Under the pieces are notes generated by a model. That model was not told the origin of the DNA, made no database searches, and worked only from the letters and a program-made list of their open reading frames with translations. Below are positions 1 through 64,000 of a DNA stretch of 64,000 nucleotides, piece after piece. Positions within the stretch are counted from its first letter, which is position 1, and the number at the start of each line of letters is the position of its first letter. Origin of the DNA: an uncultured Veillonellaceae bacterium (GTDB lineage Bacteria > Bacillota > Negativicutes > JARBTT01); assembly GCA_963805085.1 (NCBI GenBank), contig CAWDTA010000002.1, positions 1,664,001 to 1,728,000 on the forward strand, given 5' to 3'. Position numbers and translations under genes: made by a program.

Positions 1-1
1 T

Positions 2-1216
2 ATCTCGACTCTGCGTCTGCCTATCCTAGTTTGGCAAGAAAATTCTTTTTTAAAGGAAATTTTTATTAAGAATATTGGTTATGGAATCTTTTATGGCGTC
101 CTTATCGCGATGTTCCTTTATAATTTATTTATTGTGTTCGTTTTGCGAGATAAGACATATTTATTCTATGTTTTGTATATTTTCTTTATGTTCATTTACC
201 AGTTCAATGCACATGGACATTTAAAACTGTGGCTAAACATTGAGTATTCATTATATAATTCATTGTTTTGGATTTGCTTATCGGCTGGTTTTATTTTTTC
301 AATTTTATTTACTGCAAGCTTTCTACAGGTGCATGATGATGAAGTAGTTTGGTCAAAAATCATAAAAGCATTGCTGGTTACAGCGATAATACAAGGCATT
401 TTAGGAGCATTCGGTTATTCAATTTTGGCAAATAAAATTGCAAATTGTCTAGGAATTATTGAACCATCATTTTTCATGGCTTTGGCTATATTTCGCATTT
501 ATCAAGGTTTTCACCCAGCGATATTTTATCTGCTTGCCTGGGGAATACTTTCCCTGGGCGTTTTGGTATGGATTTTGTCATCATATAGAATTATAGCTGA
601 GAATGTGTTAATGTTTGCAACAGCTTCTGAGGCAATTTTACTCTCTTTAGCCCTGTCAGATAGATTTAAAACCTTGCGGTTAAAAGAATTAGTGCTCACC
701 CGAAATATCCATTATTACCGTGATTTAAGTTTAACGGATGAGTTAACGGGTCTGTATAATAGACGTTACTTAAAAAAGAAAATGCAACAAGAAATAAGTA
801 GGGCGGTTCAGGAAGAAAAAAGCATGGCGCTGATCGTTATGGATATTGATTTCTTCAAAAAATATAATGATACCTACGGACATTGGCAAGGAGATCAGGT
901 ATTGATTCGTTTTAGCGAAGTACTTTTAAATATTTTGGATGGGACGCAAATGGCTTTTCGTTTTGGCGGCGAAGAATTTGTTGTCTTATTGCCTAATTCT
1001 TTTTATGATGATGCTACTGCAATTGCAGAAAGAATTCGTAGTGATTTTGCAGCAGAAGAATTTGTACCTGTTGGAGATAGTTCAGTACATGTAACTATAA
1101 GCGCTGGTTTCTCTATTTTAAAATTAAGTGATACAGAGGAAACCTTATTTGAAAGAGCCGATAAAGCGCTATATCAAGCGAAAAAGTCAGGAAGAAATAA
1201 GGCTGTATTTCTGTAA
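2..1216 (+). CDS. 7TM-DISM-type membrane sensor diguanylate cyclase (5' end lies outside the window)
   Basis: The frame is open from base 2 (ISTLRLPILVW...FYGVLIAMFLYNLF). About 7 hydrophobic segments are followed by D-x-LTGLYNRR, DIDFFKKYND and an intact RFGGEEF motif. Confidence 0.9.
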   Translation: MSTLRLPILVWQENSFLKEIFIKNIGYGIFYGVLIAMFLYNLFIVFVLRDKTYLFYVLYIFFMFIYQFNAHGHLKLWLNIEYSLYNSLFWICLSAGFIFSILFTASFLQVHDDEVVWSKIIKALLVTAIIQGILGAFGYSILANKIANCLGIIEPSFFMALAIFRIYQGFHPAIFYLLAWGILSLGVLVWILSSYRIIAENVLMFATASEAILLSLALSDRFKTLRLKELVLTRNIHYYRDLSLTDELTGLYNRRYLKKKMQQEISRAVQEEKSMALIVMDIDFFKKYNDTYGHWQGDQVLIRFSEVLLNILDGTQMAFRFGGEEFVVLLPNSFYDDATAIAERIRSDFAAEEFVPVGDSSVHVTISAGFSILKLSDTEETLFERADKALYQAKKSGRNKAVFL

Positions 1217-1341
1217 TATTCATTTGCTTAGCAACTAAATCATTGGGATAAGATTATACTCTCTATTTGCATTTCATATCTGTGTGTTAGAAGTTTAGGA
1301 TAGCAGAGTAGCTTGTCCTCCAATAATTAACAAAAAAATAA

Positions 1342-1370
1342 TTGACAATTAATATGACCGATCGTATAAT
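1342..1370 (+). promoter_or_regulatory. Sigma70/A promoter with an overlapping TetR-type operator
   Basis: TTGACA(1342-47)-17 bp-TATAAT(1365-70). The operator ATGACCGATCGTATA (1354-68) recurs inverted at 1451-1465 (14/15 match). Confidence 0.85.
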
Positions 1371-1489
1371 AAAATATAGTTGCAGTTAAAACAATTGCAA
1401 ACGCCTCTATACATTATTTTTAAGAAATATATGTTTTTTTGAATATTAATTATACGATTGGTCATTTTATTAAAAAGGAGTGTTAAAAT

Positions 1490-2650
1490 ATGAAAAACTT
1501 TCAGTTTGTAAATCCTACAAAAATTATTTTTGGTAATGGTGAGATTGCTCAACTCACGAAACAAATTCCTACTACTAGTAAGGTGTTAATACTTTACGGT
1601 GGTGGCAGCGTGAAAAAAACAGGTTTGTTGGAATCGATTAAGGCAGTATTGACTGATTTTCAAGTTGGTGAATTTGGCGGCATTGAGCCTAATCCGACCT
1701 ATGAAACGCTGATGAAAGCTGTGGAAATCATTCGTAAAGAGAAATATGATTTTCTGCTCGCAGTAGGTGGTGGGTCGGTTATTGATGGAACTAAATTTAT
1801 TGCCGCAGCTGCTTTATTTACACAAGGCGATCCTTGGAAATTCATTATAGAGGGGTTACCGATTAGTGCGGCATTACCGTTTGGTACAGTATTGACGTTG
1901 CCTGCTACAGGTTCAGAAATGAACAATGGTGCTGTGATAACGCGGAAACAATTACAGGCTAAAATACCATTTATGAGTGCAAAGGTATTTCCACAATTTT
2001 CGATACTCGACCCACTTTATACATATACGTTACCGAAAAAACAAATTGCGAATGGTGTTGTGGATGCATTTATTCATGTAATGGAGCAATATCTGACGTA
2101 TTCAGTGGCTGGAAAAGTGCAGGATCGGTTCTCGGAAGGATTGCTCTTAACTTTAGTGGAAGAAGGTCCAAAAGCTTTGCAAGATCCAGAAAATTATGAT
2201 GTACGAGCGAATCTAATGTGGACGGCTACGTTAGCGTTAAACGGCTTGATTGGTAGCGGTGTACCGCAGGATTGGTCTACGCATATGGTAGGTCATGAAA
2301 TTACTGCATTATATGGCCTTGATCATGCACAGACATTGGCGATTGTATTGCCTTCCATGCTAGAAGTGATGAAGGCAGAGAAACTAGAAAAACTTCTTCA
2401 ATATGGTGAGCGAATTTGGAATCTAAGTATGGATTTATCGCCAGATGGAAAAAGCGCATTAGCGATTGAAAAAACCAGAGATTTCTTTGAAGCAATGGGC
2501 GTGAAAACTCGTTTAGCTGATTATGGATTAGGAAAAGATGTAATTGAAAAAATTATTGCAAGTTTGGAATCACATGGAATGGTCAAACTTGGTGAAAAAG
2601 GTACGGTGACTCCTGACGTTGTTCGTCAAGTATTGAAACTTAGCTTATAA
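1490..2650 (+). CDS. Iron-containing alcohol/aldehyde dehydrogenase (YqhD/BdhA family)
   Basis: NPTKIIFG, GIEPNP, LAVGGGSVIDGTK, TLPATGSEMN and metal-binding His motifs; RBS AAGGAG. Confidence 0.93.
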   Translation: MKNFQFVNPTKIIFGNGEIAQLTKQIPTTSKVLILYGGGSVKKTGLLESIKAVLTDFQVGEFGGIEPNPTYETLMKAVEIIRKEKYDFLLAVGGGSVIDGTKFIAAAALFTQGDPWKFIIEGLPISAALPFGTVLTLPATGSEMNNGAVITRKQLQAKIPFMSAKVFPQFSILDPLYTYTLPKKQIANGVVDAFIHVMEQYLTYSVAGKVQDRFSEGLLLTLVEEGPKALQDPENYDVRANLMWTATLALNGLIGSGVPQDWSTHMVGHEITALYGLDHAQTLAIVLPSMLEVMKAEKLEKLLQYGERIWNLSMDLSPDGKSALAIEKTRDFFEAMGVKTRLADYGLGKDVIEKIIASLESHGMVKLGEKGTVTPDVVRQVLKLSL

Positions 2651-2665
2651 AAGGAGAGATAGAAG

Positions 2666-3799
2666 ATGGAAAACAATAAACAATTTATAAATCATGATTT
2701 AGATATTTTATATCAACCAGTAGCACTAGGTGATTTAACGTTACCAAATCGTATTGTTATGGCACCAATGACAAGAGGATTTTCACCTGATGGCGTGCCG
2801 GGGGCTGATGTGGTAGGATATTATAGAAGACGTGCAGAAAATCAAGTAGGTCTGATTGTTACTGAAGGTACATTGATTAATCATCCAGCAGCTGCAGAAG
2901 GGTTAGGACGACCTAATTTTCATGGGGAAGCAGCGTTACATGGTTGGGCTCAAGTTGTCGAGGCCGTTCATCAGGCTGGAGGTAAAATCATTCCTCAGTT
3001 ATGGCATGTTGGTATGGCGCGGAAAATCGATGGCGAAAATCCAAATCCAGAAGCTTTGCCGATTGGCCCATCGGGGATTGATGTAGTTTCCGGTGAAAAA
3101 GTGACAAAAAATATGACAATAGCAGAAATTGAACAGATTATCAAGGCTTTTGCTGTGGCTGCTGGTGATGCTAAACGGCTGGGCTTTGATGGAATCGAGA
3201 TCCATGGTGCACATGGTTATCTCATCGATCAGTTCTTTTGGGAAAAGACCAATCAACGTCAAGATAAATATGGTGGAGATTTGCAGGGGCGCTCGCGCTT
3301 TGCTGTGGAAATCATAGAAGCTTGCCGCCAGACTGTTGGCTCAGATTTTCCGATTGTATTTCGTTTTTCTCAATGGAAAATGGGAGATTATAGTGCAAAA
3401 TTGGCAAATACACCAGAGGAGCTTGCTGCATTTTTAGCACCGTTAGTTGAGGCTGGGGTAGACATTTTTCATTGTTCAACACGTCGTTATTGGCAGCCAG
3501 AGTTTGACGGGTCACCGCTAAACTTGGCGGGCTGGACAAAGAAAATAACGGGAAAACCAACGATTACTGTTGGATCCGTTGGTCTTGATACCAATTTCAT
3601 TGAATTCTTTGCTGAAGGAAAAGGCGCGAAGGCGACGAGTCTTACACCGCTCATCGAGAGATTGGAAAAGAATGAATTTGATGTAGTGGCAGTGGGGAGA
3701 GCACTATTGGCTGATCCAGCTTGGGCAACTAAAACACGTGAAAATAGAATCGATGAACTCATTCCGTTTGAACTTGGCGTAGAAAAAACATTATCGTAA
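2666..3799 (+). CDS. NADH:flavin oxidoreductase (old yellow enzyme family)
   Basis: NRIVMAPMTR, QLWHVG, EIHGAHGYLIDQF, N-x-R-x-D-x-YGG, GRALLADP. Confidence 0.93.
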   Translation: MENNKQFINHDLDILYQPVALGDLTLPNRIVMAPMTRGFSPDGVPGADVVGYYRRRAENQVGLIVTEGTLINHPAAAEGLGRPNFHGEAALHGWAQVVEAVHQAGGKIIPQLWHVGMARKIDGENPNPEALPIGPSGIDVVSGEKVTKNMTIAEIEQIIKAFAVAAGDAKRLGFDGIEIHGAHGYLIDQFFWEKTNQRQDKYGGDLQGRSRFAVEIIEACRQTVGSDFPIVFRFSQWKMGDYSAKLANTPEELAAFLAPLVEAGVDIFHCSTRRYWQPEFDGSPLNLAGWTKKITGKPTITVGSVGLDTNFIEFFAEGKGAKATSLTPLIERLEKNEFDVVAVGRALLADPAWATKTRENRIDELIPFELGVEKTLS

Positions 3800-3871
3800 T
3801 CTCTTTTTGAAAAAAAGGAGAGAATGGGAAGCCAACCTATAGGATGCAATTCTAGGAGGAAGTGATACCAC

Positions 3872-4486
3872 ATGGCTAGAAAAAAAAGTGCTGATTTAGA
3901 AAGAACGAAACAAACCTTATTAGAAGTGGGGTTGTCACTTTTTCAAGAAAAAGGTTTCAATGGAACAGGAATTCAAGAAATCGCCACATTAGCGGATATT
4001 CCAAAAGGATCTTTCTACAATTATTTTTCTAGTAAAGAAGATTTTGGTGTAGCAGTAATTCATTATTATACTGAAACAAGTATGGAGGAATGGACGAATC
4101 TTCTAGATACCGCGACGCAGCAAGAAGATTCCTATAAAGCGTTGGGGACGGCATTTTTGGCGATTATTGAAAAGTACCGCTGTGCTGAGATAAAAAAAGG
4201 TTGCTTACTTGGCAATCTGGCCGGCGAAATCAGTGAAGCTAGTGAAGATTGTCGCAAGGCATTGCAGCAGTCGGTAAATGAATATAAAGATATTTTGGCG
4301 CGACGTCTACTGATTGGACAGCAACTAGGAAAAGTAAGAAGTGATTTGCCAGCGCAATGTTTGGCGGATTTGGTTTGGGACTGTTGGCAGGGAAGTCTTC
4401 TGCGAATGAAAATTGAAAAATCTGTAGAACCAGTCAACAAGGCAATAGAACTGTTATTCCACTATATGTTGCTACCTGTCAAGTAG
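3872..4486 (+). CDS. TetR-family regulator, NemR-like
   Basis: N-terminal HTH (GFNGTGIQEIA...PKGSFYNYFSSKE), GCLLGNL motif; last gene of the ADH-OYE operon. Confidence 0.9.
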   Translation: MARKKSADLERTKQTLLEVGLSLFQEKGFNGTGIQEIATLADIPKGSFYNYFSSKEDFGVAVIHYYTETSMEEWTNLLDTATQQEDSYKALGTAFLAIIEKYRCAEIKKGCLLGNLAGEISEASEDCRKALQQSVNEYKDILARRLLIGQQLGKVRSDLPAQCLADLVWDCWQGSLLRMKIEKSVEPVNKAIELLFHYMLLPVK

Positions 4487-4538
4487 TAAAGGAGCATAAA
4501 TAAGAAGCTATTGCAAGACTGAGGATGGAGGTCTTTAA

Positions 4539-5342
4539 ATGGATTTATACAAGATTAAAGATAACATCAATATATTGAGTGGTTTTCTTGGCAAAAGAGA
4601 TATACCTACTTTGTCTAGTGTTGCTTTAAAAGAAAATTATAAAATTTCACAAGCGGATATGCTGATTTTATTTGGTGGTAGTATTCCCGATGGTTGTGAT
4701 GTAGTTGGCGAGGCTGTTTTAAATAATATGGCTAAACATTTTATGATCGTTGGTGGAGAGGGACACACTACCGAGAGTCTGCGTCAAGCTGTCCACAAGT
4801 CTTATCCTCAAATAGTAACTGCAAGTAGAAGTGAAGCAGATATTATGGCGGAGTATATAAGCTGGAAATATGGTATTGATAAAATATTGCTAGAACGTAA
4901 TTCAACCAATTGTGGAAATAATGTCACGTATGCGTTAGAGCTTATGAAGCAAAATAGAATTTTTCCAAGAAGCATTATTATCGTCCAAGATGCAACGATG
5001 CAGCGGCGAATGGATGCTGGTTTTCGTAAATACCTTGAAAGCGCAGAAGTTCAACTTATAAATTTTGCTGCCTATAAAGTTCGCGTTGAAGTAAGAGATG
5101 AAAAATTAGTTATTGAGCCGTCAGATCTTTGGGGAATGTGGGGTATAGAAAGATATATTTCTTTGTTATTGGGAGAAATTCCGAGATTGCTTGACAATAC
5201 CAATGGCTATGGTCCTAATGGTAAAGCATATATTGCACACGTGGATATTCCTCTGAATGTAGTAAAGGCATTTGAGGAATTACAAACAGATTATGGAGAT
5301 TTGCTTAGAGTGGAAAATTCTTTATACACTTCTAAACAATAA
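4539..5342 (+). CDS. YdcF/DUF218 family protein
   Basis: LILFGGS, GGEGHTT, SEADIMA, E-x-x-STNCGNN, VQDATMQRR. Confidence 0.85.
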   Translation: MDLYKIKDNINILSGFLGKRDIPTLSSVALKENYKISQADMLILFGGSIPDGCDVVGEAVLNNMAKHFMIVGGEGHTTESLRQAVHKSYPQIVTASRSEADIMAEYISWKYGIDKILLERNSTNCGNNVTYALELMKQNRIFPRSIIIVQDATMQRRMDAGFRKYLESAEVQLINFAAYKVRVEVRDEKLVIEPSDLWGMWGIERYISLLLGEIPRLLDNTNGYGPNGKAYIAHVDIPLNVVKAFEELQTDYGDLLRVENSLYTSKQ

Positions 5343-5419
5343 AGGGAAGTAGCAAAATAGTGAGCAATGGGATAGAGCAGATTGTTTGTTATAAATAGTT
5401 CAGATCATATTTTATAAGT

Positions 5420-5458
5420 AAAAGCCGTTAGAAAAAATGATAATTTCTAACGGCTTTT
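5420..5458 (+). terminator. Intrinsic terminator
   Basis: AAAAGCCGTTAGAAA...TTTCTAACGGCTTTT inverted repeat after the DUF218 gene. Confidence 0.75.
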
Positions 5459-5711
5459 GCTATGTGTAGAAATGTGTTTGTTATTTATTTGAAAAAAAAA
5501 CAATATAAGCCATTTAAATTTAGGGGCTATAAAGAATATATATAATTGTGAGCCAATATACAGGAAGCTTTTCAAGGGGGGAAGATATAAAAAAATTGAA
5601 TATTTTTGATGAAAGGTAGGTGCTTTGCAAGAAAAATATTGGAGTAGAAGGATTGATGAGTTCTAGATTTTCCTAACTTACTAAATGAATAATATGAGGA
5701 GAGGTTTATCA

Positions 5712-8396
5712 ATGAGTACAAATTATAAAACTCGTTTTACAGAATTGTATAATAAAATTCATGATTCGAGCAACGGTTATTTTAGTTCCGACGGGATTCC
5801 TTACCATTCGGTTGAGACCTTAATATGTGAAGCACCTGATTATGGTCATTTGACAACAAGTGAAGCTTTTAGTTACTATGTGTGGCTTGAAGCAGTGAAT
5901 GGGAAAATTACAGGTGACTGGACTGGGCTTGTTACGGCGTGGGAAAAAATGGAGAAATATATGATTCCTACTACTGCGGACCAGCCAGCAAGCGGCTATG
6001 ATGATTCAAAGCCTGCTACTTATGCAGGGGAATGGGAACAGCCAAGCATGTATCCTAGTAAGCTTGAGTTTAGCACCCCTGTAGGCAAAGACCCTATCTT
6101 TAGCGATCTTAAAAACACCTACGGAGCCGATTTTATGTATGGCATGCATTGGCTCTTGGATGTGGATAATTGGTATGGGTATGGTACTAGAGGAGACGGG
6201 GTTACTAAACCTTCATACATTAATACATTCCAACGTGGTGAACAGGAATCCGTATGGGAAACCGTACCACAGCCATCCTGGGAAGCATTTAAAGCGGGTG
6301 GTCCAAATGGTTTCCTTGATTTATTTACTGGAGATTCGAGTTATTCTAAACAGTGGCGTTATACGAATGCGCCTGATGCGGATGCCCGGACAGTACAAGC
6401 AATGTATTGGGCTAATATATGGGCAAAGGAACAAGGGGTTGACCTAAGTTCATTGGTGAGCAAGGCATCAAAGATGGGTGACTATTTAAGGTATACATTG
6501 TTTGATAAATACTTTAAGCAAATCGGGTGCCAAGATAAGACGAATAAAGGGACAGGTTATGATTCCTGTAGTTATTTGATATCTTGGTACTATGCGTGGG
6601 GTGGAGGAATCAATGCTAACTGGGCATGGAAGATAGGTTGCAGTCATAATCATTTTGGGTATCAGAATCCTTTTGTTGCGTGGATATTGTCTAACGACAG
6701 CAGTTTCAAACCGAAATCTTCACAAGGTGCGGCAGATTGGGGTAAAAGCTTGACACGCCAGTTGGAGTTTTATCAATGGCTGCAGTCGGCAGAGGGCGCT
6801 ATTGCCGGTGGGGCAACAAACTCCTACAACGGAAGATATGAAGCGTATCCAGCAGGTACTGCTACCTTTTACGATATGGCTTATGTGGAAAATCCTGTAT
6901 ATAAAGATCCGGGGAGTAATACCTGGTTTGGCATGCAGGCTTGGTCTATGCAGCGTGTAGCACAATATTACTATAAGACTGGAGACAAAAAAGCACAAGA
7001 TCTACTTGGCAGGTGGGTAAAATGGATTAAACAATCCGTTAAGTTAAATACAGACGGTACCTTTGCAATACCTTCAACACTTAGCTGGTCTGGTCAACCC
7101 GATACATGGGCTGGCAGCTATACAGGAAATTCAGAGTTGCATGTGACGATAGTAAAATACGGCACAGATCTTGGTATTACAGGTTCACTGGCAAACGCAT
7201 TACTCTATTACAGTGCAGGTACAAAATTATGGTCTACGTATGATGATGATTCACGCGTGCTGGCGAAAGAATTGCTTGATCGTATGTGGACTTTATTCAC
7301 AGATTCGAAAGGTTTGTCCGCTACGGAGTCAATGGATACGTACAATCGTTTCTTCGATCAGGAAGTATACATTCCAACCGGTTGGTCCGGAAAAATGGCA
7401 AATGGTGATGTGATCAAGCCGGGAATTAAATTCATCGACATTCGTTCAAAATATAAGGAGGATCCTGATTGGGCTAAGGTCGAGAGTGCATATAAAGCAG
7501 GGGAAAATCCTTCGTTTAATTATCACAGATTTTGGGGGCAATGTGATATCGCCTTGGCAAATGCTACTTACTATCTATTGTTTAGCGAGGCAGTATCCAC
7601 AGTAGCGGTAGAGGTTACAGTGCCGACAGAAGGACAATCCTTCGAATATCCTTCTAAGGCAAGCCCGATAACAATTTCTGCGGATGCTTCGACCACAAGC
7701 GGGACAATCAGCAAAGTGACGTTTTTTGCCAACGGTACTAAGATTGGCGAATCGACTGCCTCTCCGTACAGCATAACTTGGTATCCGACAGGATATGCGC
7801 AGAGTGCGACTGGAATCGACTCGTATGCAATTACGGCAAGTGCTACAGACAGCAATGGTACAAGCGCTATCTCTGCTCCTGTAAATATTAAAATCAAACT
7901 GCCGATACGGCCTGAACCTGTCGGGAATTTGACACTAGAGGCCTACAATGGCAGTACAGCAGCAACAACCAATAGTATAAGTCCTAAAATCAAAATTACG
8001 AATTCCGGTGAGAACGAGGTAAGCCTGAGTACAGTAACAGTAAGATACTATTACACGATTGATACTGAAAAGGGTCAAAGCTTCTGGTGTGATAATGCAG
8101 CGATAACATCGGGGACTTACCGGAATTTAACAAGTAGTGTAACTGGTAGTTTTGTAAAAATGAGCACGGCAAAATCCGGTGCAGATTATTATCTTGAAAT
8201 TGGCTTTACAGCGGCAGCAGGCAGTCTTGCAGCGGGTGAGATTGTAGAACTACAGCTCCGGTTTGCCAAAAACGACTGGTCAAATTATACCCAGTCGAAT
8301 GATTATTCATTCAACTCCAGTGCCTCAACGTATGACGATGGTAGTAAGATAACTGCTTATATCTCCAGCCAGTTAATTTCTGGTACAGAGCCATAA
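5712..8396 (+). CDS. GH48 cellobiohydrolase with Ig-like and CBM3 modules, no signal peptide
   Basis: GH48 motifs [54 protein letters not shown]. Ig-like segment ([15 protein letters not shown]) then CBM3 (VRYYYT...YYLEIGFT...NDYSF...GTEP). ATG 5712 follows GAGGAGAGG. Confidence 0.95.
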
Positions 8397-8453
8397 ACAT
8401 AATGATTTAACCTAAATAAAATTATTAATAAGAAACAAAAGAATAAATAATGA

Positions 8454-8515
8454 GTCATGTTGTTATGAGGGCTTTGATGGCAACAATTAGCTTTAGCCTC
8501 TCATAACAACATGAC
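8454..8515 (+). other. Long intergenic stem-loop between GH48 and GH9
   Basis: Perfect 16-bp arms GTCATGTTGTTATGAG / CTCATAACAACATGAC with no U-tract directly at the base. Confidence 0.75.
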
Positions 8516-8570
8516 ATATAATTTTTTAGTTCGTTTTTTACATTATGTGTCGAAAGGAAGAGGTAGTAAA

Positions 8571-10667
8571 ATGGCAAATTCTAGAGGACTTGATTACTCT
8601 TTGGCGCTTAAAAATTCTATTATATTTTATGATGCTAACAAGTGTGGGAAGGACGTAGAAACGAATAATGAATTTTCCTGGAGAAGTGCATGTCATACTA
8701 GTGATGGCAGTGATAAAGGACTTGATCTAACAGGGGGCTATCATGATGCGGGTGATCATGTTAAGTTTGGATTGAATCAAGGATATGCAGCAGCAGTATT
8801 AGGGTGGGCATTATACGAATTCAAGGATACATTCGATGCAACAGGAAATACTGAAAAACTGCTTCAGCAAATAAAGCACTTTACAGATTATTTTTTAAAG
8901 AGTCACTCAAGTAGTGATATTTTCTACTATCAAGTGGGGGATGGAGATGTAGACCATTCTTATTGGGGATCGCCAGAGAATCAGACGAATGCTAGAACAA
9001 CTATGTATTTTGCGGATGCAACTCATCCAGCTTCTGATATTTTAGGCGAAACGTCTGCTGCACTGAGCCTTATGTACTTAAATTATAAAGACAAAGATGC
9101 TGATTATGCTAAGCAGTGCTTACAGACAGCAAAAGAGTTATATCAATTAGGGAAGGCCAATCAAGGTAAGGGCAATGGACAATCCTATTATACATCGTCA
9201 GATTATGCTGATGATTTAGCGTGGGCGGCTGTCTGGTTATATGTTGCAGTAAATGATGCGCAGTATCTTTCTGATGCTAAAAATTTTATCGTGTTAAATT
9301 CGACATCCTTGCAAAATAATTGGACAATGACTTGGGATAGTATGAAGCTTCCAGTAATCCTAAGACTGGGATATATAACTGGAGAGCAAACATACAAAGA
9401 TGCAATGGAATATAACTTTAATTATTGGAAAAATACATTAAAAACTACATCAGGCGGCTTGAAATTTTTAAGCGAGTGGGGTGTTTTAAGGTATGCCGCA
9501 GCAGAGTCGATGCTGGCACTAGTTTACTATAAGCATACTAAGGATGAGACACTTAAAACTCTGGCTAAATCACAGATCGATTATATTTTAGGAAATAACC
9601 CTGCTAATATCTCCTATATGATAGGTTTCGGTGATAATTGGCCGAAGCATCCTCATCACCGAGCTGCAAATGGGTATACATACGCTAACAATGATTATCT
9701 AAAGGAAGCTAAACATCTTCTTCTTGGAGCATTGGTTGGCGGACCGGATGCGAATGATAACTTTACAGATGATGTAACTAAGTACCAGTATACTGAGGTT
9801 GCCATTGATTATAATGCCGGTTTAGTAGGAGCACTTGCCGGTATGGTTAAAGTTAGCGGTTCGACTTCGGCAGTAACGGCAGAGGTTACAGCGCCGTCAG
9901 AAGGACAATCCTTCGAATATCCTTCTAAGGCAAGCCCGATAACAATTTCTGCGGATGCTTCGACCACAAGCGGGACAATCAGCAAAGTGACGTTTTTTGC
10001 CAACGGTACTAAGATTGGCGAATCGACTGCCTCTCCGTACAGCATAACTTGGTATCCGACAGGATATGCGCAGAGTGCGACTGGAATCGACTCGTATGCA
10101 ATTACGGCAAGTGCTACAGACAGTAATAGTACAAGCGCTATCTCTGCTCCTGTAAATATTAAAATCAAACTGCCGATACGACCTGAACCTGTCGGAAATT
10201 TGACACTAGAGGCCTACAATGGCAGTACAGCAGCAACAACCAATAGCATAAGTCCTAAAATCAAAATTACGAATTCCGGTCAGAGTGCGGTAAACCTGAG
10301 TACAGTAACAGTAAGATATTATTACACGATTGATACTGAAAAGGGTCAAAGCTTCTGGTGTGATAGTGCAGCAATAACATCGGGTACTTACCGAAACTTA
10401 ACAAGTAGTGTAACTGGCAGTTTTGTAAAAATGAGCACGGCAAAATCCGGTGCAGATTATTATCTTGAAATTGGTTTTACAGCGGCAGCAGGCAGTCTTG
10501 CAGCAGGTGAGACTGCAGAACTACAGCTCCGGTTTGCCAAAAACGACTGGTCAGATTATACCCAGTCGAATGATTACTCATTCAATTCCAGTGCCTCAAC
10601 ATATGCCGATGTCAGTAAGATAACTCTTTATATTTCCAGTCAGTTAATTTGTGGTACAGAACCGTGA
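8571..10667 (+). CDS. GH9 endoglucanase with Ig-like and CBM3 modules, no signal peptide
   Basis: DLTGGYHDAGDHVKF, HPHHR, GALVGGP, TEVAIDYNAG. ATG 8571 follows the RBS AAAGGAAGAGG; the ORF-track start at 8511 falls inside the stem-loop. Confidence 0.95.
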   Translation: MANSRGLDYSLALKNSIIFYDANKCGKDVETNNEFSWRSACHTSDGSDKGLDLTGGYHDAGDHVKFGLNQGYAAAVLGWALYEFKDTFDATGNTEKLLQQIKHFTDYFLKSHSSSDIFYYQVGDGDVDHSYWGSPENQTNARTTMYFADATHPASDILGETSAALSLMYLNYKDKDADYAKQCLQTAKELYQLGKANQGKGNGQSYYTSSDYADDLAWAAVWLYVAVNDAQYLSDAKNFIVLNSTSLQNNWTMTWDSMKLPVILRLGYITGEQTYKDAMEYNFNYWKNTLKTTSGGLKFLSEWGVLRYAAAESMLALVYYKHTKDETLKTLAKSQIDYILGNNPANISYMIGFGDNWPKHPHHRAANGYTYANNDYLKEAKHLLLGALVGGPDANDNFTDDVTKYQYTEVAIDYNAGLVGALAGMVKVSGSTSAVTAEVTAPSEGQSFEYPSKASPITISADASTTSGTISKVTFFANGTKIGESTASPYSITWYPTGYAQSATGIDSYAITASATDSNSTSAISAPVNIKIKLPIRPEPVGNLTLEAYNGSTAATTNSISPKIKITNSGQSAVNLSTVTVRYYYTIDTEKGQSFWCDSAAITSGTYRNLTSSVTGSFVKMSTAKSGADYYLEIGFTAAAGSLAAGETAELQLRFAKNDWSDYTQSNDYSFNSSASTYADVSKITLYISSQLICGTEP

Positions 10668-10729
10668 AATACTATTGAACAGGTATAAAACAGTGGTGCT
10701 GTTAAATAAAAAAAGTAGGTGGAAAGAGT

Positions 10730-13074
10730 ATGACATTAAAGGTAAGTATTGATACGAATTCAGAAAGAGCAGCAATCAGTCCTTATATCTATGGATCAAA
10801 TTTTGATTTTGAAAGTAATGAAGGTACAATTCCAGCTGTGGCTACAGCAAGTCGATTAGGTGGTAATCGCTTTACAGGGTACAATTGGGAAAACAATGCA
10901 TCCAATGCAGGAAGTGATTGGAAACACAGCAGTGATAATTATTTAACGACGAATCTTTCAACAGATAAGCAAAATATACCGGGGGTTGTAGTTACGAATT
11001 TTCAGGAAGAATGTTTAACAAATGGAACTTCATATTCACTTGTTACCTTACAAATGGCGGGGTATGCTGCTAAAGACAAAAACGGCACAGTTTCTGAAGC
11101 TGAATCAGCCCCTTCTGCAAGATGGGCGGAGGTCAAACCCAAAAAAGAGAGTACATTTTCAGATAATCCGGATGTAGATGATGACTATGTGTATATGGAT
11201 GAATTTGTTAATTTTTTGGTAGAAAAATATAAAGATGCATCGACAACAACAGGTATTAAAGGATATTCTTTAGATAACGAGCCGGGACTCTGGTCAAGCA
11301 CTCATCCAAGAATACATGCCAATAAGACTCAATGTACGGAGCTGATATCTAAAAGCATTGAGTTATCAAAAGCAGTAAAAGATGTAGATTCATATGCAGA
11401 AATATTTGGACCTGCTTTGTATGGAATGGGAGCTTACCAAAGCTTACAAAGTGCACCGGATTGGGACAGTGTAAAAGGCAGTTATAGCTGGTTTGTAGAT
11501 TATTATTTGGCTCAAATGAAAACAGCATCAAATAATGATGGTAGAAGGCTACTGGATGTATTGGATTTTCACTATTACCCCGAAGCTAAAGGGAGCGGGA
11601 TAAGAATAACGGAACAAACTGATTATACCAATACTGATTGTAATAAAGCCCGTATTCAGGCGCCAAGAACCTTGTGGGATTCAACCTATACAGAGGACAG
11701 TTGGATTGGTCAGTATTGTAAAAGCTATCTTCCACTGCTCCCAAAAATGCAGCAATCAATAAATGATTTCTATCCAGAAACAAAGATTGGCGTTACTGAA
11801 TATAACTTTGGAGGAAATGGTCACATTTCAGGTGGGATTGCTCAAGCGGATTTCTTTGGTATACTTGGTAAAGAAGGAGTTTATTTGGCAGCATTCTGGC
11901 CGTTTAGTGGCAAGAATGATTATGTACAAGCAGCTTTTAATTTATATAGAGACTATGATGGTAATAAATCAACTTATGGCGATATAAAAGTAAAAACAGA
12001 TACATCTGATAGTGAAAATTCATCTGTTTATGCTTCGGTATTTAACAACGATGATTCAAAATTGAACATAATTATGATTAATAAAAATTATGATCAGTCA
12101 ATGACAGTAAGCTTTAATGTGAATGGAAATAAAAATTATACCTCTGGGAGAGTATGGGGGTTTGACAAAGATAGTGCAAACATAACAGAAAGAACAGCGA
12201 TAACCAATATAAATGGCAACCAATTTTTATATGAGATACCTGCGCTAACTGTTTGTCATATTGTATTAACAGATGTATCAACAGTATCGGCAGAGGTTAC
12301 AGCGCCGTCAGAAGGACAATCCTTCGAATATCCTTCTAAGGCAAGCCCGCAATTTCTGCGGATGCTTCGACCACAAGCGGTACAATCAGCAAGGTGACAT
12401 TCTATGCCAACGGTACTAAGATTGGCGAATCGACTGCCTCTCCGTACAGTATAACTTGGTATCCGACAGGATATGCGCAGAGTGCGACTGGAATCGACTC
12501 GTATGCAATTACGGCAAGTGCTACAGACAGTAATAGTACAAGCGCTATCTCTGCTCCTGTAAATATTAAAATCAAACTGCCGATACGACCTGAACCTGTC
12601 GGAAATTTGACACTAGAGGCCTACAATGGCAGTACAGCAGCAACAACCAATAGCATAAGTCCTAAAATCAAAATTACGAATTCCGGTGAGAACGAGGTAA
12701 ATCTGAGTACAGTAACAGTAAGATATTATTACACGATTGATACTGAAAAGGGTCAAAGCTTCTGGTGTGATAGTGCAGCGATAACATCGGGGACTTACCG
12801 AAATATAACGAGCAATGTAACTGGTAACTTTGTAAAAATGAGCACGGCAAAATCCGGTGCAGATTATTATCTTCAAATTGGTTTCACGGCGGCAGCAGGC
12901 AGTCTTGCAGCAGGTGAGACTGCAGAACTACAGCTCCGGTTTGCCAAAAACGACTGGTCAGATTATACCCAGTCGGATGATTACTCATTCAATTCCAGTG
13001 CCTCAACGTATACCAATGCCAATAAGATAACTCTTTATAATTCAAGTCAATTAATTTGTGGGACAGAACCATAA
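10730..13074 (+). CDS. GH44 endoglucanase/xyloglucanase whose Ig-CBM3 tail is out of frame after a 4-bp deletion (ORFs 10730-12397 and 12394-13074)
   Basis: GH44 motifs ISPYIYGSN, RLGGNRFTGYNWENNASNAGSDW, LDNEPGLW, TEYNFGG. At about 12349 the sequence reads CCG-CAATTT where the other two copies read CCG-ATAA-CAATTT. Confidence 0.9.
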
Positions 13075-13162
13075 ATTAATTGACTAGGTATGAATTGAAT
13101 AGTTTTCTAAAAGCTTTTAAAAATAATCATTACCATAGAATATTGGAAATTTTAAAAAAATG

Positions 13163-13207
13163 ATAGTGAAGGCATAAAATAGGGGTGCTATTTTATGCCT
13201 TCACTAT
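13163..13207. terminator. Stem-loop terminator closing the cellulase operon
   Basis: ATAGTGAAGGCATAAAATAG...CTATTTTATGCCTTCACTAT. Confidence 0.75.
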
Positions 13208-13289
13208 TGTATTTAAGACTTGAGAGGACTGTTTAATTAAATTATAATTGAGGTGATGACTTTGACAAGGCAGGATTTCAGAGAAATGA

Positions 13290-13484
13290 TCAATTGTTCG
13301 GCTTACTTTTTCTTTGACGGAAATAGCTAATAAGGGAATAATACAGAGGTGTCGTTAAGAATAAAATCCAGGCTGGATGCCAAGCATGATAAAGAAAGCA
13401 CAGACTGAGGTATAAAGCGGTAAACAGAACCGGATAGGGCAGTAACTTCCATTTTTTATATTGTAATAACTGTTGTCTTTCCAT
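13290..13484 (-). CDS. Small two-TM membrane protein
   Basis: PYPVLFTALYL...AWHPAWILFL..PLYY resembles a conserved Firmicutes membrane motif; it may be a fragment. Confidence 0.5.
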   Translation of the reverse strand: MERQQLLQYKKWKLLPYPVLFTALYLSLCFLYHAWHPAWILFLTTPLYYSLISYFRQRKSKPNN

Positions 13485-13537
13485 AAAATAGAGATAACTT
13501 CATAATACTAAAAAGATAGTCGAAATGAGGAATATAT

Positions 13538-14692
13538 ATGCGTATTGTGGTTGCACCAGATTCTTTTAAAGGTAGTGTCTCGGCGGTAGAAACGGCGAAT
13601 GCTATAGAAAGAGGAATTAAAACTGTATTTCCAGAGGCAGAGGTGATCAAGGTCCCAATAGGTGACGGTGGAGAAGGTACGGTAGAAGCGCTTGTCACAG
13701 CGACAAATGGCAAGCTAATTTACCAAAATGTAGTTGGGCCCCTCGGTAATACAGTAAAATCATTCTGGGGAATTTTGGGCGATGGTGAAACTGCAGTCAT
13801 TGAGATGGCAGCTGCTTCAGGCTTGCCACTCGTGCCAGAATACAAGAAAGATCCACGGCTTACCACAACGTATGGAACGGGCCAATTAATCAAAGCGGCT
13901 CTTGATAGGAGAATGAAAAAGATCATTGTTGGTATTGGTGGCAGCGCTACAAATGATGGTGGCTGCGGTATGATACAAGCGTTAGGAGGACGATTTTTGT
14001 CGGCTGACGGGAAAGAACTTTCCTGCGGCGGTGCAACATTGTCAAAATTAGCTTCGATTGATCTTACCGCTCTTGACTCGCGGCTTAATGATACAACGAT
14101 TGTTGTTGCATGTGATGTCGACAATCCTTTGTGTGGACCCAAAGGAGCATCCACTGTTTATGGGCCGCAAAAAGGAGCTACGCCAGAAATTGTCGCTGAA
14201 CTAGATCAAGCGCTTTTGCATTTTGCGAAGAAAGCGGAAGAAGCTATCGGAAAAGCAGTAGCAGAGAAGGCTGGTGCTGGCGCCGGTGGGGGAATTGGCG
14301 CGGGATTTTTATTCTTTACCAATGCGAAGCTGCGACCTGGTGTGGAAATCATTCTAGAGGCTACTAATTTTGCAGCTTTGGTAAGTTCCGCACAGTTAGT
14401 CATCACTGGTGAGGGACGAACTGATTTTCAAACTGCTTTCGGTAAAGCTCCGGTAGGGATAGCGAAAATTGCTCAGAAGTATCAGGTCCCAACAATCTGC
14501 TTGGCAGGTTGTTTAGGAAAAGGTCATGAAGATGTGTTAAAAGAAGGAATTGACGGGCTAATGAGCACAGTTCCTGGTCCCATGACGTTAGAAGAATGTG
14601 TTAAGAGCGGAGCAAAATTGATAGAGCTGGGGGCGGCACGACTTTGCCGAATTATTCAGGTTGGTATGAAAATAGGAGAAAAAAGCCACTAA
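13538..14692 (+). CDS. glxK: Glycerate kinase (GarK/GlxK family)
   Basis: APDSFKGS, DGGEGT, GIGGSATNDGG, CDVDNPLCG, TGEGRTD. Confidence 0.92.
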   Translation: MRIVVAPDSFKGSVSAVETANAIERGIKTVFPEAEVIKVPIGDGGEGTVEALVTATNGKLIYQNVVGPLGNTVKSFWGILGDGETAVIEMAAASGLPLVPEYKKDPRLTTTYGTGQLIKAALDRRMKKIIVGIGGSATNDGGCGMIQALGGRFLSADGKELSCGGATLSKLASIDLTALDSRLNDTTIVVACDVDNPLCGPKGASTVYGPQKGATPEIVAELDQALLHFAKKAEEAIGKAVAEKAGAGAGGGIGAGFLFFTNAKLRPGVEIILEATNFAALVSSAQLVITGEGRTDFQTAFGKAPVGIAKIAQKYQVPTICLAGCLGKGHEDVLKEGIDGLMSTVPGPMTLEECVKSGAKLIELGAARLCRIIQVGMKIGEKSH

Positions 14693-14700
14693 AGATCTTA

Positions 14701-14746
14701 AAAAGGCCTCAACTCTCGCAAAAAAAATGTGAGGTTGAGGCCTTTT
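14701..14746. terminator. Bidirectional terminator
   Basis: AAAAGGCCTCAAC...GTTGAGGCCTTTT between convergent genes. Confidence 0.8.
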
Positions 14747-14762
14747 GTATAGACACGTAAAA

Positions 14763-15203
14763 TTAAAGATTTTTTTTGATTTTACTGATTAATTCTTGGT
14801 ATGCTTCATCACTTAGGAGGACTTTTTCTTGCGGCATCATTTCAAAAGTACCGCCCCAAGTTGGGCCATTTATATATTTAGGAACAATATGATAATGTAA
14901 ATGCGTCATTTTATCAGCGTATGCCCCGTAATTAATTTTATTTGGTGAAAATGCTTTATCTAAAGCTCTAGCAGCTCTAGCTACATCTTTCATAAATAGA
15001 TTTCTTTCTTCGTCGGATAAATGGAAGAGTTCGCTTTTGTGTTCTTTATAAGCTACTACACATCTTCCTTTATAGGTCTGTTCTTTAAATAAATATAGAG
15101 TAGAAGCTTCCAATTCACAAATCTCAATCATAATGTCTGTAAGGTTCTCAGTTTTTGTACAGTAAAAACAATCGTCTTGGTAATTCATTGTCATTCGCTC
15201 CAT
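14763..15203 (-). CDS. HIT family protein
   Basis: CFYC and the HLHYHIVP histidine triad; the true start may be 15188. Confidence 0.9.
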   Translation of the reverse strand: MERMTMNYQDDCFYCTKTENLTDIMIEICELEASTLYLFKEQTYKGRCVVAYKEHKSELFHLSDEERNLFMKDVARAARALDKAFSPNKINYGAYADKMTHLHYHIVPKYINGPTWGGTFEMMPQEKVLLSDEAYQELISKIKKNL

Positions 15204-15457
15204 TCATATTATATAATTTTAAAAGCCTTTTTCTGATAGGTAAAAAATTCTACCATCATCTTCCTAGCTTTCAACAGCGCATAATGCGTCTCCTCTATTT
15301 TTGAGGAACTTTATTAAAATGTTTAATAAAGTTCCCGGGGATCTATTTTACTTTGCAATCAATCTCTGTCACCTTCTTATGAATGTGATACGATATTTTT
15401 ATATAAAATTTTACAAAGAAAGAGGTTTTCTGGTTTCTATATAGAAAGCTTATATGT

Positions 15458-15892
15458 TTGGCGTTTAAAAACAAGGAGGGATTACTTCTGATAGATAAAT
15501 TCAACTGTGACTGTGCTTCCCTTGAGAAATTTCGCTTAGCCAGAGAGGCTATTCGAGAAAACCTTAATAAAATTTGTCCTGAATATTCCATGCAATTATT
15601 TGTCGCTATTAATGAAGCAGTGAACAACGCCTTTTTCCATGGAATAAATGATCATAAAGGTACACAAGTAACGATTGATATCATTCGAAACAAACAAGAT
15701 TTGTGCATTGAAATAAAGCATAATGGGGAAGGTTTTACCCCAGAATACATCGACTGTACTGCTGCAAGCGAGGTATATAATGACAGCGGGCGTGGCATTG
15801 ACATCATTAGACATTATGTAGATTCTCTGGAATTTAGCGCTTGTGGTCGTGAGGTTACGATGCATAAAAATTTAAAAAATTCATCCATGTGA
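15458..15892 (+). CDS. RsbW/SpoIIAB-like anti-sigma factor (HATPase domain)
   Basis: EAVNNAFFHG N-box, HNGEGF, SGRGIDII; the start may lie slightly downstream of the AAGGAGG RBS. Confidence 0.85.
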   Translation: MAFKNKEGLLLIDKFNCDCASLEKFRLAREAIRENLNKICPEYSMQLFVAINEAVNNAFFHGINDHKGTQVTIDIIRNKQDLCIEIKHNGEGFTPEYIDCTAASEVYNDSGRGIDIIRHYVDSLEFSACGREVTMHKNLKNSSM

Positions 15893-15903
15893 GGCGGTAA
15901 TTT

Positions 15904-16206
15904 ATGAAAGTAAATATTACAGTTAGAGATAATAAAGTTGTAATCAAATTAGAAGGCAGTCTGTATGTCGAGGACGCTCTGTTACTCAGAACAAAAGCCT
16001 TGTCGTATTTTCAAGCAGGACACAATAATTTTTTAATCGATTTATCGCAGGTGGACTATATTGACAGTTCAGGACTAGGCGCTCTGGTTGCTCTGCAAAA
16101 ACGTGCCTTAGAGCATCACGGAGCACTTCAGTTACATGGCTTAACTGGTGTTGTACAAGAGTTATTTGAGCTTACCCGTTTGAATAAAATATTTGAAATC
16201 GTATGA
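15904..16206 (+). CDS. STAS anti-anti-sigma factor (RsbV/SpoIIAA-like)
   Basis: IDLSQVDYIDSSGLGALV with the phosphorylatable Ser; FELTRL. Confidence 0.92.
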   Translation: MKVNITVRDNKVVIKLEGSLYVEDALLLRTKALSYFQAGHNNFLIDLSQVDYIDSSGLGALVALQKRALEHHGALQLHGLTGVVQELFELTRLNKIFEIV

Positions 16207-16320
16207 TGCAGTTGGTGGCTCTTGTTGCAGAAGCACGGTACTATTGAAAGGCGCGATGCCTTTTTTTATTTCACTTAACAATACGAACAATACGAAAAAA
16301 CCCATTGGGAGATCTTAATA

Positions 16321-17382
16321 ATGAACGACTTGCCAGTAGAGAAACTCGTCACAAATATTACGCAATTTTTTCCTGATTACAGCTATTGGATTTTTGACAT
16401 GCTAAATGACCCTTTGTTATTACTTGATGAGTCTGGCATGATTTTATTCATGAATGAGAAAGCACGCAAATTTTACGGGCATTCTCTAGAAGAGGCCCAG
16501 CAATTACATATTGCTGAGTTAGATTTAAATATAACCGTTGCAGCCAAGTATCTGCATACAATTCGTCAGTCAGGTGATGAAGGCTATATTTTTCTATCGA
16601 CGCACAAAAAAAAGAATAATGAGCTTGTACCGATACAAATTCATGCCCGCGATATCAGAATACATAGCAAAAGCATCTTTGCTTTGGTAATAAAAGACAT
16701 TTCGCTAGAACGGCAGCTCAAACAAGAATTTGAGGTTGCCAGTCGCATTCAAAAAAATATGTTGCCAGCAAATTATAAAAGTCCACTCGTTGAGATTCGT
16801 TCTATTTATCGACCGTATAACTACGTAAGCGGAGATTTTTTTGATTTTCAATGGGAAAATAGCCAGATTTTAAATGGTTATCTTCTTGATATTATGGGAC
16901 ACGGACTAGCTACATCACTTATCATGTCGGCTCTCAGAGTGCTGCTGTCGCAAGCTTTTACGAAGCAGTTACCATTAAATGAGAAATTAGCTTGGTTTAA
17001 TCAACAGGCTATTCCTTTCTTGGCGGAAGATTCCTTTGCTGCACTTATTTGTTTTTCACTTGATTTTGACAAGCAAGAACTAACCTATAGTATGGCTGGC
17101 ATTAATCATTTTCTCGCAATTACGCAAGGTCAGACATGCGTGATCAAAAAGCCTGGCATCTTTGCTGGGTTAGACAAAAAAGCTGATTTTGAGTGTCACA
17201 CAATGCCTTTTGGCTCTGGTGATGTCTTTTATTTTATGACGGATGGGCTATTTGAGCTACTTCCTACGCCAGCCAAATTTTGCCCGAGCAGTTACGCTGA
17301 AAGTTATCGCTGGCTGTTCAGAGCAGCGCGTAGTCCTAATCGTCGTGATGATGTTTCTGCATTATGTTTACATATTAAATAA
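16321..17382 (+). CDS. PAS domain plus PP2C/SpoIIE phosphatase (RsbU/RsbP-like)
   Basis: N-terminal PAS; ASRIQKNMLP, VSGDFF, DIMGHG, MTDGL, RRDDVS. Confidence 0.9.
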   Translation: MNDLPVEKLVTNITQFFPDYSYWIFDMLNDPLLLLDESGMILFMNEKARKFYGHSLEEAQQLHIAELDLNITVAAKYLHTIRQSGDEGYIFLSTHKKKNNELVPIQIHARDIRIHSKSIFALVIKDISLERQLKQEFEVASRIQKNMLPANYKSPLVEIRSIYRPYNYVSGDFFDFQWENSQILNGYLLDIMGHGLATSLIMSALRVLLSQAFTKQLPLNEKLAWFNQQAIPFLAEDSFAALICFSLDFDKQELTYSMAGINHFLAITQGQTCVIKKPGIFAGLDKKADFECHTMPFGSGDVFYFMTDGLFELLPTPAKFCPSSYAESYRWLFRAARSPNRRDDVSALCLHIK

Positions 17383-17409
17383 GTCCTTTAAAGATTGGAA
17401 TGATGATAC

Positions 17410-18681
17410 ATGAAACTTACTTTACGAATGAAACTTTTAACCGGATTTTTTTCACTACTCGTGCTTACACTAGCTGGGCAAATGTACATGTTAGCCAACG
17501 CTAGACAAGGTTCGCAGACTGCGCTAAGTCAAATGATCGGTGAAAATATCATTTTACTTATCATTGAAATAGCAGTAGCTATCTTTATTGTTTTTCTTCT
17601 AGAACGTTCCATTCTCAAGTCGATTAATATATTGCGTCAAACAATGAAGATGGCTGGAGAAGGTGATCTCACCGTGCACAGCCAGATGCAGACGCATGAC
17701 GAATTCGGTGCGCTGGCAGATTCCTTTAATAGTATGATTGATAGTCAAGATCACATTGTTCGCCAAGTATCCGATGCCAGTGACCAACTATCTGCTGCCT
17801 CAGAGGAAATGTCAGCCTCGTCCCAAGAAGTAACGGCTTCTTTTGAAGAAATAGCTGCTAGTATGCAATCATTGACTGGTGAAACAGAAAAAGGCAATCA
17901 GGCAGTTCTAGAAGCATCGCAAGCTTTGGTGCAATTGTCGTCGCTTATTCAAATGGCGAAGCTTAAAGCTACTACGACATCGAAAGATTCAGTAGCTACC
18001 AAAGGTGCTGCAGAGCAAGGCCTTAGCAATGTCCAGGAAACCATCCAAACCATGACGAAGATTAAAAGTCAAACCCAAGTGACTTCAGATATGATTGCTG
18101 ATTTAAACAATTACTCACAGCAAATCAGTCAGATTATTGATACCATTACCTCTATTTCAAAGCAAACAAACTTGCTTGCCTTAAATGCGGCTATCGAAGC
18201 CGCCCGCGCCGGAGAACATGGCAAAGGTTTTTCCGTAGTAGCCGAAGAGGTGCGGAAGCTAGCCGAACAATCCAATCAAGGAACCCAAGAAATCACACAC
18301 TTAATTGAAAATGTATCGCAAAAAACAGCAGAGGTAGTTACTGCTATGGCTGAAAATAGCACGCAGGTAGAAGAGGGCGTAAACGCAGTAACGAAAACTG
18401 GTAGTGCGTTAGATGTCATTTTGCAGGCGGTGAAACATACCGCGAATGAAATTAATGAAATCACCAATATTGCTGCCGAAGAAGTAGCCAATTCTGATCA
18501 GATTGTGAAACTCATTGATAAACTCGCCAGCATCATCGAAGCTGTAGAACATCATACAGAACAAATTTCGGCTGCTACTCAGCAACAAGCAGCAGCTATG
18601 CAAAACGTTTCAAGCTGCGCTGAAGAAACAGCAGCCATGTCTAGTACGTTAAAAAATAGTGTCAGCCATTTCAAATTATAA
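17410..18681 (+). CDS. Methyl-accepting chemotaxis protein with a minimal external loop
   Basis: Two TMs, a HAMP domain and [35 protein letters not shown]. Confidence 0.93.
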
Positions 18682-18769
18682 TTTAAGTAAGTTAAGACAA
18701 AACGGGGGATACAAACTTTATCTCTTATCCCTACAAATAATTTTTAGAATTAAATAAAACGACTAGTAT

Positions 18770-18833
18770 TAGAGCCACTAAGATTGTGTGTACTGTATTC
18801 TTGCTGACAGTAGACGCAATCTTTGTGGCTCTA
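18770..18833 (+). terminator. Long hairpin after the MCP gene
   Basis: TAGAGCCAC..AGATTG...CAATCT..GTGGCTCTA imperfect inverted repeat. Confidence 0.55.
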
Positions 18834-19016
18834 TTATTGAATGTGTGTAACTTAGATAATTGACATGTTCTGATAATAAATATCAAGTAATATTGTGAGT
18901 TGACAATTGCTTACAGTAAATGTACTATTTAGCTATATTCAGTTATTTTATACTATAAATTAAGAAGAAAGTACCGGTAGCCTTGAAAAACAAAATTTAT
19001 TGTGAAATAACGAGGA

Positions 19017-21827
19017 GTGATAAAAGTGCGTGATATGAAGGATAAGCATGAGAAAGTAATGGAGAATTTAGTTCCCGTTGTATTTAGATATATAGCAGAG
19101 CAAGTGATTGAGGCTATTCTCGTATTTGATGTTCGCGGTAAAGTGATGTATGCGAATCATGCGGCTTCTAATGTTTATGGTCATTCCGCAGATGAATTTC
19201 AAAGCTTCAGTATTCACGATTTATATTCTCCTAAAGACAGGCATCGTATTGATGAACACATGAAAGCAGCGGAGCAAAAGATTGCTCTACATAAAGTTAC
19301 TCACGTAGGGCGAGATGGAAAGAGCTTTCCGGTGGAAATAAGTTTTTGTAGTGCTAGTTTTGGGAAAGATGAAGTGCTGATCAGCATTATCCAAGCGCTT
19401 CATGGGGAAAAGAAAGAGACGCTAATAACAGGGTATGAAAATCAAAACCAGTTACTACATGAAGAACTTTTGGCCGCCTATGAGGAACTTACCGCCTCGG
19501 AAGAAGAACTAAGGCAGCAATTTGACGAATTATTGGTGAAAGAAGAAAAAATTTATCGTCAAAATACGTTGCTAAATCTGCTACATGATACAGCTAAAGG
19601 TCTCATGGCTGACCTTGATCATGAAGATGTATTTAAAAAAATTATTTATGGAATTAGAGAGCTTTTCGATACGCCTAATAGTTTCGTATATTATGTAAAT
19701 GAAGAGACAAGGATATATACGTTAAAAATAGGAACGGGTGTTTTTAGTAAACTTCCGAGAGAGGGAGAAATTACCAAAGGAATTATTGGACAGGCGTATA
19801 GAACAGGGAAGGCGGCTGTTGTTGATAACTATAGTAGCTGGTCACGTCGCTTAACCAATCCGATATTTGACGAATTACATTATTTTGTCCTAGTTCCGTT
19901 AAAAAACAGAGATAAAATGATTGGTGCAATCGGACTTGCCTTTTCCGAGTCGGATAGGATTCTTGATGTAGAAGAATTTTTTTTGTTAGAACGATTCGTT
20001 GATCTTGCAGCGCTTGCTTTGAGTAATGCTTTATTGGTAGCTTCTTTACATAACGAAATTAAAGAACATAAACAGGCCGAGCAGGTGCGACAACAACAGG
20101 AAGAAGTATTAATAGCCAGCAGAAATAAGCTATCTTTGGCGGCAGGGCTAGCTAACCTAGGACCGTGGGAGTATAACCCTGAGACGGAACTTTATGAATT
20201 CGGCGATGAGTTTTACGCTGTCTATGGTACGGACGTAGCGAGGGAAGGGTGTTTTATGTCTTTGGACACCTATGTCAGAGAGTTCGTACATCCGGAAGAT
20301 GCTTGGATGTTTAAAAAAGAAAAAAATTTTCTTTTGGCTGAGGAAGGATTCAGTGCTAGTGATATGGGACATCGGATCATTCGGCGGGACAGTGAGGTAC
20401 GCACCGTTATTGTACGCCGAAGTGCTGTTAGAAATGCCAAGGGAAAGATTATAAAGACATTTGGAACAAACCAGGATGTTACTGAGCGGGTGCAGGTAGA
20501 GGAAGAGCGGCGGAAACAGGCTGAAACCATCAAGCATATGGCTTACTTTGATTCATTGACGGGTCTTGCAAATCGACATCATTTAAATGAATGGTTAAAT
20601 AACGAAATGGAACGGGCGCGTGCTGGAAAAGCGTCGGGCGTTATTCTATTTATTGATTTAGATGATCTAAATATGGTTAACGATACGTATGGTCACTCTT
20701 ATGGTGATAAGATTATTAGTGCGGCCGGAGCCAGAGTCGTCGATGGTGCAGGTGAAAAAGCCTTTGTGGCGCGAATTGACGGGGATGAGTTTGTCGTAAT
20801 CTTATCCGGACAGTATGACCGGGGGCAAATCGAAAAAATTGCCAATAGAATAAGTAAAGAACTAGGGAAAAAGCAGGAAATCCTCGGAAGACGCTTCCAT
20901 ATGACAGCAAGTATCGGTATTGCTTCTTATCCTACCGATGGCGATACAACGGAAGAAATAATTAAAAATGCCGATAATGCAATGTATGCAGCCAAAAGAG
21001 ACAACAAGAATTGCTGGCGCTTCTATACCGAGGCAATGCAGACAGAGGCATATAAAAAAATACAGCTGACTGGTAGCTTACGATATGCGCTGGAGCGGGG
21101 TGAGCTTTCAATTGTATATCAGCCGCAGATACATACCAACGAAAAAACTGTGATTGGATTTGAGGCGCTTTTGCGTTGGAACAGCGTTGAATATGGGGCT
21201 GTGTCACCCATGCATTTTATTCCACTCGCTGAGCAATACGGTCTTATTCACAGCATTGGGCAATGGGTTCTACGTGAGGCTTGCCAATTTGCCCGGCGTT
21301 TGGCCGACAAAGGCTGGAGCGGAGTGCATATCGCGGTGAATATATCGTCGAAACAAATAGCCTCGGATGATTTTATCGCCGTTGTCCGCAGTGCTGTTGA
21401 TGAGGCTGGCATCCAGCCAGAGCAGCTTGAACTTGAAATTACCGAGAGTTCATTGATGACGTCAATTGAGGATGCTACGAGTAAGCTTGTCCAACTGAAA
21501 GAGTTTGGGGTACATCTATCATTAGACGATTTTGGTACAGGTTTTTCGTCCTTGACCTATTTGCGCAGATTGCCGGTTGAGTCGCTTAAAATTGACAAAT
21601 CTTTTATCGATATGATAACAACTGATGCCCAAGGAGCGAAAATTATCGGCTCCATTATAAATATGGCGCACACGATTCATATGAACGTTGTCGCTGAAGG
21701 GGTGGAAAATGAGTTGCAATTGAAATACTTGGCTGATAATGGCTGTGATCTTATCCAAGGCTATCTATACAGTCGCCCAGTACCGGAAGCTGAGGCGATG
21801 AAGTTCCTATCTGGTAAGGCTTGCTGA
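19017..21827 (+). CDS. PAS-GAF-PAS-GGDEF-EAL signalling protein
   Basis: YFDSLTGLANR; degenerate RIDGDEF; intact EAL domain motifs (FEALLRW, ELEITES, DDFGTGFSS, KIDKSF, EGVE). Confidence 0.93.
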   Translation: MIKVRDMKDKHEKVMENLVPVVFRYIAEQVIEAILVFDVRGKVMYANHAASNVYGHSADEFQSFSIHDLYSPKDRHRIDEHMKAAEQKIALHKVTHVGRDGKSFPVEISFCSASFGKDEVLISIIQALHGEKKETLITGYENQNQLLHEELLAAYEELTASEEELRQQFDELLVKEEKIYRQNTLLNLLHDTAKGLMADLDHEDVFKKIIYGIRELFDTPNSFVYYVNEETRIYTLKIGTGVFSKLPREGEITKGIIGQAYRTGKAAVVDNYSSWSRRLTNPIFDELHYFVLVPLKNRDKMIGAIGLAFSESDRILDVEEFFLLERFVDLAALALSNALLVASLHNEIKEHKQAEQVRQQQEEVLIASRNKLSLAAGLANLGPWEYNPETELYEFGDEFYAVYGTDVAREGCFMSLDTYVREFVHPEDAWMFKKEKNFLLAEEGFSASDMGHRIIRRDSEVRTVIVRRSAVRNAKGKIIKTFGTNQDVTERVQVEEERRKQAETIKHMAYFDSLTGLANRHHLNEWLNNEMERARAGKASGVILFIDLDDLNMVNDTYGHSYGDKIISAAGARVVDGAGEKAFVARIDGDEFVVILSGQYDRGQIEKIANRISKELGKKQEILGRRFHMTASIGIASYPTDGDTTEEIIKNADNAMYAAKRDNKNCWRFYTEAMQTEAYKKIQLTGSLRYALERGELSIVYQPQIHTNEKTVIGFEALLRWNSVEYGAVSPMHFIPLAEQYGLIHSIGQWVLREACQFARRLADKGWSGVHIAVNISSKQIASDDFIAVVRSAVDEAGIQPEQLELEITESSLMTSIEDATSKLVQLKEFGVHLSLDDFGTGFSSLTYLRRLPVESLKIDKSFIDMITTDAQGAKIIGSIINMAHTIHMNVVAEGVENELQLKYLADNGCDLIQGYLYSRPVPEAEAMKFLSGKAC

Positions 21828-21840
21828 GTGATTAAAATAT

Positions 21841-21887
21841 AAACCGCTTTGGGTAGTAGAAACTTACCTTGAGCGGTTTTTTATTTA
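21841..21887 (+). terminator. Intrinsic terminator
   Basis: AAACCGCT...AGCGGTTTTTTATTT. Confidence 0.75.
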
Positions 21888-21959
21888 TAATGAGTAGGGA
21901 TCTTTACAAGTAGAACGTTTTTGCTGAAAATCAAGATCAAAAGACTTTTCGATGCATTG

Positions 21960-21998
21960 TTAAGAAAATGTTAACATTTTCTTAACGTACTCTTTACT
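21960..21998 (+). promoter_or_regulatory. Putative Pho boxes (PhoP/PhoB-type direct repeats)
   Basis: TTAAGA-5-TTAACA-5-TTAACG-5-TTTACT at an 11-bp period upstream of a secreted phosphatase. Bases 21960-21985 also form a perfect 26-bp palindrome. Confidence 0.65.
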
Positions 21999-22067
21999 TA
22001 ATGGAGCTAAAATTAGAATAGATAGGTTAAGTCAATTTGGCTAAACACTAAGTAGGGGGAAATACTG

Positions 22068-23786
22068 ATGAAAAATAAAGGTTTGCTTGATTTGTTTGCT
22101 GAAAAGGATAAGGACGTTAGCCGTAGGCTTTTTCTTAAAAGTTGTGGAGCTTCTATCGTACTCGCAGGAATGCCGTTTAATTTAACTGAAATTTTTGCTG
22201 CTAGTAGTATAGCGGCAAGCCATGTTACATTGACTTGGGGGCTTGATCCTAAAACTACCCAAACAATTGCATGGTCTACAGATACCAGTATAACCAAAGG
22301 TACCATTCAAGCTGTAAAAACAAAAAAATTCCGCAAGAGTGGTTGGGAGCACGCACAGGCTTTAGATACAGAATTAGAACTATTTAATACCAATAAAGGC
22401 GATTTTAATATTCATTTTGCAACCCTCGAAGGTTTAACATCAGGGACGCAGTATACATATCGGGTAGGTAGCGAAAATAGCTGGAGCGATCCTGAGACTT
22501 TTACAACAGAGCATGATGGCGATAAGGCCTTTAAGTTCTTAGTGTTTGGTGATTCACAAAGTGGTTTGCCGAAAAATCCAGAATATGGTCCATGGCGCAC
22601 GACCATTCATAACGCATATGCTGCCAATCAGGATGCCGCTTTCTTTATGAATGTTGGTGACTTAGTTGAAATTGGACAAGATCAGGCACATTGGAAAAAC
22701 TGGTACGAAGCAGCACAAGATGTAATAGAAAAAATCCCCAATATGGCTGTGCCAGGAAATCATGAAACCTATGATGTACCTGAAGAAAATCATTCGGTGC
22801 TACCGATTAACTTTAAAAAACAGTTACGCTTACCGAAAAACGGTCCAGAGGCCTTAAAGGGGCAAGCGTATTCCTTTGATTATGGAAATACGCATTTTGC
22901 AATACTTGACAGCCAGGAACAAGAAGAAGGTCAGTACGTTCCTAATATGCTAGCACTTGAGGCAGAATGGCTTGACAAAGATTTGTCAGCAACAAATAAA
23001 AAATGGAAGATTGTCCTATTCCATAAAACTCCATACTATAATAAAGCCTTTCGTTCCAATGAAAAATTAAAAGCCGTACTAACCCAAATTATGGATAAGC
23101 ATCATGTTGATTTAGTTATCAATGGTCATGATCATGGCTATTCAAGAACATATCCTATTTATCAAGATTCATTTGTTAGCACGCCAGACCAAGGAACCAT
23201 CTACCTTGTTGCGGGTAGAAGTGGAAATAAATTTTATACTGACTTATCAGCCAAAGTTTGGGATGCCTTTTTCCACGACCCTCAGGCCGAACCTAATTAT
23301 ATCGCAATTGAGGTCGCGGGAGATGTATTGACGATTCGAGCTTATATGCAAGGCGGAAGTTTAATTGATACCTATAGTATTGATAAATTAAATAAAACTG
23401 ACGTGCCTCGTACGATTCTACCAGAAAAGTCTAATGATACGCGTCTGGTTATCTGGGGCAATATGTTGCAAAATCCTCTTGTCAATTTGCCACCACAAGA
23501 AATATCCGGGGTTTGGCATTTGCCACTACGCAGTTTTGTAGAATTTATTGGCGGTGAAGTTACCGCCGATCGTAACGGAAATGTCATTACAAAATATAAA
23601 TCGACTGAAATCAGCTTTACCTTAGGTGAAAAACAGGCAGTGAATAATAATGCTCCTATTACATTAGCATATCCGCTACTCCTCACCAAAGGTACTGCTA
23701 TGATTTCCACTGATGATGTGAAGACTTTGTGGGATTTCCATTCTCGCTTCGATCAAAATACCAATATGTTGATGCTAGCAAAATAG
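22068..23786 (+). CDS. Tat-exported purple-acid-phosphatase-like metallophosphoesterase with FN3 and C-terminal copper-amine-oxidase-N-like domains
   Basis: SRRLFLK twin-Arg signal; FGDSQ, GDLV, PGNHE, NGHDH; C-terminal LPLRSFVEFIGGEV. Confidence 0.88.
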   Translation: MKNKGLLDLFAEKDKDVSRRLFLKSCGASIVLAGMPFNLTEIFAASSIAASHVTLTWGLDPKTTQTIAWSTDTSITKGTIQAVKTKKFRKSGWEHAQALDTELELFNTNKGDFNIHFATLEGLTSGTQYTYRVGSENSWSDPETFTTEHDGDKAFKFLVFGDSQSGLPKNPEYGPWRTTIHNAYAANQDAAFFMNVGDLVEIGQDQAHWKNWYEAAQDVIEKIPNMAVPGNHETYDVPEENHSVLPINFKKQLRLPKNGPEALKGQAYSFDYGNTHFAILDSQEQEEGQYVPNMLALEAEWLDKDLSATNKKWKIVLFHKTPYYNKAFRSNEKLKAVLTQIMDKHHVDLVINGHDHGYSRTYPIYQDSFVSTPDQGTIYLVAGRSGNKFYTDLSAKVWDAFFHDPQAEPNYIAIEVAGDVLTIRAYMQGGSLIDTYSIDKLNKTDVPRTILPEKSNDTRLVIWGNMLQNPLVNLPPQEISGVWHLPLRSFVEFIGGEVTADRNGNVITKYKSTEISFTLGEKQAVNNNAPITLAYPLLLTKGTAMISTDDVKTLWDFHSRFDQNTNMLMLAK

Positions 23787-23816
23787 AATTACATGCATTG
23801 CTCGTTTGAGTGATAC

Positions 23817-23857
23817 AAAATGCCTCAATCCTTATCAAATAGGGATTGAGGCATTTT
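23817..23857 (+). terminator. Intrinsic terminator
   Basis: AAAATGCCTCAATCC...GGATTGAGGCATTTT. Confidence 0.8.
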
Positions 23858-23867
23858 AAAATTCTTA

Positions 23868-23921
23868 TTGACAGTCATTCGATATTTTGTGATAATAGGT
23901 ACATACCGACTGGTAGGTATG
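23868..23921 (+). promoter_or_regulatory. tetR promoter and operator 1
   Basis: TTGACA-17-GATAAT followed by ACATACCGACTGGTAGGTATG (23901-23921). Confidence 0.8.
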
Positions 23922-23933
23922 GTTTCGAGGGGG

Positions 23934-24542
23934 ATGAATTTTGATATGACTATAGATAATATAAGGATCGCTGCTTTGAGGTTATTCTTATTACGTGGAT
24001 ACAGGAACGTATCTCTCGTTGATGTGGGAAAAGAAATAGGCATTACTAAGGGCGGAATATATCACTACTTTTCAAGTAAGGAGGAGTTATTTCATTCCGT
24101 TATTTGCTATTTATTTGATTATTTTGGAGCGAAATACGCCAAAGTATTTGATCAGGAGAAAAGTTTTCGACGTGTTTTAGAGGTTATGATAGGCGGCGAA
24201 CAAGATGGTTATATTGAACGTTTACTTAATATGAGACAGGGGGATTATCAAGCCAATAATGCAGGCTTAGCGTTAGAGATCATGCATAATTTTCCAGAGA
24301 TCCAAGAGCGGATTGATCGCAGTCAATTAGAACTACGAAATATAGTGGAGAAAAAGATACAGATCGCCCAAGAAACAGGGGAAATTAGGCGAGATTTAGA
24401 GGCTCAGATTCTGGCTACTATTGTACTTTCTATTTCAAGTGGACTGAAGGTTTTAGGGCACAATCTGAATACCAAAGCGATGCAGCAGCAGGTAATAAAC
24501 AGTCTCTGGCAACTTATTGGGGGCAATACCCCAAAGGAATAA
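23934..24542 (+). CDS. TetR/AcrR family regulator
   Basis: HTH GYRNVSLVDVGKEIGITKGGIYHYFSSKEELF. The start is placed after the RBS GAGGGGG (23934 or 23946) because the ORF-track start lies in the promoter. Confidence 0.88.
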   Translation: MNFDMTIDNIRIAALRLFLLRGYRNVSLVDVGKEIGITKGGIYHYFSSKEELFHSVICYLFDYFGAKYAKVFDQEKSFRRVLEVMIGGEQDGYIERLLNMRQGDYQANNAGLALEIMHNFPEIQERIDRSQLELRNIVEKKIQIAQETGEIRRDLEAQILATIVLSISSGLKVLGHNLNTKAMQQQVINSLWQLIGGNTPKE

Positions 24543-24561
24543 CTCTATTCCTTTGAGAATC

Positions 24562-24582
24562 ACATACCGACTGGTAGGTATG
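24562..24582 (+). promoter_or_regulatory. TetR operator 2, upstream of the efflux genes
   Basis: Identical 21-mer ACATACCGACTGGTAGGTATG. Confidence 0.8.
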
Positions 24583-24625
24583 TAAAAATATAAGATAGTA
24601 TAAATTTGTTGAGGAGGTTTTTGCA

Positions 24626-25723
24626 ATGAAAGGTTTTAAAGTGAAATATTGGGCCATCCCAGTTGTAGTATTTATTGGATTATTTTTAGTATTTCGCAGC
24701 GGTGCACTTTCCAGTGGAAAAAACCAGTTGCAAACCACTAATTCTCAAATAAACGTAAAAGTAGCAGAAGCACAGCTTTTAAATACGGTACCGAATTTAA
24801 TGTTGAATGGCTCGATTGAAGGGAAAACATCGGCGATTATTAGTGCAAAGCTGGCGGGGCGTATTGAACAAGTCCTAGTGCAAGAAGGACAGCACGTCAA
24901 TACCGGTGATTCTTTAGCTAAATTAGAAAGCGCAGAGCTTGTAAATTCTGTGCGTACTGCGCGAGATGCCGTGACTAAAGCACAGGTCAATTATGATTTA
25001 GCATTGAGTGACTATCAGCGTTATCAGACACTATATAACCAAGGAGCTACATCTCGGCAAACCTTAGATACTGCTGAAGCAAAAAAAAGAACTGCCCAAG
25101 CAGAATTGTCAAGTGCAGTTACGAGTCAAAGTAACGCGGAGCAACAGTATGGTTATGGCGTCCTTGTAGCACCAGTGGACGGTGTGGTTGCTAACGTAAC
25201 AGCAACTGTTGGCCAAGTTGTTTCTCCTGGTGCGGCCCTCATGGCTGTTCAGGACATTAGCCAAGTATATGTAGTTGTTAATATTGAACAAAAGGATTTG
25301 TCTCTAGTCAAAATTGGTCAGAAAGCGGAAGTGACAGTTGATACCTATGCCAACAAAGTATTTGCTGGGATTGTTGAGCTGATTAATCCGGAAGCGGGTA
25401 CAGCTAACCGGATGTTCCGTACTAAGGTAAAAATCGATAATACAGATGGTGCTTTAAAAGCAGGTATGTTTAGTAAAGTACAGTTAGCTACAGGTGATGC
25501 TGTACAGCGTTTGAAAATTCCTCAAGAGGCAGTTATTCAGAAACAAGGTATTTACTATGTCTTTACTGTTGAAGATGATAAAGCGGTGCGTCATCAGGTC
25601 GAGATTGGTACTGCTACAGGTGAGGTCATTGAGATTAAATCGGGGTTGCAACCAGGTGAAAAGGTAGTTGTCAGCAATGTCAGCCAACTTAAAGATGGTG
25701 ATTCATTGAAAGTAGTGGAATAG
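24626..25723 (+). CDS. RND efflux periplasmic adaptor (MFP)
   Basis: N-terminal TM, lipoyl halves (GRIEQVLVQEGQHV; APVDGVV), GLQPGEKVV. Confidence 0.92.
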   Translation: MKGFKVKYWAIPVVVFIGLFLVFRSGALSSGKNQLQTTNSQINVKVAEAQLLNTVPNLMLNGSIEGKTSAIISAKLAGRIEQVLVQEGQHVNTGDSLAKLESAELVNSVRTARDAVTKAQVNYDLALSDYQRYQTLYNQGATSRQTLDTAEAKKRTAQAELSSAVTSQSNAEQQYGYGVLVAPVDGVVANVTATVGQVVSPGAALMAVQDISQVYVVVNIEQKDLSLVKIGQKAEVTVDTYANKVFAGIVELINPEAGTANRMFRTKVKIDNTDGALKAGMFSKVQLATGDAVQRLKIPQEAVIQKQGIYYVFTVEDDKAVRHQVEIGTATGEVIEIKSGLQPGEKVVVSNVSQLKDGDSLKVVE

Positions 25724-25734
25724 GGGAGATAACC

Positions 25735-28700
25735 ATGATATTGACAGAGATTAGTTTAAAGCGTCCAGTATTTGCCACAGTGACAATTCTGGCCTTGGTC
25801 GTTTTAGGATTATTTAGTTATGTGTCTCTAAACGTAGATGAATATCCGAATGTTGAAATCCCAGTTGTGTCCGTTACCGTTAAGTATCCTGGCGCATCGC
25901 CAGAGCAGGTTGAATCGAAAATCACCCAGAAAGTTGAAGAAACAATCAGTGTTGTTCCAGGAATTGATCATGTAACGTCCACTGTAAAAGAAGGGGTATC
26001 CACGACGGTTATTCAGTTTACCATAGAAACGTCAGCGGCAACTGCTGCACAAGATGTTCGCGACAAAGTTGGTAGAATGCAAGGCATATTACCTGATGAT
26101 GCAGAGCTTCCTATTGTTACTCGATTTGATCCCTCTGATACAGCCGTGGCTTCTATTGCATTGATTGGTAATAGAAGCCCACGAGAGCTAACGATTATTG
26201 CCGATGATACTGTTGTGAAAAGGCTCGAAGCAATCAATGGAGTAGCGGCGGTCAATGTCCAAGGTGGGGTAGATCGTGAAATCAAAATCAATATGGATAG
26301 TGATAAAATAGCTGCTTATGATCTGACAGTTACTGAAGTGCTAAACAGTATACGAAATGAAAATATGGACACTCCAGGTGGCAAGGTGACTGACGGAAAA
26401 CGTGAAACTAGTTTACGATCAATTGGCAATGTTTCCTCGCCGAATCAGTTCCTTAATCTTCCCATTGCCCAGCGAAATGGAGCTCAGCTGTATGTAAAAA
26501 ATATTGCTGAAGTAGAGGACACAACCAAAGATCCAACTACTGTAACAAAACTGAATGATAAAACGGCTATTGGTCTAGACATTATGAAACAGTCGGGTAG
26601 CAATACAGTACAGGTTGTTGAAAATGCAAAAAAGGAACTAGAAAATATCAAAAAAGAGTTACCTCCTGGTGTGGAGCTCATCATGGTGCGGGACAATTCA
26701 AAAAGTATTAATGATTCAATTCACGACGTATTATTTAATTTGGTTCTAGGTGGTTTCTTGGCAGTTGCCATCGTGTTATTATTTTTGGGTAATTGGCGTA
26801 GTACAATGATTGCCGCCATTGCCATCCCAACTTCGATTATTACTTCATTTCTAGCGATGAAAATTTTAAATTATACGTTAAATACCATGTCATTACTAGC
26901 TTTATCCTTGGCAGTAGGGCTTTTGATTGATGATGCGATTGTTGTCATCGAGAATATAGTGCGCCACCTTGAGATGGGTAAAGATAAAGATAAGGCTGCT
27001 TCTGAAGGGACAGAGGAGATTGGCTTAGCTGTTACCGCAACAACCCTCACGTTGGTGGCTGTATTTTTGCCAGTGGGAATGATGACAGGGATTGTAGGAC
27101 AATTTTTCAAACAATTCGGTGTTACGGTGGCAGTCAGTGTTTTAGTATCCTTATTTGTTGCCTTTACATTGACGCCTATGCTATCGGCAAAGTATTTAAC
27201 TGGCAGCCATACGCAATCAGGCACTAAGTTAGCAAAAATATGGGGAAGATGGAACGAAAAATTTGAATATTGGACAGGCCGTTATGGAGGGTTCCTTAGA
27301 TACGCCTTAGAACATCGGAAGAAAGTAATGGCCATGTCGGTTGGATTATTTGTAGGCAGTTTACTACTTCTCCCTTTCCTCGGCTCGACTTTTGTCCCGG
27401 ATTCTGATGCTGGGGAAATTACAGTATCGGCCATCGTTGATGCCGGTAAAAGTCCACAAGCGGTTGGTGAAATCGCGGATAATATGTCCCAGATTATCCG
27501 CACGATCCCAGAAGTTACGTTGACCTATAGTTCTGCGGATATAAACAATATTACGATCTTGACCAAATTAACGCCAAAGAGCGAACGTAAGATTAGTGAT
27601 AATCAAATTATTACAAACCTTCGCGAAAAATTAGGTGGAATTGCTGGAACACAAGTTAGTGTTTCGAAAAAATCAGGCATGTCAGGTGGCAAGCCAATAT
27701 CTCTTGTGATTCAGGGAACGTCTTTGGACACATTGGCTGAAATTGCTGAGCAGGTAGAGCAACTGATGAAGAGCACACCTGGTGCAATTGATGTTTCTTC
27801 TAGTTATGAAGCTGGCAAGCCTGATGGTCAAATCGTGGTTAACCGAGATAAGGCTTCGGATCTTGGCGTATCGACTTCCAATATTGCCAGTACTTTGCAA
27901 ACTATGTTTAACGGAACAATTGTAACACAGTATCGCGATGAAGATGACTCCTATGATGTGCGCCTTATTTTAGCACCTGGCGACCGCACGAGCTTAGCAG
28001 ATGTAAATAATATATATGTAGCAAGTTCTAATCGTGATAAAAATGGGCAAGCGGCCATGGTGCCTCTGTCACAGGTAACTCAAATGGTCTATGCCACAAG
28101 CCCAACGCAAATTATGCGTTATGATCGTCAGGAGCAAGTCACTATTTCGGCAAATCTAAGTGGGGTATCTCTTGGCGATTTCAATACAGTATTCAACAAA
28201 AAATTAGCAGAAGTGAAACTGCCTGAGGGATATAAATTTGTCTCTACAGGTCAAACGCAGCAAATGGCTGATGCTTTTACAGGTATCTTAATGGCGCTGG
28301 CGTTGGCAGTGATGTTTATTTTCTTTGTACTTGCCGCCCAATTTGAAAGCTATATTGACCCATTTGCCATTATGTTGGCGTTACCTTTGGCGATTATTGG
28401 CGCAATACTTGGACTGCTCTTTGCCCATAGCATGCTCAGTATGATGTCTTTAATTGGGATTATTATGCTCATGGGCCTTGTAACGAAAAATGCTATTTTA
28501 CTGATTGACTTTGCTAAGCAACGTATTGAGCAAGGCACAGAGCGCAATCAAGCATTGATTGAAGCCGCTGTTGTCAGGATGCGTCCGATTATCATGACAA
28601 CAACAGCTATGATCTTTGGGATGCTTCCGTTAGCATTAGGAATTGGACCTGGAGCGGAAGCACGGGCTCCTATGGCTCATGCGATTATTGGCGGATTGAT

Positions 28701-28815
28701 TACTTCAACAATTTTAACGTTAGTAGTGGTCCCGGTTGTGTATACCTTACTTGATGATTTAAGGCAAAGAAAAGTAGATAAGCAGTTACAGAAATCGTTC
28801 ATTAAAAAGGATTAG
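25735..28815 (+). CDS. RND efflux permease (AcrB/SwrC family)
   Basis: RPVFATV, GASPEQVE, GLLIDDAIVVIENI, KNAILL, RMRPIIMTT; 1026 aa. Confidence 0.95.
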   Translation: MILTEISLKRPVFATVTILALVVLGLFSYVSLNVDEYPNVEIPVVSVTVKYPGASPEQVESKITQKVEETISVVPGIDHVTSTVKEGVSTTVIQFTIETSAATAAQDVRDKVGRMQGILPDDAELPIVTRFDPSDTAVASIALIGNRSPRELTIIADDTVVKRLEAINGVAAVNVQGGVDREIKINMDSDKIAAYDLTVTEVLNSIRNENMDTPGGKVTDGKRETSLRSIGNVSSPNQFLNLPIAQRNGAQLYVKNIAEVEDTTKDPTTVTKLNDKTAIGLDIMKQSGSNTVQVVENAKKELENIKKELPPGVELIMVRDNSKSINDSIHDVLFNLVLGGFLAVAIVLLFLGNWRSTMIAAIAIPTSIITSFLAMKILNYTLNTMSLLALSLAVGLLIDDAIVVIENIVRHLEMGKDKDKAASEGTEEIGLAVTATTLTLVAVFLPVGMMTGIVGQFFKQFGVTVAVSVLVSLFVAFTLTPMLSAKYLTGSHTQSGTKLAKIWGRWNEKFEYWTGRYGGFLRYALEHRKKVMAMSVGLFVGSLLLLPFLGSTFVPDSDAGEITVSAIVDAGKSPQAVGEIADNMSQIIRTIPEVTLTYSSADINNITILTKLTPKSERKISDNQIITNLREKLGGIAGTQVSVSKKSGMSGGKPISLVIQGTSLDTLAEIAEQVEQLMKSTPGAIDVSSSYEAGKPDGQIVVNRDKASDLGVSTSNIASTLQTMFNGTIVTQYRDEDDSYDVRLILAPGDRTSLADVNNIYVASSNRDKNGQAAMVPLSQVTQMVYATSPTQIMRYDRQEQVTISANLSGVSLGDFNTVFNKKLAEVKLPEGYKFVSTGQTQQMADAFTGILMALALAVMFIFFVLAAQFESYIDPFAIMLALPLAIIGAILGLLFAHSMLSMMSLIGIIMLMGLVTKNAILLIDFAKQRIEQGTERNQALIEAAVVRMRPIIMTTTAMIFGMLPLALGIGPGAEARAPMAHAIIGGLITSTILTLVVVPVVYTLLDDLRQRKVDKQLQKSFIKKD

Positions 28816-28865
28816 TAGAATAAGTAAGTATGTTTAAGTGAGGCCGTAGAAATACGGTCTCATTT

Positions 28866-29109
28866 CAATCTGTAGACAAACTAAAATATTTGTGTCGATG
28901 ATTTAGAAAATATCTAAATCCGTTCCACTTATAAACTAGTACGAAGATAGGCTGCCGGTTGGTGAGAAGTACTCAGATGCTAGGCACAGTAAGGAGCTCT
29001 GAAGGAGTCGTACTTTTGTACGTCGACGAGCAGTACCTTGCTGTAACGAAGCAGATGAGTGCTTATCGCCGACCCGCGGCCTGTCTGTCCATAGTTTGTC
29101 TACAAGCTG
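28866..29109. mobile_element. 244-bp non-autonomous element (MITE, IS1182-like ends) inserted in the RND terminator
   Basis: Terminal inverted repeats CAATCTGTAGACAAACTA / TAGTTTGTCTACAAGCTG. Flanking 30-bp direct repeats AAGTGAGGCCGTAGAAATACGGTCTCA(T/C)TT at 28836-28865 and 29110-29139 are themselves a terminator hairpin. No ORF. Confidence 0.8.
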
Positions 29110-29609
29110 AAGTGAGGCCGTAGAAATACGGTCTCACTTTTATTTTTCAGCTATATTTTGCTATTTAATGATAAGCTTGCAACAAAAAAAATGTAAATAT
29201 TAGGTGGAAAATTTGAATTTTTATTGGGACAAATCAATTATCCAGTGCTATAATGAGGTCAAATGGTATAAATCGTCTTTATACATAGTCGATACAAAGA
29301 ACCGTATTATTTATAATAAAAACGTGGCGGAGATAGATTATGGATAGTAGATTCTGGGGTGGATGGAACTCGTCGGAATCATCCTGTTATGGAAAATTGT
29401 CCGAAGAAAGAGACTTGCCTGCGCTGGACGCATGGTCGAAAAGAATAATAGGATATGCTACTGGAAACAATGGAATAGATAAGCAGATTGCTAGAGTAGT
29501 TGGAATTTTAACTGTTTTTTTCAGTAGAAAAAAGACGTCGAAAGGAAGCTAGGTATCGAGTATGCGTGGCGGTTTACTATTGAAGCTAAGTGAAGGAGGA
29601 GAAGCTAGG

Positions 29610-29972
29610 ATGTTGCAAGAGTTTGGAAATATTGGGCTATTATTGATCGTTGCTTTGATATTTCCGTTGATGGCGTTAGTGACTGCGTTTGCGATTCGGC
29701 CTCATCCTCGTCAGAATGACGCGGAAAAATCTTTGCCGTATGAGTGTGGTGTAGATACGGTTGGCGAGACTTGGGTGCAATTTAGAGCAAGTTATTTTCT
29801 GTATGCATTGGTATTCGTCGCTTTTGATATTGAAACTGTTTTTTTATATCTTTGGGCGATTAAATTCCAGCAGTTAGGGACGTTTGCTTTTGTTGAGATG
29901 TTTATTTTTCTCAGTATTTTAGTGGTAGGGCTAGGATATGCCTGGAAGAAGGGAGCATTGGAATGGAAGTAA
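29610..29972 (+). CDS. nuoA: NADH-quinone oxidoreductase subunit A
   Basis: [22 protein letters not shown]; ATG after GGAGG. Confidence 0.95.
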
Positions 29973-30478
29973 ATAAATTGCAAACACAAGATGAGCGAGA
30001 CAATGAATTGTTACAAAAAAATATTATTTTAACCAGTTTTGATACCGTATTAAAATGGGCGCGAAGTAATTCTCTGTGGCCGTTATCTTCGGGGCTAGCT
30101 TGTTGTGCGATCGAAATGATGTCGGCTGCCGCTGCGCGATTTGATTTGTCGAGGTTCGGGTATGAGGTTTTTCGCGCTTCGCCAAGACAAGCTGATTTGC
30201 TGATTGTGGCGGGGACTCTGACTTGGGCGATGGCGGGGCCGCTAAAGCGTCTATACGAGCAAATGCCTGAGCCGAAATATGTCATTGCCATGGGGAGTTG
30301 CGCAAATTCTGGAGGACCATTTGCCGAGTCCTATTCGGTGGTTCCTGGAGTGGATAAGATTCTGCCAGTCGATGTGTATATTCCTGGTTGCCCACCACGT
30401 CCAGAAGCTTTGATTCACGGAATGCTGGAATTGAAACGCAAGATTAACAATCCTGAGGTTGCGAGGAAAAAGGTATGA
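29963..30478 (+). CDS. nuoB: NADH-quinone oxidoreductase subunit B
   Basis: LACCAIEM (tandem Cys, N2 cluster), [16 protein letters not shown]. Confidence 0.95.
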
Positions 30479-30942
30479 GCAATCTAGAAATAAACAGGGT
30501 GTTAGCAGAGCTGCAAGTACAGTATGGAGAAGACGTAAAAATGATTGGCGAGGACGCTCAGGCAGCGTTACTGCTTGAGCCAAATCATATGTTAGATATA
30601 TTAGGGAGCCTTAAAACGAATGAGTCTTATCAATTTAACATGTTACGTAATTTGACGGCTGTTGATTATCTGGAATATATGGAAATTGTGTATCATTTAT
30701 ATTCTTTGCCGCTGCGTCAGGCGATTACGATAAAGACACGGTGTGGTATAGAAGATTCAGAGGTTCCATCAGTCACAGCGATTTGGCCTTCGGCAAATTT
30801 TCAAGAGAGGGAAATCTATGATTTATTAGGGGTGAAATTTATCGGTCATCCTGATTTACGGCGGATCTTATTGCCAGAAGATTTTTCTGGTCATCCATTG
30901 CGCAAAACGTACAATGTTGTTAATACAGGGGAAAAGAGGTAA
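30475..30942 (+). CDS. nuoC: NADH-quinone oxidoreductase subunit C
   Basis: [28 protein letters not shown]. Confidence 0.95.
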
Positions 30943-30949
30943 TCAATTC

Positions 30950-32047
30950 ATGGTAAAGACAGAAACCTATACTTTGAATATGGGCCCGCAACATCCTAGT
31001 ACGCATGGCGTGTTACAAGTCGTACTGGAACTAGATGGTGAACTGGTAATTCAAGCTGTACCGCACATGGGGTATCTGCATCGCGGCATTGAAAAATTGG
31101 CGGAAAGTCGCACGTATGCCCAATTTATACCCTACACGGATCGATTGGACTATGTTTCATCCATGGGAAACAATTGGGGCTATTGTCAGACGGTAGAAAA
31201 GCTGATGGGCATTACCGTGCCTGAACGTGCGGAACATCTGCGAATTATCATGACCGAATTGAATCGTATTGCCAGTCATTTGATTTTCATGGGATCGCTG
31301 GCAATTGACCTTGGTGCTTCTACTGGAATGATGTTTGGCTTTCGTAGTCGTGAACGGATTCTAGATTTATTTGATATGGCCTGCGGTGCTAGGCAGACCT
31401 ATAGTTATATACGATTTGGCGGTGTTTCAGCTGATATACCGTCAGAATTTATCCCAGAATTAGAACGCTTTTTGGGCGATTTTCCTGCGATGCTAAAAGA
31501 ATACCACGAATTATTAACAGGCAATGAGATTCTGTATCACCGTCTAAAAGGTACTGGTGTGATTGCTGGTCAAAGAGCACTCGAAATTGGCTTGACCGGG
31601 CCTGCATTGCGGGCTTCAGGCATTGATTATGATATTCGAAAAGTCGAGCCATATGGTATGTATGATCGTTTTGATTTTAGCGTGCCACTAGGGCAAGTCG
31701 GTGACTGCTGGGATCGTTATATCGTCCGAATGGAAGAAATGAAGCAGAGTGCCAGCATAACTCGGCAGGCGCTAGAGCAAATGCCTGAAGGCGAAGTTAT
31801 GGCTAAGATTCCTAAAGTATTAAAACCACCAGTTGGTGAGGTATATCACTCTATCGAAAATCCGCGTGGCGAATTAGGATTTTATATTGTTAGCGATGGC
31901 TCGACTAAGCCTTATCGCCTCCATGTGCGCCGTCCTTCCTTTATTAACCTGCAGGTGTTAAATGAAACCTGTCAGGGCTTACTGATCGGTGATGTTGTAG
32001 CAGTACTAGCGACATTGGATTCGTTGATGGGGGAAGTGGACTGCTAA
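30950..32047 (+). CDS. nuoD: NADH-quinone oxidoreductase subunit D
   Basis: [36 protein letters not shown]; no NiFe CxxC motifs. Confidence 0.95.
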
Positions 32048-32072
32048 ACTTTACAAAGAGGAGTCATAAATT

Positions 32073-33113
32073 ATGCAAGAGATAATGAGCTTATTTCAAA
32101 TTGCAAAAATGCTAAGAGAACTATTAGGGCGTTTTTTACCTGACCAGCAGTTCGTAGATCTCTGCATGAGCCTAATCAATATTGGGGCTATTTTTACGAT
32201 TATTTCCTTGTCGGCAGTTGTGTTGGTTTACGCTGAGCGAAAGGTAAGTGCCTTCATGCAGAGACGGTCAGGGCCTAATCGCGTTGGTCCTAGGGGAACT
32301 TTACAATCTGTCGCTGATATGATTAAACTCATGGCGAAAGAGGATATTATGCCAACTGGTGCTGACAAATGGATGTGGATGTTAGCTCCGATGCTGTTAT
32401 TTATCCCTGCGGCTGCAGGTTTTGTCGTGTTTCCTTTTGACAATAAGGCTATTTTTGCGGATCTAAATATTGGTATTTTTTATTTTATCGCGATATCCGC
32501 ACAGTCAGTTTTACCTTTTTTGATGGCGGGCTGGGCCTCGAATAATAAATATTCCTTGGTAGGTGGTATGCGTACGGTTGCGCAAATGCTTAGTTATGAG
32601 GTTCCGATGGTGCTTTCAATTTTAGGAATTGTGATGTTGGTAGGTTCAATGCGGATGAGTACAATCGTAGCAGCGCAAGAACAGGTTTGGTTTATCTTTT
32701 TACAACCAATTGCCTTTGTGGTTTATGTGATTACGGCAACAGCAGAAATTAATCGGGCACCGTTTGACTTAGTCGAAGGCGAGTCAGAATTGGTTGCTGG
32801 GCCGTTTACCGAATATACTGGCATGCGTTGGGCGTTGTTCTTTTTAGCTGAATATGCGAATTTGTTGGCTGTTTCAGCGATTGCAACAACGTTATTTTTG
32901 GGTGGCTGGAACGGGCCTTGGTTTCCTGGCTGGGTATGGTTCTTTCTTAAAGTTGGCGGAATGATTTTTCTATTTATGTGGTTCCGCTGGACTTTTCCTC
33001 GGCTGCGCATTGATCAGCTTATGGCTTTTGGCTGGAAAATGTTACTACCTTTGGCGTTGGTTAATATCATTGTTACTGGGATTGGCATGTATATTTACGA
33101 GTTTTTCAGTTAG
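32073..33113 (+). CDS. nuoH: NADH-quinone oxidoreductase subunit H
   Basis: ERKVSAFMQRRSGPNRVGP, NRAPFDLVEGESEL, PRLRIDQ. Confidence 0.95.
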   Translation: MQEIMSLFQIAKMLRELLGRFLPDQQFVDLCMSLINIGAIFTIISLSAVVLVYAERKVSAFMQRRSGPNRVGPRGTLQSVADMIKLMAKEDIMPTGADKWMWMLAPMLLFIPAAAGFVVFPFDNKAIFADLNIGIFYFIAISAQSVLPFLMAGWASNNKYSLVGGMRTVAQMLSYEVPMVLSILGIVMLVGSMRMSTIVAAQEQVWFIFLQPIAFVVYVITATAEINRAPFDLVEGESELVAGPFTEYTGMRWALFFLAEYANLLAVSAIATTLFLGGWNGPWFPGWVWFFLKVGGMIFLFMWFRWTFPRLRIDQLMAFGWKMLLPLALVNIIVTGIGMYIYEFFS

Positions 33114-33125
33114 GAGGGACAAGTT

Positions 33126-33563
33126 ATGCTTGGAAAAGGATTATTAGAGGGTATGCGCGTAACCTTAAAGAGCTTTTTTAACAAAAAGGAAACGTTACAG
33201 TATCCAGAAATAAAGCTAGCCATGCCCGAGCGGTTTCGTGGCGGTGAACTGGAGTTAGACACTAAAAAATGTATCGCGTGCGGACTGTGCTCAATGGCCT
33301 GTCCGAATCATGTAATTGAAATGACTACAGGCATGAACGAAGCGAAAAAACGGTACTTAAAATCCTATGTATATCATTCAGGATTGTGCCTGTATTGTAA
33401 TTTTTGTGTTGAAGCATGTCCGACAAATGCGATTTGCTGGGATAAGAATTATGAAAATTCTCGGTATTTCAGAGATGAGTTGGATGTTGATTGTTTAGCG
33501 CTTGCAGAGAAAAAGTCGGATGCTGGGCAAACGGATACCCTTAAGGGGAGGGAAGATGAATGA
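33126..33563 (+). CDS. nuoI: NADH-quinone oxidoreductase subunit I
   Basis: Two CxxCxxCxxxCP 4Fe-4S motifs. Confidence 0.95.
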   Translation: MLGKGLLEGMRVTLKSFFNKKETLQYPEIKLAMPERFRGGELELDTKKCIACGLCSMACPNHVIEMTTGMNEAKKRYLKSYVYHSGLCLYCNFCVEACPTNAICWDKNYENSRYFRDELDVDCLALAEKKSDAGQTDTLKGREDE

Positions 33564-34069
33564 ATGAGCTGATCTACACTGTTGCCTTTTTTATCTTTGC
33601 TGCGATTACGGTAGCCGCCGCCGTTGGCGTTGTGACAAAAAGCAATCTTGTGCATAGCGCATTACTGTTGGCTTTGTGTTTTATCGGCGTAAGCGGCTTG
33701 TATGTGCTTTTGCAGGCGGACTTTTTGGCAGCGGTTCAGATTTTAATCTATAATGGGGCAATTGCTATTGTTTTTGTTCTCGGGACTATGCTTACAAGGC
33801 GTAGTACTCGACATGGAACTAATGATACGGAAGTAAATATTCCGTCTCGGTTAGTTGCAATGGTAAGCGGATTGTTCGTCATTATTACCTTGGGCGTTAT
33901 CGCGACTACACCATGGCAGTATTCCAGCGTCGAGGCTGTCCAAGATACTCCATCACTTCTTGCGCAGTTTATACTAACCGATTATATGGTGGTAATGGAA
34001 GTATCGGCAGTGCTCTTACTGGCTGCAATGATTGGTGCAATTGTTTTGGCAAAGGGAGTGGAAGAATGA
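33560..34069 (+). CDS. nuoJ: NADH-quinone oxidoreductase subunit J
   Basis: [27 protein letters not shown]. Confidence 0.92.
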
Positions 34070-34374
34070 TTGGATTGGTTCATTTTTTAATAGTTGCGGC
34101 TATGGTATTTGCGATTGGCTTGTATGGGGTACTGACCAAGCGCACGATTATTGGTATTCTGATGAGTATTGAGCTGATGCTCAATGCTGTGAATATAAAT
34201 TTAATTGCCTTTTCAAGGTTTATCACACCGGAGGCTTTAACTGGACAAATATTTGCTATCTTTACAATTACGGTAGCGGCTGCCGAGGTGGCGGTCGGAC
34301 TAGCGATGGTCTTTCGAGTATATTATGATCGTAATACAGTGCATGCTGCGAGACTTGATGAGATGCGCTGGTAA
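34066..34374 (+). CDS. nuoK: NADH-quinone oxidoreductase subunit K
   Basis: [25 protein letters not shown]; the ATG overlaps the nuoJ stop. Confidence 0.93.
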
Positions 34375-34394
34375 GATTGCATTAGGGAGAGTAG

Positions 34395-36308
34395 GTGAGA
34401 ATTTTGTTTAGCCAATATGCACTATATCATGCTTGGCTGATTCCGTTGTTACCGGCAGTGGCATTTATCCTAGTGGGATTTTTTCTACGCCGTCTTCCGA
34501 CAGTAGCGGGAGCAGTATCTATTTGCATGAGCTTGCTCAGTTTTACTTTGAGTTTAGGGGTGGGGTATGGCGTTATCGCTGAGAGTATCACAGTGGATAC
34601 TCCATTGATTCAGAAAATTCCTTGGGTTGCGATAGCAGGGCTTCATATTGATATGGGGGTATATATTGATCCGATAGCAGCAATGATGCTATTCATCGTT
34701 ACATTGGTAGCTTTGATGGTGCAGATCTATTCTATTGGATATATGCGTGGGGATACTGGCTTTGGACGCTTTTTTGCATATTTATCATTGTTTGCGGCGG
34801 CTATGCTGGGGTTAGTTATTGCGGTTAACTTTGTACAGTTGTTTGTTTTTTGGGAGTTAGTTGGTTTGTGTTCCTATCTTTTAATCGGCTACTATTTCCA
34901 TAAAATTTCTGCGCGGGAAGCCGCTAAGAAAGCCTTTATTACTACACGCATTGGTGATTTCGGACTATTGGTCGGAATACTGTTTTTGCAGATTATATTT
35001 GGTACGCTAGATTTTCAGCAACTAGCAGCAAATGTGCCTGCCTATGCTATGCAGCATGGTACAGCTCTGCTAACTATGGTAGCACTCTTCATATTTCTTG
35101 GTCCTATCGGTAAATCTGGACAGTTTCCACTGCATGTGTGGCTGCCTGATGCGATGGAGGGGCCGACACCAGTATCAGCACTGATTCATGCTGCTACCAT
35201 GGTAGTAGCTGGGGTGTACTTGGTAGCTAGAGCTTTCTTCTTATTCAGTGTTTTGCCAGATGCAATGGTAGTAATAGCCTGGGTTGGCGCGTTTACAGCT
35301 TGCTTTGCGGCAAGTATCGCCTTTACCCAGCGAGATATGAAACGCATTTTAGCGTATTCCACTGTCAGTCAGTTAGGATATATGATGTTGGCACTTGGCG
35401 TAGGCAGTGTTACGGCGTCAATGTTTCATCTGATGACACATGCTTTTTTCAAAGCTTTGATGTTTTTGGCAGCTGGCGCTGTTTTGCACGCTTTGCCAGA
35501 TAAGAATGATATTTTTGCAATGGGCGGCTTGCGTCATAAAATGCCAGTTACGTTTGCTGCGATGACGATTGGGGTACTCGCTATATCGGGTATTTGGCCA
35601 TTTGCTGGATTCTTTTCCAAGGATGAAATTCTGCTGGCGGTTTCTCAGGTGAGTATGCCATTATACATCATCGCTGTAGTGACTTCGTTTATGACGGCGT
35701 TTTATATGGCAAGACTCTTGATTGTCGTCTTTTGTGGATCAGAAAAACCAGATAATCATCCGCATGAAGCACCAACGTCTATGCAAATACCATTGGTAGT
35801 GCTTGGCATTCTTGCTGTTATTGGTGGGTATATACCCTATGCTAACCATTTTGGCGAGTGGGTTCGTTTTGGGCCGACATCGCATGAGGGCTTAAATTTC
35901 AGTGTCGCGGCAACATCAACAATTTTGTCGGTACTGGCAATTTGTTTGGCTTGGTTTATATACAGTTCAGGCAAGGTTCCAGCGGATAAACTATCTAGGC
36001 GTTTCAGCGTTTTATATAAGCTAAGTTTCCATAAATATTATATCGATGAGTTATACTTGTGGTTTAATCACACCTTTGTTGATGGAATAGGAAAGCTTCT
36101 GTATTGGCTGGAGCTTAACTTTATTGAAGGCATTATAAAAGAGGTAGCAAATTTACCGATTCAACTTGGCAATGCAGTGCGCAAAAGTCAGAGTGGTAAC
36201 TTGCAACGGTATGGTTTGGTAATGTTTGGCGCAATGCTCATCGTTGTAGCATGGTTAGTGCTACTCAATCCGTTATTTAAAGGTATCTTAGCGGGAGGTG
36301 CTTACTAA
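34395..36308 (+). CDS. nuoL: NADH-quinone oxidoreductase subunit L
   Basis: GKSGQFPLHVWLPDAMEGPTPVSALIHAATMV, THAFFKA. Confidence 0.95.
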   Translation: MRILFSQYALYHAWLIPLLPAVAFILVGFFLRRLPTVAGAVSICMSLLSFTLSLGVGYGVIAESITVDTPLIQKIPWVAIAGLHIDMGVYIDPIAAMMLFIVTLVALMVQIYSIGYMRGDTGFGRFFAYLSLFAAAMLGLVIAVNFVQLFVFWELVGLCSYLLIGYYFHKISAREAAKKAFITTRIGDFGLLVGILFLQIIFGTLDFQQLAANVPAYAMQHGTALLTMVALFIFLGPIGKSGQFPLHVWLPDAMEGPTPVSALIHAATMVVAGVYLVARAFFLFSVLPDAMVVIAWVGAFTACFAASIAFTQRDMKRILAYSTVSQLGYMMLALGVGSVTASMFHLMTHAFFKALMFLAAGAVLHALPDKNDIFAMGGLRHKMPVTFAAMTIGVLAISGIWPFAGFFSKDEILLAVSQVSMPLYIIAVVTSFMTAFYMARLLIVVFCGSEKPDNHPHEAPTSMQIPLVVLGILAVIGGYIPYANHFGEWVRFGPTSHEGLNFSVAATSTILSVLAICLAWFIYSSGKVPADKLSRRFSVLYKLSFHKYYIDELYLWFNHTFVDGIGKLLYWLELNFIEGIIKEVANLPIQLGNAVRKSQSGNLQRYGLVMFGAMLIVVAWLVLLNPLFKGILAGGAY

Positions 36309-36309
36309 A

Positions 36310-37842
36310 ATGGTCCATTTTCCATTACTAACGACAATTTTATTAACGCCTATCTGGGGGATACTGGTACTAGCTATTATGCCGCGTGAAGCTGACAGAA
36401 CGATAAAGATGATAGCAGCGGTAACGATGGCAATAGCGCTCGGCTTAACCTTGTATGCTTACTGGGTTTACGATGTTAGCTTGGGCGGGATGCAATATAT
36501 AGAGAATGTTCCTTGGATTGCTGAGTTAGGCGTATCTTACGCATTAGGTGTGGATGGGATTTCCTTACCGCTATTGCTCTTGACTACGTTAATTGGCTTT
36601 TCGACTGTCTTTGTTTCTTGGAATGTTGATAAACGTTCTAAAGAATTCTTTATTCAATTGCTGCTCTTGGTAGCTGGAGCAATCGGAACGTTTGTGTCGC
36701 AGGATTTGTTCATATTCTTATTGTTTTACGAGTTGGGGATCATTCCGACTTATATTATGGTGGCTGTTTGGGGATCGGCAGAACGCGTGAGTAAAGAATA
36801 TGCAGCGATGAAGATGACGATTTACTTATTGTTAGGCTCAGCCTTCATGCTTGCTGGTGTTATCGCGTTATATGTGAATGCTTTTCCAGCAGGGATGCGA
36901 ACCTTTGGCATGCAAGCTTTAGCGCAGGCACATACGATGGGGAATTTATCAGAAACTGTGCAAGTGGTCGTGTTTTTCTTATTACTGCTTGGCTTTGGTT
37001 CTACCTTATCCATGTGGCCGTTTTATAGCTGGGCACCGGATGGTTATGCGGCAGCGCCAACGGGGGTATCGATGCTTCATGCTGGCGTGTTAAAGAAAAT
37101 TGGTGGCTATGGCTTGATTCGAATAGGGCTGCTCATTTTACCGCTCGGGGTTAAATTTTGGGCGCCGTTTATTGCCTTTGTTGCGGTGGTTAATGTTTTA
37201 TATGCCGCATTTGTTGCCTTAGCGCAAAAAGATTTAAAATATATCGTCGGGTATTCTTCAATATCTCATATGGGGTATATACTGATTGGTTTTGCGGCAC
37301 TAAATGTGATCAGTATTGATGGCGCGATTGCCAATATGTTCGCACATGGGATCATGAGTGCCTTGTTCTTTGCGATGATTGGTCTAGTTTATGACAAAAC
37401 AAATACGCGGCAGGTTCCCGAGCTTGGCGGGTTAGCGCACCAAATGCCGCGTGTAGCTACCGGGTTTATGTTAGCTGGAATGAGTTCACTCGGACTTCCG
37501 GGATTAGCCGGATTCGTTCCCGAGTTTACGACCTTTGTGGGGGCGTTTAAAGTATATCCGTTATATACTCTGCTAGCGATTTCCGGTATTATTTTCACTG
37601 CTCTTTATATATTACGCGCGTTGGCAAATATCCTATTCGGTCCAAGGCGTGATGAATTTGATGCTTGTCGCGATGCCTCTGGCGTTGAATTGGTATCGCT
37701 TGTATTATTGGGCGCTGTTTTAATCGTAGTCGGCATTTTTCCACAAGTATTAATGGGTATGGTTAACAGTGGCATGGAGCCGGTAATGGCGATCTTGGTT
37801 AATCTACACACTACGACGGCCTTACTGGGAGGTGCTTTTTGA
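36310..37842 (+). CDS. nuoM: NADH-quinone oxidoreductase subunit M
   Basis: LGVDGISLPL, AGVLKKIGGYG, YSSISHMG, LGLPGLAGF. Confidence 0.93.
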   Translation: MVHFPLLTTILLTPIWGILVLAIMPREADRTIKMIAAVTMAIALGLTLYAYWVYDVSLGGMQYIENVPWIAELGVSYALGVDGISLPLLLLTTLIGFSTVFVSWNVDKRSKEFFIQLLLLVAGAIGTFVSQDLFIFLLFYELGIIPTYIMVAVWGSAERVSKEYAAMKMTIYLLLGSAFMLAGVIALYVNAFPAGMRTFGMQALAQAHTMGNLSETVQVVVFFLLLLGFGSTLSMWPFYSWAPDGYAAAPTGVSMLHAGVLKKIGGYGLIRIGLLILPLGVKFWAPFIAFVAVVNVLYAAFVALAQKDLKYIVGYSSISHMGYILIGFAALNVISIDGAIANMFAHGIMSALFFAMIGLVYDKTNTRQVPELGGLAHQMPRVATGFMLAGMSSLGLPGLAGFVPEFTTFVGAFKVYPLYTLLAISGIIFTALYILRALANILFGPRRDEFDACRDASGVELVSLVLLGAVLIVVGIFPQVLMGMVNSGMEPVMAILVNLHTTTALLGGAF

Positions 37843-39257
37843 TGAATATTGCACTGCTCACGAGTGAGATAGCAGTTGTAATTCTCGCTTTGCTTATCAT
37901 CGTCTTTGACTTATTGATGCCACGTCAAGAAACGCGTCGTAGTCTAGGGTATTTTGCAGTTTGCGGTTTATTGGGGATTCTAGTTTATACCGCTAACCAT
38001 TATGGAGTTTCAGCTACGGTATATCACGGTTTTTTTATTGTCGATAACTTTGCTTTATTTTTCAAACAGTTATTCATGGTGGCGACTATATTAACACTGC
38101 TCTTCTCTTTTGATTATGTAGAAAGAATGACCCGCAGTGTTGGGGAGTTTTATGCATTATTATTGCTGGGCTTAGTGGGGATGATGGTCATGGCATCCGC
38201 AAATGATTTATTAACAGTGTTTATTGGGCTGGAACTGATGACCATAGTCTTTTATATTCTCGTTGGCTTTGATTTAGAAAGTGTTAAGTCAAGTGAAGCA
38301 GGGATAAAGTATGCAATTCTCGGTTCGGCATCGAGTGCTGTGTTGCTGTATGGGATGAGCTGGGTATATGGTTTTACCGGCAATATTATACTGAGCCAGA
38401 TCGCTGCACATCTTACTGCCAGTCCAGCTATACTGCTGGGAATGGGGCTGATGATTGCCGGTTTCTGTTTTAAATTGTCCATTGTTCCCTTTCATATGTG
38501 GGCTCCTGATGTTTATGAAGGTGCGCCTATCCCGATTACGGCTATGCTGGCGATGGCATCAAAAGCGGCAGGTTTTGTGGTAGTACTTAGGGTGTTCTTG
38601 GTAGCATTTGCAGGCTTGTCAGCGTATTGGCTGCCGATTATTAGTCTTTTGGCTGGTACCAGTATGATTGTCGGTATTGTAGCTGCGATATGGCAGACCA
38701 ATATGAAGCGCATGTTGGCCTATTCCTCGATAGCGCAAGCTGGCTATATTTTATCAGGGCTATTGGCTGCGGATGTAGCGGGAGTCAAGGGGATGTTGGT
38801 GTATGCTGTGCTGTATATGGTGGCCAATGTTGGTGCTTTTGCTGTAACCATTGCCGTTCATAACCAGTGTGGATCAGATGATATTGACGATCTTTCTGGA
38901 TTAGCCCAAAGGTCACCGCTCTTAGCAGTGGTTATGACGGTATCGTTGTTATCAATGGCAGGACTTCCGCCGATGGCAGGCTTTGTTGGTAAGATGTATA
39001 TATTTATGGCGATTACAGACAAAGGTTATTTTTGGCTTGCGATACTAGGACTTGTCATGTCAATGGTTTCGGTATATTATTACATGCTTGTGGTCAGAGC
39101 TATGTATAGTAAGGACGCAAAGGATCAGCAGGCATTTACTGCGAGTGGGTCACTGCGGATTGTGGCGCTGATTAGTTTGATTGCAACCTTGTTTATCGGT
39201 ATATACCCAGCGCCACTGGCTGCACTAGCAAAAGCTGCTGCTCAGTCGTTGTGGTAA
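37842..39257 (+). CDS. nuoN: NADH-quinone oxidoreductase subunit N
   Basis: SSEAGIKY, FKLSIVPFHMWAPDVYEGAP, KRMLAYSSIAQAGY. Confidence 0.93.
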   Translation: MNIALLTSEIAVVILALLIIVFDLLMPRQETRRSLGYFAVCGLLGILVYTANHYGVSATVYHGFFIVDNFALFFKQLFMVATILTLLFSFDYVERMTRSVGEFYALLLLGLVGMMVMASANDLLTVFIGLELMTIVFYILVGFDLESVKSSEAGIKYAILGSASSAVLLYGMSWVYGFTGNIILSQIAAHLTASPAILLGMGLMIAGFCFKLSIVPFHMWAPDVYEGAPIPITAMLAMASKAAGFVVVLRVFLVAFAGLSAYWLPIISLLAGTSMIVGIVAAIWQTNMKRMLAYSSIAQAGYILSGLLAADVAGVKGMLVYAVLYMVANVGAFAVTIAVHNQCGSDDIDDLSGLAQRSPLLAVVMTVSLLSMAGLPPMAGFVGKMYIFMAITDKGYFWLAILGLVMSMVSVYYYMLVVRAMYSKDAKDQQAFTASGSLRIVALISLIATLFIGIYPAPLAALAKAAAQSLW

Positions 39258-39408
39258 AATAAAAGGACGTTTCGTGAAGAACTGTATCATTTCTAACGGC
39301 TAAAATTGAAGAGTCATAAATATCTCGAAACTACGAGGTTATTTATGGCTCTTTATTACGATTTATTTAGTTTATGTTTGTATCTCTTAATTTTCTCATA
39401 CAGATATT

Positions 39409-39600
39409 TAATCTGTGAGATTTTTTAGATCTTCACTGAAAGCTGTAAGTAATGGCATCCTCTCTGGTTGCCCAAGAGGTTACAAGGCGGATCGAAGAGT
39501 TATAATCGTCAAATTTTGACCAGATGTTGAAGGAATACTTTTTCGCAAGCTTGTCAATGATCTGTTTTGGTAAAATAGGGAAGTGTGGATTTGTCATGAT
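39409..39600 (-). pseudogene. 3' remnant of a low-specificity L-threonine aldolase gene
   Basis: Minus-strand translation TNPHFPILPKQIIDKLAKKYSFNIWSKFDDYNSSIRLVTSWATREDAI resembles the LtaE C-terminus (FPILP...IRLVTSWAT); no upstream gene body. Confidence 0.65.
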
Positions 39601-39653
39601 GAGATAACTATGATAGTATATTTAAATTAACAATAATGAATGGAGAACGATAC

Positions 39654-39995
39654 ATGAGTGATATGCCAAATTGCCCTAAATGTAATTCTGAGTATACTTA
39701 CGAGGATAGAAACCTTTTTGTTTGCCCAGAGTGTGCACATGAGTGGAGTGCGAATGAAGCAGGTGGACAAGTTGACGAAAATGTTGTAAAAGATGCGAAT
39801 GGCAATGTTTTACAAGCTGGTGATGCTGTTATCATCGTTAAAGATCTTAAAGTTAAAGGTGCGTCTTCATCATTAAAAGCCGGTACGAAAGTGAAGAAAA
39901 TCCGCTTAGTATCAGAAGGTGATCACAATATCGATTGTCAAATCGAAGGTTTTGGTGCGATGCAGTTAAAATCTGAATTTGTGAAAAAGGCGTAA
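39654..39995 (+). CDS. yjdM: PhnA/YjdM zinc-ribbon protein
   Basis: [36 protein letters not shown]. Confidence 0.9.
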
Positions 39996-40227
39996 TAACA
40001 AAATAATTAAACAAAGTCGGGACAGCGTTGTTGCTTCTAGGCAATTAATCTCTGTCCTTTTTTATAAATAATTCTCTGAAAAATGAGCGTGATATTATCA
40101 ATATATCATCAGGATTATTTATTGAGTAATGATTTGTGATGCACGATAAAATTGCTTTATTAGCAGTGGATATACGGGTGGATGGTAGGAAGCAACAAAT
40201 AGATAGTATGATTGGAGGAGTTATATA

Positions 40228-40593
40228 ATGGAAAAATTAAAAGCATTATTTCATGTTGATGAACGAATGAAATGGCGGCTAACTTTAGCAAATACGAAAA
40301 ACTTTATCCAAGATGTTGGTGTGGAACATGTTATTGTAGAGATTGTGGCAAATGCTGCCGCAGTTCAACTCTTTGATTCAAATGAAGAAGATATCGACAA
40401 AGACAGCCACGAACTACTTCAACAAATGAAAGAACTGTCAAATCAGAATGTGATGATAATTGCCTGTAGGAATGCTTTAAAAGCAAATTCTATTCATGAG
40501 GAATTATTGCCGGATTTTATAACAGTCGTTCCTGCGGGAATAACAAGAATTATTAGCAGACAAACGGAAGGTTATTCCTATGTGAAACCATGA
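40228..40593 (+). CDS. DsrE family protein
   Basis: ALFHVDE, IVANAAAV, ACRNAL, VPAGI..I..RQ.EGYSYVKP. Confidence 0.8.
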   Translation: MEKLKALFHVDERMKWRLTLANTKNFIQDVGVEHVIVEIVANAAAVQLFDSNEEDIDKDSHELLQQMKELSNQNVMIIACRNALKANSIHEELLPDFITVVPAGITRIISRQTEGYSYVKP

Positions 40594-40779
40594 TGTTACA
40601 GTCGTAAGAAGTTTCATTTTTGACTTGGGGGGAGAACTGTATTCAAAGACTTTTGCTGGAATTTTTGTATGATTAATAAAACTTGCTAATATGGGATTTT
40701 TACAATAAAATATATCACAATAAGAAAATAAAAAAGGCGATATATTTATAGGGAAAAATGTAAGTAATTTAATAGGAGG

Positions 40780-41952
40780 ATGTACATAGTGAAGGTAGTA
40801 TCTAAAAAATATTGCTTATTATTTGTTTTTATTTTGATGACTGGTTTACTTTCTGGTTGTGGCGATAGTGCAAGCAACGAAGTTAAAATCGGTATGGTAT
40901 ACGAATTAACTGGAAATACCGCGTCGTATGGTACTTCGGCTGCTGATGGGGCCAAATTAGCATTTAAAGAAATCAATGCGAATGGCGGTGTTTTGGGGAA
41001 ACAAATTAAAATAGTTATCGCTGATAACAAAGGTGAACCTTCCGAGTCAGCCAATGCGATGACGAAAGTTATTACGCAGGATAAAGTAGTCGCCGTCACT
41101 GGATTTACGGTTAGTTCCTGCGGAATTGCTGGTTCAGCAGTTGCTGAAGATACCAAGACTCCTCTTGTAGCTGCTGCTACCGTAAATCCGAGAGTAACGG
41201 TTGATGAAAAAACTGGTAAAGTAAAAGAGTATACATTCCGTGCCTGTTTTATCGACTCTTTCCAAGGTACAGTAAGTGCTAATTTTGCATTAAATAGCTT
41301 AAAAACATCAAAGAGTGCAATTCTGATTGATAACTCCAGCGACTATAGTAAAGGCTTAGGGCAAGTATTTAAAGACGTATTTACCAAAGGTGGAGGCCAA
41401 GTCCTTGCTGAAGAGGCATACCTCCAAAAAGATCAGGACTTTAAATCTATTTTGACTAAAATTAAGGCGCAGAATCCAGATATAATATATCTTCCCGGAT
41501 ATTATGAAGATGTAGGTAAGATTGTAAAACAGGCTCGTGAGCTAGGCATTATGATACCTATTCTTGGTGGTGATGCTTGGGATTCACCTAAACTGGTCGA
41601 AATTGGTAGTCCGGATGTGTTAAATAATACGTATTTCACTAATTTTTATTCCGTGCAAGATACCAGTCCGGCATCACAAACCTTTGTTGAATCATACCAG
41701 AAAGAATATGGCCAATTGCCAGATTCTATGGCAGCTATGGGATATGACGCTGCTTATTTACTGGTTGATGCGATTAAGCGGGCCAATAGTGTAGATCCGA
41801 CTAAAATACGTGAGGCATTATCGGCAACTAAAGATTTTAAAAGTGTAAGCGGAACTATGGATTTGAGTCCTACGCATGATGCCATTCGTGGTGTCGTCAT
41901 TATCGAAATGAAAGATGGCAAGCAAGTTTACAAAGAAACTGTAAAACCATAG
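40780..41952 (+). CDS. Branched-chain amino-acid ABC substrate-binding lipoprotein (LivJ/K-like), no adjacent permeases
   Basis: Lipobox LLSGC; EINANGGVLGKQI, FRACFIDSFQG, DYSKGL. Confidence 0.9.
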   Translation: MYIVKVVSKKYCLLFVFILMTGLLSGCGDSASNEVKIGMVYELTGNTASYGTSAADGAKLAFKEINANGGVLGKQIKIVIADNKGEPSESANAMTKVITQDKVVAVTGFTVSSCGIAGSAVAEDTKTPLVAAATVNPRVTVDEKTGKVKEYTFRACFIDSFQGTVSANFALNSLKTSKSAILIDNSSDYSKGLGQVFKDVFTKGGGQVLAEEAYLQKDQDFKSILTKIKAQNPDIIYLPGYYEDVGKIVKQARELGIMIPILGGDAWDSPKLVEIGSPDVLNNTYFTNFYSVQDTSPASQTFVESYQKEYGQLPDSMAAMGYDAAYLLVDAIKRANSVDPTKIREALSATKDFKSVSGTMDLSPTHDAIRGVVIIEMKDGKQVYKETVKP

Positions 41953-41967
41953 AGTATAGGTAGTATA

Positions 41968-42012
41968 AAAAAATCCTGCAAAGGTCTTCTGAGACTTTTG
42001 CAGGATTTTTTG
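41968..42012. terminator. Bidirectional terminator
   Basis: AAAAAATCCTGCAAA...TTTGCAGGATTTTTT. Confidence 0.8.
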
Positions 42013-42072
42013 TATTCTATACGTTGATCTAAAGTAACGGTGAAAAAATACAATCTAGCATTTAAAACAATT

Positions 42073-43095
42073 CTAATTTTTCTGTGCTTTGATTTGATCT
42101 AGGATACCTGTTTCTTGTATTGATTTAGCTAATTTATCGCCATCTGAGCGCCATTTTTCTTTGGAGTCGTCGGAGTTTAAATACTCCACTTGTAAACCTA
42201 AATTTTCGATATTAGCTTTAAATTCGGGATCGGCAATCATTGCTTTAAATCCTTCTTCTAGCTTAGTTTTAACCTCTAGTGGTAGCTCTTTAGGAGCTGC
42301 CACACCAAACCAGTTCGTTAATACAATATCAAAGCCTTGCTCCTTAAAGGTTGGTATTTGCGCTAGATCGGGGTCAGTTAGTCGCTGTTCGCCTGTTGTT
42401 GCCAGTGCTCTTAGTGTACCAGCTTTAATTTGTTCTTTGACTGTTGATGGGTTAGTAAGAACAATTTGAATATGGTTACCTAACAAAGCAGCGACCTCTT
42501 CGCTAGCACCACGGAAAGGAACTTGTTCAAGAGTAATATCAGCAGATTTCGCGAAGGTTTCGCCAAGAATATGTGGTGGTGAGCCTATCCCCGTATTACC
42601 GGACTTTAGTTGTCCGGGATGCTGTTTGGCATAGTTAATCAAAGCATCGACATTTTGCCAAGGCTGCTGAGCTGGAACTACCATTATCCATGGGTTAGTT
42701 GCAACTTGGGCAAGGGGCTCTAAGGCAGTTGGATAATGATATTTCGTTGTGCCATATAGGGGTTGGATGACTACATCCAGTGCACTAATGCCAAGTGTAT
42801 AACCATCGGGATTTGCGTTCACCAGTTCATTCCAGCCGATGGTGCCTGCTCCACCGGGTTTATTGACAACAACTAAAGGCTGTCCTAGATATTTAGGTGC
42901 CATTTTTTCCAACGTCCGAGCTACAAGATCTAATCCGCCACCAGCACTAAAAGGTACGATGACGGTAATTGGTTTCGTAGGGTAATTATTTTTTGCGGGT
43001 AGTGTTGTTTTGCTTTGCATATCAGTGCAACCTCCTAATAGTATTGAAATAAGTAACAAGCATATAGTAAATAATATTAACGATTTTTCTTTCAC
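42073..43095 (-). CDS. tctC: Tripartite tricarboxylate transporter substrate-binding protein (TctC/Bug), lipoprotein
   Basis: YPTKPITVIVPFSAGGGLD, VVNKPGGAG, PDGYTL, IPTFKEQG; lipobox LGGC. Confidence 0.9.
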   Translation of the reverse strand: MKEKSLILFTICLLLISILLGGCTDMQSKTTLPAKNNYPTKPITVIVPFSAGGGLDLVARTLEKMAPKYLGQPLVVVNKPGGAGTIGWNELVNANPDGYTLGISALDVVIQPLYGTTKYHYPTALEPLAQVATNPWIMVVPAQQPWQNVDALINYAKQHPGQLKSGNTGIGSPPHILGETFAKSADITLEQVPFRGASEEVAALLGNHIQIVLTNPSTVKEQIKAGTLRALATTGEQRLTDPDLAQIPTFKEQGFDIVLTNWFGVAAPKELPLEVKTKLEEGFKAMIADPEFKANIENLGLQVEYLNSDDSKEKWRSDGDKLAKSIQETGILDQIKAQKN

Positions 43096-43117
43096 TACAA
43101 CATCTCCTTGTGTATTA

Positions 43118-44641
43118 TTAAGGCAATTGCGATAAAGAAATTGTTTCCTTTTGACGGTGCTTTAGGCTTATAAACCAGTGAATTACATGATAGAGAATGA
43201 AAGCAGTCCCTACTGCTAAAATGGTTCCAGCAATCGGTCGAGTTATCAGTTCCCCAATATTGCCATTGCAAATAATTAAGCTTTGGATTAAGCCTTGTTC
43301 TAATTCAGGACCGATGACGATACCGATAATAAGTGGGGCTGGTTCAAATCCTGTGCGACGTAGAAAAAAGCCCATAATACCAAAGAACACGATCCACATT
43401 AAATCCAAGACACTGTTGTTGATGGTATAGGCACCCGTTAGCGTCAGGATAGTTACGAGTGGCATCAGAATATAGATTGGTGTTTTGAGTAGTTGGACGA
43501 AAATGCCGACTAGGGGCAAATTAATAATGAGTAGCAGTATATTTCCGACATACATACTAGCGATCAAGCCCCAAAACAAATCAGGCTGTTGGGTGATCAG
43601 TGCAGGCCCGGGAATAATGCCGTGAATCATAAAGCCGCTCAGTAAGATAGCTGTACCACCACAAAATGGTATCCCTAAGGTTAATAGTGGAATCATCGTA
43701 GCGGAATTTGCAGAATTATTGGCTGATTCTGGACCAGCGACTCCTTCGATTGCGCCATGACCAAACTCGGCGGGATTTTTACTACAATATTTCTCTAGTG
43801 CATAGGAAGCAAAGCTTGATGTTGTTCCTGACGGACCCGGCAGCAAACCGATCAAGAAACCTAAAATACCACTGCGGAAGATAGGAACTACTGATCGCCT
43901 AGTTTCTTCACGGGTGGGATATAAATCGCGAAAACGTATTGTTTGTACCTTTGATTGCGTACTTGACTCTGTCATTACCGTGAGGATTTCTCCGATGCCG
44001 AATATTCCCATTGCTAAAAGGGATAAATCAAACCCTCTATCCAGCTCGTCGATGCCAAAGGTAAAGCGACTGATACCAGACATACTGTCAAGGCCAACGG
44101 TTCCTAAGATAATACCAATGGTAACCATTAGTATGGATTTTAAGGTGGAAGTACCAGTTAATTTTGTCAATACAATTAAGCCGATGAGGGCAACGGCAAA
44201 ATATTCTGGCGGTCCAAAGGCCAGCGCGGACTGTGCTAGAGGCGGTGCGAATATAGTTAGACCAATCACGCCGAGGGTGCCAGCAATGAAGGATCCAATG
44301 GCTGATACTGTGAGTGCTGCTCCGCCTCGTCCACGTTGTGCCATCGCGTAGCCGTCTAAACAGGTTACGACGGATGCGGCTTCCCCAGGGACATTCATTA
44401 GGATGGAAGTAGTTGACCCACCGTATTTTGATCCATAATATATCCCAGCGAACATAATCAAAGCTGCAGTACTATCCATGCTATAACTAAAAGGTAACAA
44501 TAATGCAATGGCACTAATCGTATCAATACCTGGCAGTACACCAACTAATGTGCCTAGTAGAACCCCGATGGTACAGGATAGCAAATTGACTGGCATGACG
44601 CTAATAGAAAATCCATGTAGTAACATAGTCAAAGTATCCAA
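43118..44641 (-). CDS. tctA: Tripartite tricarboxylate transporter large permease
   Basis: GVLPG, YGGSTTSILMNVPG, DGYAMA, GVAGPESANN. Confidence 0.93.
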   Translation of the reverse strand: MDTLTMLLHGFSISVMPVNLLSCTIGVLLGTLVGVLPGIDTISAIALLLPFSYSMDSTAALIMFAGIYYGSKYGGSTTSILMNVPGEAASVVTCLDGYAMAQRGRGGAALTVSAIGSFIAGTLGVIGLTIFAPPLAQSALAFGPPEYFAVALIGLIVLTKLTGTSTLKSILMVTIGIILGTVGLDSMSGISRFTFGIDELDRGFDLSLLAMGIFGIGEILTVMTESSTQSKVQTIRFRDLYPTREETRRSVVPIFRSGILGFLIGLLPGPSGTTSSFASYALEKYCSKNPAEFGHGAIEGVAGPESANNSANSATMIPLLTLGIPFCGGTAILLSGFMIHGIIPGPALITQQPDLFWGLIASMYVGNILLLIINLPLVGIFVQLLKTPIYILMPLVTILTLTGAYTINNSVLDLMWIVFFGIMGFFLRRTGFEPAPLIIGIVIGPELEQGLIQSLIICNGNIGELITRPIAGTILAVGTAFILYHVIHWFISLKHRQKETISLSQLP

Positions 44642-44728
44642 ATTTTCATCTCCTGCCTTTTCGATAATTATACGAATAAAACTCTATTTTAATTTAAAAT
44701 CAGTAAGACTGGGGGTAAACCCTCTGCG

Positions 44729-45148
44729 TTATGGTAATGTAACTGCTAAATAATACTTAAATATCAGATAAAATATTGCAGAACTAGTAGCTGACAGCAG
44801 CAAAGGTAAGCGCCAGCCTGTAGTATCGGCTATCTTGAATAAATATAATAGAAAGACAAATGTGGCGATAAGATAGCCGATAACATTAAAAAGCGTAATA
44901 TAAAAGAGTAAGCCAATAAGAATGAAACTAAACTTTGTCCAGTTTACTTTATTGTTTGTTACGGATTTTTTCGATCGTACTTGATTCACGATCAGTAGTA
45001 GCGAGACGACAACAGCAGTACTCCCCGCTAGGATAGGTAAAAAACCAGAGCGGGGCGATTGGAGGTTGCCAAAAGTAAGCTGCTGAGCAAAGCAAAGATA
45101 AATAATGCTTGCTACTAAAAAAAAGGATGTTACTATTTTTTCAGTCAT
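44729..45148 (-). CDS. tctB: Tripartite tricarboxylate transporter small permease
   Basis: Four TMs, P.SGFLP motif, C-terminal L.V.LP; adjacent to tctA. Confidence 0.85.
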   Translation of the reverse strand: MTEKIVTSFFLVASIIYLCFAQQLTFGNLQSPRSGFLPILAGSTAVVVSLLLIVNQVRSKKSVTNNKVNWTKFSFILIGLLFYITLFNVIGYLIATFVFLLYLFKIADTTGWRLPLLLSATSSAIFYLIFKYYLAVTLP

Positions 45149-45185
45149 ATTCAGATACCTCTGCTTCCTAAGATTTTTGTGATGC

Positions 45186-46664
45186 TTAATCCGGTCCTGA
45201 AAAGTCGGGATTAAACCGGATGGTAAAGGTTGTTCCTTTTCCTAGTTCACTATCAACAGTCAATATTGCGTCATGGCGTAGGGCAATTCGATAACAGATA
45301 GCTAAACCAAGACCAGTACCACTTTCTTTGGTGGTAAAAAATGGGGTTCCAAGCTTATCTTTAATTTCTAAGGGAATACCTGTCCCTGAATCTTCTATAG
45401 ATAATAGTACTTTTTCATCAATCATTTTAGTGCTAATGGTAATGACACCCTTGTTAGGCATGGCATCTAGCCCATTCCTTACCATATTAAAAAGAAATTG
45501 ATGGATGCTGCTTCGGTCTAAAGAGAGCATAGGAATCGTATTTAAACTAAGTTTAATCTCACAATTATTACATAAGGCATCAGCCTGCAGTAAAGGATAG
45601 AGATCCTGGATAATAATATTGAGATTGTTTTCGCTAAAATCCATTGCTCTATTTTTGGCCAGCGACAAAAATTCAGTGATAATACTATTGGCACGATCTA
45701 GCTCACTAATCATCAGTGAAAAATTTTCTTTTTGATTAATAAATTCTTTTTTATCACCGATAAATTGCAATAGGCCTCTTACGGTTGTCATCGGATTTCG
45801 TATCTCATGAGCAATACCAGCTGCCATTTCGCCAATAATATTTAAGCGGTCTAGACGGGTCATTTTTTCAGTTTGCTCACTAATATAATTAAGAATCGGA
45901 GAGAATTCGGCGATTTCACTACGATAATCGTAAGAATGGCCAGAGTATATCGATTCAGCAAATGAATGAAGGTCGTCTTTTAACTTCACGAACAACTCAC
46001 GAAAAATGCTAATGCATACTAATAGCATTAGAAATGCGCCTAAAAAGGTATTTACTGTCCGTTTCCAGATGGTTGAAAAAACTTCATCTTGATTGACTGT
46101 AGCAAAAACATAGCCAACGACAACGCCGTTCTCCTCAATTGGCCTAGTACAGGTGATTGTATTTGCTCCATGCCATACAATTGACTTACTATTTCTGAAT
46201 AGATGCTCGGTAGCGTTTTTATAAATTGTATAATTTTGATTGGACTGAATGTCAATCAGTAAAGACTTATCAGGCTGTGGCCCAATGGCAACGATGCTTT
46301 CACATTGCTTTGAATAAAAACCAAATTTAATTGTATTCATTGGGATGATAATATCACTTATTATGGGTTGGAGCTCTTCGTTGAGAGCCAGTGCTTGGTC
46401 TCGTTTTAGGTTGGTAGGATCACCTTGATTGGTGGGGAGTTCAGAAAAAACATTGTATGGTTTTTTTTTGAGTAATATATCAGTAATAGATAGAATATAT
46501 TGGGTATTTTTCGCATTTTCCTCTTGTAATGAGAGCCAATGGTTATAGGCTGTCGACGTTATGATTAGTAAAAAAACAACGGTAATTATTTTTATATTCA
46601 ATGTTGTTGCTAGATTGTAACCTTTCATTCTTAAAAGCCTCTCTAGTGCATAATATTGCACCAA
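45186..46664 (-). CDS. Orphan membrane sensor histidine kinase
   Basis: Two TMs with an extracytoplasmic domain; GEMAAGIAHEIRNPMT, N-box, PFFTTK..GTGLGL; no neighbouring response regulator. The start may be 46630. Confidence 0.9.
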   Translation of the reverse strand: MVQYYALERLLRMKGYNLATTLNIKIITVVFLLIITSTAYNHWLSLQEENAKNTQYILSITDILLKKKPYNVFSELPTNQGDPTNLKRDQALALNEELQPIISDIIIPMNTIKFGFYSKQCESIVAIGPQPDKSLLIDIQSNQNYTIYKNATEHLFRNSKSIVWHGANTITCTRPIEENGVVVGYVFATVNQDEVFSTIWKRTVNTFLGAFLMLLVCISIFRELFVKLKDDLHSFAESIYSGHSYDYRSEIAEFSPILNYISEQTEKMTRLDRLNIIGEMAAGIAHEIRNPMTTVRGLLQFIGDKKEFINQKENFSLMISELDRANSIITEFLSLAKNRAMDFSENNLNIIIQDLYPLLQADALCNNCEIKLSLNTIPMLSLDRSSIHQFLFNMVRNGLDAMPNKGVITISTKMIDEKVLLSIEDSGTGIPLEIKDKLGTPFFTTKESGTGLGLAICYRIALRHDAILTVDSELGKGTTFTIRFNPDFSGPD

Positions 46665-46795
46665 TGCATTAGTGTTGTAGATTGCTTTACAATTAACAAC
46701 ATATTAACCTAATAATGTAGATTTTTCTTATTTGTGTTTATTACTTCGCCAAGAAAAATCAAAATCCTTCCATTTTTATTAAAGAAGTTAATAGT

Positions 46796-46850
46796 TGAAT
46801 ACAAAAACACCTATCAAGCAAATGTATCATGATAGGTGTTTTTGTATTCA
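46796..46850. terminator. Terminator hairpin after the SSS gene
   Basis: TGAATACAAAAACACCTATC...GATAGGTGTTTTTGTATTCA. Confidence 0.75.
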
Positions 46851-46875
46851 TAGCAATCGCTTACTTTTTATTGCT

Positions 46876-48276
46876 TTATGCACATTCAGAGGCGGCAATT
46901 GACTTTGAATCGAGTAAATAGGTTAAGAGGAACGTTCCAACACAAGCAATCCATTCGAGATAAATCACGTGAGGGAAGATACGAATGGAAGGGCAAGTCT
47001 GCCAAAAGACTAAAACAACTATGCTAGCTGCAATCGTATAAAAAGCAGCATTCTTACGGCAAAGAGAAGGAGCAAACAGGGTGAAGAGAACAATAACACT
47101 AAAGGAAGCAGTTAAACTAAGACCAACCATCAGCGTATTGATGATGCCGCTAATCGTCATCGCAAAAATGAGAGTTAATAGTCCCAATAATAGTACAGCT
47201 GCCTTGGTGACGAAGAGAAACTGTTTATCGCTGACAGTAGGATTTATAAATTTTTTATAAATATCTTGGGAGAACAACGTTGCAGAGCTGAGGAGCAGGT
47301 TACAGGCGGTTGATACATCTGCTGCCCATAAAGCGGCAAGCGTGATACCCGCTAGAATTGGATTCAAAGACATAATCGTCATTGGCAAAGCCATCGCCGG
47401 GCTTGCATCAGGAAACATCGTCCTGGCAATTACACCTAGTAACGCACTGACAAAACCAATCGGTAGCATCATTAAGCCGCCAATGATAAAACCACGGCGG
47501 GCTGTTTGTACGTCTTTGGCCCCTAAAGAAATTTGAATGATGCTTTGTAAAGATAAGTTAACTGTTACTAGTACCAGCATCCAAGTAATGATGCCAGTAA
47601 TACCAACACCATCAAAGAAACTGAGGTAAGGGACACTCGCAGGTAGTTGAGCTTCGATGCTTGCCAGGCCGCCAGCATGGGTTACGCTGACGATTGTGGC
47701 TAAGATAATGCCGATATATTTTAGTGAGACATTTAAAATATTGGAAAGACTAGCGGACCACATACCGCCAATCATTGTAACGCTAATGAATACGACAGCA
47801 CTGGTAAGCATACCTGTAGTTAGTGTAAATATTTCGGGCATTAAAGCCGAAAGAATACTGCCACCAGCTAGATATTGTAGGGACATAATGACGAGCTGAA
47901 TAACAATCTGGCAGGCAATGCCAGCAATCATACCCTTTTTATCATAATATCTACCTAATAGTTCGGGGATAGTGGTAATATTAAGTTCGCGATATTTTTT
48001 TGCCACGAGCATTCCCATTGTAATCGCGCCGACCCCCCAAGCTGTTGTATACCAACCAGCGGAGAGGCCGACTTTATAAGCTTGTTCAGCGACACCAATT
48101 GTTGATGCCCCACCAACAGCAAGCCCGACAATCGACACCGTAATCAGCGGCGTTGTCAGCTTTCTGCCGGCTAAGATATAATTTGTAGCACTGCCCGCAG
48201 AGCGACGTTGTGCAAAATAACTGATTGCAAAGAGTAGGAAAATATAGATACATACGATGAGAAATGGAATATTCAT
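46876..48276 (-). CDS. Sodium:solute symporter (PutP/SSS family), probable amino-acid transporter
   Basis: YILAGRKL, TTIPELLG.YY, GGMWS, about 13 TMs; preceded by a T-box leader. Confidence 0.88.
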   Translation of the reverse strand: MNIPFLIVCIYIFLLFAISYFAQRRSAGSATNYILAGRKLTTPLITVSIVGLAVGGASTIGVAEQAYKVGLSAGWYTTAWGVGAITMGMLVAKKYRELNITTIPELLGRYYDKKGMIAGIACQIVIQLVIMSLQYLAGGSILSALMPEIFTLTTGMLTSAVVFISVTMIGGMWSASLSNILNVSLKYIGIILATIVSVTHAGGLASIEAQLPASVPYLSFFDGVGITGIITWMLVLVTVNLSLQSIIQISLGAKDVQTARRGFIIGGLMMLPIGFVSALLGVIARTMFPDASPAMALPMTIMSLNPILAGITLAALWAADVSTACNLLLSSATLFSQDIYKKFINPTVSDKQFLFVTKAAVLLLGLLTLIFAMTISGIINTLMVGLSLTASFSVIVLFTLFAPSLCRKNAAFYTIAASIVVLVFWQTCPSIRIFPHVIYLEWIACVGTFLLTYLLDSKSIAASECA

Positions 48277-48341
48277 AAGTAAACCTCCTTAAAGTAAATA
48301 AATTGTATTCATCTATTTTATTTTATAATGGCAATAAAATA

Positions 48342-48627
48342 AAAAACGCCCCTCGTAAAGAGGGACGATATGACCGTGGTACCACCCAAATTTAACCTCA
48401 GGACAAAAATAAAAAGCGATACCGATAAGGGACGAATCACCGCGGTACCACCCTAGTTTTAATCATAAGATTAGCTCTATGTCTATAACGTAGACGATAC
48501 GGCAAAACCTACTGTAATTTCAGTCCGCAGCTCGGGAAGGAACTTCATTGTGCGTTTTCAACTAGTTTGCACCAACCACTAGCTCTCTGTGTGAAAAAAA
48601 CAAAATTACTTTTTTCCGTCATCACCA
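48342..48627 (-). promoter_or_regulatory. T-box riboswitch with one Stem I and two antiterminator/terminator units
   Basis: On the minus strand: GATGA..AGTA..AGAGAG..GGTG..GAAGTTCCTTCCCGAG (Stem I), an AGTAG/CCGT stem II region, then AACTAGGGTGGTACCGCG..TCGTCCCT and AATTTGGGTGGTACCACG..TCGTCCCT...GGGGCGTTTTTT. Confidence 0.9.
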
Positions 48628-48650
48628 ATATATGATATAGTATTGTAACG

Positions 48651-48679
48651 ATTATAAATTGTTACAATACTATTGTCAA
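48651..48679 (-). promoter_or_regulatory. Sigma70/A promoter for the T-box leader
   Basis: Minus strand TTGACA-17-TATAAT, overlapped by the inverted repeat ATAGTATTGTAAC...GTTACAATACTAT. Confidence 0.8.
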
Positions 48680-48900
48680 TATGCAAGGTACTATTATTTA
48701 CGATTTTTAGCTTTATCACATGAAATAATCATAAAAATATCATAGTGATTAGCACGGCGTTACTAAAAGTCAAATCGGATATTGTATATATTTTATGATT
48801 TGGCTTAGCGTAAAAATGATAATGCTGAATGATTGCAGGAAAAGTCATTCGTAAAGGAGAAATATTTTAAGTTAGTTTTATCATAAGTGAGGGATTATAT

Positions 48901-50652
48901 ATGTCAATTTATAAAAAATTTATTCAATACTATAAACCATATCAGCGATTATTTTATTTTGATTTGTTTTGTGCACTGGTTGTTTCAATGATCGACCTAG
49001 TATTTCCACAGATTCTCTCTGTTCTTACGCATGGAGTTTTTACTCGTGATGCAAATCAAATCATGAATGTACTTGGTATCATTGGTGTAGGAATGCTTGT
49101 TATGTACAGCGTTCGTTATGCTTGTCAATACTATATCACTACCTGGGGACATATCATGGGGGCAAGAATGGAAAGTGATATGCGTCAGGATTTGTTTAAT
49201 CACTATCAAAGACTTTCTTTTTCTTATTATGATCGTAACAACACTGGCGAGATGATGTCCAAGCTGGTATCGGATTTGTTTGATATCTCAGAATTGGCGC
49301 ATCATGGGCCGGAAAATATTTTTATATCGACGATCAAGATTTTAGGTTCTTTTGCATTTTTGCTATTGCTTAATGTGAAAATGACCTTGATTCTTTTTGT
49401 TGTCACCTTGTTCATGATTATTTTTAGTATTTATAAAAATAGAAAAATGAAAGCTGTGTTCATGGATAATCGAAAAAAAATTGCCGGCGTTAACTCGCGG
49501 GTGCAGGATAGCCTCTCTGGTATTCGTGTTGTCAAATCTTTTGCCAATGAGGAGCTAGAACGAGAAAAGTTTAGTTATAGTAATCTAGAGTTTTTGGATT
49601 CAAAAGAAGGCAGCTATAAAATCATGGGAAGTTTTCATGCAGGAAACGCTTTTTTTCAGGGGTTACTATATACGGCGGTGCTCGTCAGTGGCGGCTTCTT
49701 TATTGCCAATGACAGTTTGAATGTCGCTGATCTGGCTGTATATGCACTGTATATCGGTATTTTTCTCAATCCGATTGATGTGTTAATCAATTTTACGGAG
49801 CAGTTTCAAAAAGGCTACTCTGGTTTCAAACGTTTTATGGAGGTAGTAGGTACAACTCCAGAAATTTTAGACAAACCGGATGCGACTATGCTGACCAATG
49901 TTGCTGGCAATATCGTTTATAAAAATGTTTCCTTTCGATATAATCAAAATACTGGCGTGTTAAATAAGGTCGATATCGCGATTACCGCAGGGGAAACCGT
50001 CGCATTAGTCGGCCCTTCTGGTGGAGGTAAGACAACGTTATGTTCACTATTGCCACGCTTTTATGATGTGACGGAGGGATCCATTATGATTGATGGAAAA
50101 GATGTGCGTGATGTTACGCTTAAATCGTTGCGTAGTGCGATTGGGATCGTTCAGCAGGATGTCTATATCTTTGCTGGTAGTATCCGTGACAATATTGCTT
50201 ACGGTAAGCCTAAGGCTACAGATGAAGAAATTATAGAAGCTGCTAGAAACGCCAACATCCATGAGTTTATTATGAGTCTGGATAATGATTACGACAGCTA
50301 TGTTGGTGAACGGGGGACACGACTTTCCGGTGGGCAGAAACAAAGAATTGCCATTGCCCGTGTCTTTTTGAAAAACCCACAGATTCTCATTTTAGATGAA
50401 GCCACCTCTGCGCTGGATAATGAAAGTGAACGCTATATTCAGACTTCCTTGGAACGACTATCAAAAGATCGTACGACCATTGTCGTTGCCCATAGACTCA
50501 GTACCATCCGCAATGCGGATGAAATCATTGTAATCAATCACAGTGGAATTCAAGAACGTGGTTCGCATGAAGAATTATTGGCGAAAGATGGACTTTACGC
50601 TAAATATTATAAAATGCAATTTCAAGGACTCGATGAACTAGAAGAAGGCTAA
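48901..50652 (+). CDS. ABC exporter, fused permease/ATPase (YwjA/MsbA-like)
   Basis: TM domain, GPSGGGKT, LSGGQKQR, ILDEATSALD. Confidence 0.93.
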   Translation: MSIYKKFIQYYKPYQRLFYFDLFCALVVSMIDLVFPQILSVLTHGVFTRDANQIMNVLGIIGVGMLVMYSVRYACQYYITTWGHIMGARMESDMRQDLFNHYQRLSFSYYDRNNTGEMMSKLVSDLFDISELAHHGPENIFISTIKILGSFAFLLLLNVKMTLILFVVTLFMIIFSIYKNRKMKAVFMDNRKKIAGVNSRVQDSLSGIRVVKSFANEELEREKFSYSNLEFLDSKEGSYKIMGSFHAGNAFFQGLLYTAVLVSGGFFIANDSLNVADLAVYALYIGIFLNPIDVLINFTEQFQKGYSGFKRFMEVVGTTPEILDKPDATMLTNVAGNIVYKNVSFRYNQNTGVLNKVDIAITAGETVALVGPSGGGKTTLCSLLPRFYDVTEGSIMIDGKDVRDVTLKSLRSAIGIVQQDVYIFAGSIRDNIAYGKPKATDEEIIEAARNANIHEFIMSLDNDYDSYVGERGTRLSGGQKQRIAIARVFLKNPQILILDEATSALDNESERYIQTSLERLSKDRTTIVVAHRLSTIRNADEIIVINHSGIQERGSHEELLAKDGLYAKYYKMQFQGLDELEEG

Positions 50653-50802
50653 AGTAAATTTGTAATGTTAACTTTTTACTTGCTTCAAAAGTTTCGCCAT
50701 ATTTTTACCGAGAGTTTGAAAGGTCTCTAGTGCTATACACTTTTGGAATGATAAAGAAAAAGCAACGAACTATCTAGAAAATAGTTTAGTTGCTTTTTGT
50801 GT

Positions 50803-51726
50803 TTATAAATCTAAATCCCAACGTTCTTCTAAGATCATTTCACCCCAAGTGGAGTTTTTATGGGAACTTGTTAGTGAAAAACCATGACTCTTATAGATGT
50901 GCCGCACAGTTTTTAGCGAGTTGATTGTTTTAAGAAAAACATGTTTATAGCCTTTTTCACGACAAAAATCTAATGCCATTTTTACGAGTTTGTGACCTAA
51001 ACCTCTACCACGTAATTCAGGTTCAATTAAAAAATATCTTAATTGAACAGTTGAATTTTCTGATTTGACGATTACTATGCTGCCTACAGGTTTGTTCTTT
51101 ATTTCTGCGACTAGCATGCATTCACAAGTCGCATCATAATGCTGTGCAAAATGATGTACACCTGTATCTACATAATCGCTAAAAGCTGAAGTTAAACCAT
51201 ATTCTTCATCATATAAAATGCGATGACGGGAGATAACATAATCAATATCTTTGTCAATGAAGTTTCGTATTAGGATAGGATTCATACTATCTGCAAGGAT
51301 GCTTTTGACTGTTTCCATTGCTTCGGTAACTTTTACAAGCTGACTTTGCTCTAACGGATGAATAAGAGAAGTAATTTGCTCATCAGATTTTTTTTCTAGA
51401 ATTGTTAATGTTTCATGCCCTTTTGGTGTTAAAGTAATGAAATTTACTCTATTATCTCTCTGAGATTGAACCTTTGCAATAAGTGCGTCCTTTTCTAATT
51501 TTTTGATGATTCGACTCATATAACTACGGTCTATATCTAGTTGAATTGACAATGTATTCGCTGTGCACTGGTTTATTCTGCTTATTTCGAGAATGACACG
51601 AGCCTCCGTTAAGGAGTAACCACTTCCTAAGATATGTTGATTTAGTAATCCTAAAATATCGGTATAAAAACGATTGAAACTTCTAATTTTATTAATGGAA
51701 TCAAGATTTTTTTGCATACGAATCAC
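50803..51726 (-). CDS. MarR-GNAT fusion regulator
   Basis: IRSFNRFYT, SLTEARVILE, LDIDRSYMSR, LTPKG, then GNAT motif LRYFLIEPELRGRGLG. Confidence 0.9.
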   Translation of the reverse strand: MIRMQKNLDSINKIRSFNRFYTDILGLLNQHILGSGYSLTEARVILEISRINQCTANTLSIQLDIDRSYMSRIIKKLEKDALIAKVQSQRDNRVNFITLTPKGHETLTILEKKSDEQITSLIHPLEQSQLVKVTEAMETVKSILADSMNPILIRNFIDKDIDYVISRHRILYDEEYGLTSAFSDYVDTGVHHFAQHYDATCECMLVAEIKNKPVGSIVIVKSENSTVQLRYFLIEPELRGRGLGHKLVKMALDFCREKGYKHVFLKTINSLKTVRHIYKSHGFSLTSSHKNSTWGEMILEERWDLDL

Positions 51727-51735
51727 CTTCTAAAA

Positions 51736-51766
51736 TTCAATTAATGGACTTAGTCCATTAATTGAA
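51736..51766. promoter_or_regulatory. Perfect palindrome, probable MarR operator
   Basis: TTCAATTAATGGACT-T-AGTCCATTAATTGAA just upstream of the MarR-GNAT gene. Confidence 0.65.
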
Positions 51767-51981
51767 GAATAAGAAAAATGATGAATTTTGTCAACATTTT
51801 TATTTTGATAACTTTATGAAAAAATCATTTAATAGCTGAAAAATCTTAGATGTATAGCGGTGGTGGAGCTAAATAAATTCCTAAATGAAAAAGCCTGCGA
51901 TCCTGCGATATTGTATACTATAAATATAGAAGTATCATTAATTTACAAGCTAAAACGTAGTCATTAAGGTAGGAGAAAAAA

Positions 51982-52785
51982 ATGAATGAAAAATGGACGA
52001 TAGGTGAAGTAGCAAAACTTTTTGACGTATCAACGGATACCTTGCGCTATTATGAAAAGATTGGTATCATTTCACCGCATAAGAGTGATGAGAACGGATA
52101 TAGGTATTATTCCTATGATGAGATAGTGGTGCTTATGGATATATTGTTTTTTCGTAATATGGAGCTATCAGTTAAAGACATTAGGAATATTATAACGAAA
52201 ATGAATGTTGGTGATATTAAAAATATCCTTTATCAAAACCAAAGAATAGTTGAAAATAGGATAGAAGAATTAAGTAAGTTAAAGAAAATGATTACCCAAG
52301 CTGCTTCTCAATATAAGCTATGTGAAGAACGATTGGGCAAGTTGTCCATTGTTTCTGTCCCTGCCTTTAAATATAAGCTTATTGGCATGCAGGCGAATGA
52401 CCTAGTTGCTACGATCCGTAAATATAAAGAAGAAGATTGGATAGATGACCGTATACGATATACTCTATTAGTCCCGCAGGAGGAACTTCTGGAAAATCCA
52501 AATTTTTGTTCGGCGCAAGTGGGGATTAGTGTTGATGAAGAAAATTTGTGTATGCTGGATCTCTCAGAACAGCAGGAGCTTTCATCTTTAGACGCTGCGG
52601 AGTATTTATACACAATCGTAGGCACAAATTATGCAGAACAAGAAAATGATGTACTAAGGAAAGCGTTAGATTACCTGAACACAGAAGGGCGACAAGTAAA
52701 AGGGGCTTTAGTTGGAAGATACCTTGCAAGTTCGCATAAAGATGGTCTTGATTATTATGAAATTTGGATTGCAATTCATCCTTGA
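51982..52785 (+). CDS. MerR family regulator
   Basis: TIGEVAKLFDVSTDTLRYYEKIG...NGYRYY. Confidence 0.92.
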   Translation: MNEKWTIGEVAKLFDVSTDTLRYYEKIGIISPHKSDENGYRYYSYDEIVVLMDILFFRNMELSVKDIRNIITKMNVGDIKNILYQNQRIVENRIEELSKLKKMITQAASQYKLCEERLGKLSIVSVPAFKYKLIGMQANDLVATIRKYKEEDWIDDRIRYTLLVPQEELLENPNFCSAQVGISVDEENLCMLDLSEQQELSSLDAAEYLYTIVGTNYAEQENDVLRKALDYLNTEGRQVKGALVGRYLASSHKDGLDYYEIWIAIHP

Positions 52786-52812
52786 CATTGGAGTTACTCA
52801 AAGGTTTATCAT
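52782..52812 (+). promoter_or_regulatory. MerR-type promoter with a 19-bp spacer for the MATE gene
   Basis: TTGACA-19 bp containing the GAGT-T-ACTC dyad-TATCAT. Confidence 0.8.
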
Positions 52813-52821
52813 CTTATCAGG

Positions 52822-54168
52822 GTGATAAAAATGAATGAAAATATATTAGGCAAAGAAAATATTACTACGTTATTTCTAAAATACAGCATCCCTGCGATTT
52901 CTGGAATGATATTTTTAGGGCTCAATACAATTGTGGATGGTTTTTTTGTTGGCAATTATATTGGTGTGAATGCGTTAGCGAGTGTAAATGTTGCGATGCC
53001 TTTTTTTAGTTTAATGATTGCAGTTGGTGTGATTATTGGAATCGGAACACAAAGTATCATAGGGCGAAAGCTAGGCGAAACCAATATAAAAGAGGCAAGC
53101 GACACATTTAAAACATCGCTTAGTTTAGTCACAGGCGTATCGTTGCTACTTTCCGTAATTGCTATTGGCTTTACCAACAAGATCGCTGTTTTTCTGGGGG
53201 CAAATGAGCAATTGATTCCAATGGTAACAACTTATATTAAATATGAAGCATTGTTCTTGCCTTTTTTCGGAATCATGTTTGTTTTAGATTATGTGTTAAA
53301 AGTAATGGGCAAACCTTTGTATTCAATGCAGCTTCTAGTGGTCTCTGTTATCAGTCATATGTTGTTTAACTATGTATGTATTGTACAACTTGGGCTAGGG
53401 ATTAAAGGCTCTGCTATTGCTGCAGGACTAGGCTATAGTGTTGCATTTGTTATGGCTATACTTCCATTTATCATGGGGAAAACGACATTGAAATTATTTC
53501 AAGGTAACTTTAGAAAAGCATTGGCTTGTAATATTCTCTATAATGGTGCATCGGAAGGCTTGGCGGAGATCGGCACTGGTGTTACAACCTTACTATTTAA
53601 CATTACGCTTATGCGTTATGTAGGCGAAGCTGGTGTAGCTGCTTTTACAGCTATAAGCTATTTATCTTTTATTGGACATAATATATTGATAGGTTTATCA
53701 GATGGTGCTGGTGCAATCATTAGCTATAATTATGGCAGCGGTAAAATGGAGCGTGTAAAAAAAGCATTAAGGCTTGCTGTTTTTTCGGCATTCATCATCG
53801 GTATAGGATTATTTTTCTGTATTTCTATGTTTGCTAGAGAAATCATTACGATATTTTTAGATGTAAATCATGAACAAGCTCTCAGTTTGGCTGTATATGG
53901 AGCGAGACTGTATGCTTTTGCGTTTATCATAAATGGCTTGAATATTGTTGTATCAGGTTATTTTACTGCTACTTGTAATCCTAAAAGCTCGGTATTGATC
54001 GCGTTGAGCAAAGGCATAGTGTGGATCGGGATAGGGCTGGTTATGTTACCGATGATATTTGGTATAAAAGGTATATGGCTAACAGTTCCTGTTGCAGAAC
54101 TGCTCACATTGATATTATCGGCAGCGTTGATGTATAAACATTTTAAGTACAAAATTCAACATACTTAG
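52822..54168 (+). CDS. MATE family efflux transporter (MepA-like)
   Basis: KYSIPAI, IVDGFFVG, ISYNYG, GIWLTVPVAE; about 12 TMs. Confidence 0.92.
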   Translation: MIKMNENILGKENITTLFLKYSIPAISGMIFLGLNTIVDGFFVGNYIGVNALASVNVAMPFFSLMIAVGVIIGIGTQSIIGRKLGETNIKEASDTFKTSLSLVTGVSLLLSVIAIGFTNKIAVFLGANEQLIPMVTTYIKYEALFLPFFGIMFVLDYVLKVMGKPLYSMQLLVVSVISHMLFNYVCIVQLGLGIKGSAIAAGLGYSVAFVMAILPFIMGKTTLKLFQGNFRKALACNILYNGASEGLAEIGTGVTTLLFNITLMRYVGEAGVAAFTAISYLSFIGHNILIGLSDGAGAIISYNYGSGKMERVKKALRLAVFSAFIIGIGLFFCISMFAREIITIFLDVNHEQALSLAVYGARLYAFAFIINGLNIVVSGYFTATCNPKSSVLIALSKGIVWIGIGLVMLPMIFGIKGIWLTVPVAELLTLILSAALMYKHFKYKIQHT

Positions 54169-54313
54169 CATAGTTTAAGTATCATTTGCGTAATTTTACT
54201 AAATAGGATTGCAAGATAAGGAGCGGGAGTAATATTCTAAGCGCTCATCATTGACTTTCTCCATTATGTGAAATACAATTTACCTAACAAATGGTCGGCA
54301 AGGAGGATGATTT

Positions 54314-54919
54314 ATGAGTGGTAAAACTAGAGATAAAATAAAGAAAATTGCGCTTACTCTATTTGCTGACAGTGGTTATGATGCAACAAGTATGGAGAAA
54401 ATTGCGACTGGAGTGGGAATAAAAAAATCATCACTGTATGCATTTATTACTAGTAAAGAAGCGCTGTTTTGGGAAATTTATGAGGAACTTGAAGCCCAAT
54501 ACCATAATTACATGGAGCGGTTATTGACAGAGTCGGAAAGCATGTCGCCAACAGAGAGGCTTTATTATCTCTTTAAGCAATATCTAATTGGTACTCAGAA
54601 TGAGGAACCGGGAGCGAGAACTTTTTGGATTCGTGTAATGTTTTTTCCCCCGGTGATGCTAAAAGATAGAGTGTTAGCGAGGGCGTTAAAACATGAAATG
54701 CTGCTTGGTGAGAGATACACGACAATAATTAAGGATGCAATTGAGCAAGGGTTAATTCGGAAAGAACCGCCCAAAGAAATTTTGCTTTCATATTATAGTT
54801 TAAGGCAGGGACTCTATTCATTAATGAATGTATTCATGTATGATATGACCGAAGCGCAAAAACTTGATAAGATTGATAAAGTATGGCAGAATTATTGGCA
54901 AGGAATAAAAGAAAGATAA
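54314..54919 (+). CDS. TetR family regulator
   Basis: GYDATSMEKIATGVGIKKSSLYAFITSKE. Confidence 0.9.
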   Translation: MSGKTRDKIKKIALTLFADSGYDATSMEKIATGVGIKKSSLYAFITSKEALFWEIYEELEAQYHNYMERLLTESESMSPTERLYYLFKQYLIGTQNEEPGARTFWIRVMFFPPVMLKDRVLARALKHEMLLGERYTTIIKDAIEQGLIRKEPPKEILLSYYSLRQGLYSLMNVFMYDMTEAQKLDKIDKVWQNYWQGIKER

Positions 54920-54962
54920 AAATGGACTATGTTGAAATTAAAGTTTCAACATAGTCCATTTC
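54920..54962. terminator. Terminator hairpin
   Basis: AAATGGACTATGTTGAAA...TTTCAACATAGTCCATTT. Confidence 0.75.
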
Positions 54963-55009
54963 TGTATTACGTAGGTTCGGAAAGCCGGGGCTTTGATGAA
55001 TAGTTTGTA

Positions 55010-56410
55010 CTAATAAACCACATCCGGCAAAGCGGATAAGGTATTGGAGGGCTGACTACTAGTTCCTTTTGGAAAACTAAAGAAAATAGTGGCTCCTTCG
55101 TCAACTTTTCCTATCATCCAGGCTTTACCACCGTGTCTTTTTAAAATCTTTTGACATGTAACAAGCCCTACGCCCGTTCCTTCAAATTGATCAACAGAAT
55201 GAAGTCTCTCTAAAATTTCGAAAAGTTTAGAAGAATACTCCATATCAAAACCTGCCCCATTGTCTTTTACGGAAATAATATAATTATTCCCATCCTCGGT
55301 GAAAGTTACATCAATAATTGCCTGTTCTCTGTTTCGGGTATATTTTAGCGCATTATCAAGAATATTTGTTACAAGAATTTTCAGCATGATCGGGTCGCCC
55401 TGGACTGTGGGCAGTTCTGCCACAGTATACTCTACCTGTCTTTTCGGCCCAATCTGACGTAACCCAGAATAGACTGTCCAAAATAATTCCTCCAACGAAA
55501 CCGGCTCGGTTTTTATTTGTTTTTGAGACATTCTGGAAAGTTCCAACAAATGATCCGTAATGGTAACGACTTCTGCAGATTTGTTTTGAATATGGTTAAC
55601 TAGCTCCTGCCCATTACGATCAAGCTTATCATAATAATCACGGACGATAAATTTAGCAAGCTGATTGATAGACAGTAATGGGGATTTGAAATCATGTGCT
55701 ACGGAATGACAGAAATGGTTTAGTTCCTGGTTATTATCTAATGCTTGTTGAAGTACAAAGTTAGTTTGTTGAAGTGACTCTTGATAATTAAGCAAGTCGG
55801 CTCTTGTCTTTTCGAAATATACCATTAACATACCAGACGTAATAACTAGTCGTGTAATGCCACATAGTAAGGTAATCCATAGCGGAAGTGACGTATCGTT
55901 TGCGAAAAAAGGAATGATAGCGGTTAAAATACCCCAGATAAAGAATGCATATCCGGTAATATAGTTTCCTGCTCCTCTTATCTTCAATTTACAAATAAAT
56001 ATTCTGGCTATATAAAGTAACATAATAGCGCCGAGCCATGTGGGAGGAAGCAACTTCCAAAATACGGATGCATTCATTAAATCAAATATGACACTTAACA
56101 ACGAAACAATAGTGGCACCGTATAACCAATATCTGTTTAGAGGTTTGTTGATTACAAGATAAGCACTGTATATTAGTACTGTAGCACAAACAATAAAAAA
56201 CATTTGGTAAGTTATACAACTTAAAAATGAACTTTTCCAATCAAACATACCAGACTCAAAAAGGGAAATTCGTGTAAAATGAGCTAGCCAGCTTATTATC
56301 CAAGCTCCCATATATTTTTCACGATGTACAATATATAGATGTATATAGATAAATAACATTAGAGCCGTTCCAGCCATTGCAATTATAGTAGATAAAAAAA
56401 CATAATCCAT
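55010..56410 (-). CDS. Multi-TM sensor histidine kinase, copy A (intact)
   Basis: About 7 TMs, then FCHSVAHDFKSPL, NALKY, DNGAGF, GTGVGL; ATG 56410 after GGAGG. Confidence 0.92.
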   Translation of the reverse strand: MDYVFLSTIIAMAGTALMLFIYIHLYIVHREKYMGAWIISWLAHFTRISLFESGMFDWKSSFLSCITYQMFFIVCATVLIYSAYLVINKPLNRYWLYGATIVSLLSVIFDLMNASVFWKLLPPTWLGAIMLLYIARIFICKLKIRGAGNYITGYAFFIWGILTAIIPFFANDTSLPLWITLLCGITRLVITSGMLMVYFEKTRADLLNYQESLQQTNFVLQQALDNNQELNHFCHSVAHDFKSPLLSINQLAKFIVRDYYDKLDRNGQELVNHIQNKSAEVVTITDHLLELSRMSQKQIKTEPVSLEELFWTVYSGLRQIGPKRQVEYTVAELPTVQGDPIMLKILVTNILDNALKYTRNREQAIIDVTFTEDGNNYIISVKDNGAGFDMEYSSKLFEILERLHSVDQFEGTGVGLVTCQKILKRHGGKAWMIGKVDEGATIFFSFPKGTSSQPSNTLSALPDVVY

Positions 56411-56488
56411 AGATTTTCCTCCATAATCATTAATATACAGCAATAAGTAATTTAATCTATAAATCGCCAAACCTCCTGTTGTTTTTAG

Positions 56489-56881
56489 TTATGACGGGAA
56501 CTTTCTATAAGTTGAGGACACCATCCCTTTTGTAGTAAGTCCAAAATTATAATTTCCATTTCTTTTGAAGAACTTTTGAAACCGCTCCATAAAATACGTT
56601 TCTACTATTTCAGAAGAAAAATCTGATATTTGTCCTATGTTAACTCTTACTGTACCAATAATCTTTGAACCAAATTTGGCATAGAATAGCGTGCCCCATT
56701 CGTCTAGTTCATCATACAAGAGCTTATTTTGATGGTCTACGGATACTAAGTTATAGCCTATTTCTTCGCCATAAACGTTATACCTTAGGCGATAGATTTC
56801 TTTTTTTTCTTCGGGTGTTGCTGCAATGCTAATTTTAATTACATTTGAGTCCGTAAGTGTCGTACAAGGTTCATTTTCCAT
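56489..56881 (-). pseudogene. Truncated LuxI/FeeM-like N-acyltransferase, copy A
   Basis: 130 aa homologous to the first third of the 380-aa copy B; it stops after YRKFPS and the rest is absent. Confidence 0.8.
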
Positions 56882-57192
56882 AAATTTTGCCTCCTATATT
56901 GTTTAGTAATCATTAGTGGATATTGCATTTACAAACAAAAAAGTATAATAAGCTATATTATAGCAAATTTTTACACATATGACATAAAAAATAGAAAATT
57001 ACACCATAAAATAGCTTTTTTAGTAAGTATCTATAAAAATAACGAATTTTATATGGTAAATTAATGCAGTAGTGGAATAAAACACTATAATTGCTTATTC
57101 GTATTCACAATTTCATTTGAATAATTTTTAAAGAACAAACTAGTATAGCCGTTGCCATGATCAAAAAATATGTTGAATTGGAGGGATATGAT

Positions 57193-58273
57193 TTGTATAA
57201 AGTGTTGCTTGTTGATGATGACAGGTCGATTTTATGCGGTCTAAGGCAATTCAAAGAATGGGAATCGTGTGGATTCACGATTGAAGATGAGGCATGTGCT
57301 AGCAAGGATGCATTAGAAAAAATAGCTTTAAAATGCTTTGATCTGGTAATTACCGATATCAGAATGCCTGGAATGGACGGACTAGAATTATTAAATAAGA
57401 TTAAAGCCAGAAGATACTTGTCTAATGATAATGAGCACCTATAATGATTTTGAATATGCGCAAGAAGGTATACGTCTTGGCGTATTTGACTATATTATGA
57501 AACCGATGGACAGCAAGATTCTGGAGAGTGCCTTAACTCGGGTAAAAAGGCATTTGGATGACAAAAACTTCTTACAAAAAAGGTGCAAAGAAGAAAAACA
57601 AATGCTATTCGAAGAAAACCTTAGATTTTTTTACCCAACGAGCCAAGAACAAAAACTTATTGATTTAATGATGATCGGTGACTATAAGACTATTGATGAA
57701 GCATCAAGTACTTGTTTAGAACTATTTAATTTGACGAATCAAGACCTAGTTAAGACAGATATACTGCTGGAAAAAATGCTCTTGAATTTAAGAGACAAAA
57801 TTAATCATAGTTTTCCCTGGCTGGCAACCCTTGAAGAAATAGTCTTTAATGATACTTTGACTGATGTGGAATCTATTGATGGTATTAAGACAAAGTTTTT
57901 GAGTTGTGTAAATACTATGCTGGAAATTATAAAAAGATATGAACTGCATCATCCAGACAGCGTAGTAGGGAAAACCTGTCGCTATGTAATAGAGCATGTC
58001 GAAGATAATATAAAACTGGAGGATATTGCTAGCGTTGTACATATAAGTCAGGATTATATGGGCAAGTTGTTTAAACAGAAAACGGGATATAATTTTATTG
58101 ATTATGCCACTAAAGTAAAAATGGGACATGCAAAACATCTGATTGTGACAGGTCAATATAAAAACTATGAACTAAGCGAAAAGCTTGGCTATAGTAGTAC
58201 GGATTACTTTTGTCGTCTATTTAAAGGTTACACTGGGGTTACACCAGTTGAATTTAGAAAAATGGGGAGTTAA
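57193..58273 (+). pseudogene. Frameshifted AraC-type response regulator, copy A
   Basis: 5-bp deletion at about 57411 (GCCAGAA-GATAC versus GCCAGAA-ACTTA-GATAC in copy B) splits the receiver domain. Confidence 0.88.
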
Positions 58274-58412
58274 TTATTTTTTGCAGTTTAAACTGTAATT
58301 TAGCGATTTCTTAGTATTTTTTTATTGCAATGCTAAAAAAAATGTCTGACTAAGTGTTGACAATCCGCTTTATCACATCATATTTAAAAATTATATTGGG
58401 GGTAATATAATC

Positions 58413-58604
58413 ATGTTTGAGCAATATAACGATTTAGTAAGTGTTGAAGATTTATGCGATATGCTAGCTATTGGTAAAAATTCAGCATATAAATTATTAT
58501 CATCCGGCGAAATAAAATGCTTTCGTCATAATCAAGTTTAGAAAATACCTCGGGCAGCAGTAACCGAATATATAATAGAAAAATCTAAATTAACGATTGT
58601 TTGA
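58413..58604 (+). pseudogene. Excisionase-like HTH gene with an internal stop
   Basis: MFEQYNDLVSVEDLCDMLAIGKNSAYKLLSSGEIKCFRHNQV*KIPRAAVTEYI; the TAG at 58539-41 sits where a Trp would be expected; RBS GGGGG. Confidence 0.7.
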
Positions 58605-58780
58605 AAGGCTGTTCCAAGTGTTCCACTTGTTCCACTAAAATCTATTTCACGAATATATTTTAAATAGAGCAATATCTAAGACTTATAAAAGCACTTTTAA
58701 CCACATCCATTTATTGGATGTGGTTAATTTGTGGTCAAAAAGGCCCCACGTCAAACCACGCGAAGCCGTGAATTTACTGA

Positions 58781-58832
58781 TGGCAGAGAGGGAGGGATTC
58801 GAACCCTCAGCACCTTGCGGTACAATTGATTT
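58781..58832 (-). other. Degenerate 3' fragment of a tRNA (Ser-like), probable att-site remnant
   Basis: TGGCAGAGAGGGAGGGATTCGAACCCTC...CCTTGCGGTAC is the reverse complement of a long variable arm, T-arm (GGTTCGAATCC), acceptor stem and GCCA end; the 5' half is missing. Confidence 0.75.
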
Positions 58833-58835
58833 GTA

Positions 58836-60206
58836 CTAATAAACCACATCCGGTAAAGCGGATAAGGTGTTAGAGGTCTGACTACTATTTCCTTTTGGAA
58901 AACTAAAGAAAATAGTGGCTCCTTCATCAACTTTTCCTGTCATCCAGGCTTTACCACCGTGTCTTTTTAGAATCTTTTGACACGTAACAAGCCCTACGCC
59001 CGTTCCTTCAAATTGATCGACAGGATGAAGTCTCTCTAAAATTTCGAAAAGTTTAGAAGAATACTCCATATCAAAACCTGCCCCATTGTCTTTTACGGAA
59101 ATAATATAATTATTCCCATCCTCGGTGAAAGTTACATCAATAATTGCCTGTTCTCTGTTTCGGGTATATTTTAGCGCATTATCAAGAATATTTGTTACAA
59201 GAATTTTCAGCATGATCGGGTCGCCCTGGACTGTGGGCAGTTCTGCCACAGTATACTCTACCTGTCTTTTCGGCCCAATCTGCCGTAACTCGGAATAGAC
59301 TGTCCAAAATAACTCCTCCAACGAAACCGGCTCGGTTTTTATTTGTTTTTGAGACATTCTGGAGAGTTCCAACAAATGATCCGTAATGGTAACGACTTCT
59401 GCAGATTTGTTTTGAATATGGTTAACTAACTCTTGTCCATTACGATCAAGCTTATCATAATAATCACGCACGATAAATTTAGCAAGCTGATTGATAGACA
59501 GTAATGGGGATTTGAAATCATGTGCTACGGAATGACAGAAATGGTTTAGTTCCTGGTTAGTTTGTTGAAGCGATTCTTGATTACTAAGCAAATTGGCTCT
59601 TGTTTTTTCGAAATATACTAACACAATACCGGACGCAATAATAAATCGCAAGATTCCAGCAATTGAGACTATCCATCGTGAGAAGTCGGTATTGACACCC
59701 AAAAGGGGTGTTAATGCGGTGAAAATGCCCCACAGGATAAATGCATATCCTGTAATATAGTTTCCTGCTCCTTTTATCTGCAATTTGGTAATAAATATTC
59801 TACCTATATAGTACAGCATAAGAGTGGAAATACATGAAGAAGGAACTAACTTCCAAAAAGTAGAAGCATCCACTAAATCGAGTATAATATTTAATACAGA
59901 AGCAATAGCGACACCACGCAACCAAATTACATTTAATTGCTTTTTAATGACAAGATGAGCACTATATATAAGAGTCGTGGAACAGGCTATAAAAAGCGTT
60001 TGGTAAGTAAAAAAACTTAATATGGACTGTCTCCAATCTAACATTCCAGAATCAAAGAGTGCAAGCCGTATTAAATGAATAAGCCATCCTACGATCCAAG
60101 CACCCATATATGATTCGCGATATACGCCATATAAATATATGTAGATAAATAGCATAAGAATTGTCCCGGACATTGCGCATATTATAGATAAAAAAATAAT
60201 ATCCAT
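58836..60206 (-). CDS. Multi-TM sensor histidine kinase, copy B (intact)
   Basis: Same kinase core as copy A with a diverged TM domain; ATG 60206 after GAAGGAAGG. Confidence 0.92.
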   Translation of the reverse strand: MDIIFLSIICAMSGTILMLFIYIYLYGVYRESYMGAWIVGWLIHLIRLALFDSGMLDWRQSILSFFTYQTLFIACSTTLIYSAHLVIKKQLNVIWLRGVAIASVLNIILDLVDASTFWKLVPSSCISTLMLYYIGRIFITKLQIKGAGNYITGYAFILWGIFTALTPLLGVNTDFSRWIVSIAGILRFIIASGIVLVYFEKTRANLLSNQESLQQTNQELNHFCHSVAHDFKSPLLSINQLAKFIVRDYYDKLDRNGQELVNHIQNKSAEVVTITDHLLELSRMSQKQIKTEPVSLEELFWTVYSELRQIGPKRQVEYTVAELPTVQGDPIMLKILVTNILDNALKYTRNREQAIIDVTFTEDGNNYIISVKDNGAGFDMEYSSKLFEILERLHPVDQFEGTGVGLVTCQKILKRHGGKAWMTGKVDEGATIFFSFPKGNSSQTSNTLSALPDVVY

Positions 60207-60226
60207 TTGTATCCTTCCTTCTATAC

Positions 60227-61369
60227 CTATGTGCAAGAAGCACCGATAAAATTTATATTTTTCACAATCTTACTGGCGATATCGGGATATAAATGGTTAA
60301 ACTTCAAGAAAAAATGATAAGACAATACTAATATTTCTGTATCAGTTGCAGCTACGATACTTAATGTATGCCTAGTACGGTTAATTAAACCATTTCCATT
60401 GAGGTGTTGTCCTAAAGGTATTTTATCAATATCCAACGAGTCCGGAGAATGCAGTGTTCCTGAAAGTAAGACAATAATCTCTTGACTTACACTTTCGCGA
60501 GCCACAACGTAGTCGCCTTTAGAACATTGAACAATCACGCCACAACGATATAAGAATTTCTTCGCATCTGCTTCAGATAATCCTTGCAGTATTGGAATAC
60601 ATTTATTAGGAGCGTATCCTAGACGAGTACGTAGAATCTCCCAAAAAATTTCTTCAGTTACGAGTTGGCTGTTTGTAATAGTTGCGGCTCCAGGAAACCT
60701 AGAACGAAACCATTCAATGAATCGGTTGTTCTGTGTTTTTCCTTTATCAAGGGCTATCTTTAAAAAAGGAGAGTGTACCCTTCGCAAATGATCAATATCG
60801 TTTGGCATTACAACAAAATTAGCCAATGCCCCATAACTGGGATCTACGACATTTGTACCTATACGGCGATGTCCATAGTGTTCATGGAGAGGAAGCAAGT
60901 AAAAATTGGTACTTCCAAACCCAAAATCTACTTGATTATCGCAATACATCTCAAATACCTTGGTCATCAGTGTGGTGAATAATGGAAAGTTTCGATAGGA
61001 TGAAGCCACCATACCTTTTGAAGCAATCCCAAAGCTATAATTTTCATCTTTGTGGTAATATTCTTTAAATTTATCCATAGAATACATCTTTACTATTTCA
61101 GAAGGAAAGGATGATAGTTGTCCTATATTAACTCTTACAGTGCCAACAACCTCTGATCCTATTTTCGCGTAAAATAAAGTACCCCATTCATCTAATTCAT
61201 CATATAAAAGTTTGTTTTTATGATCTGCACCTACGAGATCATAGCCTATTTCTTCGGCATAGATAGTATACCGAAGACGATAGATTTCTTTTTTTTCTTC
61301 GGGCGTTGTTGCAATGCTAATTTTAATTACATCTGAGTCCGTAAGTGGCGTACAAGGTTCATTTTCCAT
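60227..61369 (-). CDS. GNAT-fold N-acyltransferase (LuxI/FeeM N-acyl amino acid synthase-like) with a C-terminal cNMP-binding-like domain
   Basis: ATTPEEKKEIYRLRYTIYAEEIG...DELDE...VVGTVR matches the LuxI/FeeM N-terminal pattern. The C-terminal PILQGLS...KGDYVV...LLSGTL...SIVAATDTEILVL...YPDIASKI is Crp-like. Confidence 0.78.
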   Translation of the reverse strand: MENEPCTPLTDSDVIKISIATTPEEKKEIYRLRYTIYAEEIGYDLVGADHKNKLLYDELDEWGTLFYAKIGSEVVGTVRVNIGQLSSFPSEIVKMYSMDKFKEYYHKDENYSFGIASKGMVASSYRNFPLFTTLMTKVFEMYCDNQVDFGFGSTNFYLLPLHEHYGHRRIGTNVVDPSYGALANFVVMPNDIDHLRRVHSPFLKIALDKGKTQNNRFIEWFRSRFPGAATITNSQLVTEEIFWEILRTRLGYAPNKCIPILQGLSEADAKKFLYRCGVIVQCSKGDYVVARESVSQEIIVLLSGTLHSPDSLDIDKIPLGQHLNGNGLINRTRHTLSIVAATDTEILVLSYHFFLKFNHLYPDIASKIVKNINFIGASCT

Positions 61370-61680
61370 AAATTTTGCCTCCTATATTGTTTAGTAATCA
61401 TTAGTGGATATTGCATTTACAAACAAAAAAGTATAATAAGATATATTATAGCAAATTTTTACACATATGACATAAAAAATAGAAAATTACACCATAAAAT
61501 AGCTTTTTTAGTAAGTATCTATAGAAATAACGAATTTTATATGGTAAATTAATGTAGTAATGGAATAAAAAACTATAATTGATTATTCGTATTCACAATT
61601 TCATTTAAATAATTTTTAAAGAACAAACTAGTATAGCCGTTGCCATGATCAAAAAATATGTTGAATTGGAGGGATATGAT

Positions 61681-62766
61681 TTGTATAAAGTGTTGCTTGT
61701 TGATGATGACAGGTCGATTTTATGTGGGCTAAGGCAATTTAAAGAATGGAAATCATGTGGATTCACTATTGAAGATGAGGCATGTGCTAGCAAGGAGGCA
61801 TTGGACAAACTGGTTGAAAAATGTTTTGATCTGGTAATTACCGATATCAGAATGCCTGGAATGGACGGACTAGAATTATTAAATAAGATTAAAGCCAGAA
61901 ACTTAGATACTTGTCTAATGATAATGAGCACCTATAATGATTTTGAATATGCGCAAGAAGGTATACGTCTTGGCGTATTTGACTATATTATGAAACCGAT
62001 GGACAGCAAGATTCTGGAGAGTGCCTTAACTCGGGTAAAAAGGCATTTGGATGACAAAAACTTCTTACAAAAAAGGTGCAAAGAAGAAAAACAAATGCTA
62101 TTCGAAGAAAACCTTAGATTTTTTTACCCAACGAGCCAAGAACAAAAACTTATTGATTTAATGATGATCGGTGACTATAAGACTATTGATGAAGCATCAA
62201 GTACTTGTTTAGAACTATTTAATTTGACGAATCAAGACCTAGTTAAGACAGATATACTGCTGGAAAAAATGCTCTTGAATTTAAGAGACAAAATTAATCA
62301 TAGTTTTCCCTGGCTGGCAACCCTTGAAGAAATAGTCTTTAATGATACTTTGACTGATGTGGAATCTATTGATGGTATTAAGACAAAGTTTTTGAGTTGT
62401 ATAAATACTATGCTGGAAATTATAAAAAGATATGAACTGCATCATCCAGACAGCGTAGTAGGGAAAACCTGTCGCTATGTAATAGAGCATGTCGAAGATA
62501 ATATAAAACTGGAGGATATTGCTAGCGTTGTACATATAAGCCAGGATTATATGGGCAAGTTGTTTAAACAGAAAACGGGATATAATTTTATTGATTATGC
62601 CACTAAAGTAAAAATGGAACATGCAAAACATCTGATTGTGACAGGTCAATATAAAAACTATGAATTAAGTGAAAAGCTTGGCTATAGTAGTACGGATTAC
62701 TTTTGTCGTCTATTTAAAGGTTACACTGGGGTTACACCAGTTGAATTTAGAAAAATGGGGAGTTAA
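61681..62766 (+). CDS. Response regulator, receiver plus AraC HTH (YesN-like), copy B (intact)
   Basis: VLLVDDD, TDIRMPGMDG, DYIMKP; AraC motifs SQDYMGKLFKQKTG and YFCRLFK..TG.TP.EFR; TTG start after GGAGG. Confidence 0.92.
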   Translation: MYKVLLVDDDRSILCGLRQFKEWKSCGFTIEDEACASKEALDKLVEKCFDLVITDIRMPGMDGLELLNKIKARNLDTCLMIMSTYNDFEYAQEGIRLGVFDYIMKPMDSKILESALTRVKRHLDDKNFLQKRCKEEKQMLFEENLRFFYPTSQEQKLIDLMMIGDYKTIDEASSTCLELFNLTNQDLVKTDILLEKMLLNLRDKINHSFPWLATLEEIVFNDTLTDVESIDGIKTKFLSCINTMLEIIKRYELHHPDSVVGKTCRYVIEHVEDNIKLEDIASVVHISQDYMGKLFKQKTGYNFIDYATKVKMEHAKHLIVTGQYKNYELSEKLGYSSTDYFCRLFKGYTGVTPVEFRKMGS

Positions 62767-62941
62767 TTATTTTTTATAGTTTAAACTGTAATTTAGTGAT
62801 TCCAGAGGGACAAAAAATAAAATGCTTTTTATATTGCACGATCGATGTTTCTGTTGACTTTTTCCACAATGCAGGGTAATATTTACCTAACAACCGGTCG
62901 TTAAATATATAAGTATTTTAACTAAATGGCAGGAGGCAACT

Positions 62942-63823
62942 ATGAATAAACGAATTGAAACCAAAGTATCCATTACTGCACTAGGAACTTGTCTTATGCG
63001 AGCTACCTCTTATTATGAAAATAATCCATACTATAAAAGTGAGGATTTTATTGCCTCTATGATTATACCAGCGTATCTTCGTACAATGACAAAATATACT
63101 ATTTCGCGAAGTATTCTAAAGAAAGCTTTATTTAAAGTTCCAGGAATATATGAGTATATCATTTCACGGACTAAATTTATTGACGAAATAGTCAACAGTC
63201 TTGCTGCGAATATTGATCAAGTATTGATCTTTGGCGCTGGATTCGATTCCCGAGCTATTCGGTTTAGAAATCAGTTAAAGAACGCGAAAGTATTTGAGCT
63301 TGACGCTCCAGTAACTCAGCAGGCAAAAATTAATAGATTTACGAAAAAAAATATTAATTTTCCACCGAATTTAAAGTTCATTTCCATTGACTTTAATAAA
63401 GAAGCATTAGTAGAAAAATTAGATGAAGCCGGGTTTGAAAAAAATCGCAGATGTCTTTTCCTTTTAGAAGGGTTAACCTATTATCTTAATCAAGAAGCTA
63501 TTGATAGTACATTAAATCTTATAAGTGAGTATTCTGCGAAAGACAGTCTAATTGTTTTTGATTATGCGTCCGCCTCAGCAGTTCGGCAAGAGAAAATTCA
63601 TGGTGACACTAATATAGAAAAGCATTACAAAAAACTTGTCAAATCGGGTGAAAAGCCTAGTTATATGATTGAGGGGTCAATAGAAAAATTTTTAGAAAAA
63701 TATAAATTTGGATTAATTAAGGAAGTGGATTCGGCTCATTTAGCAGAAAAATATTTTAATAAAGAAGATTTTGAGCGAATCACCCAGAAGTTTAGGATTG
63801 TCCAGGCGATAAAGAATGTCTAA
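62942..63823 (+). CDS. Class I SAM-dependent methyltransferase (leucine carboxyl methyltransferase/YktD-like)
   Basis: SRTKFID, QVLIFGAGFDSRA, FELD, LLEGLTYYL. Confidence 0.88.
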   Translation: MNKRIETKVSITALGTCLMRATSYYENNPYYKSEDFIASMIIPAYLRTMTKYTISRSILKKALFKVPGIYEYIISRTKFIDEIVNSLAANIDQVLIFGAGFDSRAIRFRNQLKNAKVFELDAPVTQQAKINRFTKKNINFPPNLKFISIDFNKEALVEKLDEAGFEKNRRCLFLLEGLTYYLNQEAIDSTLNLISEYSAKDSLIVFDYASASAVRQEKIHGDTNIEKHYKKLVKSGEKPSYMIEGSIEKFLEKYKFGLIKEVDSAHLAEKYFNKEDFERITQKFRIVQAIKNV

Positions 63824-63880
63824 CTAGTAGCGGGGAGTGACTACTTAAATTTATCTGGTGAATTTTTCTGCATTTCATAC

Positions 63881-63909
63881 TTGACATATGTTAGACGTCT
63901 AACTATAAT
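63881..63909 (+). promoter_or_regulatory. Sigma70/A promoter with a palindromic operator in the spacer
   Basis: TTGACA-17-TATAAT containing GTTAGACGTCTAAC (63890-63903). Confidence 0.8.
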
Positions 63910-63915
63910 GAAAGC

Positions 63916-64000
63916 ATGAAGAAAAATGTAGTTGCTCTTGTGAGCCGAATAACAGAAAAAGCGCACAAACTTATTGTAAGAGAGCTTGAAGCGCGTGGAG
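63916..64000 (+). CDS. Start of a probable MarR family regulator (runs off the window)
   Basis: MKKNVVALVSRITEKAHKLIVRELEARG is open to the window edge, resembles a MarR helix 1 and has an autoregulatory-type palindrome upstream. Confidence 0.55.
   Translation, partial: MKKNVVALVSRITEKAHKLIVRELEARG

Follow-up and report, generated by a model that had tools for sequence, protein, structure and literature searches.

A mobile three-gene cellulase cassette lacking export signals in a diderm bacterium

Within the 64,000-nucleotide stretch of DNA analyzed here (the window), genes for a GH48 exoglucanase, a GH9 endoglucanase, and a GH44 endoglucanase lie one after another, and none encodes a signal peptide. 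How, then, could these enzymes meet their substrate? The best overall explanation, which in our judgment falls only just short of an even chance, combines a mobile leaderless cassette with enzymes that reach cellulose without Sec or Tat, likeliest by lysis. The descriptive part of the account as a whole (anatomy, leaderlessness and its conservation, selection, transfer, coverage in an RNA library, a diderm host with GH1 and GH3 genes, and a frameshift in GH44) is held with high confidence.

Organization of the cassette

The three genes form one 7.7-kb cassette (5381 to 13076), and its parts, as well as the hairpin 3′ of it, are on the forward strand. The left end, consisting of the GH48 upstream region and 5′ leader (5381 to 5711), begins where homology to L020, a locus of a metagenome relative, begins, is 92.8% identical to that locus, and contains a hairpin at about 5417 to 5461. 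No Rfam family matched the GH48 upstream and leader region, the leader had no unusual fold (z = −0.63), and a promoter scan listed no sigma-70-like site in 5381 to 5711. A contig from an RNA library begins at 5557 and contigs from DNA runs continue to 5381, which weakly suggests that transcription begins near 5557. Between the GH48 and GH9 genes, in an intergenic region 98% identical in L020, a strong, conserved hairpin followed by a T-rich run (8456 to 8513) has a minimum free energy of −35 kcal/mol (z = −7.4), with 0 of 200 shuffles folding as well. This element is likely an attenuator or an mRNA-stabilizing structure. Beyond the shared cassette, 3′ of the cluster, the host flank contains a terminator-like hairpin with a 20-pair stem (13163 to 13207).

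We are confident in reading the cassette as a self-contained, horizontally mobile, minimal free (noncellulosomal) set of a GH48 exoglucanase with Cel9M-type GH9 and GH44 endoglucanases. As originally predicted, the enzymes have no dockerin: a Pfam scan of the four open reading frames of the locus detected none. It showed no cohesin or scaffoldin either, and when the genome was searched with each catalytic domain and with the shared C-terminal tail, matches came from the cassette locus only.

Catalytic domains and the interrupted GH44 gene

The GH48 gene (5712 to 8396) encodes an 894-amino-acid protein in which Big_7 and CBM_3 modules follow the catalytic domain. Pfam PF02011 matched residues 5 to 624 over profile positions 1 to 619 of 619 (1045 bits), and alignments to the solved GH48 domains 6d5d, 4el8, and 1f9o scored 938 to 1093 bits over query residues 4 to 626, the best being 6d5d (1093 bits, query 5 to 625). 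The TTSEA and APDADAR stretches, where we take the GH48 catalytic residues to lie, are identical to those of 6d5d. The GH9 gene (8571 to 10667; 698 amino acids) likewise encodes Big_7 and CBM_3 after a catalytic domain that covers profile positions 1 to 444 of 444 (447 bits, residues 9 to 422) and aligns with the Cel9M structure 1ia6 at 674 bits (query 8 to 429 to chain 5 to 430). Its HDAGDH and YTEVA(I/L)DYNAG stretches, presumably the functional motifs of GH9, are identical to those of 1ia6. With a match over the whole domain and in these motifs, the enzyme is assigned to the Cel9M type, meaning a GH9 catalytic domain alone, with no Ig-like N-domain and no fused CBM3c. The GH44 gene (10730 to 12397) encodes a 555-amino-acid catalytic domain that matched PF12891 (255 bits) and the solved GH44 domains 2e0p and 3ik2 (657 to 669 bits, query 2 to 513), with 2e0p scoring best (669 bits, query 4 to 513). 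Here SLDNEP and VTEYNFGG align with SIDNEP and ITEYDYGG of the solved domains, and the DNEP and TEY stretches are what we assume to be the functional motifs of GH44.

The GH44 frame ends early. Judged against the two paralogous tails (GH48 and GH9) and the orthologue in L039, a 4-bp deletion between 12349 and 12350 ends the frame at 12397 and cuts off the Big_7-CBM3 tail, which remains out of frame at 12350 to 13074. The open frame of this orphan tail runs from 12340 to 13074 with its first start codon, GTG, at 12394; it retains CBM_3 (91 bits) and a partial Big_7 that at 22.4 bits is under the Pfam cutoff. An intact 782-amino-acid orthologue with an in-frame CBM3 tail is present in L039 (P0241); the tail is thus unbroken in a metagenome relative at 96% identity. 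Compared with the L039 tail, the orphan tail has 90% amino acid identity and a dN/dS of 0.32 and is more diverged than the other parts of the cassette. The frameshift could signal early decay of the cassette in this host, and since no public contig spans the deletion site, it may also be a sequencing error. All three enzymes had been predicted to carry a CBM3, which holds for GH48 and GH9 (in frame, 91 to 92 bits) and fails for GH44 as it reads here. The original prediction did not include this frameshift, nor did it note that the cassette is mobile or that leaderless GH48 proteins occur more widely.

Absence of export signals and its conservation

The claim that the three enzymes have no signal and start at their catalytic domains left room for upstream in-frame starts that add real signal peptides. 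None is possible. Ahead of the GH48, GH9, and GH44 starts, the reading frames extend no further than 9, 31, and 8 codons before meeting in-frame stop codons (5682 to 5684, 8475 to 8477, and 10703 to 10705), with stop-to-stop frames opening at 5685, 8478, and 10706, so a signal peptide is not encodable in any of them. The N termini (MSTNYK, MANSRG, and MTLKVS, respectively) are each preceded by a Shine-Dalgarno-like motif, and in alignments to solved structures, residues 2 to 8 of the three enzymes meet the first residues of the mature crystallized domains. The sole upstream ATG of GH9 (8511) falls inside the hairpin between GH48 and GH9, which is terminator-like, and in L020 a 1-nucleotide indel shifts this ATG out of frame, so that the 31-codon stretch is not conserved in frame. 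By upstream codon space and reading-frame conservation, no Sec, Tat, or lipoprotein signal was found for GH48, GH9, or GH44; scripted hydrophobicity scoring of N termini covered GH48 homologues only. Other exported proteins of the window bear Tat or lipoprotein signals. We therefore consider it well established that the enzyme plan is catalytic domain-Big_7-CBM3 with an N-terminal export signal truly absent.

Leaderless orthologues of the cassette enzymes span 65 to 96% identity. For GH48, eight of the nine closest clusters (65 to 93% identity, same architecture) start 1 to 11 residues from the domain without a hydrophobic stretch, and 9 of 10 rows of the Big_7-CBM3 clade on the GH48 tree are leaderless; the GH48 ATG of Clostridium sp. 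19966 follows directly on an in-frame TAA. All four GH9 orthologues at 75 to 96% identity are leaderless, and among the other 26 matches, every one whose N terminus was inspected has a hydrophobic leader. The GH44 proteins P0241 and P0242 are leaderless as well. The leaderless state is conserved and no local accident.

Selection, expression, and horizontal transfer

Values of dN/dS were 0.158 for GH48 (versus L020), 0.148 for GH9, and 0.189 for GH44, indicating purifying selection on the cassette. All three genes are covered (5557 to 7639, 8318 to 9906, and 10712 to 12317) by contigs of a metatranscriptome library from peat at about 97 to 98% identity; the evidence consists of assembled contigs, in which DNA carry-over is possible. 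A silent operon or inactive enzymes would have undermined the original prediction, but with these ratios, the RNA library contigs, and full-length matches to characterized enzymes, the cassette looks neither silent nor decayed.

Homology to L020 runs from 5381, with 97% identity over 5381 to 10096, and homology to L039 stops at 13076. Relative to a related organism that carries the cassette at a different genomic site, dS is 0.05 to 0.07 for the cassette versus 0.24 to 0.74 for five backbone genes, which shows recent transfer of the cassette between lineages. A congener, G001, has it at the same site as here.

The host

The draft genome is 83% complete with 6% contamination. LpxC (309 bits) and Omp85 (168 bits) are encoded on the 2.1-Mb contig that contains the window and OEP was found in the genome search, and because genes for LpxC, Omp85, and a TolC-like protein (OEP) are present, the host is diderm, as had been predicted. 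Its proposed placement as a Negativicute fits the data; for one backbone neighbor, the closest feature clusters are those of Bacillota, which serves as a lead only. The cassette was called unexpected in such a host, and this stands, in that GH48 was not found in the 400 other sampled genomes of the class, although one of these, a congener, evidently carries the cassette too but lost it from its sequence through breaks in the assembly.

Within about 8 kb of the cassette there is no gene for a transporter, a beta-glucosidase, or secretion, in agreement with the original prediction. A GH1-GH3 pair lies about 34 kb upstream, and with five GH1 genes and one GH3 gene in the genome, use of the cellulase product by the host is plausible.

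How the enzymes may reach cellulose

The export route is explained most economically by lysis of some cells, a tentative reading reached by elimination and given somewhat less than an even chance. After synthesis in the cytoplasm, the enzymes would arrive at cellulose by neither Sec nor Tat, likeliest because a fraction of cells lyses on the fiber; the CBM3 tail would then keep the released enzymes on cellulose, and surviving kin would import cellobiose, amounting to a public-goods release. Sec-independent export or lysis had been proposed originally and remains the reading, but two ideas of the original interpretation lost support: release at sporulation, as Spo0A (Spo0A_C) and SpoIVA were not found in the 83% complete genome, and remodeling of self-made cellulose, as BcsB was not found there. 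The cassette neither brings export machinery along nor has any beside it. Against lysis, it is costly and an odd choice for cells with functional Sec export, such as Clostridium sp. 19966, in which the GH9 encoded beside the leaderless GH48 uses Sec, and the host's TolC-like genes mean that a one-step export route physically exists.

A dedicated Sec-independent exporter, either type I secretion through TolC-like channels with a signal in the C-terminal tail or a holin/peptidoglycan hydrolase ("type 10"-like) system, seems unlikely but deserves weight. At least six OEP/TolC-like genes and HlyD-type adaptors occur in the host genome, the same Big_7-CBM3 module ends all three genes at about 95% DNA identity, and a leaderless state persisting over 65 to 96% identity and across hosts would be easier to grasp if export were efficient. 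However, no ABC/MFP pair, holin, or endolysin adjoins or moves with the cassette, Pfam found no holin or peptidoglycan hydrolase among open reading frames of at least 80 amino acids from 110 to 28812, and the HlyD/AcrB pair at 24626 to 28812 is an RND efflux pair. Type I secretion signals are poorly defined and usually come with RTX or glycine-rich repeats and a nearby ABC/MFP pair; Pfam detected no RTX or other repeats in the enzymes. Because the signal-bearing homologues P0005 and P0200 end alike, the tail is an ordinary CBM3 end and not a signal specific to leaderless proteins, and monoderm clostridia have the same leaderless GH48. An extended version strikes us as equally doubtful: a CBM3-tagged cellulase clade gave up Sec signals, spreads as a three-gene cassette through anaerobes of peat and soil, a two-membrane Bacillota lineage included, and uses an undescribed Sec-independent export supplied by hosts with one or two membranes, the uniform tail, which gene conversion would keep nearly identical in the three genes, possibly being a recognition module.

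We regard it as improbable that the cassette is a useless recent passenger whose enzymes stay in the cytoplasm of a diderm host while its genes begin to decay. The lost and more diverged GH44 tail, the failure to find GH48 in the 400 other genomes sampled from the class, and the lack of adjacent partner genes would fit such a passenger, but they are opposed by dN/dS of 0.15 to 0.19 over three genes, an intact cassette in a second lineage, the shared site in G001, the RNA library contigs, and leaderless orthologues maintained down to 65 to 75% identity. Still less probable is a nonnutritional role, in which the enzymes attack cellulose-containing eukaryote walls or cysts after lysis or ingestion or remodel a bacterial cellulose matrix. 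Leaderless, lysis-released effectors are known in other systems, and c-di-GMP signaling genes flank the region; these genes, however, sit in the host flank, outside the mobile cassette, BcsB was not found in the draft, GH1 and GH3 genes for product use are present, and GH48, GH9, and CBM3 are the classic set for crystalline plant cellulose. Intracellular action on imported cellodextrins would explain the absent export signals and the failure to find a GH94 phosphorylase for cytoplasmic cellodextrin breakdown in the genome, but we consider it very improbable for enzymes that each carry or carried CBM3, a binder of insoluble cellulose, that include a processive GH48 active on crystalline cellulose, and that have no adjacent cellodextrin transporter. 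Finally, an artifact of missed starts, or of chimeric assembly placing clostridial genes in a diderm genome, can hardly be credited despite the 6% contamination and repeated tails that break short-read assemblies, given upstream stops in the window, L020, L039, and the Clostridium sp. 19966 locus L003, LpxC and Omp85 on the same contig, and two further independent assemblies (L020 and G001) tying the cassette to the lineage's backbone.

Implications

Because cellulose is insoluble and extracellular, conserved, selected, and apparently expressed cellulases without signals contradict the textbook picture. Either cellulases are regularly delivered by programmed lysis in peat and anoxic soils, or there is an export route as yet unknown. 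To our knowledge, no GH48-based crystalline-cellulose system was known earlier in a diderm Bacillota lineage. Leaderless GH48 proteins in cultured Clostridium akagii, Clostridium sp. 19966, and Lacrimispora amygdalina make the export question testable with existing strains, and the compact, domain-swapped arrangement of three catalytic families on one common tail without a leader may interest enzyme engineers.

Comparison with known systems

The catalytic domains are close to those of the clostridial cellulosomal enzymes Cel48F/CelS, Cel9M, and Cel44 (PDB 1f9o, 1ia6, 2e0p, and 3ik2). The GH48 domain matches over its full length, GH9 is 67 to 73% identical to dockerin-bearing Cel9M-type proteins, and GH44 is 66 to 78% identical to dockerin-bearing Clostridium GH44s. 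Enzymes of mesophilic clostridial cellulosomes, however, carry both a signal peptide and a dockerin and are assembled on a scaffoldin, whereas those of the cassette have Big_7-CBM3 in place of the dockerin and no leader. In Thermoclostridium stercorarium, CelY (GH48) and CelZ, which we take to be its GH9 partner, are likewise a noncellulosomal GH48/GH9 pair with CBM3. CelY (P0020) is 59% identical to the cassette GH48 but has a hydrophobic leader and CBM_X2 instead of Big_7, and its host is a monoderm thermophile, unlike the diderm host here.

The GH48-Big_7-CBM3 proteins of Clostridium akagii (WP_242841144.1, P0008 cluster) and Clostridium sp. 19966 (P0006) are leaderless, 66 to 67% identical over their full length, and form a sister subclade on the tree; our literature searches found no publication discussing them. 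Both hosts are monoderm clostridia. At the locus of Clostridium sp. 19966, the GH48 alone lacks a leader; the adjoining GH9 has a classical signal peptide, and there is no GH44 partner. GH48-CBM3-X2 proteins of Lachnospiraceae (Lacrimispora amygdalina, Clostridium boliviensis, and Hungatella sp.; clusters of P0038 and P0088) also combine CBM3 with the absence of a hydrophobic N-terminal segment, but on the tree they lost the leader independently, and their accessory module is PF03442, not Big_7. They retain the M-x-x-K-E-L-L-K start of the long leaders of signal-bearing relatives, as if the hydrophobic core alone had been deleted.

Leaderless proteins released by holins or lysis include the Serratia marcescens chitinases (via ChiWXYZ) and Clostridioides difficile TcdA and TcdB (via TcdE), and Clostridium perfringens enterotoxin is released at mother-cell lysis. 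These systems have a holin or endolysin beside the cargo or depend on sporulation, whereas the cassette has no such gene adjacent. They nevertheless offer its best functional analogy, with large, extracellularly acting cargo that lacks signal peptides and leaves the cell by a lysis-like exit.

Open frames and start sites of the cellulase cassette

The cassette (5381 to 13076, about 7.7 kb) contains four open frames on one strand, assigned by Pfam as GH48 with Big_7 and CBM_3 (5712 to 8396), GH9 with Big_7 and CBM_3 (8571 to 10667), GH44 (10730 to 12397), and a Big_7 fragment with CBM_3 (12394 to 13074). No dockerin was detected on any of the four by Pfam. The original prediction that GH48, GH9, and GH44 lack signal peptides was borne out, as the stop-to-stop frames start at 5685, 8478, and 10706, respectively, leaving at most 9, 31, and 8 codons 5′ of the proposed starts. 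All three starts have a purine-rich ribosome-binding motif in front of them. The 31-codon stretch 5′ of GH9 overlaps a strong hairpin and is noncoding, because it is shifted out of frame by a 1-nt indel in L020, a contig from a metagenome relative that carries the cassette at another genomic site. Upstream alternative starts were therefore ruled out by the stop-to-stop frames and the L020 comparison. Alignments to solved structures (6d5d and 4el8 for GH48, Cel9M 1ia6 for GH9, and 2e0p and 3ik2 for GH44) start at query residues 2 to 8, opposite the first residues of the crystallized mature domains, and the stretches we take to be catalytic are intact in all three enzymes. An artifact, whether from missed start codons or a chimeric assembly, is hardly credible.

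Other exported proteins in the window have ordinary Tat or lipoprotein signals, indicating that the host employs classical targeting. For example, a purple-acid-phosphatase-like protein (22068 to 23783) with a C-terminal Cu_amine_oxidN1 domain has a twin-arginine leader (SRRLFLK...), so ordinary export signals are used beside the leaderless cellulases.

Shared tails and a frameshift in GH44

The Big_7-CBM3 tails of GH48 (7599 to 8396), GH9 (9871 to 10667), and GH44 (12275 to 13074) share about 95% DNA identity with one another, though the catalytic families are unrelated. Compared with the L020 ortholog, GH48 has a higher dS in its tail (0.11) than in its catalytic part (0.05). Together, these data suggest ongoing gene conversion among the three tails, which presumably maintains their near-identity. 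The catalytic domains of GH9 and GH44 share 66 to 78% identity with cellulosomal, dockerin-bearing Clostridium enzymes, and the cassette tail matches that of Clostridium GH48 and GH9 proteins. Judged from these matches, the cassette looks like clostridial catalytic modules refitted with one common tail.

A DNA alignment of the three tails places a 4-bp gap between 12349 and 12350 in the GH44 copy, which shifts the frame so that GH44 ends at 12397. L039, a second cassette-bearing contig of the relative (96% DNA identity), lacks the gap and has an intact GH44-Big_7-CBM3 gene product of 782 aa. The claim that each enzyme carries a CBM3 thus describes the cassette as a type but, owing to the frameshift, fails for GH44 in this genome. 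Because the repeated tail starts there, contigs from all four public runs end at or before 12345 and none bridges the deletion site, so the 4-bp deletion could still be a sequencing error.

Leaderless enzymes among homologs

Among the best 120 GH48 clusters of homologous proteins, which formed the comparison set, the nine closest all have the GH48-Big_7-CBM3 architecture. In eight of these (65 to 93% identity), the domain starts after 1 to 11 residues with no hydrophobic segment, the sole leader-bearing cluster being P0005, from Clostridium manihotivorum. Over the best 120, 18 clusters are clearly leaderless, 2 more have a longer polar extension only, and 3 remain ambiguous, namely, two probable miscalled starts (P0022 and P0034) and a fragment (P0112). 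For GH9, all four orthologs at 75 to 96% identity are leaderless, and leaders are present on all 26 other N-termini inspected among the 120 matches listed. For GH44, P0241 and P0242 are leaderless. The dockerin-bearing clostridial GH44 relatives inspected have a hydrophobic leader in all cases but P0243 and P0251, which begin with a short polar stretch and may be truncated calls.

Clostridium akagii and Clostridium sp. 19966 are among the named organisms with a leaderless GH48. The GH48 ATG of strain 19966 comes immediately after an in-frame TAA, and the GH9 directly upstream of this gene has a normal signal peptide. The locus of this strain (L003, 17726 to 20328) also has signal-bearing neighbors of the leaderless GH48, one with CBM3-like sequence immediately after its leader, and GH48 alone is without a signal in that genome.

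A FastTree phylogeny of 81 GH48 catalytic domains, built after rows sharing 90% or more identity across their first 200 residues had been removed, recovered a 10-row clade (SH-like support, 86) in which 9 rows are leaderless. It divides into two subclades, one that includes the window's GH48 (support, 99) and one of Clostridium proteins (support, 98). At least two more leaderless groups lie within the Lachnospiraceae-type GH48s of the same tree, which reached the leaderless state by an independent route. Several of these proteins (P0036, P0038, P0073, P0088, and relatives from Lacrimispora, Clostridium boliviensis, and Hungatella) have no hydrophobic leader and retain M-x-x-K-E-L-L-K, the first residues of the long leaders of signal-bearing relatives, as if the hydrophobic core alone had been deleted. 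A library of 50%-identity representatives is of little help for counting leaderless lineages, since a single signal-bearing representative stands in it for all Firmicute GH48s; the library yielded P0371, P0391, P0404, and P0406 as candidate further lineages.

Host genome and exchange of the cassette

LpxC and Omp85, both encoded on the contig that contains the window, together with six or more TolC-like genes in the genome, identify the host as a diderm. The nearest feature clusters of a backbone neighbor belong to Bacillota, which serves only as a lead. Of 401 genomes of the class, only the one that contains the window scored positive for a GH48 domain, with G001, the sole congener among those sampled, a known false negative. 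Two G001 contigs, C275 and C146 (loci L055 and L058), break exactly at the cassette, ending at window position 5436 and resuming at 12823 within a CBM3 tail at the same site, which explains why the whole-genome search scored G001 as lacking GH48. Assembly breaks caused by the repeats evidently removed the cassette from G001. Repeat-rich cellulase clusters easily drop out of short-read bins, biasing presence/absence surveys.

In the metagenome relative, similarity to the window begins at 5381 in L020 and ends at 13076 in L039, and genes adjoining the cassette in L020 have orthologs at three separate loci elsewhere in the genome of the window. Between these two organisms, the catalytic parts of the cassette have a dS of 0.05 to 0.07 and a dN/dS of 0.15 to 0.19, compared to a dS of 0.24 to 0.74 for five backbone genes. 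The cassette has therefore been recently exchanged and is under purifying selection. It contains no mobility or export genes, blastn against the genome found no repeats or mobility genes at its ends, no transposase was present in scanned ORFs, and its composition is not foreign (GC content of 0.36 to 0.45, versus 0.34 to 0.47 for neighbors and 0.374 for the genome). Just downstream of the relative's cassette, about 200 bp (L039, 3182 to 3389) match at least three loci in the window's genome at 94 to 98% (C2 near 551 kb, 1397 kb, and 1519 kb).

The host flanks (110 to 1213 and 16321 to 21824) are rich in signaling genes, including a 7TM-GGDEF protein, a PAS-PP2C phosphatase, a chemotaxis receptor, and a PAS-GAF-GGDEF-EAL protein, all part of the backbone outside the cassette. 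Five GH1 genes and one GH3 gene are present in the host genome, with one GH1-GH3 pair about 34 kb upstream.

Evidence for transcription

Contigs from one peat metatranscriptome library (X1) cover 5557 to 7639, 8318 to 9906, and 10712 to 12317 at about 97 to 98% identity, and relatives occur in three soil and groundwater DNA runs, each from a separate study. As the evidence consists of assembled contigs with no silent control stretch, the cassette is likely, rather than certain, to be transcribed. Depth differences between genes in X1 are unsuitable for ranking expression. The RNA contig ends at 5557, whereas DNA contigs extend beyond this position, which hints weakly at transcription starting about 155 nt 5′ of GH48. 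A sigma-70 scan gave 31 sites, within the chance range (25.5 ± 6.1 expected), with none of them in 5381 to 5711. Before GH48, Rfam returned two chance-level matches (E values of 0.19 and 0.54) far below the gathering score, and folding was no better than that of shuffles, eliminating a known RNA element and a structured leader.

Between GH48 and GH9 (8456 to 8513), a hairpin with a 20-pair stem (−35 kcal/mol; z score, −7.4) precedes a T-rich run and is kept in L020. It may attenuate transcription or stabilize the GH48 message, with incomplete termination, since one RNA-library contig crosses it.

Export route and comparison with known systems

The predicted N-termini exclude the Sec, Tat, and lipoprotein routes for the cassette enzymes, which would have to be synthesized in the cytoplasm. 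Leaderless proteins are not the only ones with the Big_7-CBM3 tail, and no linked exporter was found. By this elimination, we tentatively favor release by lysis: part of the cells would lyse and release the enzymes, which CBM3 would then keep on cellulose. A Sec-independent exporter supplied by the host is a possible but weaker candidate, and a trapped relic is doubtful. In the host genome (83% complete, making absences provisional), the marker families for sporulation-linked release (Spo0A_C and SpoIVA) and for action on self-made bcs cellulose (BcsB), two suggestions of the original prediction, were not found, and neither was GH94. A nonnutritional role is unlikely, and a role inside the cytoplasm even more so.

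In the titles and abstract openings of the literature searched, there was no report of leaderless bacterial GH48 or CBM3 cellulases, of GH48 in Negativicutes genomes, or of cassette-like mobility of a leaderless cellulase set. Neither the enzyme families nor the free-cellulase design is new; the new features are the consistent loss of leaders from all members of a set, the occurrence of this set in a diderm lineage of the Bacillota, and its cassette-like mobility.

Follow-up and report, generated by a model that had tools for sequence, protein, structure and literature searches.

A conserved gene pair of a FeeM-like synthase and a seven-helix sensor kinase in Negativicutes, a candidate lipid-amide signalling module

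A GNAT enzyme fused to a CNB-fold domain and a multi-transmembrane (TM) histidine kinase are encoded by a conserved, co-inherited gene pair, one example of which lies in a 64,000-nucleotide stretch of DNA (the window) from an uncultured Veillonellaceae bacterium. With confidence a little better than even, we read the pair as the synthase and the receptor of a lipid-amide signal, wired in this locus to an AraC-type regulator. The unit occupies positions 58836-62766, and its genes and coordinates are as given in the initial annotation (Table 1). The kinase ATG (60206) follows the synthase TAG after the 20-nt spacer reported there and is preceded by a ribosome-binding site, AAGGAAGGA, that is rated strong; the REC-AraC gene is transcribed divergently, again as first described. 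At locus L090, the synthase and kinase ORFs overlap. The circuit had been proposed as undescribed, and no description of it was found in the literature searched.

Table 1. Features of the three-gene unit and of its tandem copy (copy A), in window coordinates.
Feature	Positions	Strand	Description
Synthase gene	60227-61369	-	380 aa; GNAT at about aa 14-190, helical linker, CNB fold at about aa 250-375
Kinase gene	58836-60206	-	7TM sensor plus HisKA/HATPase_c core
Kinase 7TM sensor domain, aa 1-215	59562-60206	-	No Pfam family
Kinase core of the same gene	58836-59561	-	HisKA plus HATPase_c, no PAS
Regulator gene	61645-62766	+	REC domain and AraC-type HTH (Response_reg plus HTH_18/HTH_AraC)
Divergent control region	61370-61644		Promoter-like site for the synthase-kinase operon
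Conserved element TTCTATAGATACTTACTAAAAAA	61504-61526	-	Candidate regulator binding site
Terminator-like hairpin	58742-58767	-	69 nt past the kinase stop codon
Copy A kinase gene	55010-56410	-	ORF intact; amino acid identity to copy B 97% in the cytoplasmic part, 59% in the sensor
Copy A synthase remnant	56489-56881	-	130 aa, 71% identical; remainder lost in a roughly 665-bp deletion
Copy A regulator	57157-58273	+	Two frames after a 5-nt deletion near 57410

The synthase is matched in Pfam by Acetyltransf_5 (26.0 bits, cut-off 22.4), and scores below threshold for FeeM (PF21926; 22.9 bits, gathering score 27) and cNMP_binding (21.5 bits, cut-off 27.5). The FeeM score of its paralog L006 is above the gathering score, at 30.1, and many homologs carry PF21926 in precomputed annotation. 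An AF2 model of the synthase (pLDDT 94.6) has FeeM as its best structural match, with chains of 2g0b at ranks 1-4 (E 1e-8, TM 0.74-0.77, approximately 190-200 columns), and residues R33, Y34, E40, D57, D60 and R79 show little or no variation among 46 homologs. Both observations bear out the LuxI/FeeM-type signature originally noted at the N terminus. The Crp-like assignment of the C-terminal half also holds, because PDB entries with CNB domains are found at E 1e-50 by a profile built from the 46 homologs, and the corresponding part of the model resembles CNB domains in the structure search. A comparison with LuxI profiles had been suggested as well, and here the outcome is divided: LasI (1ro5) is found at rank 18 of the structure search with TM 0.60, but the Autoind_synth profile gives no match at E<=0.1, and by this profile the synthase is not assigned to the LuxI-type AHL synthase family. 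When the N-terminal domain is compared with the PDB as a sequence profile, GNAT and AHL-synthase matches are weak (E 0.001-0.01); BjaI (5w8a) is matched at E 0.01 and TofI at E 0.74. FeeM, LasI and BjaI have a fold in common with the synthase, which has the conserved charged motif at its N terminus; it differs from these structures in its low identity (13-15%) and in its additional CNB domain. The fusion family is large, with 1471 representatives at E<=0.001 and 93 at E<=1e-30, and most of the best 150 relatives align over nearly their full length.

Among NCBIfam models, the best match for the N-terminal 113 residues is TIGR03694 (E 6e-8), but its 32.3 bits are far below the cut-off of 111.95 and membership is rejected. 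This PEP-CTERM/exosortase-associated acyltransferase family is linked to N-acyl amino acid synthases (Craig et al. 2011, as cited in an excerpt of PMC4897644).

The input domain of the kinase (amino acids 1-215) has no Pfam match at E<=10, a search by which this seven-helix membrane sensor is set apart as an apparently undescribed domain. Its predicted fold (pLDDT 87.3) consists of seven helices joined by loops of at most 10 residues, in agreement with the original description of about seven TM helices and no large external domain. Residues W41, R187 and E200 are invariant among 42 sensor sequences; by position in the predicted helices, W41 falls in helix 2 (32-52) and R187 in helix 7 (173-214). 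Foldseek finds no match to the model in the PDB at E<=0.001. A wide search with VIA-align returns GPCR- and rhodopsin-like bundles at Z 9-13, but because such values may reflect the common arrangement of helical bundles, no relationship is claimed. The nearest clusters in a language-model protein search are unnamed, and 7TMR-DISM, MASE3 and HisKA_7TM are only weak leads (0.84-0.85).

Synthase and sensor genes occur together both within and among genomes. In the genome that contains the window, all four full-length synthase paralogs adjoin kinases, all seven synthase-adjacent kinases share the 7TM domain across two cytoplasmic architectures, and seven of the eight copies of this domain adjoin a synthase gene. 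Near two of the paralogs are GGDEF and PAS-GGDEF-EAL proteins, whose translations, when read, contained none of the conserved motifs of the sensor. Among related loci, gathered with an alignment of 16 closer synthase sequences, a synthase-adjacent 7TM kinase is present at 35 of 36 Negativicutes-type loci versus 0 of 44 loci from other phyla. Across 301 genomes of the class, 62 contain both genes, five only the sensor, one only the synthase and 233 neither; a sensor is located no more than 2.5 kb from 121 of 125 synthase matches, and for 24 of the 150 sensor copies listed no synthase is that near. The conserved synteny of GNAT and kinase genes that the initial annotation anticipated is thus found elsewhere. 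That neighboring genes are inherited together is proof of a functional link between them, but does not tell its direction.

The sensor and the synthase diversify together. Their distance matrices are correlated with r=0.89 over 39 pairs, and the maximum over 1000 shuffles of partners is 0.23. The pair closest to that of the window unit, L009, is 62% identical in the synthase and 59% in the sensor, but only 19% in the kinase core. Conversely, L007 and L011 have kinase cores 68-70% identical to the one in the window, with 45-48% identity in the synthase and 39-47% in the sensor. Thus, the sensor stays with the synthase when the kinase core is swapped, for which a shared ligand is an easier explanation than a docking surface. 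In the 34 pairs with PAS-type kinases, the synthase tracks the kinase core and the sensor equally (r=0.90 for both).

A similar mosaic is present within the window. The three genes had been described as duplicated in one unit; the tandem duplication is real, but copy A (55010-58273) is a decaying mosaic and not a second whole unit like copy B, the unit described above. Nucleotide identity between the copies is 93-100% in the kinase core and mostly 94-100% in the control region and regulator, versus 56-81% in the sensor and 71-81% in the synthase. Correspondingly, dS is 0.93 for the sensor and 0.79 for the synthase, versus 0.105 for the kinase core and 0.02-0.17 for the regulator, with dN/dS of 0.09-0.29 throughout. 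L007 repeats this pattern with two tandem kinases, whose sensors are 43% identical and whose cytoplasmic parts are 95% identical.

Genes for a MATE efflux protein and a TetR protein adjoin copy A. Together with a methyltransferase, they were considered as tailoring or export partners of the cassettes in the window, and were dropped because tblastn finds them absent from all other loci compared. These genes also bear on a variant of the signal-pair reading that differs in biological purpose, in which the N-acyl amide would be mainly antimicrobial and the kinase would sense it so as to induce production and self-protection, a form of control comparable with that of lantibiotic systems. The efflux and TetR genes would fit such a role, and long-chain N-acyl amino acids made by enzymes of the FeeM/NasP type are described as having been discovered as antibiotics. 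However, neither these neighbors nor any immunity gene is conserved with the synthase-kinase pair, and we regard a self-induced antibiotic as very improbable.

The initial annotation had remarked that the cyclic-nucleotide pocket lacks the usual GE motif. Indeed, the cassette FGE.A...PR[ST]A of relatives reads LNGNGL...TRHTLS in the window synthase, for which the canonical phosphate-binding cassette (Gly-Glu ... Arg-Ser/Thr-Ala) is rejected. The phosphate-binding Arg is absent in 39 of 39 Negativicutes-type synthases, 32 of which have His, and the cassette Glu is kept in only six. In other phyla, 34 of 36 relatives retain the Arg and 30 the Glu, and six of 38 loci examined have neighbors with adenylate or guanylate cyclase domains. 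The domain presumably derives from a switch of the cAMP type, like the one reported for NasP, and has lost the cyclic-phosphate contacts; it probably binds another ligand or none. NasP, which comes from soil DNA, is an N-acyl amino acid synthase activated by cAMP (Clardy & Brady 2007, as cited in an excerpt of PMC4897644). It has the same architecture, in which a FeeM-type synthase of acyl amides is fused to a domain that binds cyclic nucleotides, but the Negativicutes-type clade differs in the residues just described and in its link to a 7TM kinase instead of cyclases. The module presents a cAMP-switched enzyme family rewired to a two-component system.

The loss of the Arg coincides with the gain of the kinase neighbor, so perhaps the enzyme is itself the output. 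The kinase or its membrane domain would then regulate the synthase directly, by way of the altered CNB-fold domain, in place of the cyclic-nucleotide control of relatives, and the lipid would have its effect elsewhere, for instance as a surfactant or an antibiotic. That most paired kinases have no regulator gene nearby is compatible with this arrangement. However, the synthase contains no receiver or other known phospho-acceptor domain, the membrane sensor remains with the synthase upon exchange of the kinase core, and the window unit includes both a regulator cognate to the kinase and a control element that is conserved. Direct control of the enzyme is accordingly a quite improbable explanation.

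In the control region, the promoter-like site of the synthase-kinase operon has a -35 box at 61473 and a -10 box ending at 61445 (minus strand). The element TTCTATAGATACTTACTAAAAAA is conserved in four of the seven regulator-flanking intergenic regions compared (the window, L007, L011 and L093), and partly in L092. The window contains one copy, where 0 are expected. In the 4.2-Mb genome there are two copies, neither of them outside these control regions, and one copy of the reversed control pattern. We consider the element a candidate binding site for the regulator, judged from few sequences in AT-rich DNA. The three-gene layout is found at six intact or partly decayed loci: two in the same genome as the window, one in G004, two in G060, and one in Lucifera butyrica (L011), where the gene order varies. 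The variant order is seen also at G184:C90, which may be the genome of L011 again. A synthase, kinase and regulator had been put forward as a self-contained system. The synthase-kinase pair is conserved, but the AraC regulator is limited to a minority subtype, and most pairs consist of a synthase and an orphan PAS-type kinase. The cores of the PAS-type kinases score best against models of AtoS, KinD and ZraS, all below cut-off.

These observations suggest a mechanism. A cytoplasmic FeeM-like enzyme would use acyl-ACP or acyl-CoA as the donor of a fatty acyl group and attach this group to an amine, in the likeliest case an amino acid, yielding an N-acyl amide. This lipid might partition into or cross membranes and be bound among the seven helices of the cognate kinase, where the invariant residues R187 and W41 might contact an acidic head group. 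The kinase of the window unit might then phosphorylate the divergently encoded regulator, which could act at the conserved element and feed back on the synthase-kinase operon. The synthase and sensor would constitute a specificity cassette, and the kinase core and regulator an exchangeable output. Counted against the signal-pair reading are the FeeM score of the window synthase, the weak N-domain profile matches, the equal tracking of core and sensor in the PAS-type pairs, the listed sensors with no nearby synthase and the pairs, a majority, with no regulator nearby. A complex prediction for the kinase and synthase scored 0.00 and, as it was run without controls, counts neither way.

Alternately, the enzyme might make an amino acid-containing membrane lipid or its lyso form, as enzymes of the OlsB type do, and the 7TM kinase might monitor lipid level or bilayer state and adjust expression, with no exchange between cells. 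The Acetyltransf_5 family, matched above its cut-off, also holds aminolipid N-acyltransferases; a 7TM bundle that lacks an outer domain would be well placed to sense within the bilayer; and conserved pairing is compatible with any product-sensing loop. However, the OlsB ornithine-lipid N-acyltransferase model of NCBIfam gives 18.9 bits over only 48 residues (cut-off 350), and this assignment is rejected. A second acyltransferase is absent among the window neighbors scanned. For a housekeeping lipid, one would not expect four diverged pairs of synthase and sensor in a genome, mosaic divergence of a cassette-like kind, orphan sensors, or copies in decay, and the module is found in 0 of 66, 0 of 62 and 0 of 45 genomes of the three largest sampled families of the class. 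Cell-autonomous control of membrane lipids is thus unlikely.

The proposed synthase-receptor pair has counterparts in known signalling systems. In the LuxM/LuxN, AinS/AinR and CqsA/CqsS systems of vibrios, the synthase gene for a lipid signal adjoins that of a polytopic receptor kinase with no large outer domain, as in the window. However, LuxM/AinS and CqsA are unrelated to the synthase family described here, the sensor in the window has no Pfam match, and the output is a REC-AraC regulator rather than a LuxU/LuxO relay. In agr of staphylococci and comQXP of Bacillus, a divergent segment for signal production and sensing is flanked by a kinase core and a regulator that are conserved, and these systems comprise multiple specificity types, with receptors that are tandem or orphan. 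The two copies in the window resemble such pherotype cassettes in that divergent sensors and synthases lie beside a near-identical kinase core and regulator. The signals of agr and comQXP are modified peptides from a precursor gene; in contrast, no peptide gene is evident in the window unit, and the producer is an acyl-amide synthase.

The host is of Negativicutes lineage, judged from the names of homologs, and Negativicutes are double-membraned Firmicutes. Cell-to-cell signalling in Firmicutes is commonly regarded as peptide based, and acyl-amide signalling as a proteobacterial trait. The module looks like an unreported lipid-based system of cell-to-cell signalling. Tentatively, and with somewhat less than even confidence in the whole, we propose that Sporomusaceae and their relatives use diffusible N-acyl amide autoinducers, with several private dialects in each genome. 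A dialect would be defined by a cassette that can be exchanged, in which a synthase derived from NasP is combined with a 7TM sensor that is GPCR-shaped and belongs to an undescribed family. Under this proposal, orphan and tandem sensors would listen to signals that the cell does not make, and the CNB-fold domain, which would not bind cyclic nucleotides, would gate synthesis by another ligand. To this might be added, with only a slim likelihood, that orphan PAS-type kinases pass the signal to the sporulation phosphorelay.

An excerpt of PMC4897644 describes the function of bacterial N-acyl amino acids in the organisms that make them as still unclear. The module offers a defined receptor candidate for N-acyl amide lipids and a sensor domain with no Pfam family, and its diverged synthase-sensor pairs are a natural set for studies of ligand specificity. 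Its hosts are acetogens and metal-reducing or fermenting bacteria of soil and groundwater, such as Sporomusa and Pelosinus. Density-dependent control in these organisms would matter for bioelectrochemical and remediation uses.

The synthase gene encodes a GNAT domain joined to a cyclic-nucleotide-binding (CNB) domain, and lies upstream of a histidine kinase gene. In profile scans, the protein scores above the cut-off with Acetyltransf_5 (26.0 bits, cut-off 22.4) and below it with FeeM (22.9 bits, cut-off 27) and cNMP_binding (21.5 bits, cut-off 27.5). Its structure model, predicted from a 46-sequence alignment (pLDDT 94.6, pTM 0.91), has as its top PDB matches four chains of the N-acyl amino acid synthase FeeM (2g0b; target TM 0.74-0.77), with the AHL synthase LasI at rank 18 (TM 0.60). 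The C-terminal half of the model resembles CNB domains of CNG and SthK channels in the same PDB search, and the family profile reaches PDB CNB domains at E 1e-50. By sequence, a profile of the N-domain reaches generic GNATs (E 0.001), BjaI (E 0.01), and nothing further. The fold matches to FeeM and LasI, taken with these weak sequence matches, indicate that the modeled enzyme is FeeM/LuxI-like by fold and remote by sequence. A word-indexed search gives 108 full-length homologs, the named ones nearly all from Negativicutes, and an exhaustive search gives 1471 representatives at E<=0.001.

Genes of the cassette and the gene that follows it
Feature	Coordinates	Strand	Remarks
Kinase ORF	58836-60236	(-)	HisKA + HATPase_c; start assigned to ATG 60206
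Synthase	60227-61369	(-)	380 aa; ORF listing and profile scans
Regulator	61645-62766	(+)	receiver domain + AraC-type HTH; divergent from synthase
SAM-dependent methyltransferase, LCM/TIGR00027 family	62942-63823	(+)	directly after regulator; profile scans

The kinase start was assigned on the basis of a strong ribosome-binding site and because the homologs all begin MDY.. The spacing from the synthase stop codon to this ATG is 20 nt, as the initial annotation had it. For residues 1-215, Pfam gives no hit with the threshold relaxed to E<=10. The model of this sensor (42 sequences; pLDDT 87.3, pTM 0.83) consists of seven helices with short connecting loops (helices at 3-29, 32-52, 62-86, 93-111, 116-141, 148-170, and 173-214), in agreement with the proposed input of about seven transmembrane helices that lacks a large external domain. 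Foldseek found no match to the model at E<=0.001. The VIA-align hits, at Z 9-13, are bundles resembling GPCRs and rhodopsins, and scores in this range may mirror no more than a common helical arrangement.

Four full-length synthase paralogs and one remnant are present in the organism's own genome, and a histidine kinase adjoins each paralog. All seven paralog-adjacent kinases share a membrane domain of ~215 aa but differ in cytoplasmic architecture, of which there are two forms: kinases of about 556-575 aa have PAS and an 'HEIRNP'-type HisKA, and those of about 446-466 aa lack PAS and have an 'HDFKxPL'-type HisKA. The PAS-type cores score best against the AtoS, KinD, and ZraS models, every one below cut-off. 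The genome contains eight copies of the membrane domain, seven adjoining a synthase gene and one alone. This solo kinase, with a 7TM sensor and PAS (L089:7870-9549; G000:C2:965870-967549), has a methyltransferase and a second PAS kinase as neighbors and no synthase nearby. Directly upstream of two paralogous synthase-kinase clusters are a multi-TM GGDEF protein (L008:3089-4186) and a PAS-GGDEF-EAL protein (L007:2259-4289).

The pairing is conserved beyond this genome. Scanning species-representative genomes gave 80 loci, which were then searched with profiles built in this analysis; 36 of them (L009-L044) were set as Negativicutes-type by rank by identity and by their titles (Negativicutes, Sporomusaceae, Bacillota, and one labelled Clostridiaceae). 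A 7TM-domain kinase adjoins the synthase in 35 of the 36; in the remaining one, L035, the contig is 2.8 kb long and ends immediately upstream of the synthase. A profile search found the domain in none of the 44 loci from other phyla (L045-L088). In a quick tree of 75 synthases, 39 Negativicutes-type sequences lie on one side of a branch (SH-aLRT 99), and the four own paralogs are spread over four different subclades. In a class sample of 301 genomes, the sensor is found in 67 and the synthase in 63; comparison of the two tables gives 62 with both genes, five with the sensor alone, one with the synthase alone, and 233 with neither. No genome of the three largest families sampled has either gene (0/66, 0/62, and 0/45). 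Among the matches listed, a sensor lies no more than 2.5 kb away from 121 of 125 synthase places, and the four exceptions are fragments or at contig edges; 126 of 150 sensor places have a synthase within 2.5 kb and 24 do not, with seven further sensor matches beyond this listing. Because related genomes are not independent, all these figures are counts, not statistics.

The simplest account of these sequences is that the synthase makes a lipid amide, and that the product would be read by the membrane bundle of the neighboring kinase. Alternately, the membrane kinase might sense lipids in a cell-autonomous manner, which we consider rather unlikely. No description of a synthase-7TM kinase module was found in the full-text literature (subscription papers and bioRxiv supplements were outside the reach of this search), and a term search of a paper dealing with Gram-positive LuxI homologs did not find it either.

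Synthase and sensor distances are correlated across 39 pairs (r=0.89; maximum 0.23 in 1000 partner shuffles), and within the 34 pairs of the PAS type the synthase is correlated equally well with the kinase core (r=0.90). The synthase-sensor correlation reflects mostly inheritance as a unit, and the informative cases for a link between the two are exchanges, not the overall correlation. The window pair is nearest to that of L009, a locus of another genome (synthase 62%, sensor 59%); the kinase core there is unrelated in type (19%). The paralogous locus L007 and L011 of Lucifera butyrica have kinase cores 68-70% identical to that of the window, yet their synthases are 45-48% and their sensors 39-47% identical. 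The two tandem kinases of L007 have cytoplasmic parts that are 95% identical and sensors that are 43% identical. If the sensor does read the synthase product, the two would together constitute a specificity cassette. Specificity groups of agr and comQXP have as their hallmark a producer-and-sensor segment that is divergent, next to a kinase core and regulator that are conserved. That the kinase controls the enzyme directly seems improbable to us, and we give slightly less credence again to the N-acyl amide being a self-induced antibiotic.

The CNB domain of Negativicutes-type synthases appears to have been rewired. Its phosphate-binding cassette has Arg in 0/39 (His in 32) and Glu in 6/39, consistent with the altered pocket noted earlier from its missing GE motif; in relatives from other phyla, Arg is present in 34/36 and Glu in 30/36. 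The canonical cyclic-nucleotide pocket is kept in synthase-CNB fusions outside Negativicutes. A scan of flanking ORFs, covering 81 of the 146 ORFs listed for 38 loci of other phyla, revealed adenylate/guanylate cyclase-domain proteins adjoining the synthase in six loci and P450-CNB fusions in three. At the former loci (L048, L051, L067, L072, L075, and L076), the cyclase domain belongs either to a large kinase-AAA-TPR-cyclase protein or to a smaller cyclase; the cytochrome P450 fusions are at L048, L049, and L058. These cyclase neighbors and the kept pocket agree with the cAMP activation reported for NasP, a FeeM-type synthase with a CNB domain (as cited in PMC4897644).

The YesN-like regulator is transcribed divergently, as first described. 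Of the loci compared at first, L007 and L011 alone have close homologs (57-75% identical) adjoining the pair. In a targeted search, this layout, with a divergent regulator beside synthase and then kinase, turned up once more in G004 and twice in G060, as did a variant gene order at G184:C90 and a kinase-regulator pair lacking a synthase at G184:C1. No PAS-type kinase in the loci examined has a regulator nearby. The regulator is confined to a minority subtype of pairs, in which the three-gene layout recurs. A 22-23-nt element, TTCTATAGAT.nT..CTAAAAAG, is common to four of seven control regions (window, L007, L011, and L093) and partial in L092. It occurs once in the window, at 61504-61526 within the control region 61370-61644 (zero expected), 30 nt upstream of a promoter-like -35 of the synthase-kinase operon, and twice in the whole genome, both within these control regions (reversed control pattern, once).

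A second cassette (copy A, 55010-58273) is present beside the one described here (copy B), and in this respect the proposed duplication of all three genes stands; a single event does not, as the copies form a mosaic. Nucleotide identity is 93-100% in the kinase core and mostly 94-100% in the control region and regulator, 56-81% in the sensor, and 71-81% in the remaining synthase segment. Synonymous divergence is 0.93 for the sensor, 0.79 for the synthase, 0.105 for the kinase core, and 0.02-0.17 for the regulator, and dN/dS is 0.09-0.29 across all compared segments. By these unequal values, the segments do not share a single recent duplication as their origin but have separate histories, through gene conversion or recombination, with purifying selection acting on them. 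Copy A is decaying: ~665 bp are gone from its synthase and its regulator (57157-58273) is frameshifted by a 5-nt deletion, with the kinase ORF (55010-56410) open. Second cassettes tend toward decay, as the regulator of one G060 cassette (L092:5782-6864) has an in-frame TAA.

The methyltransferase gene was not found by tblastn at any other locus compared. It is preceded by a 47-nt promoter/operator-like repeat starting TTGACTTT... (62854-62900), which is 74% identical to a copy at 54251-54297 that precedes a TetR gene (54314-54919). Both signaling cassettes sit between the two copies, and the repeat may be a shared TetR operator.
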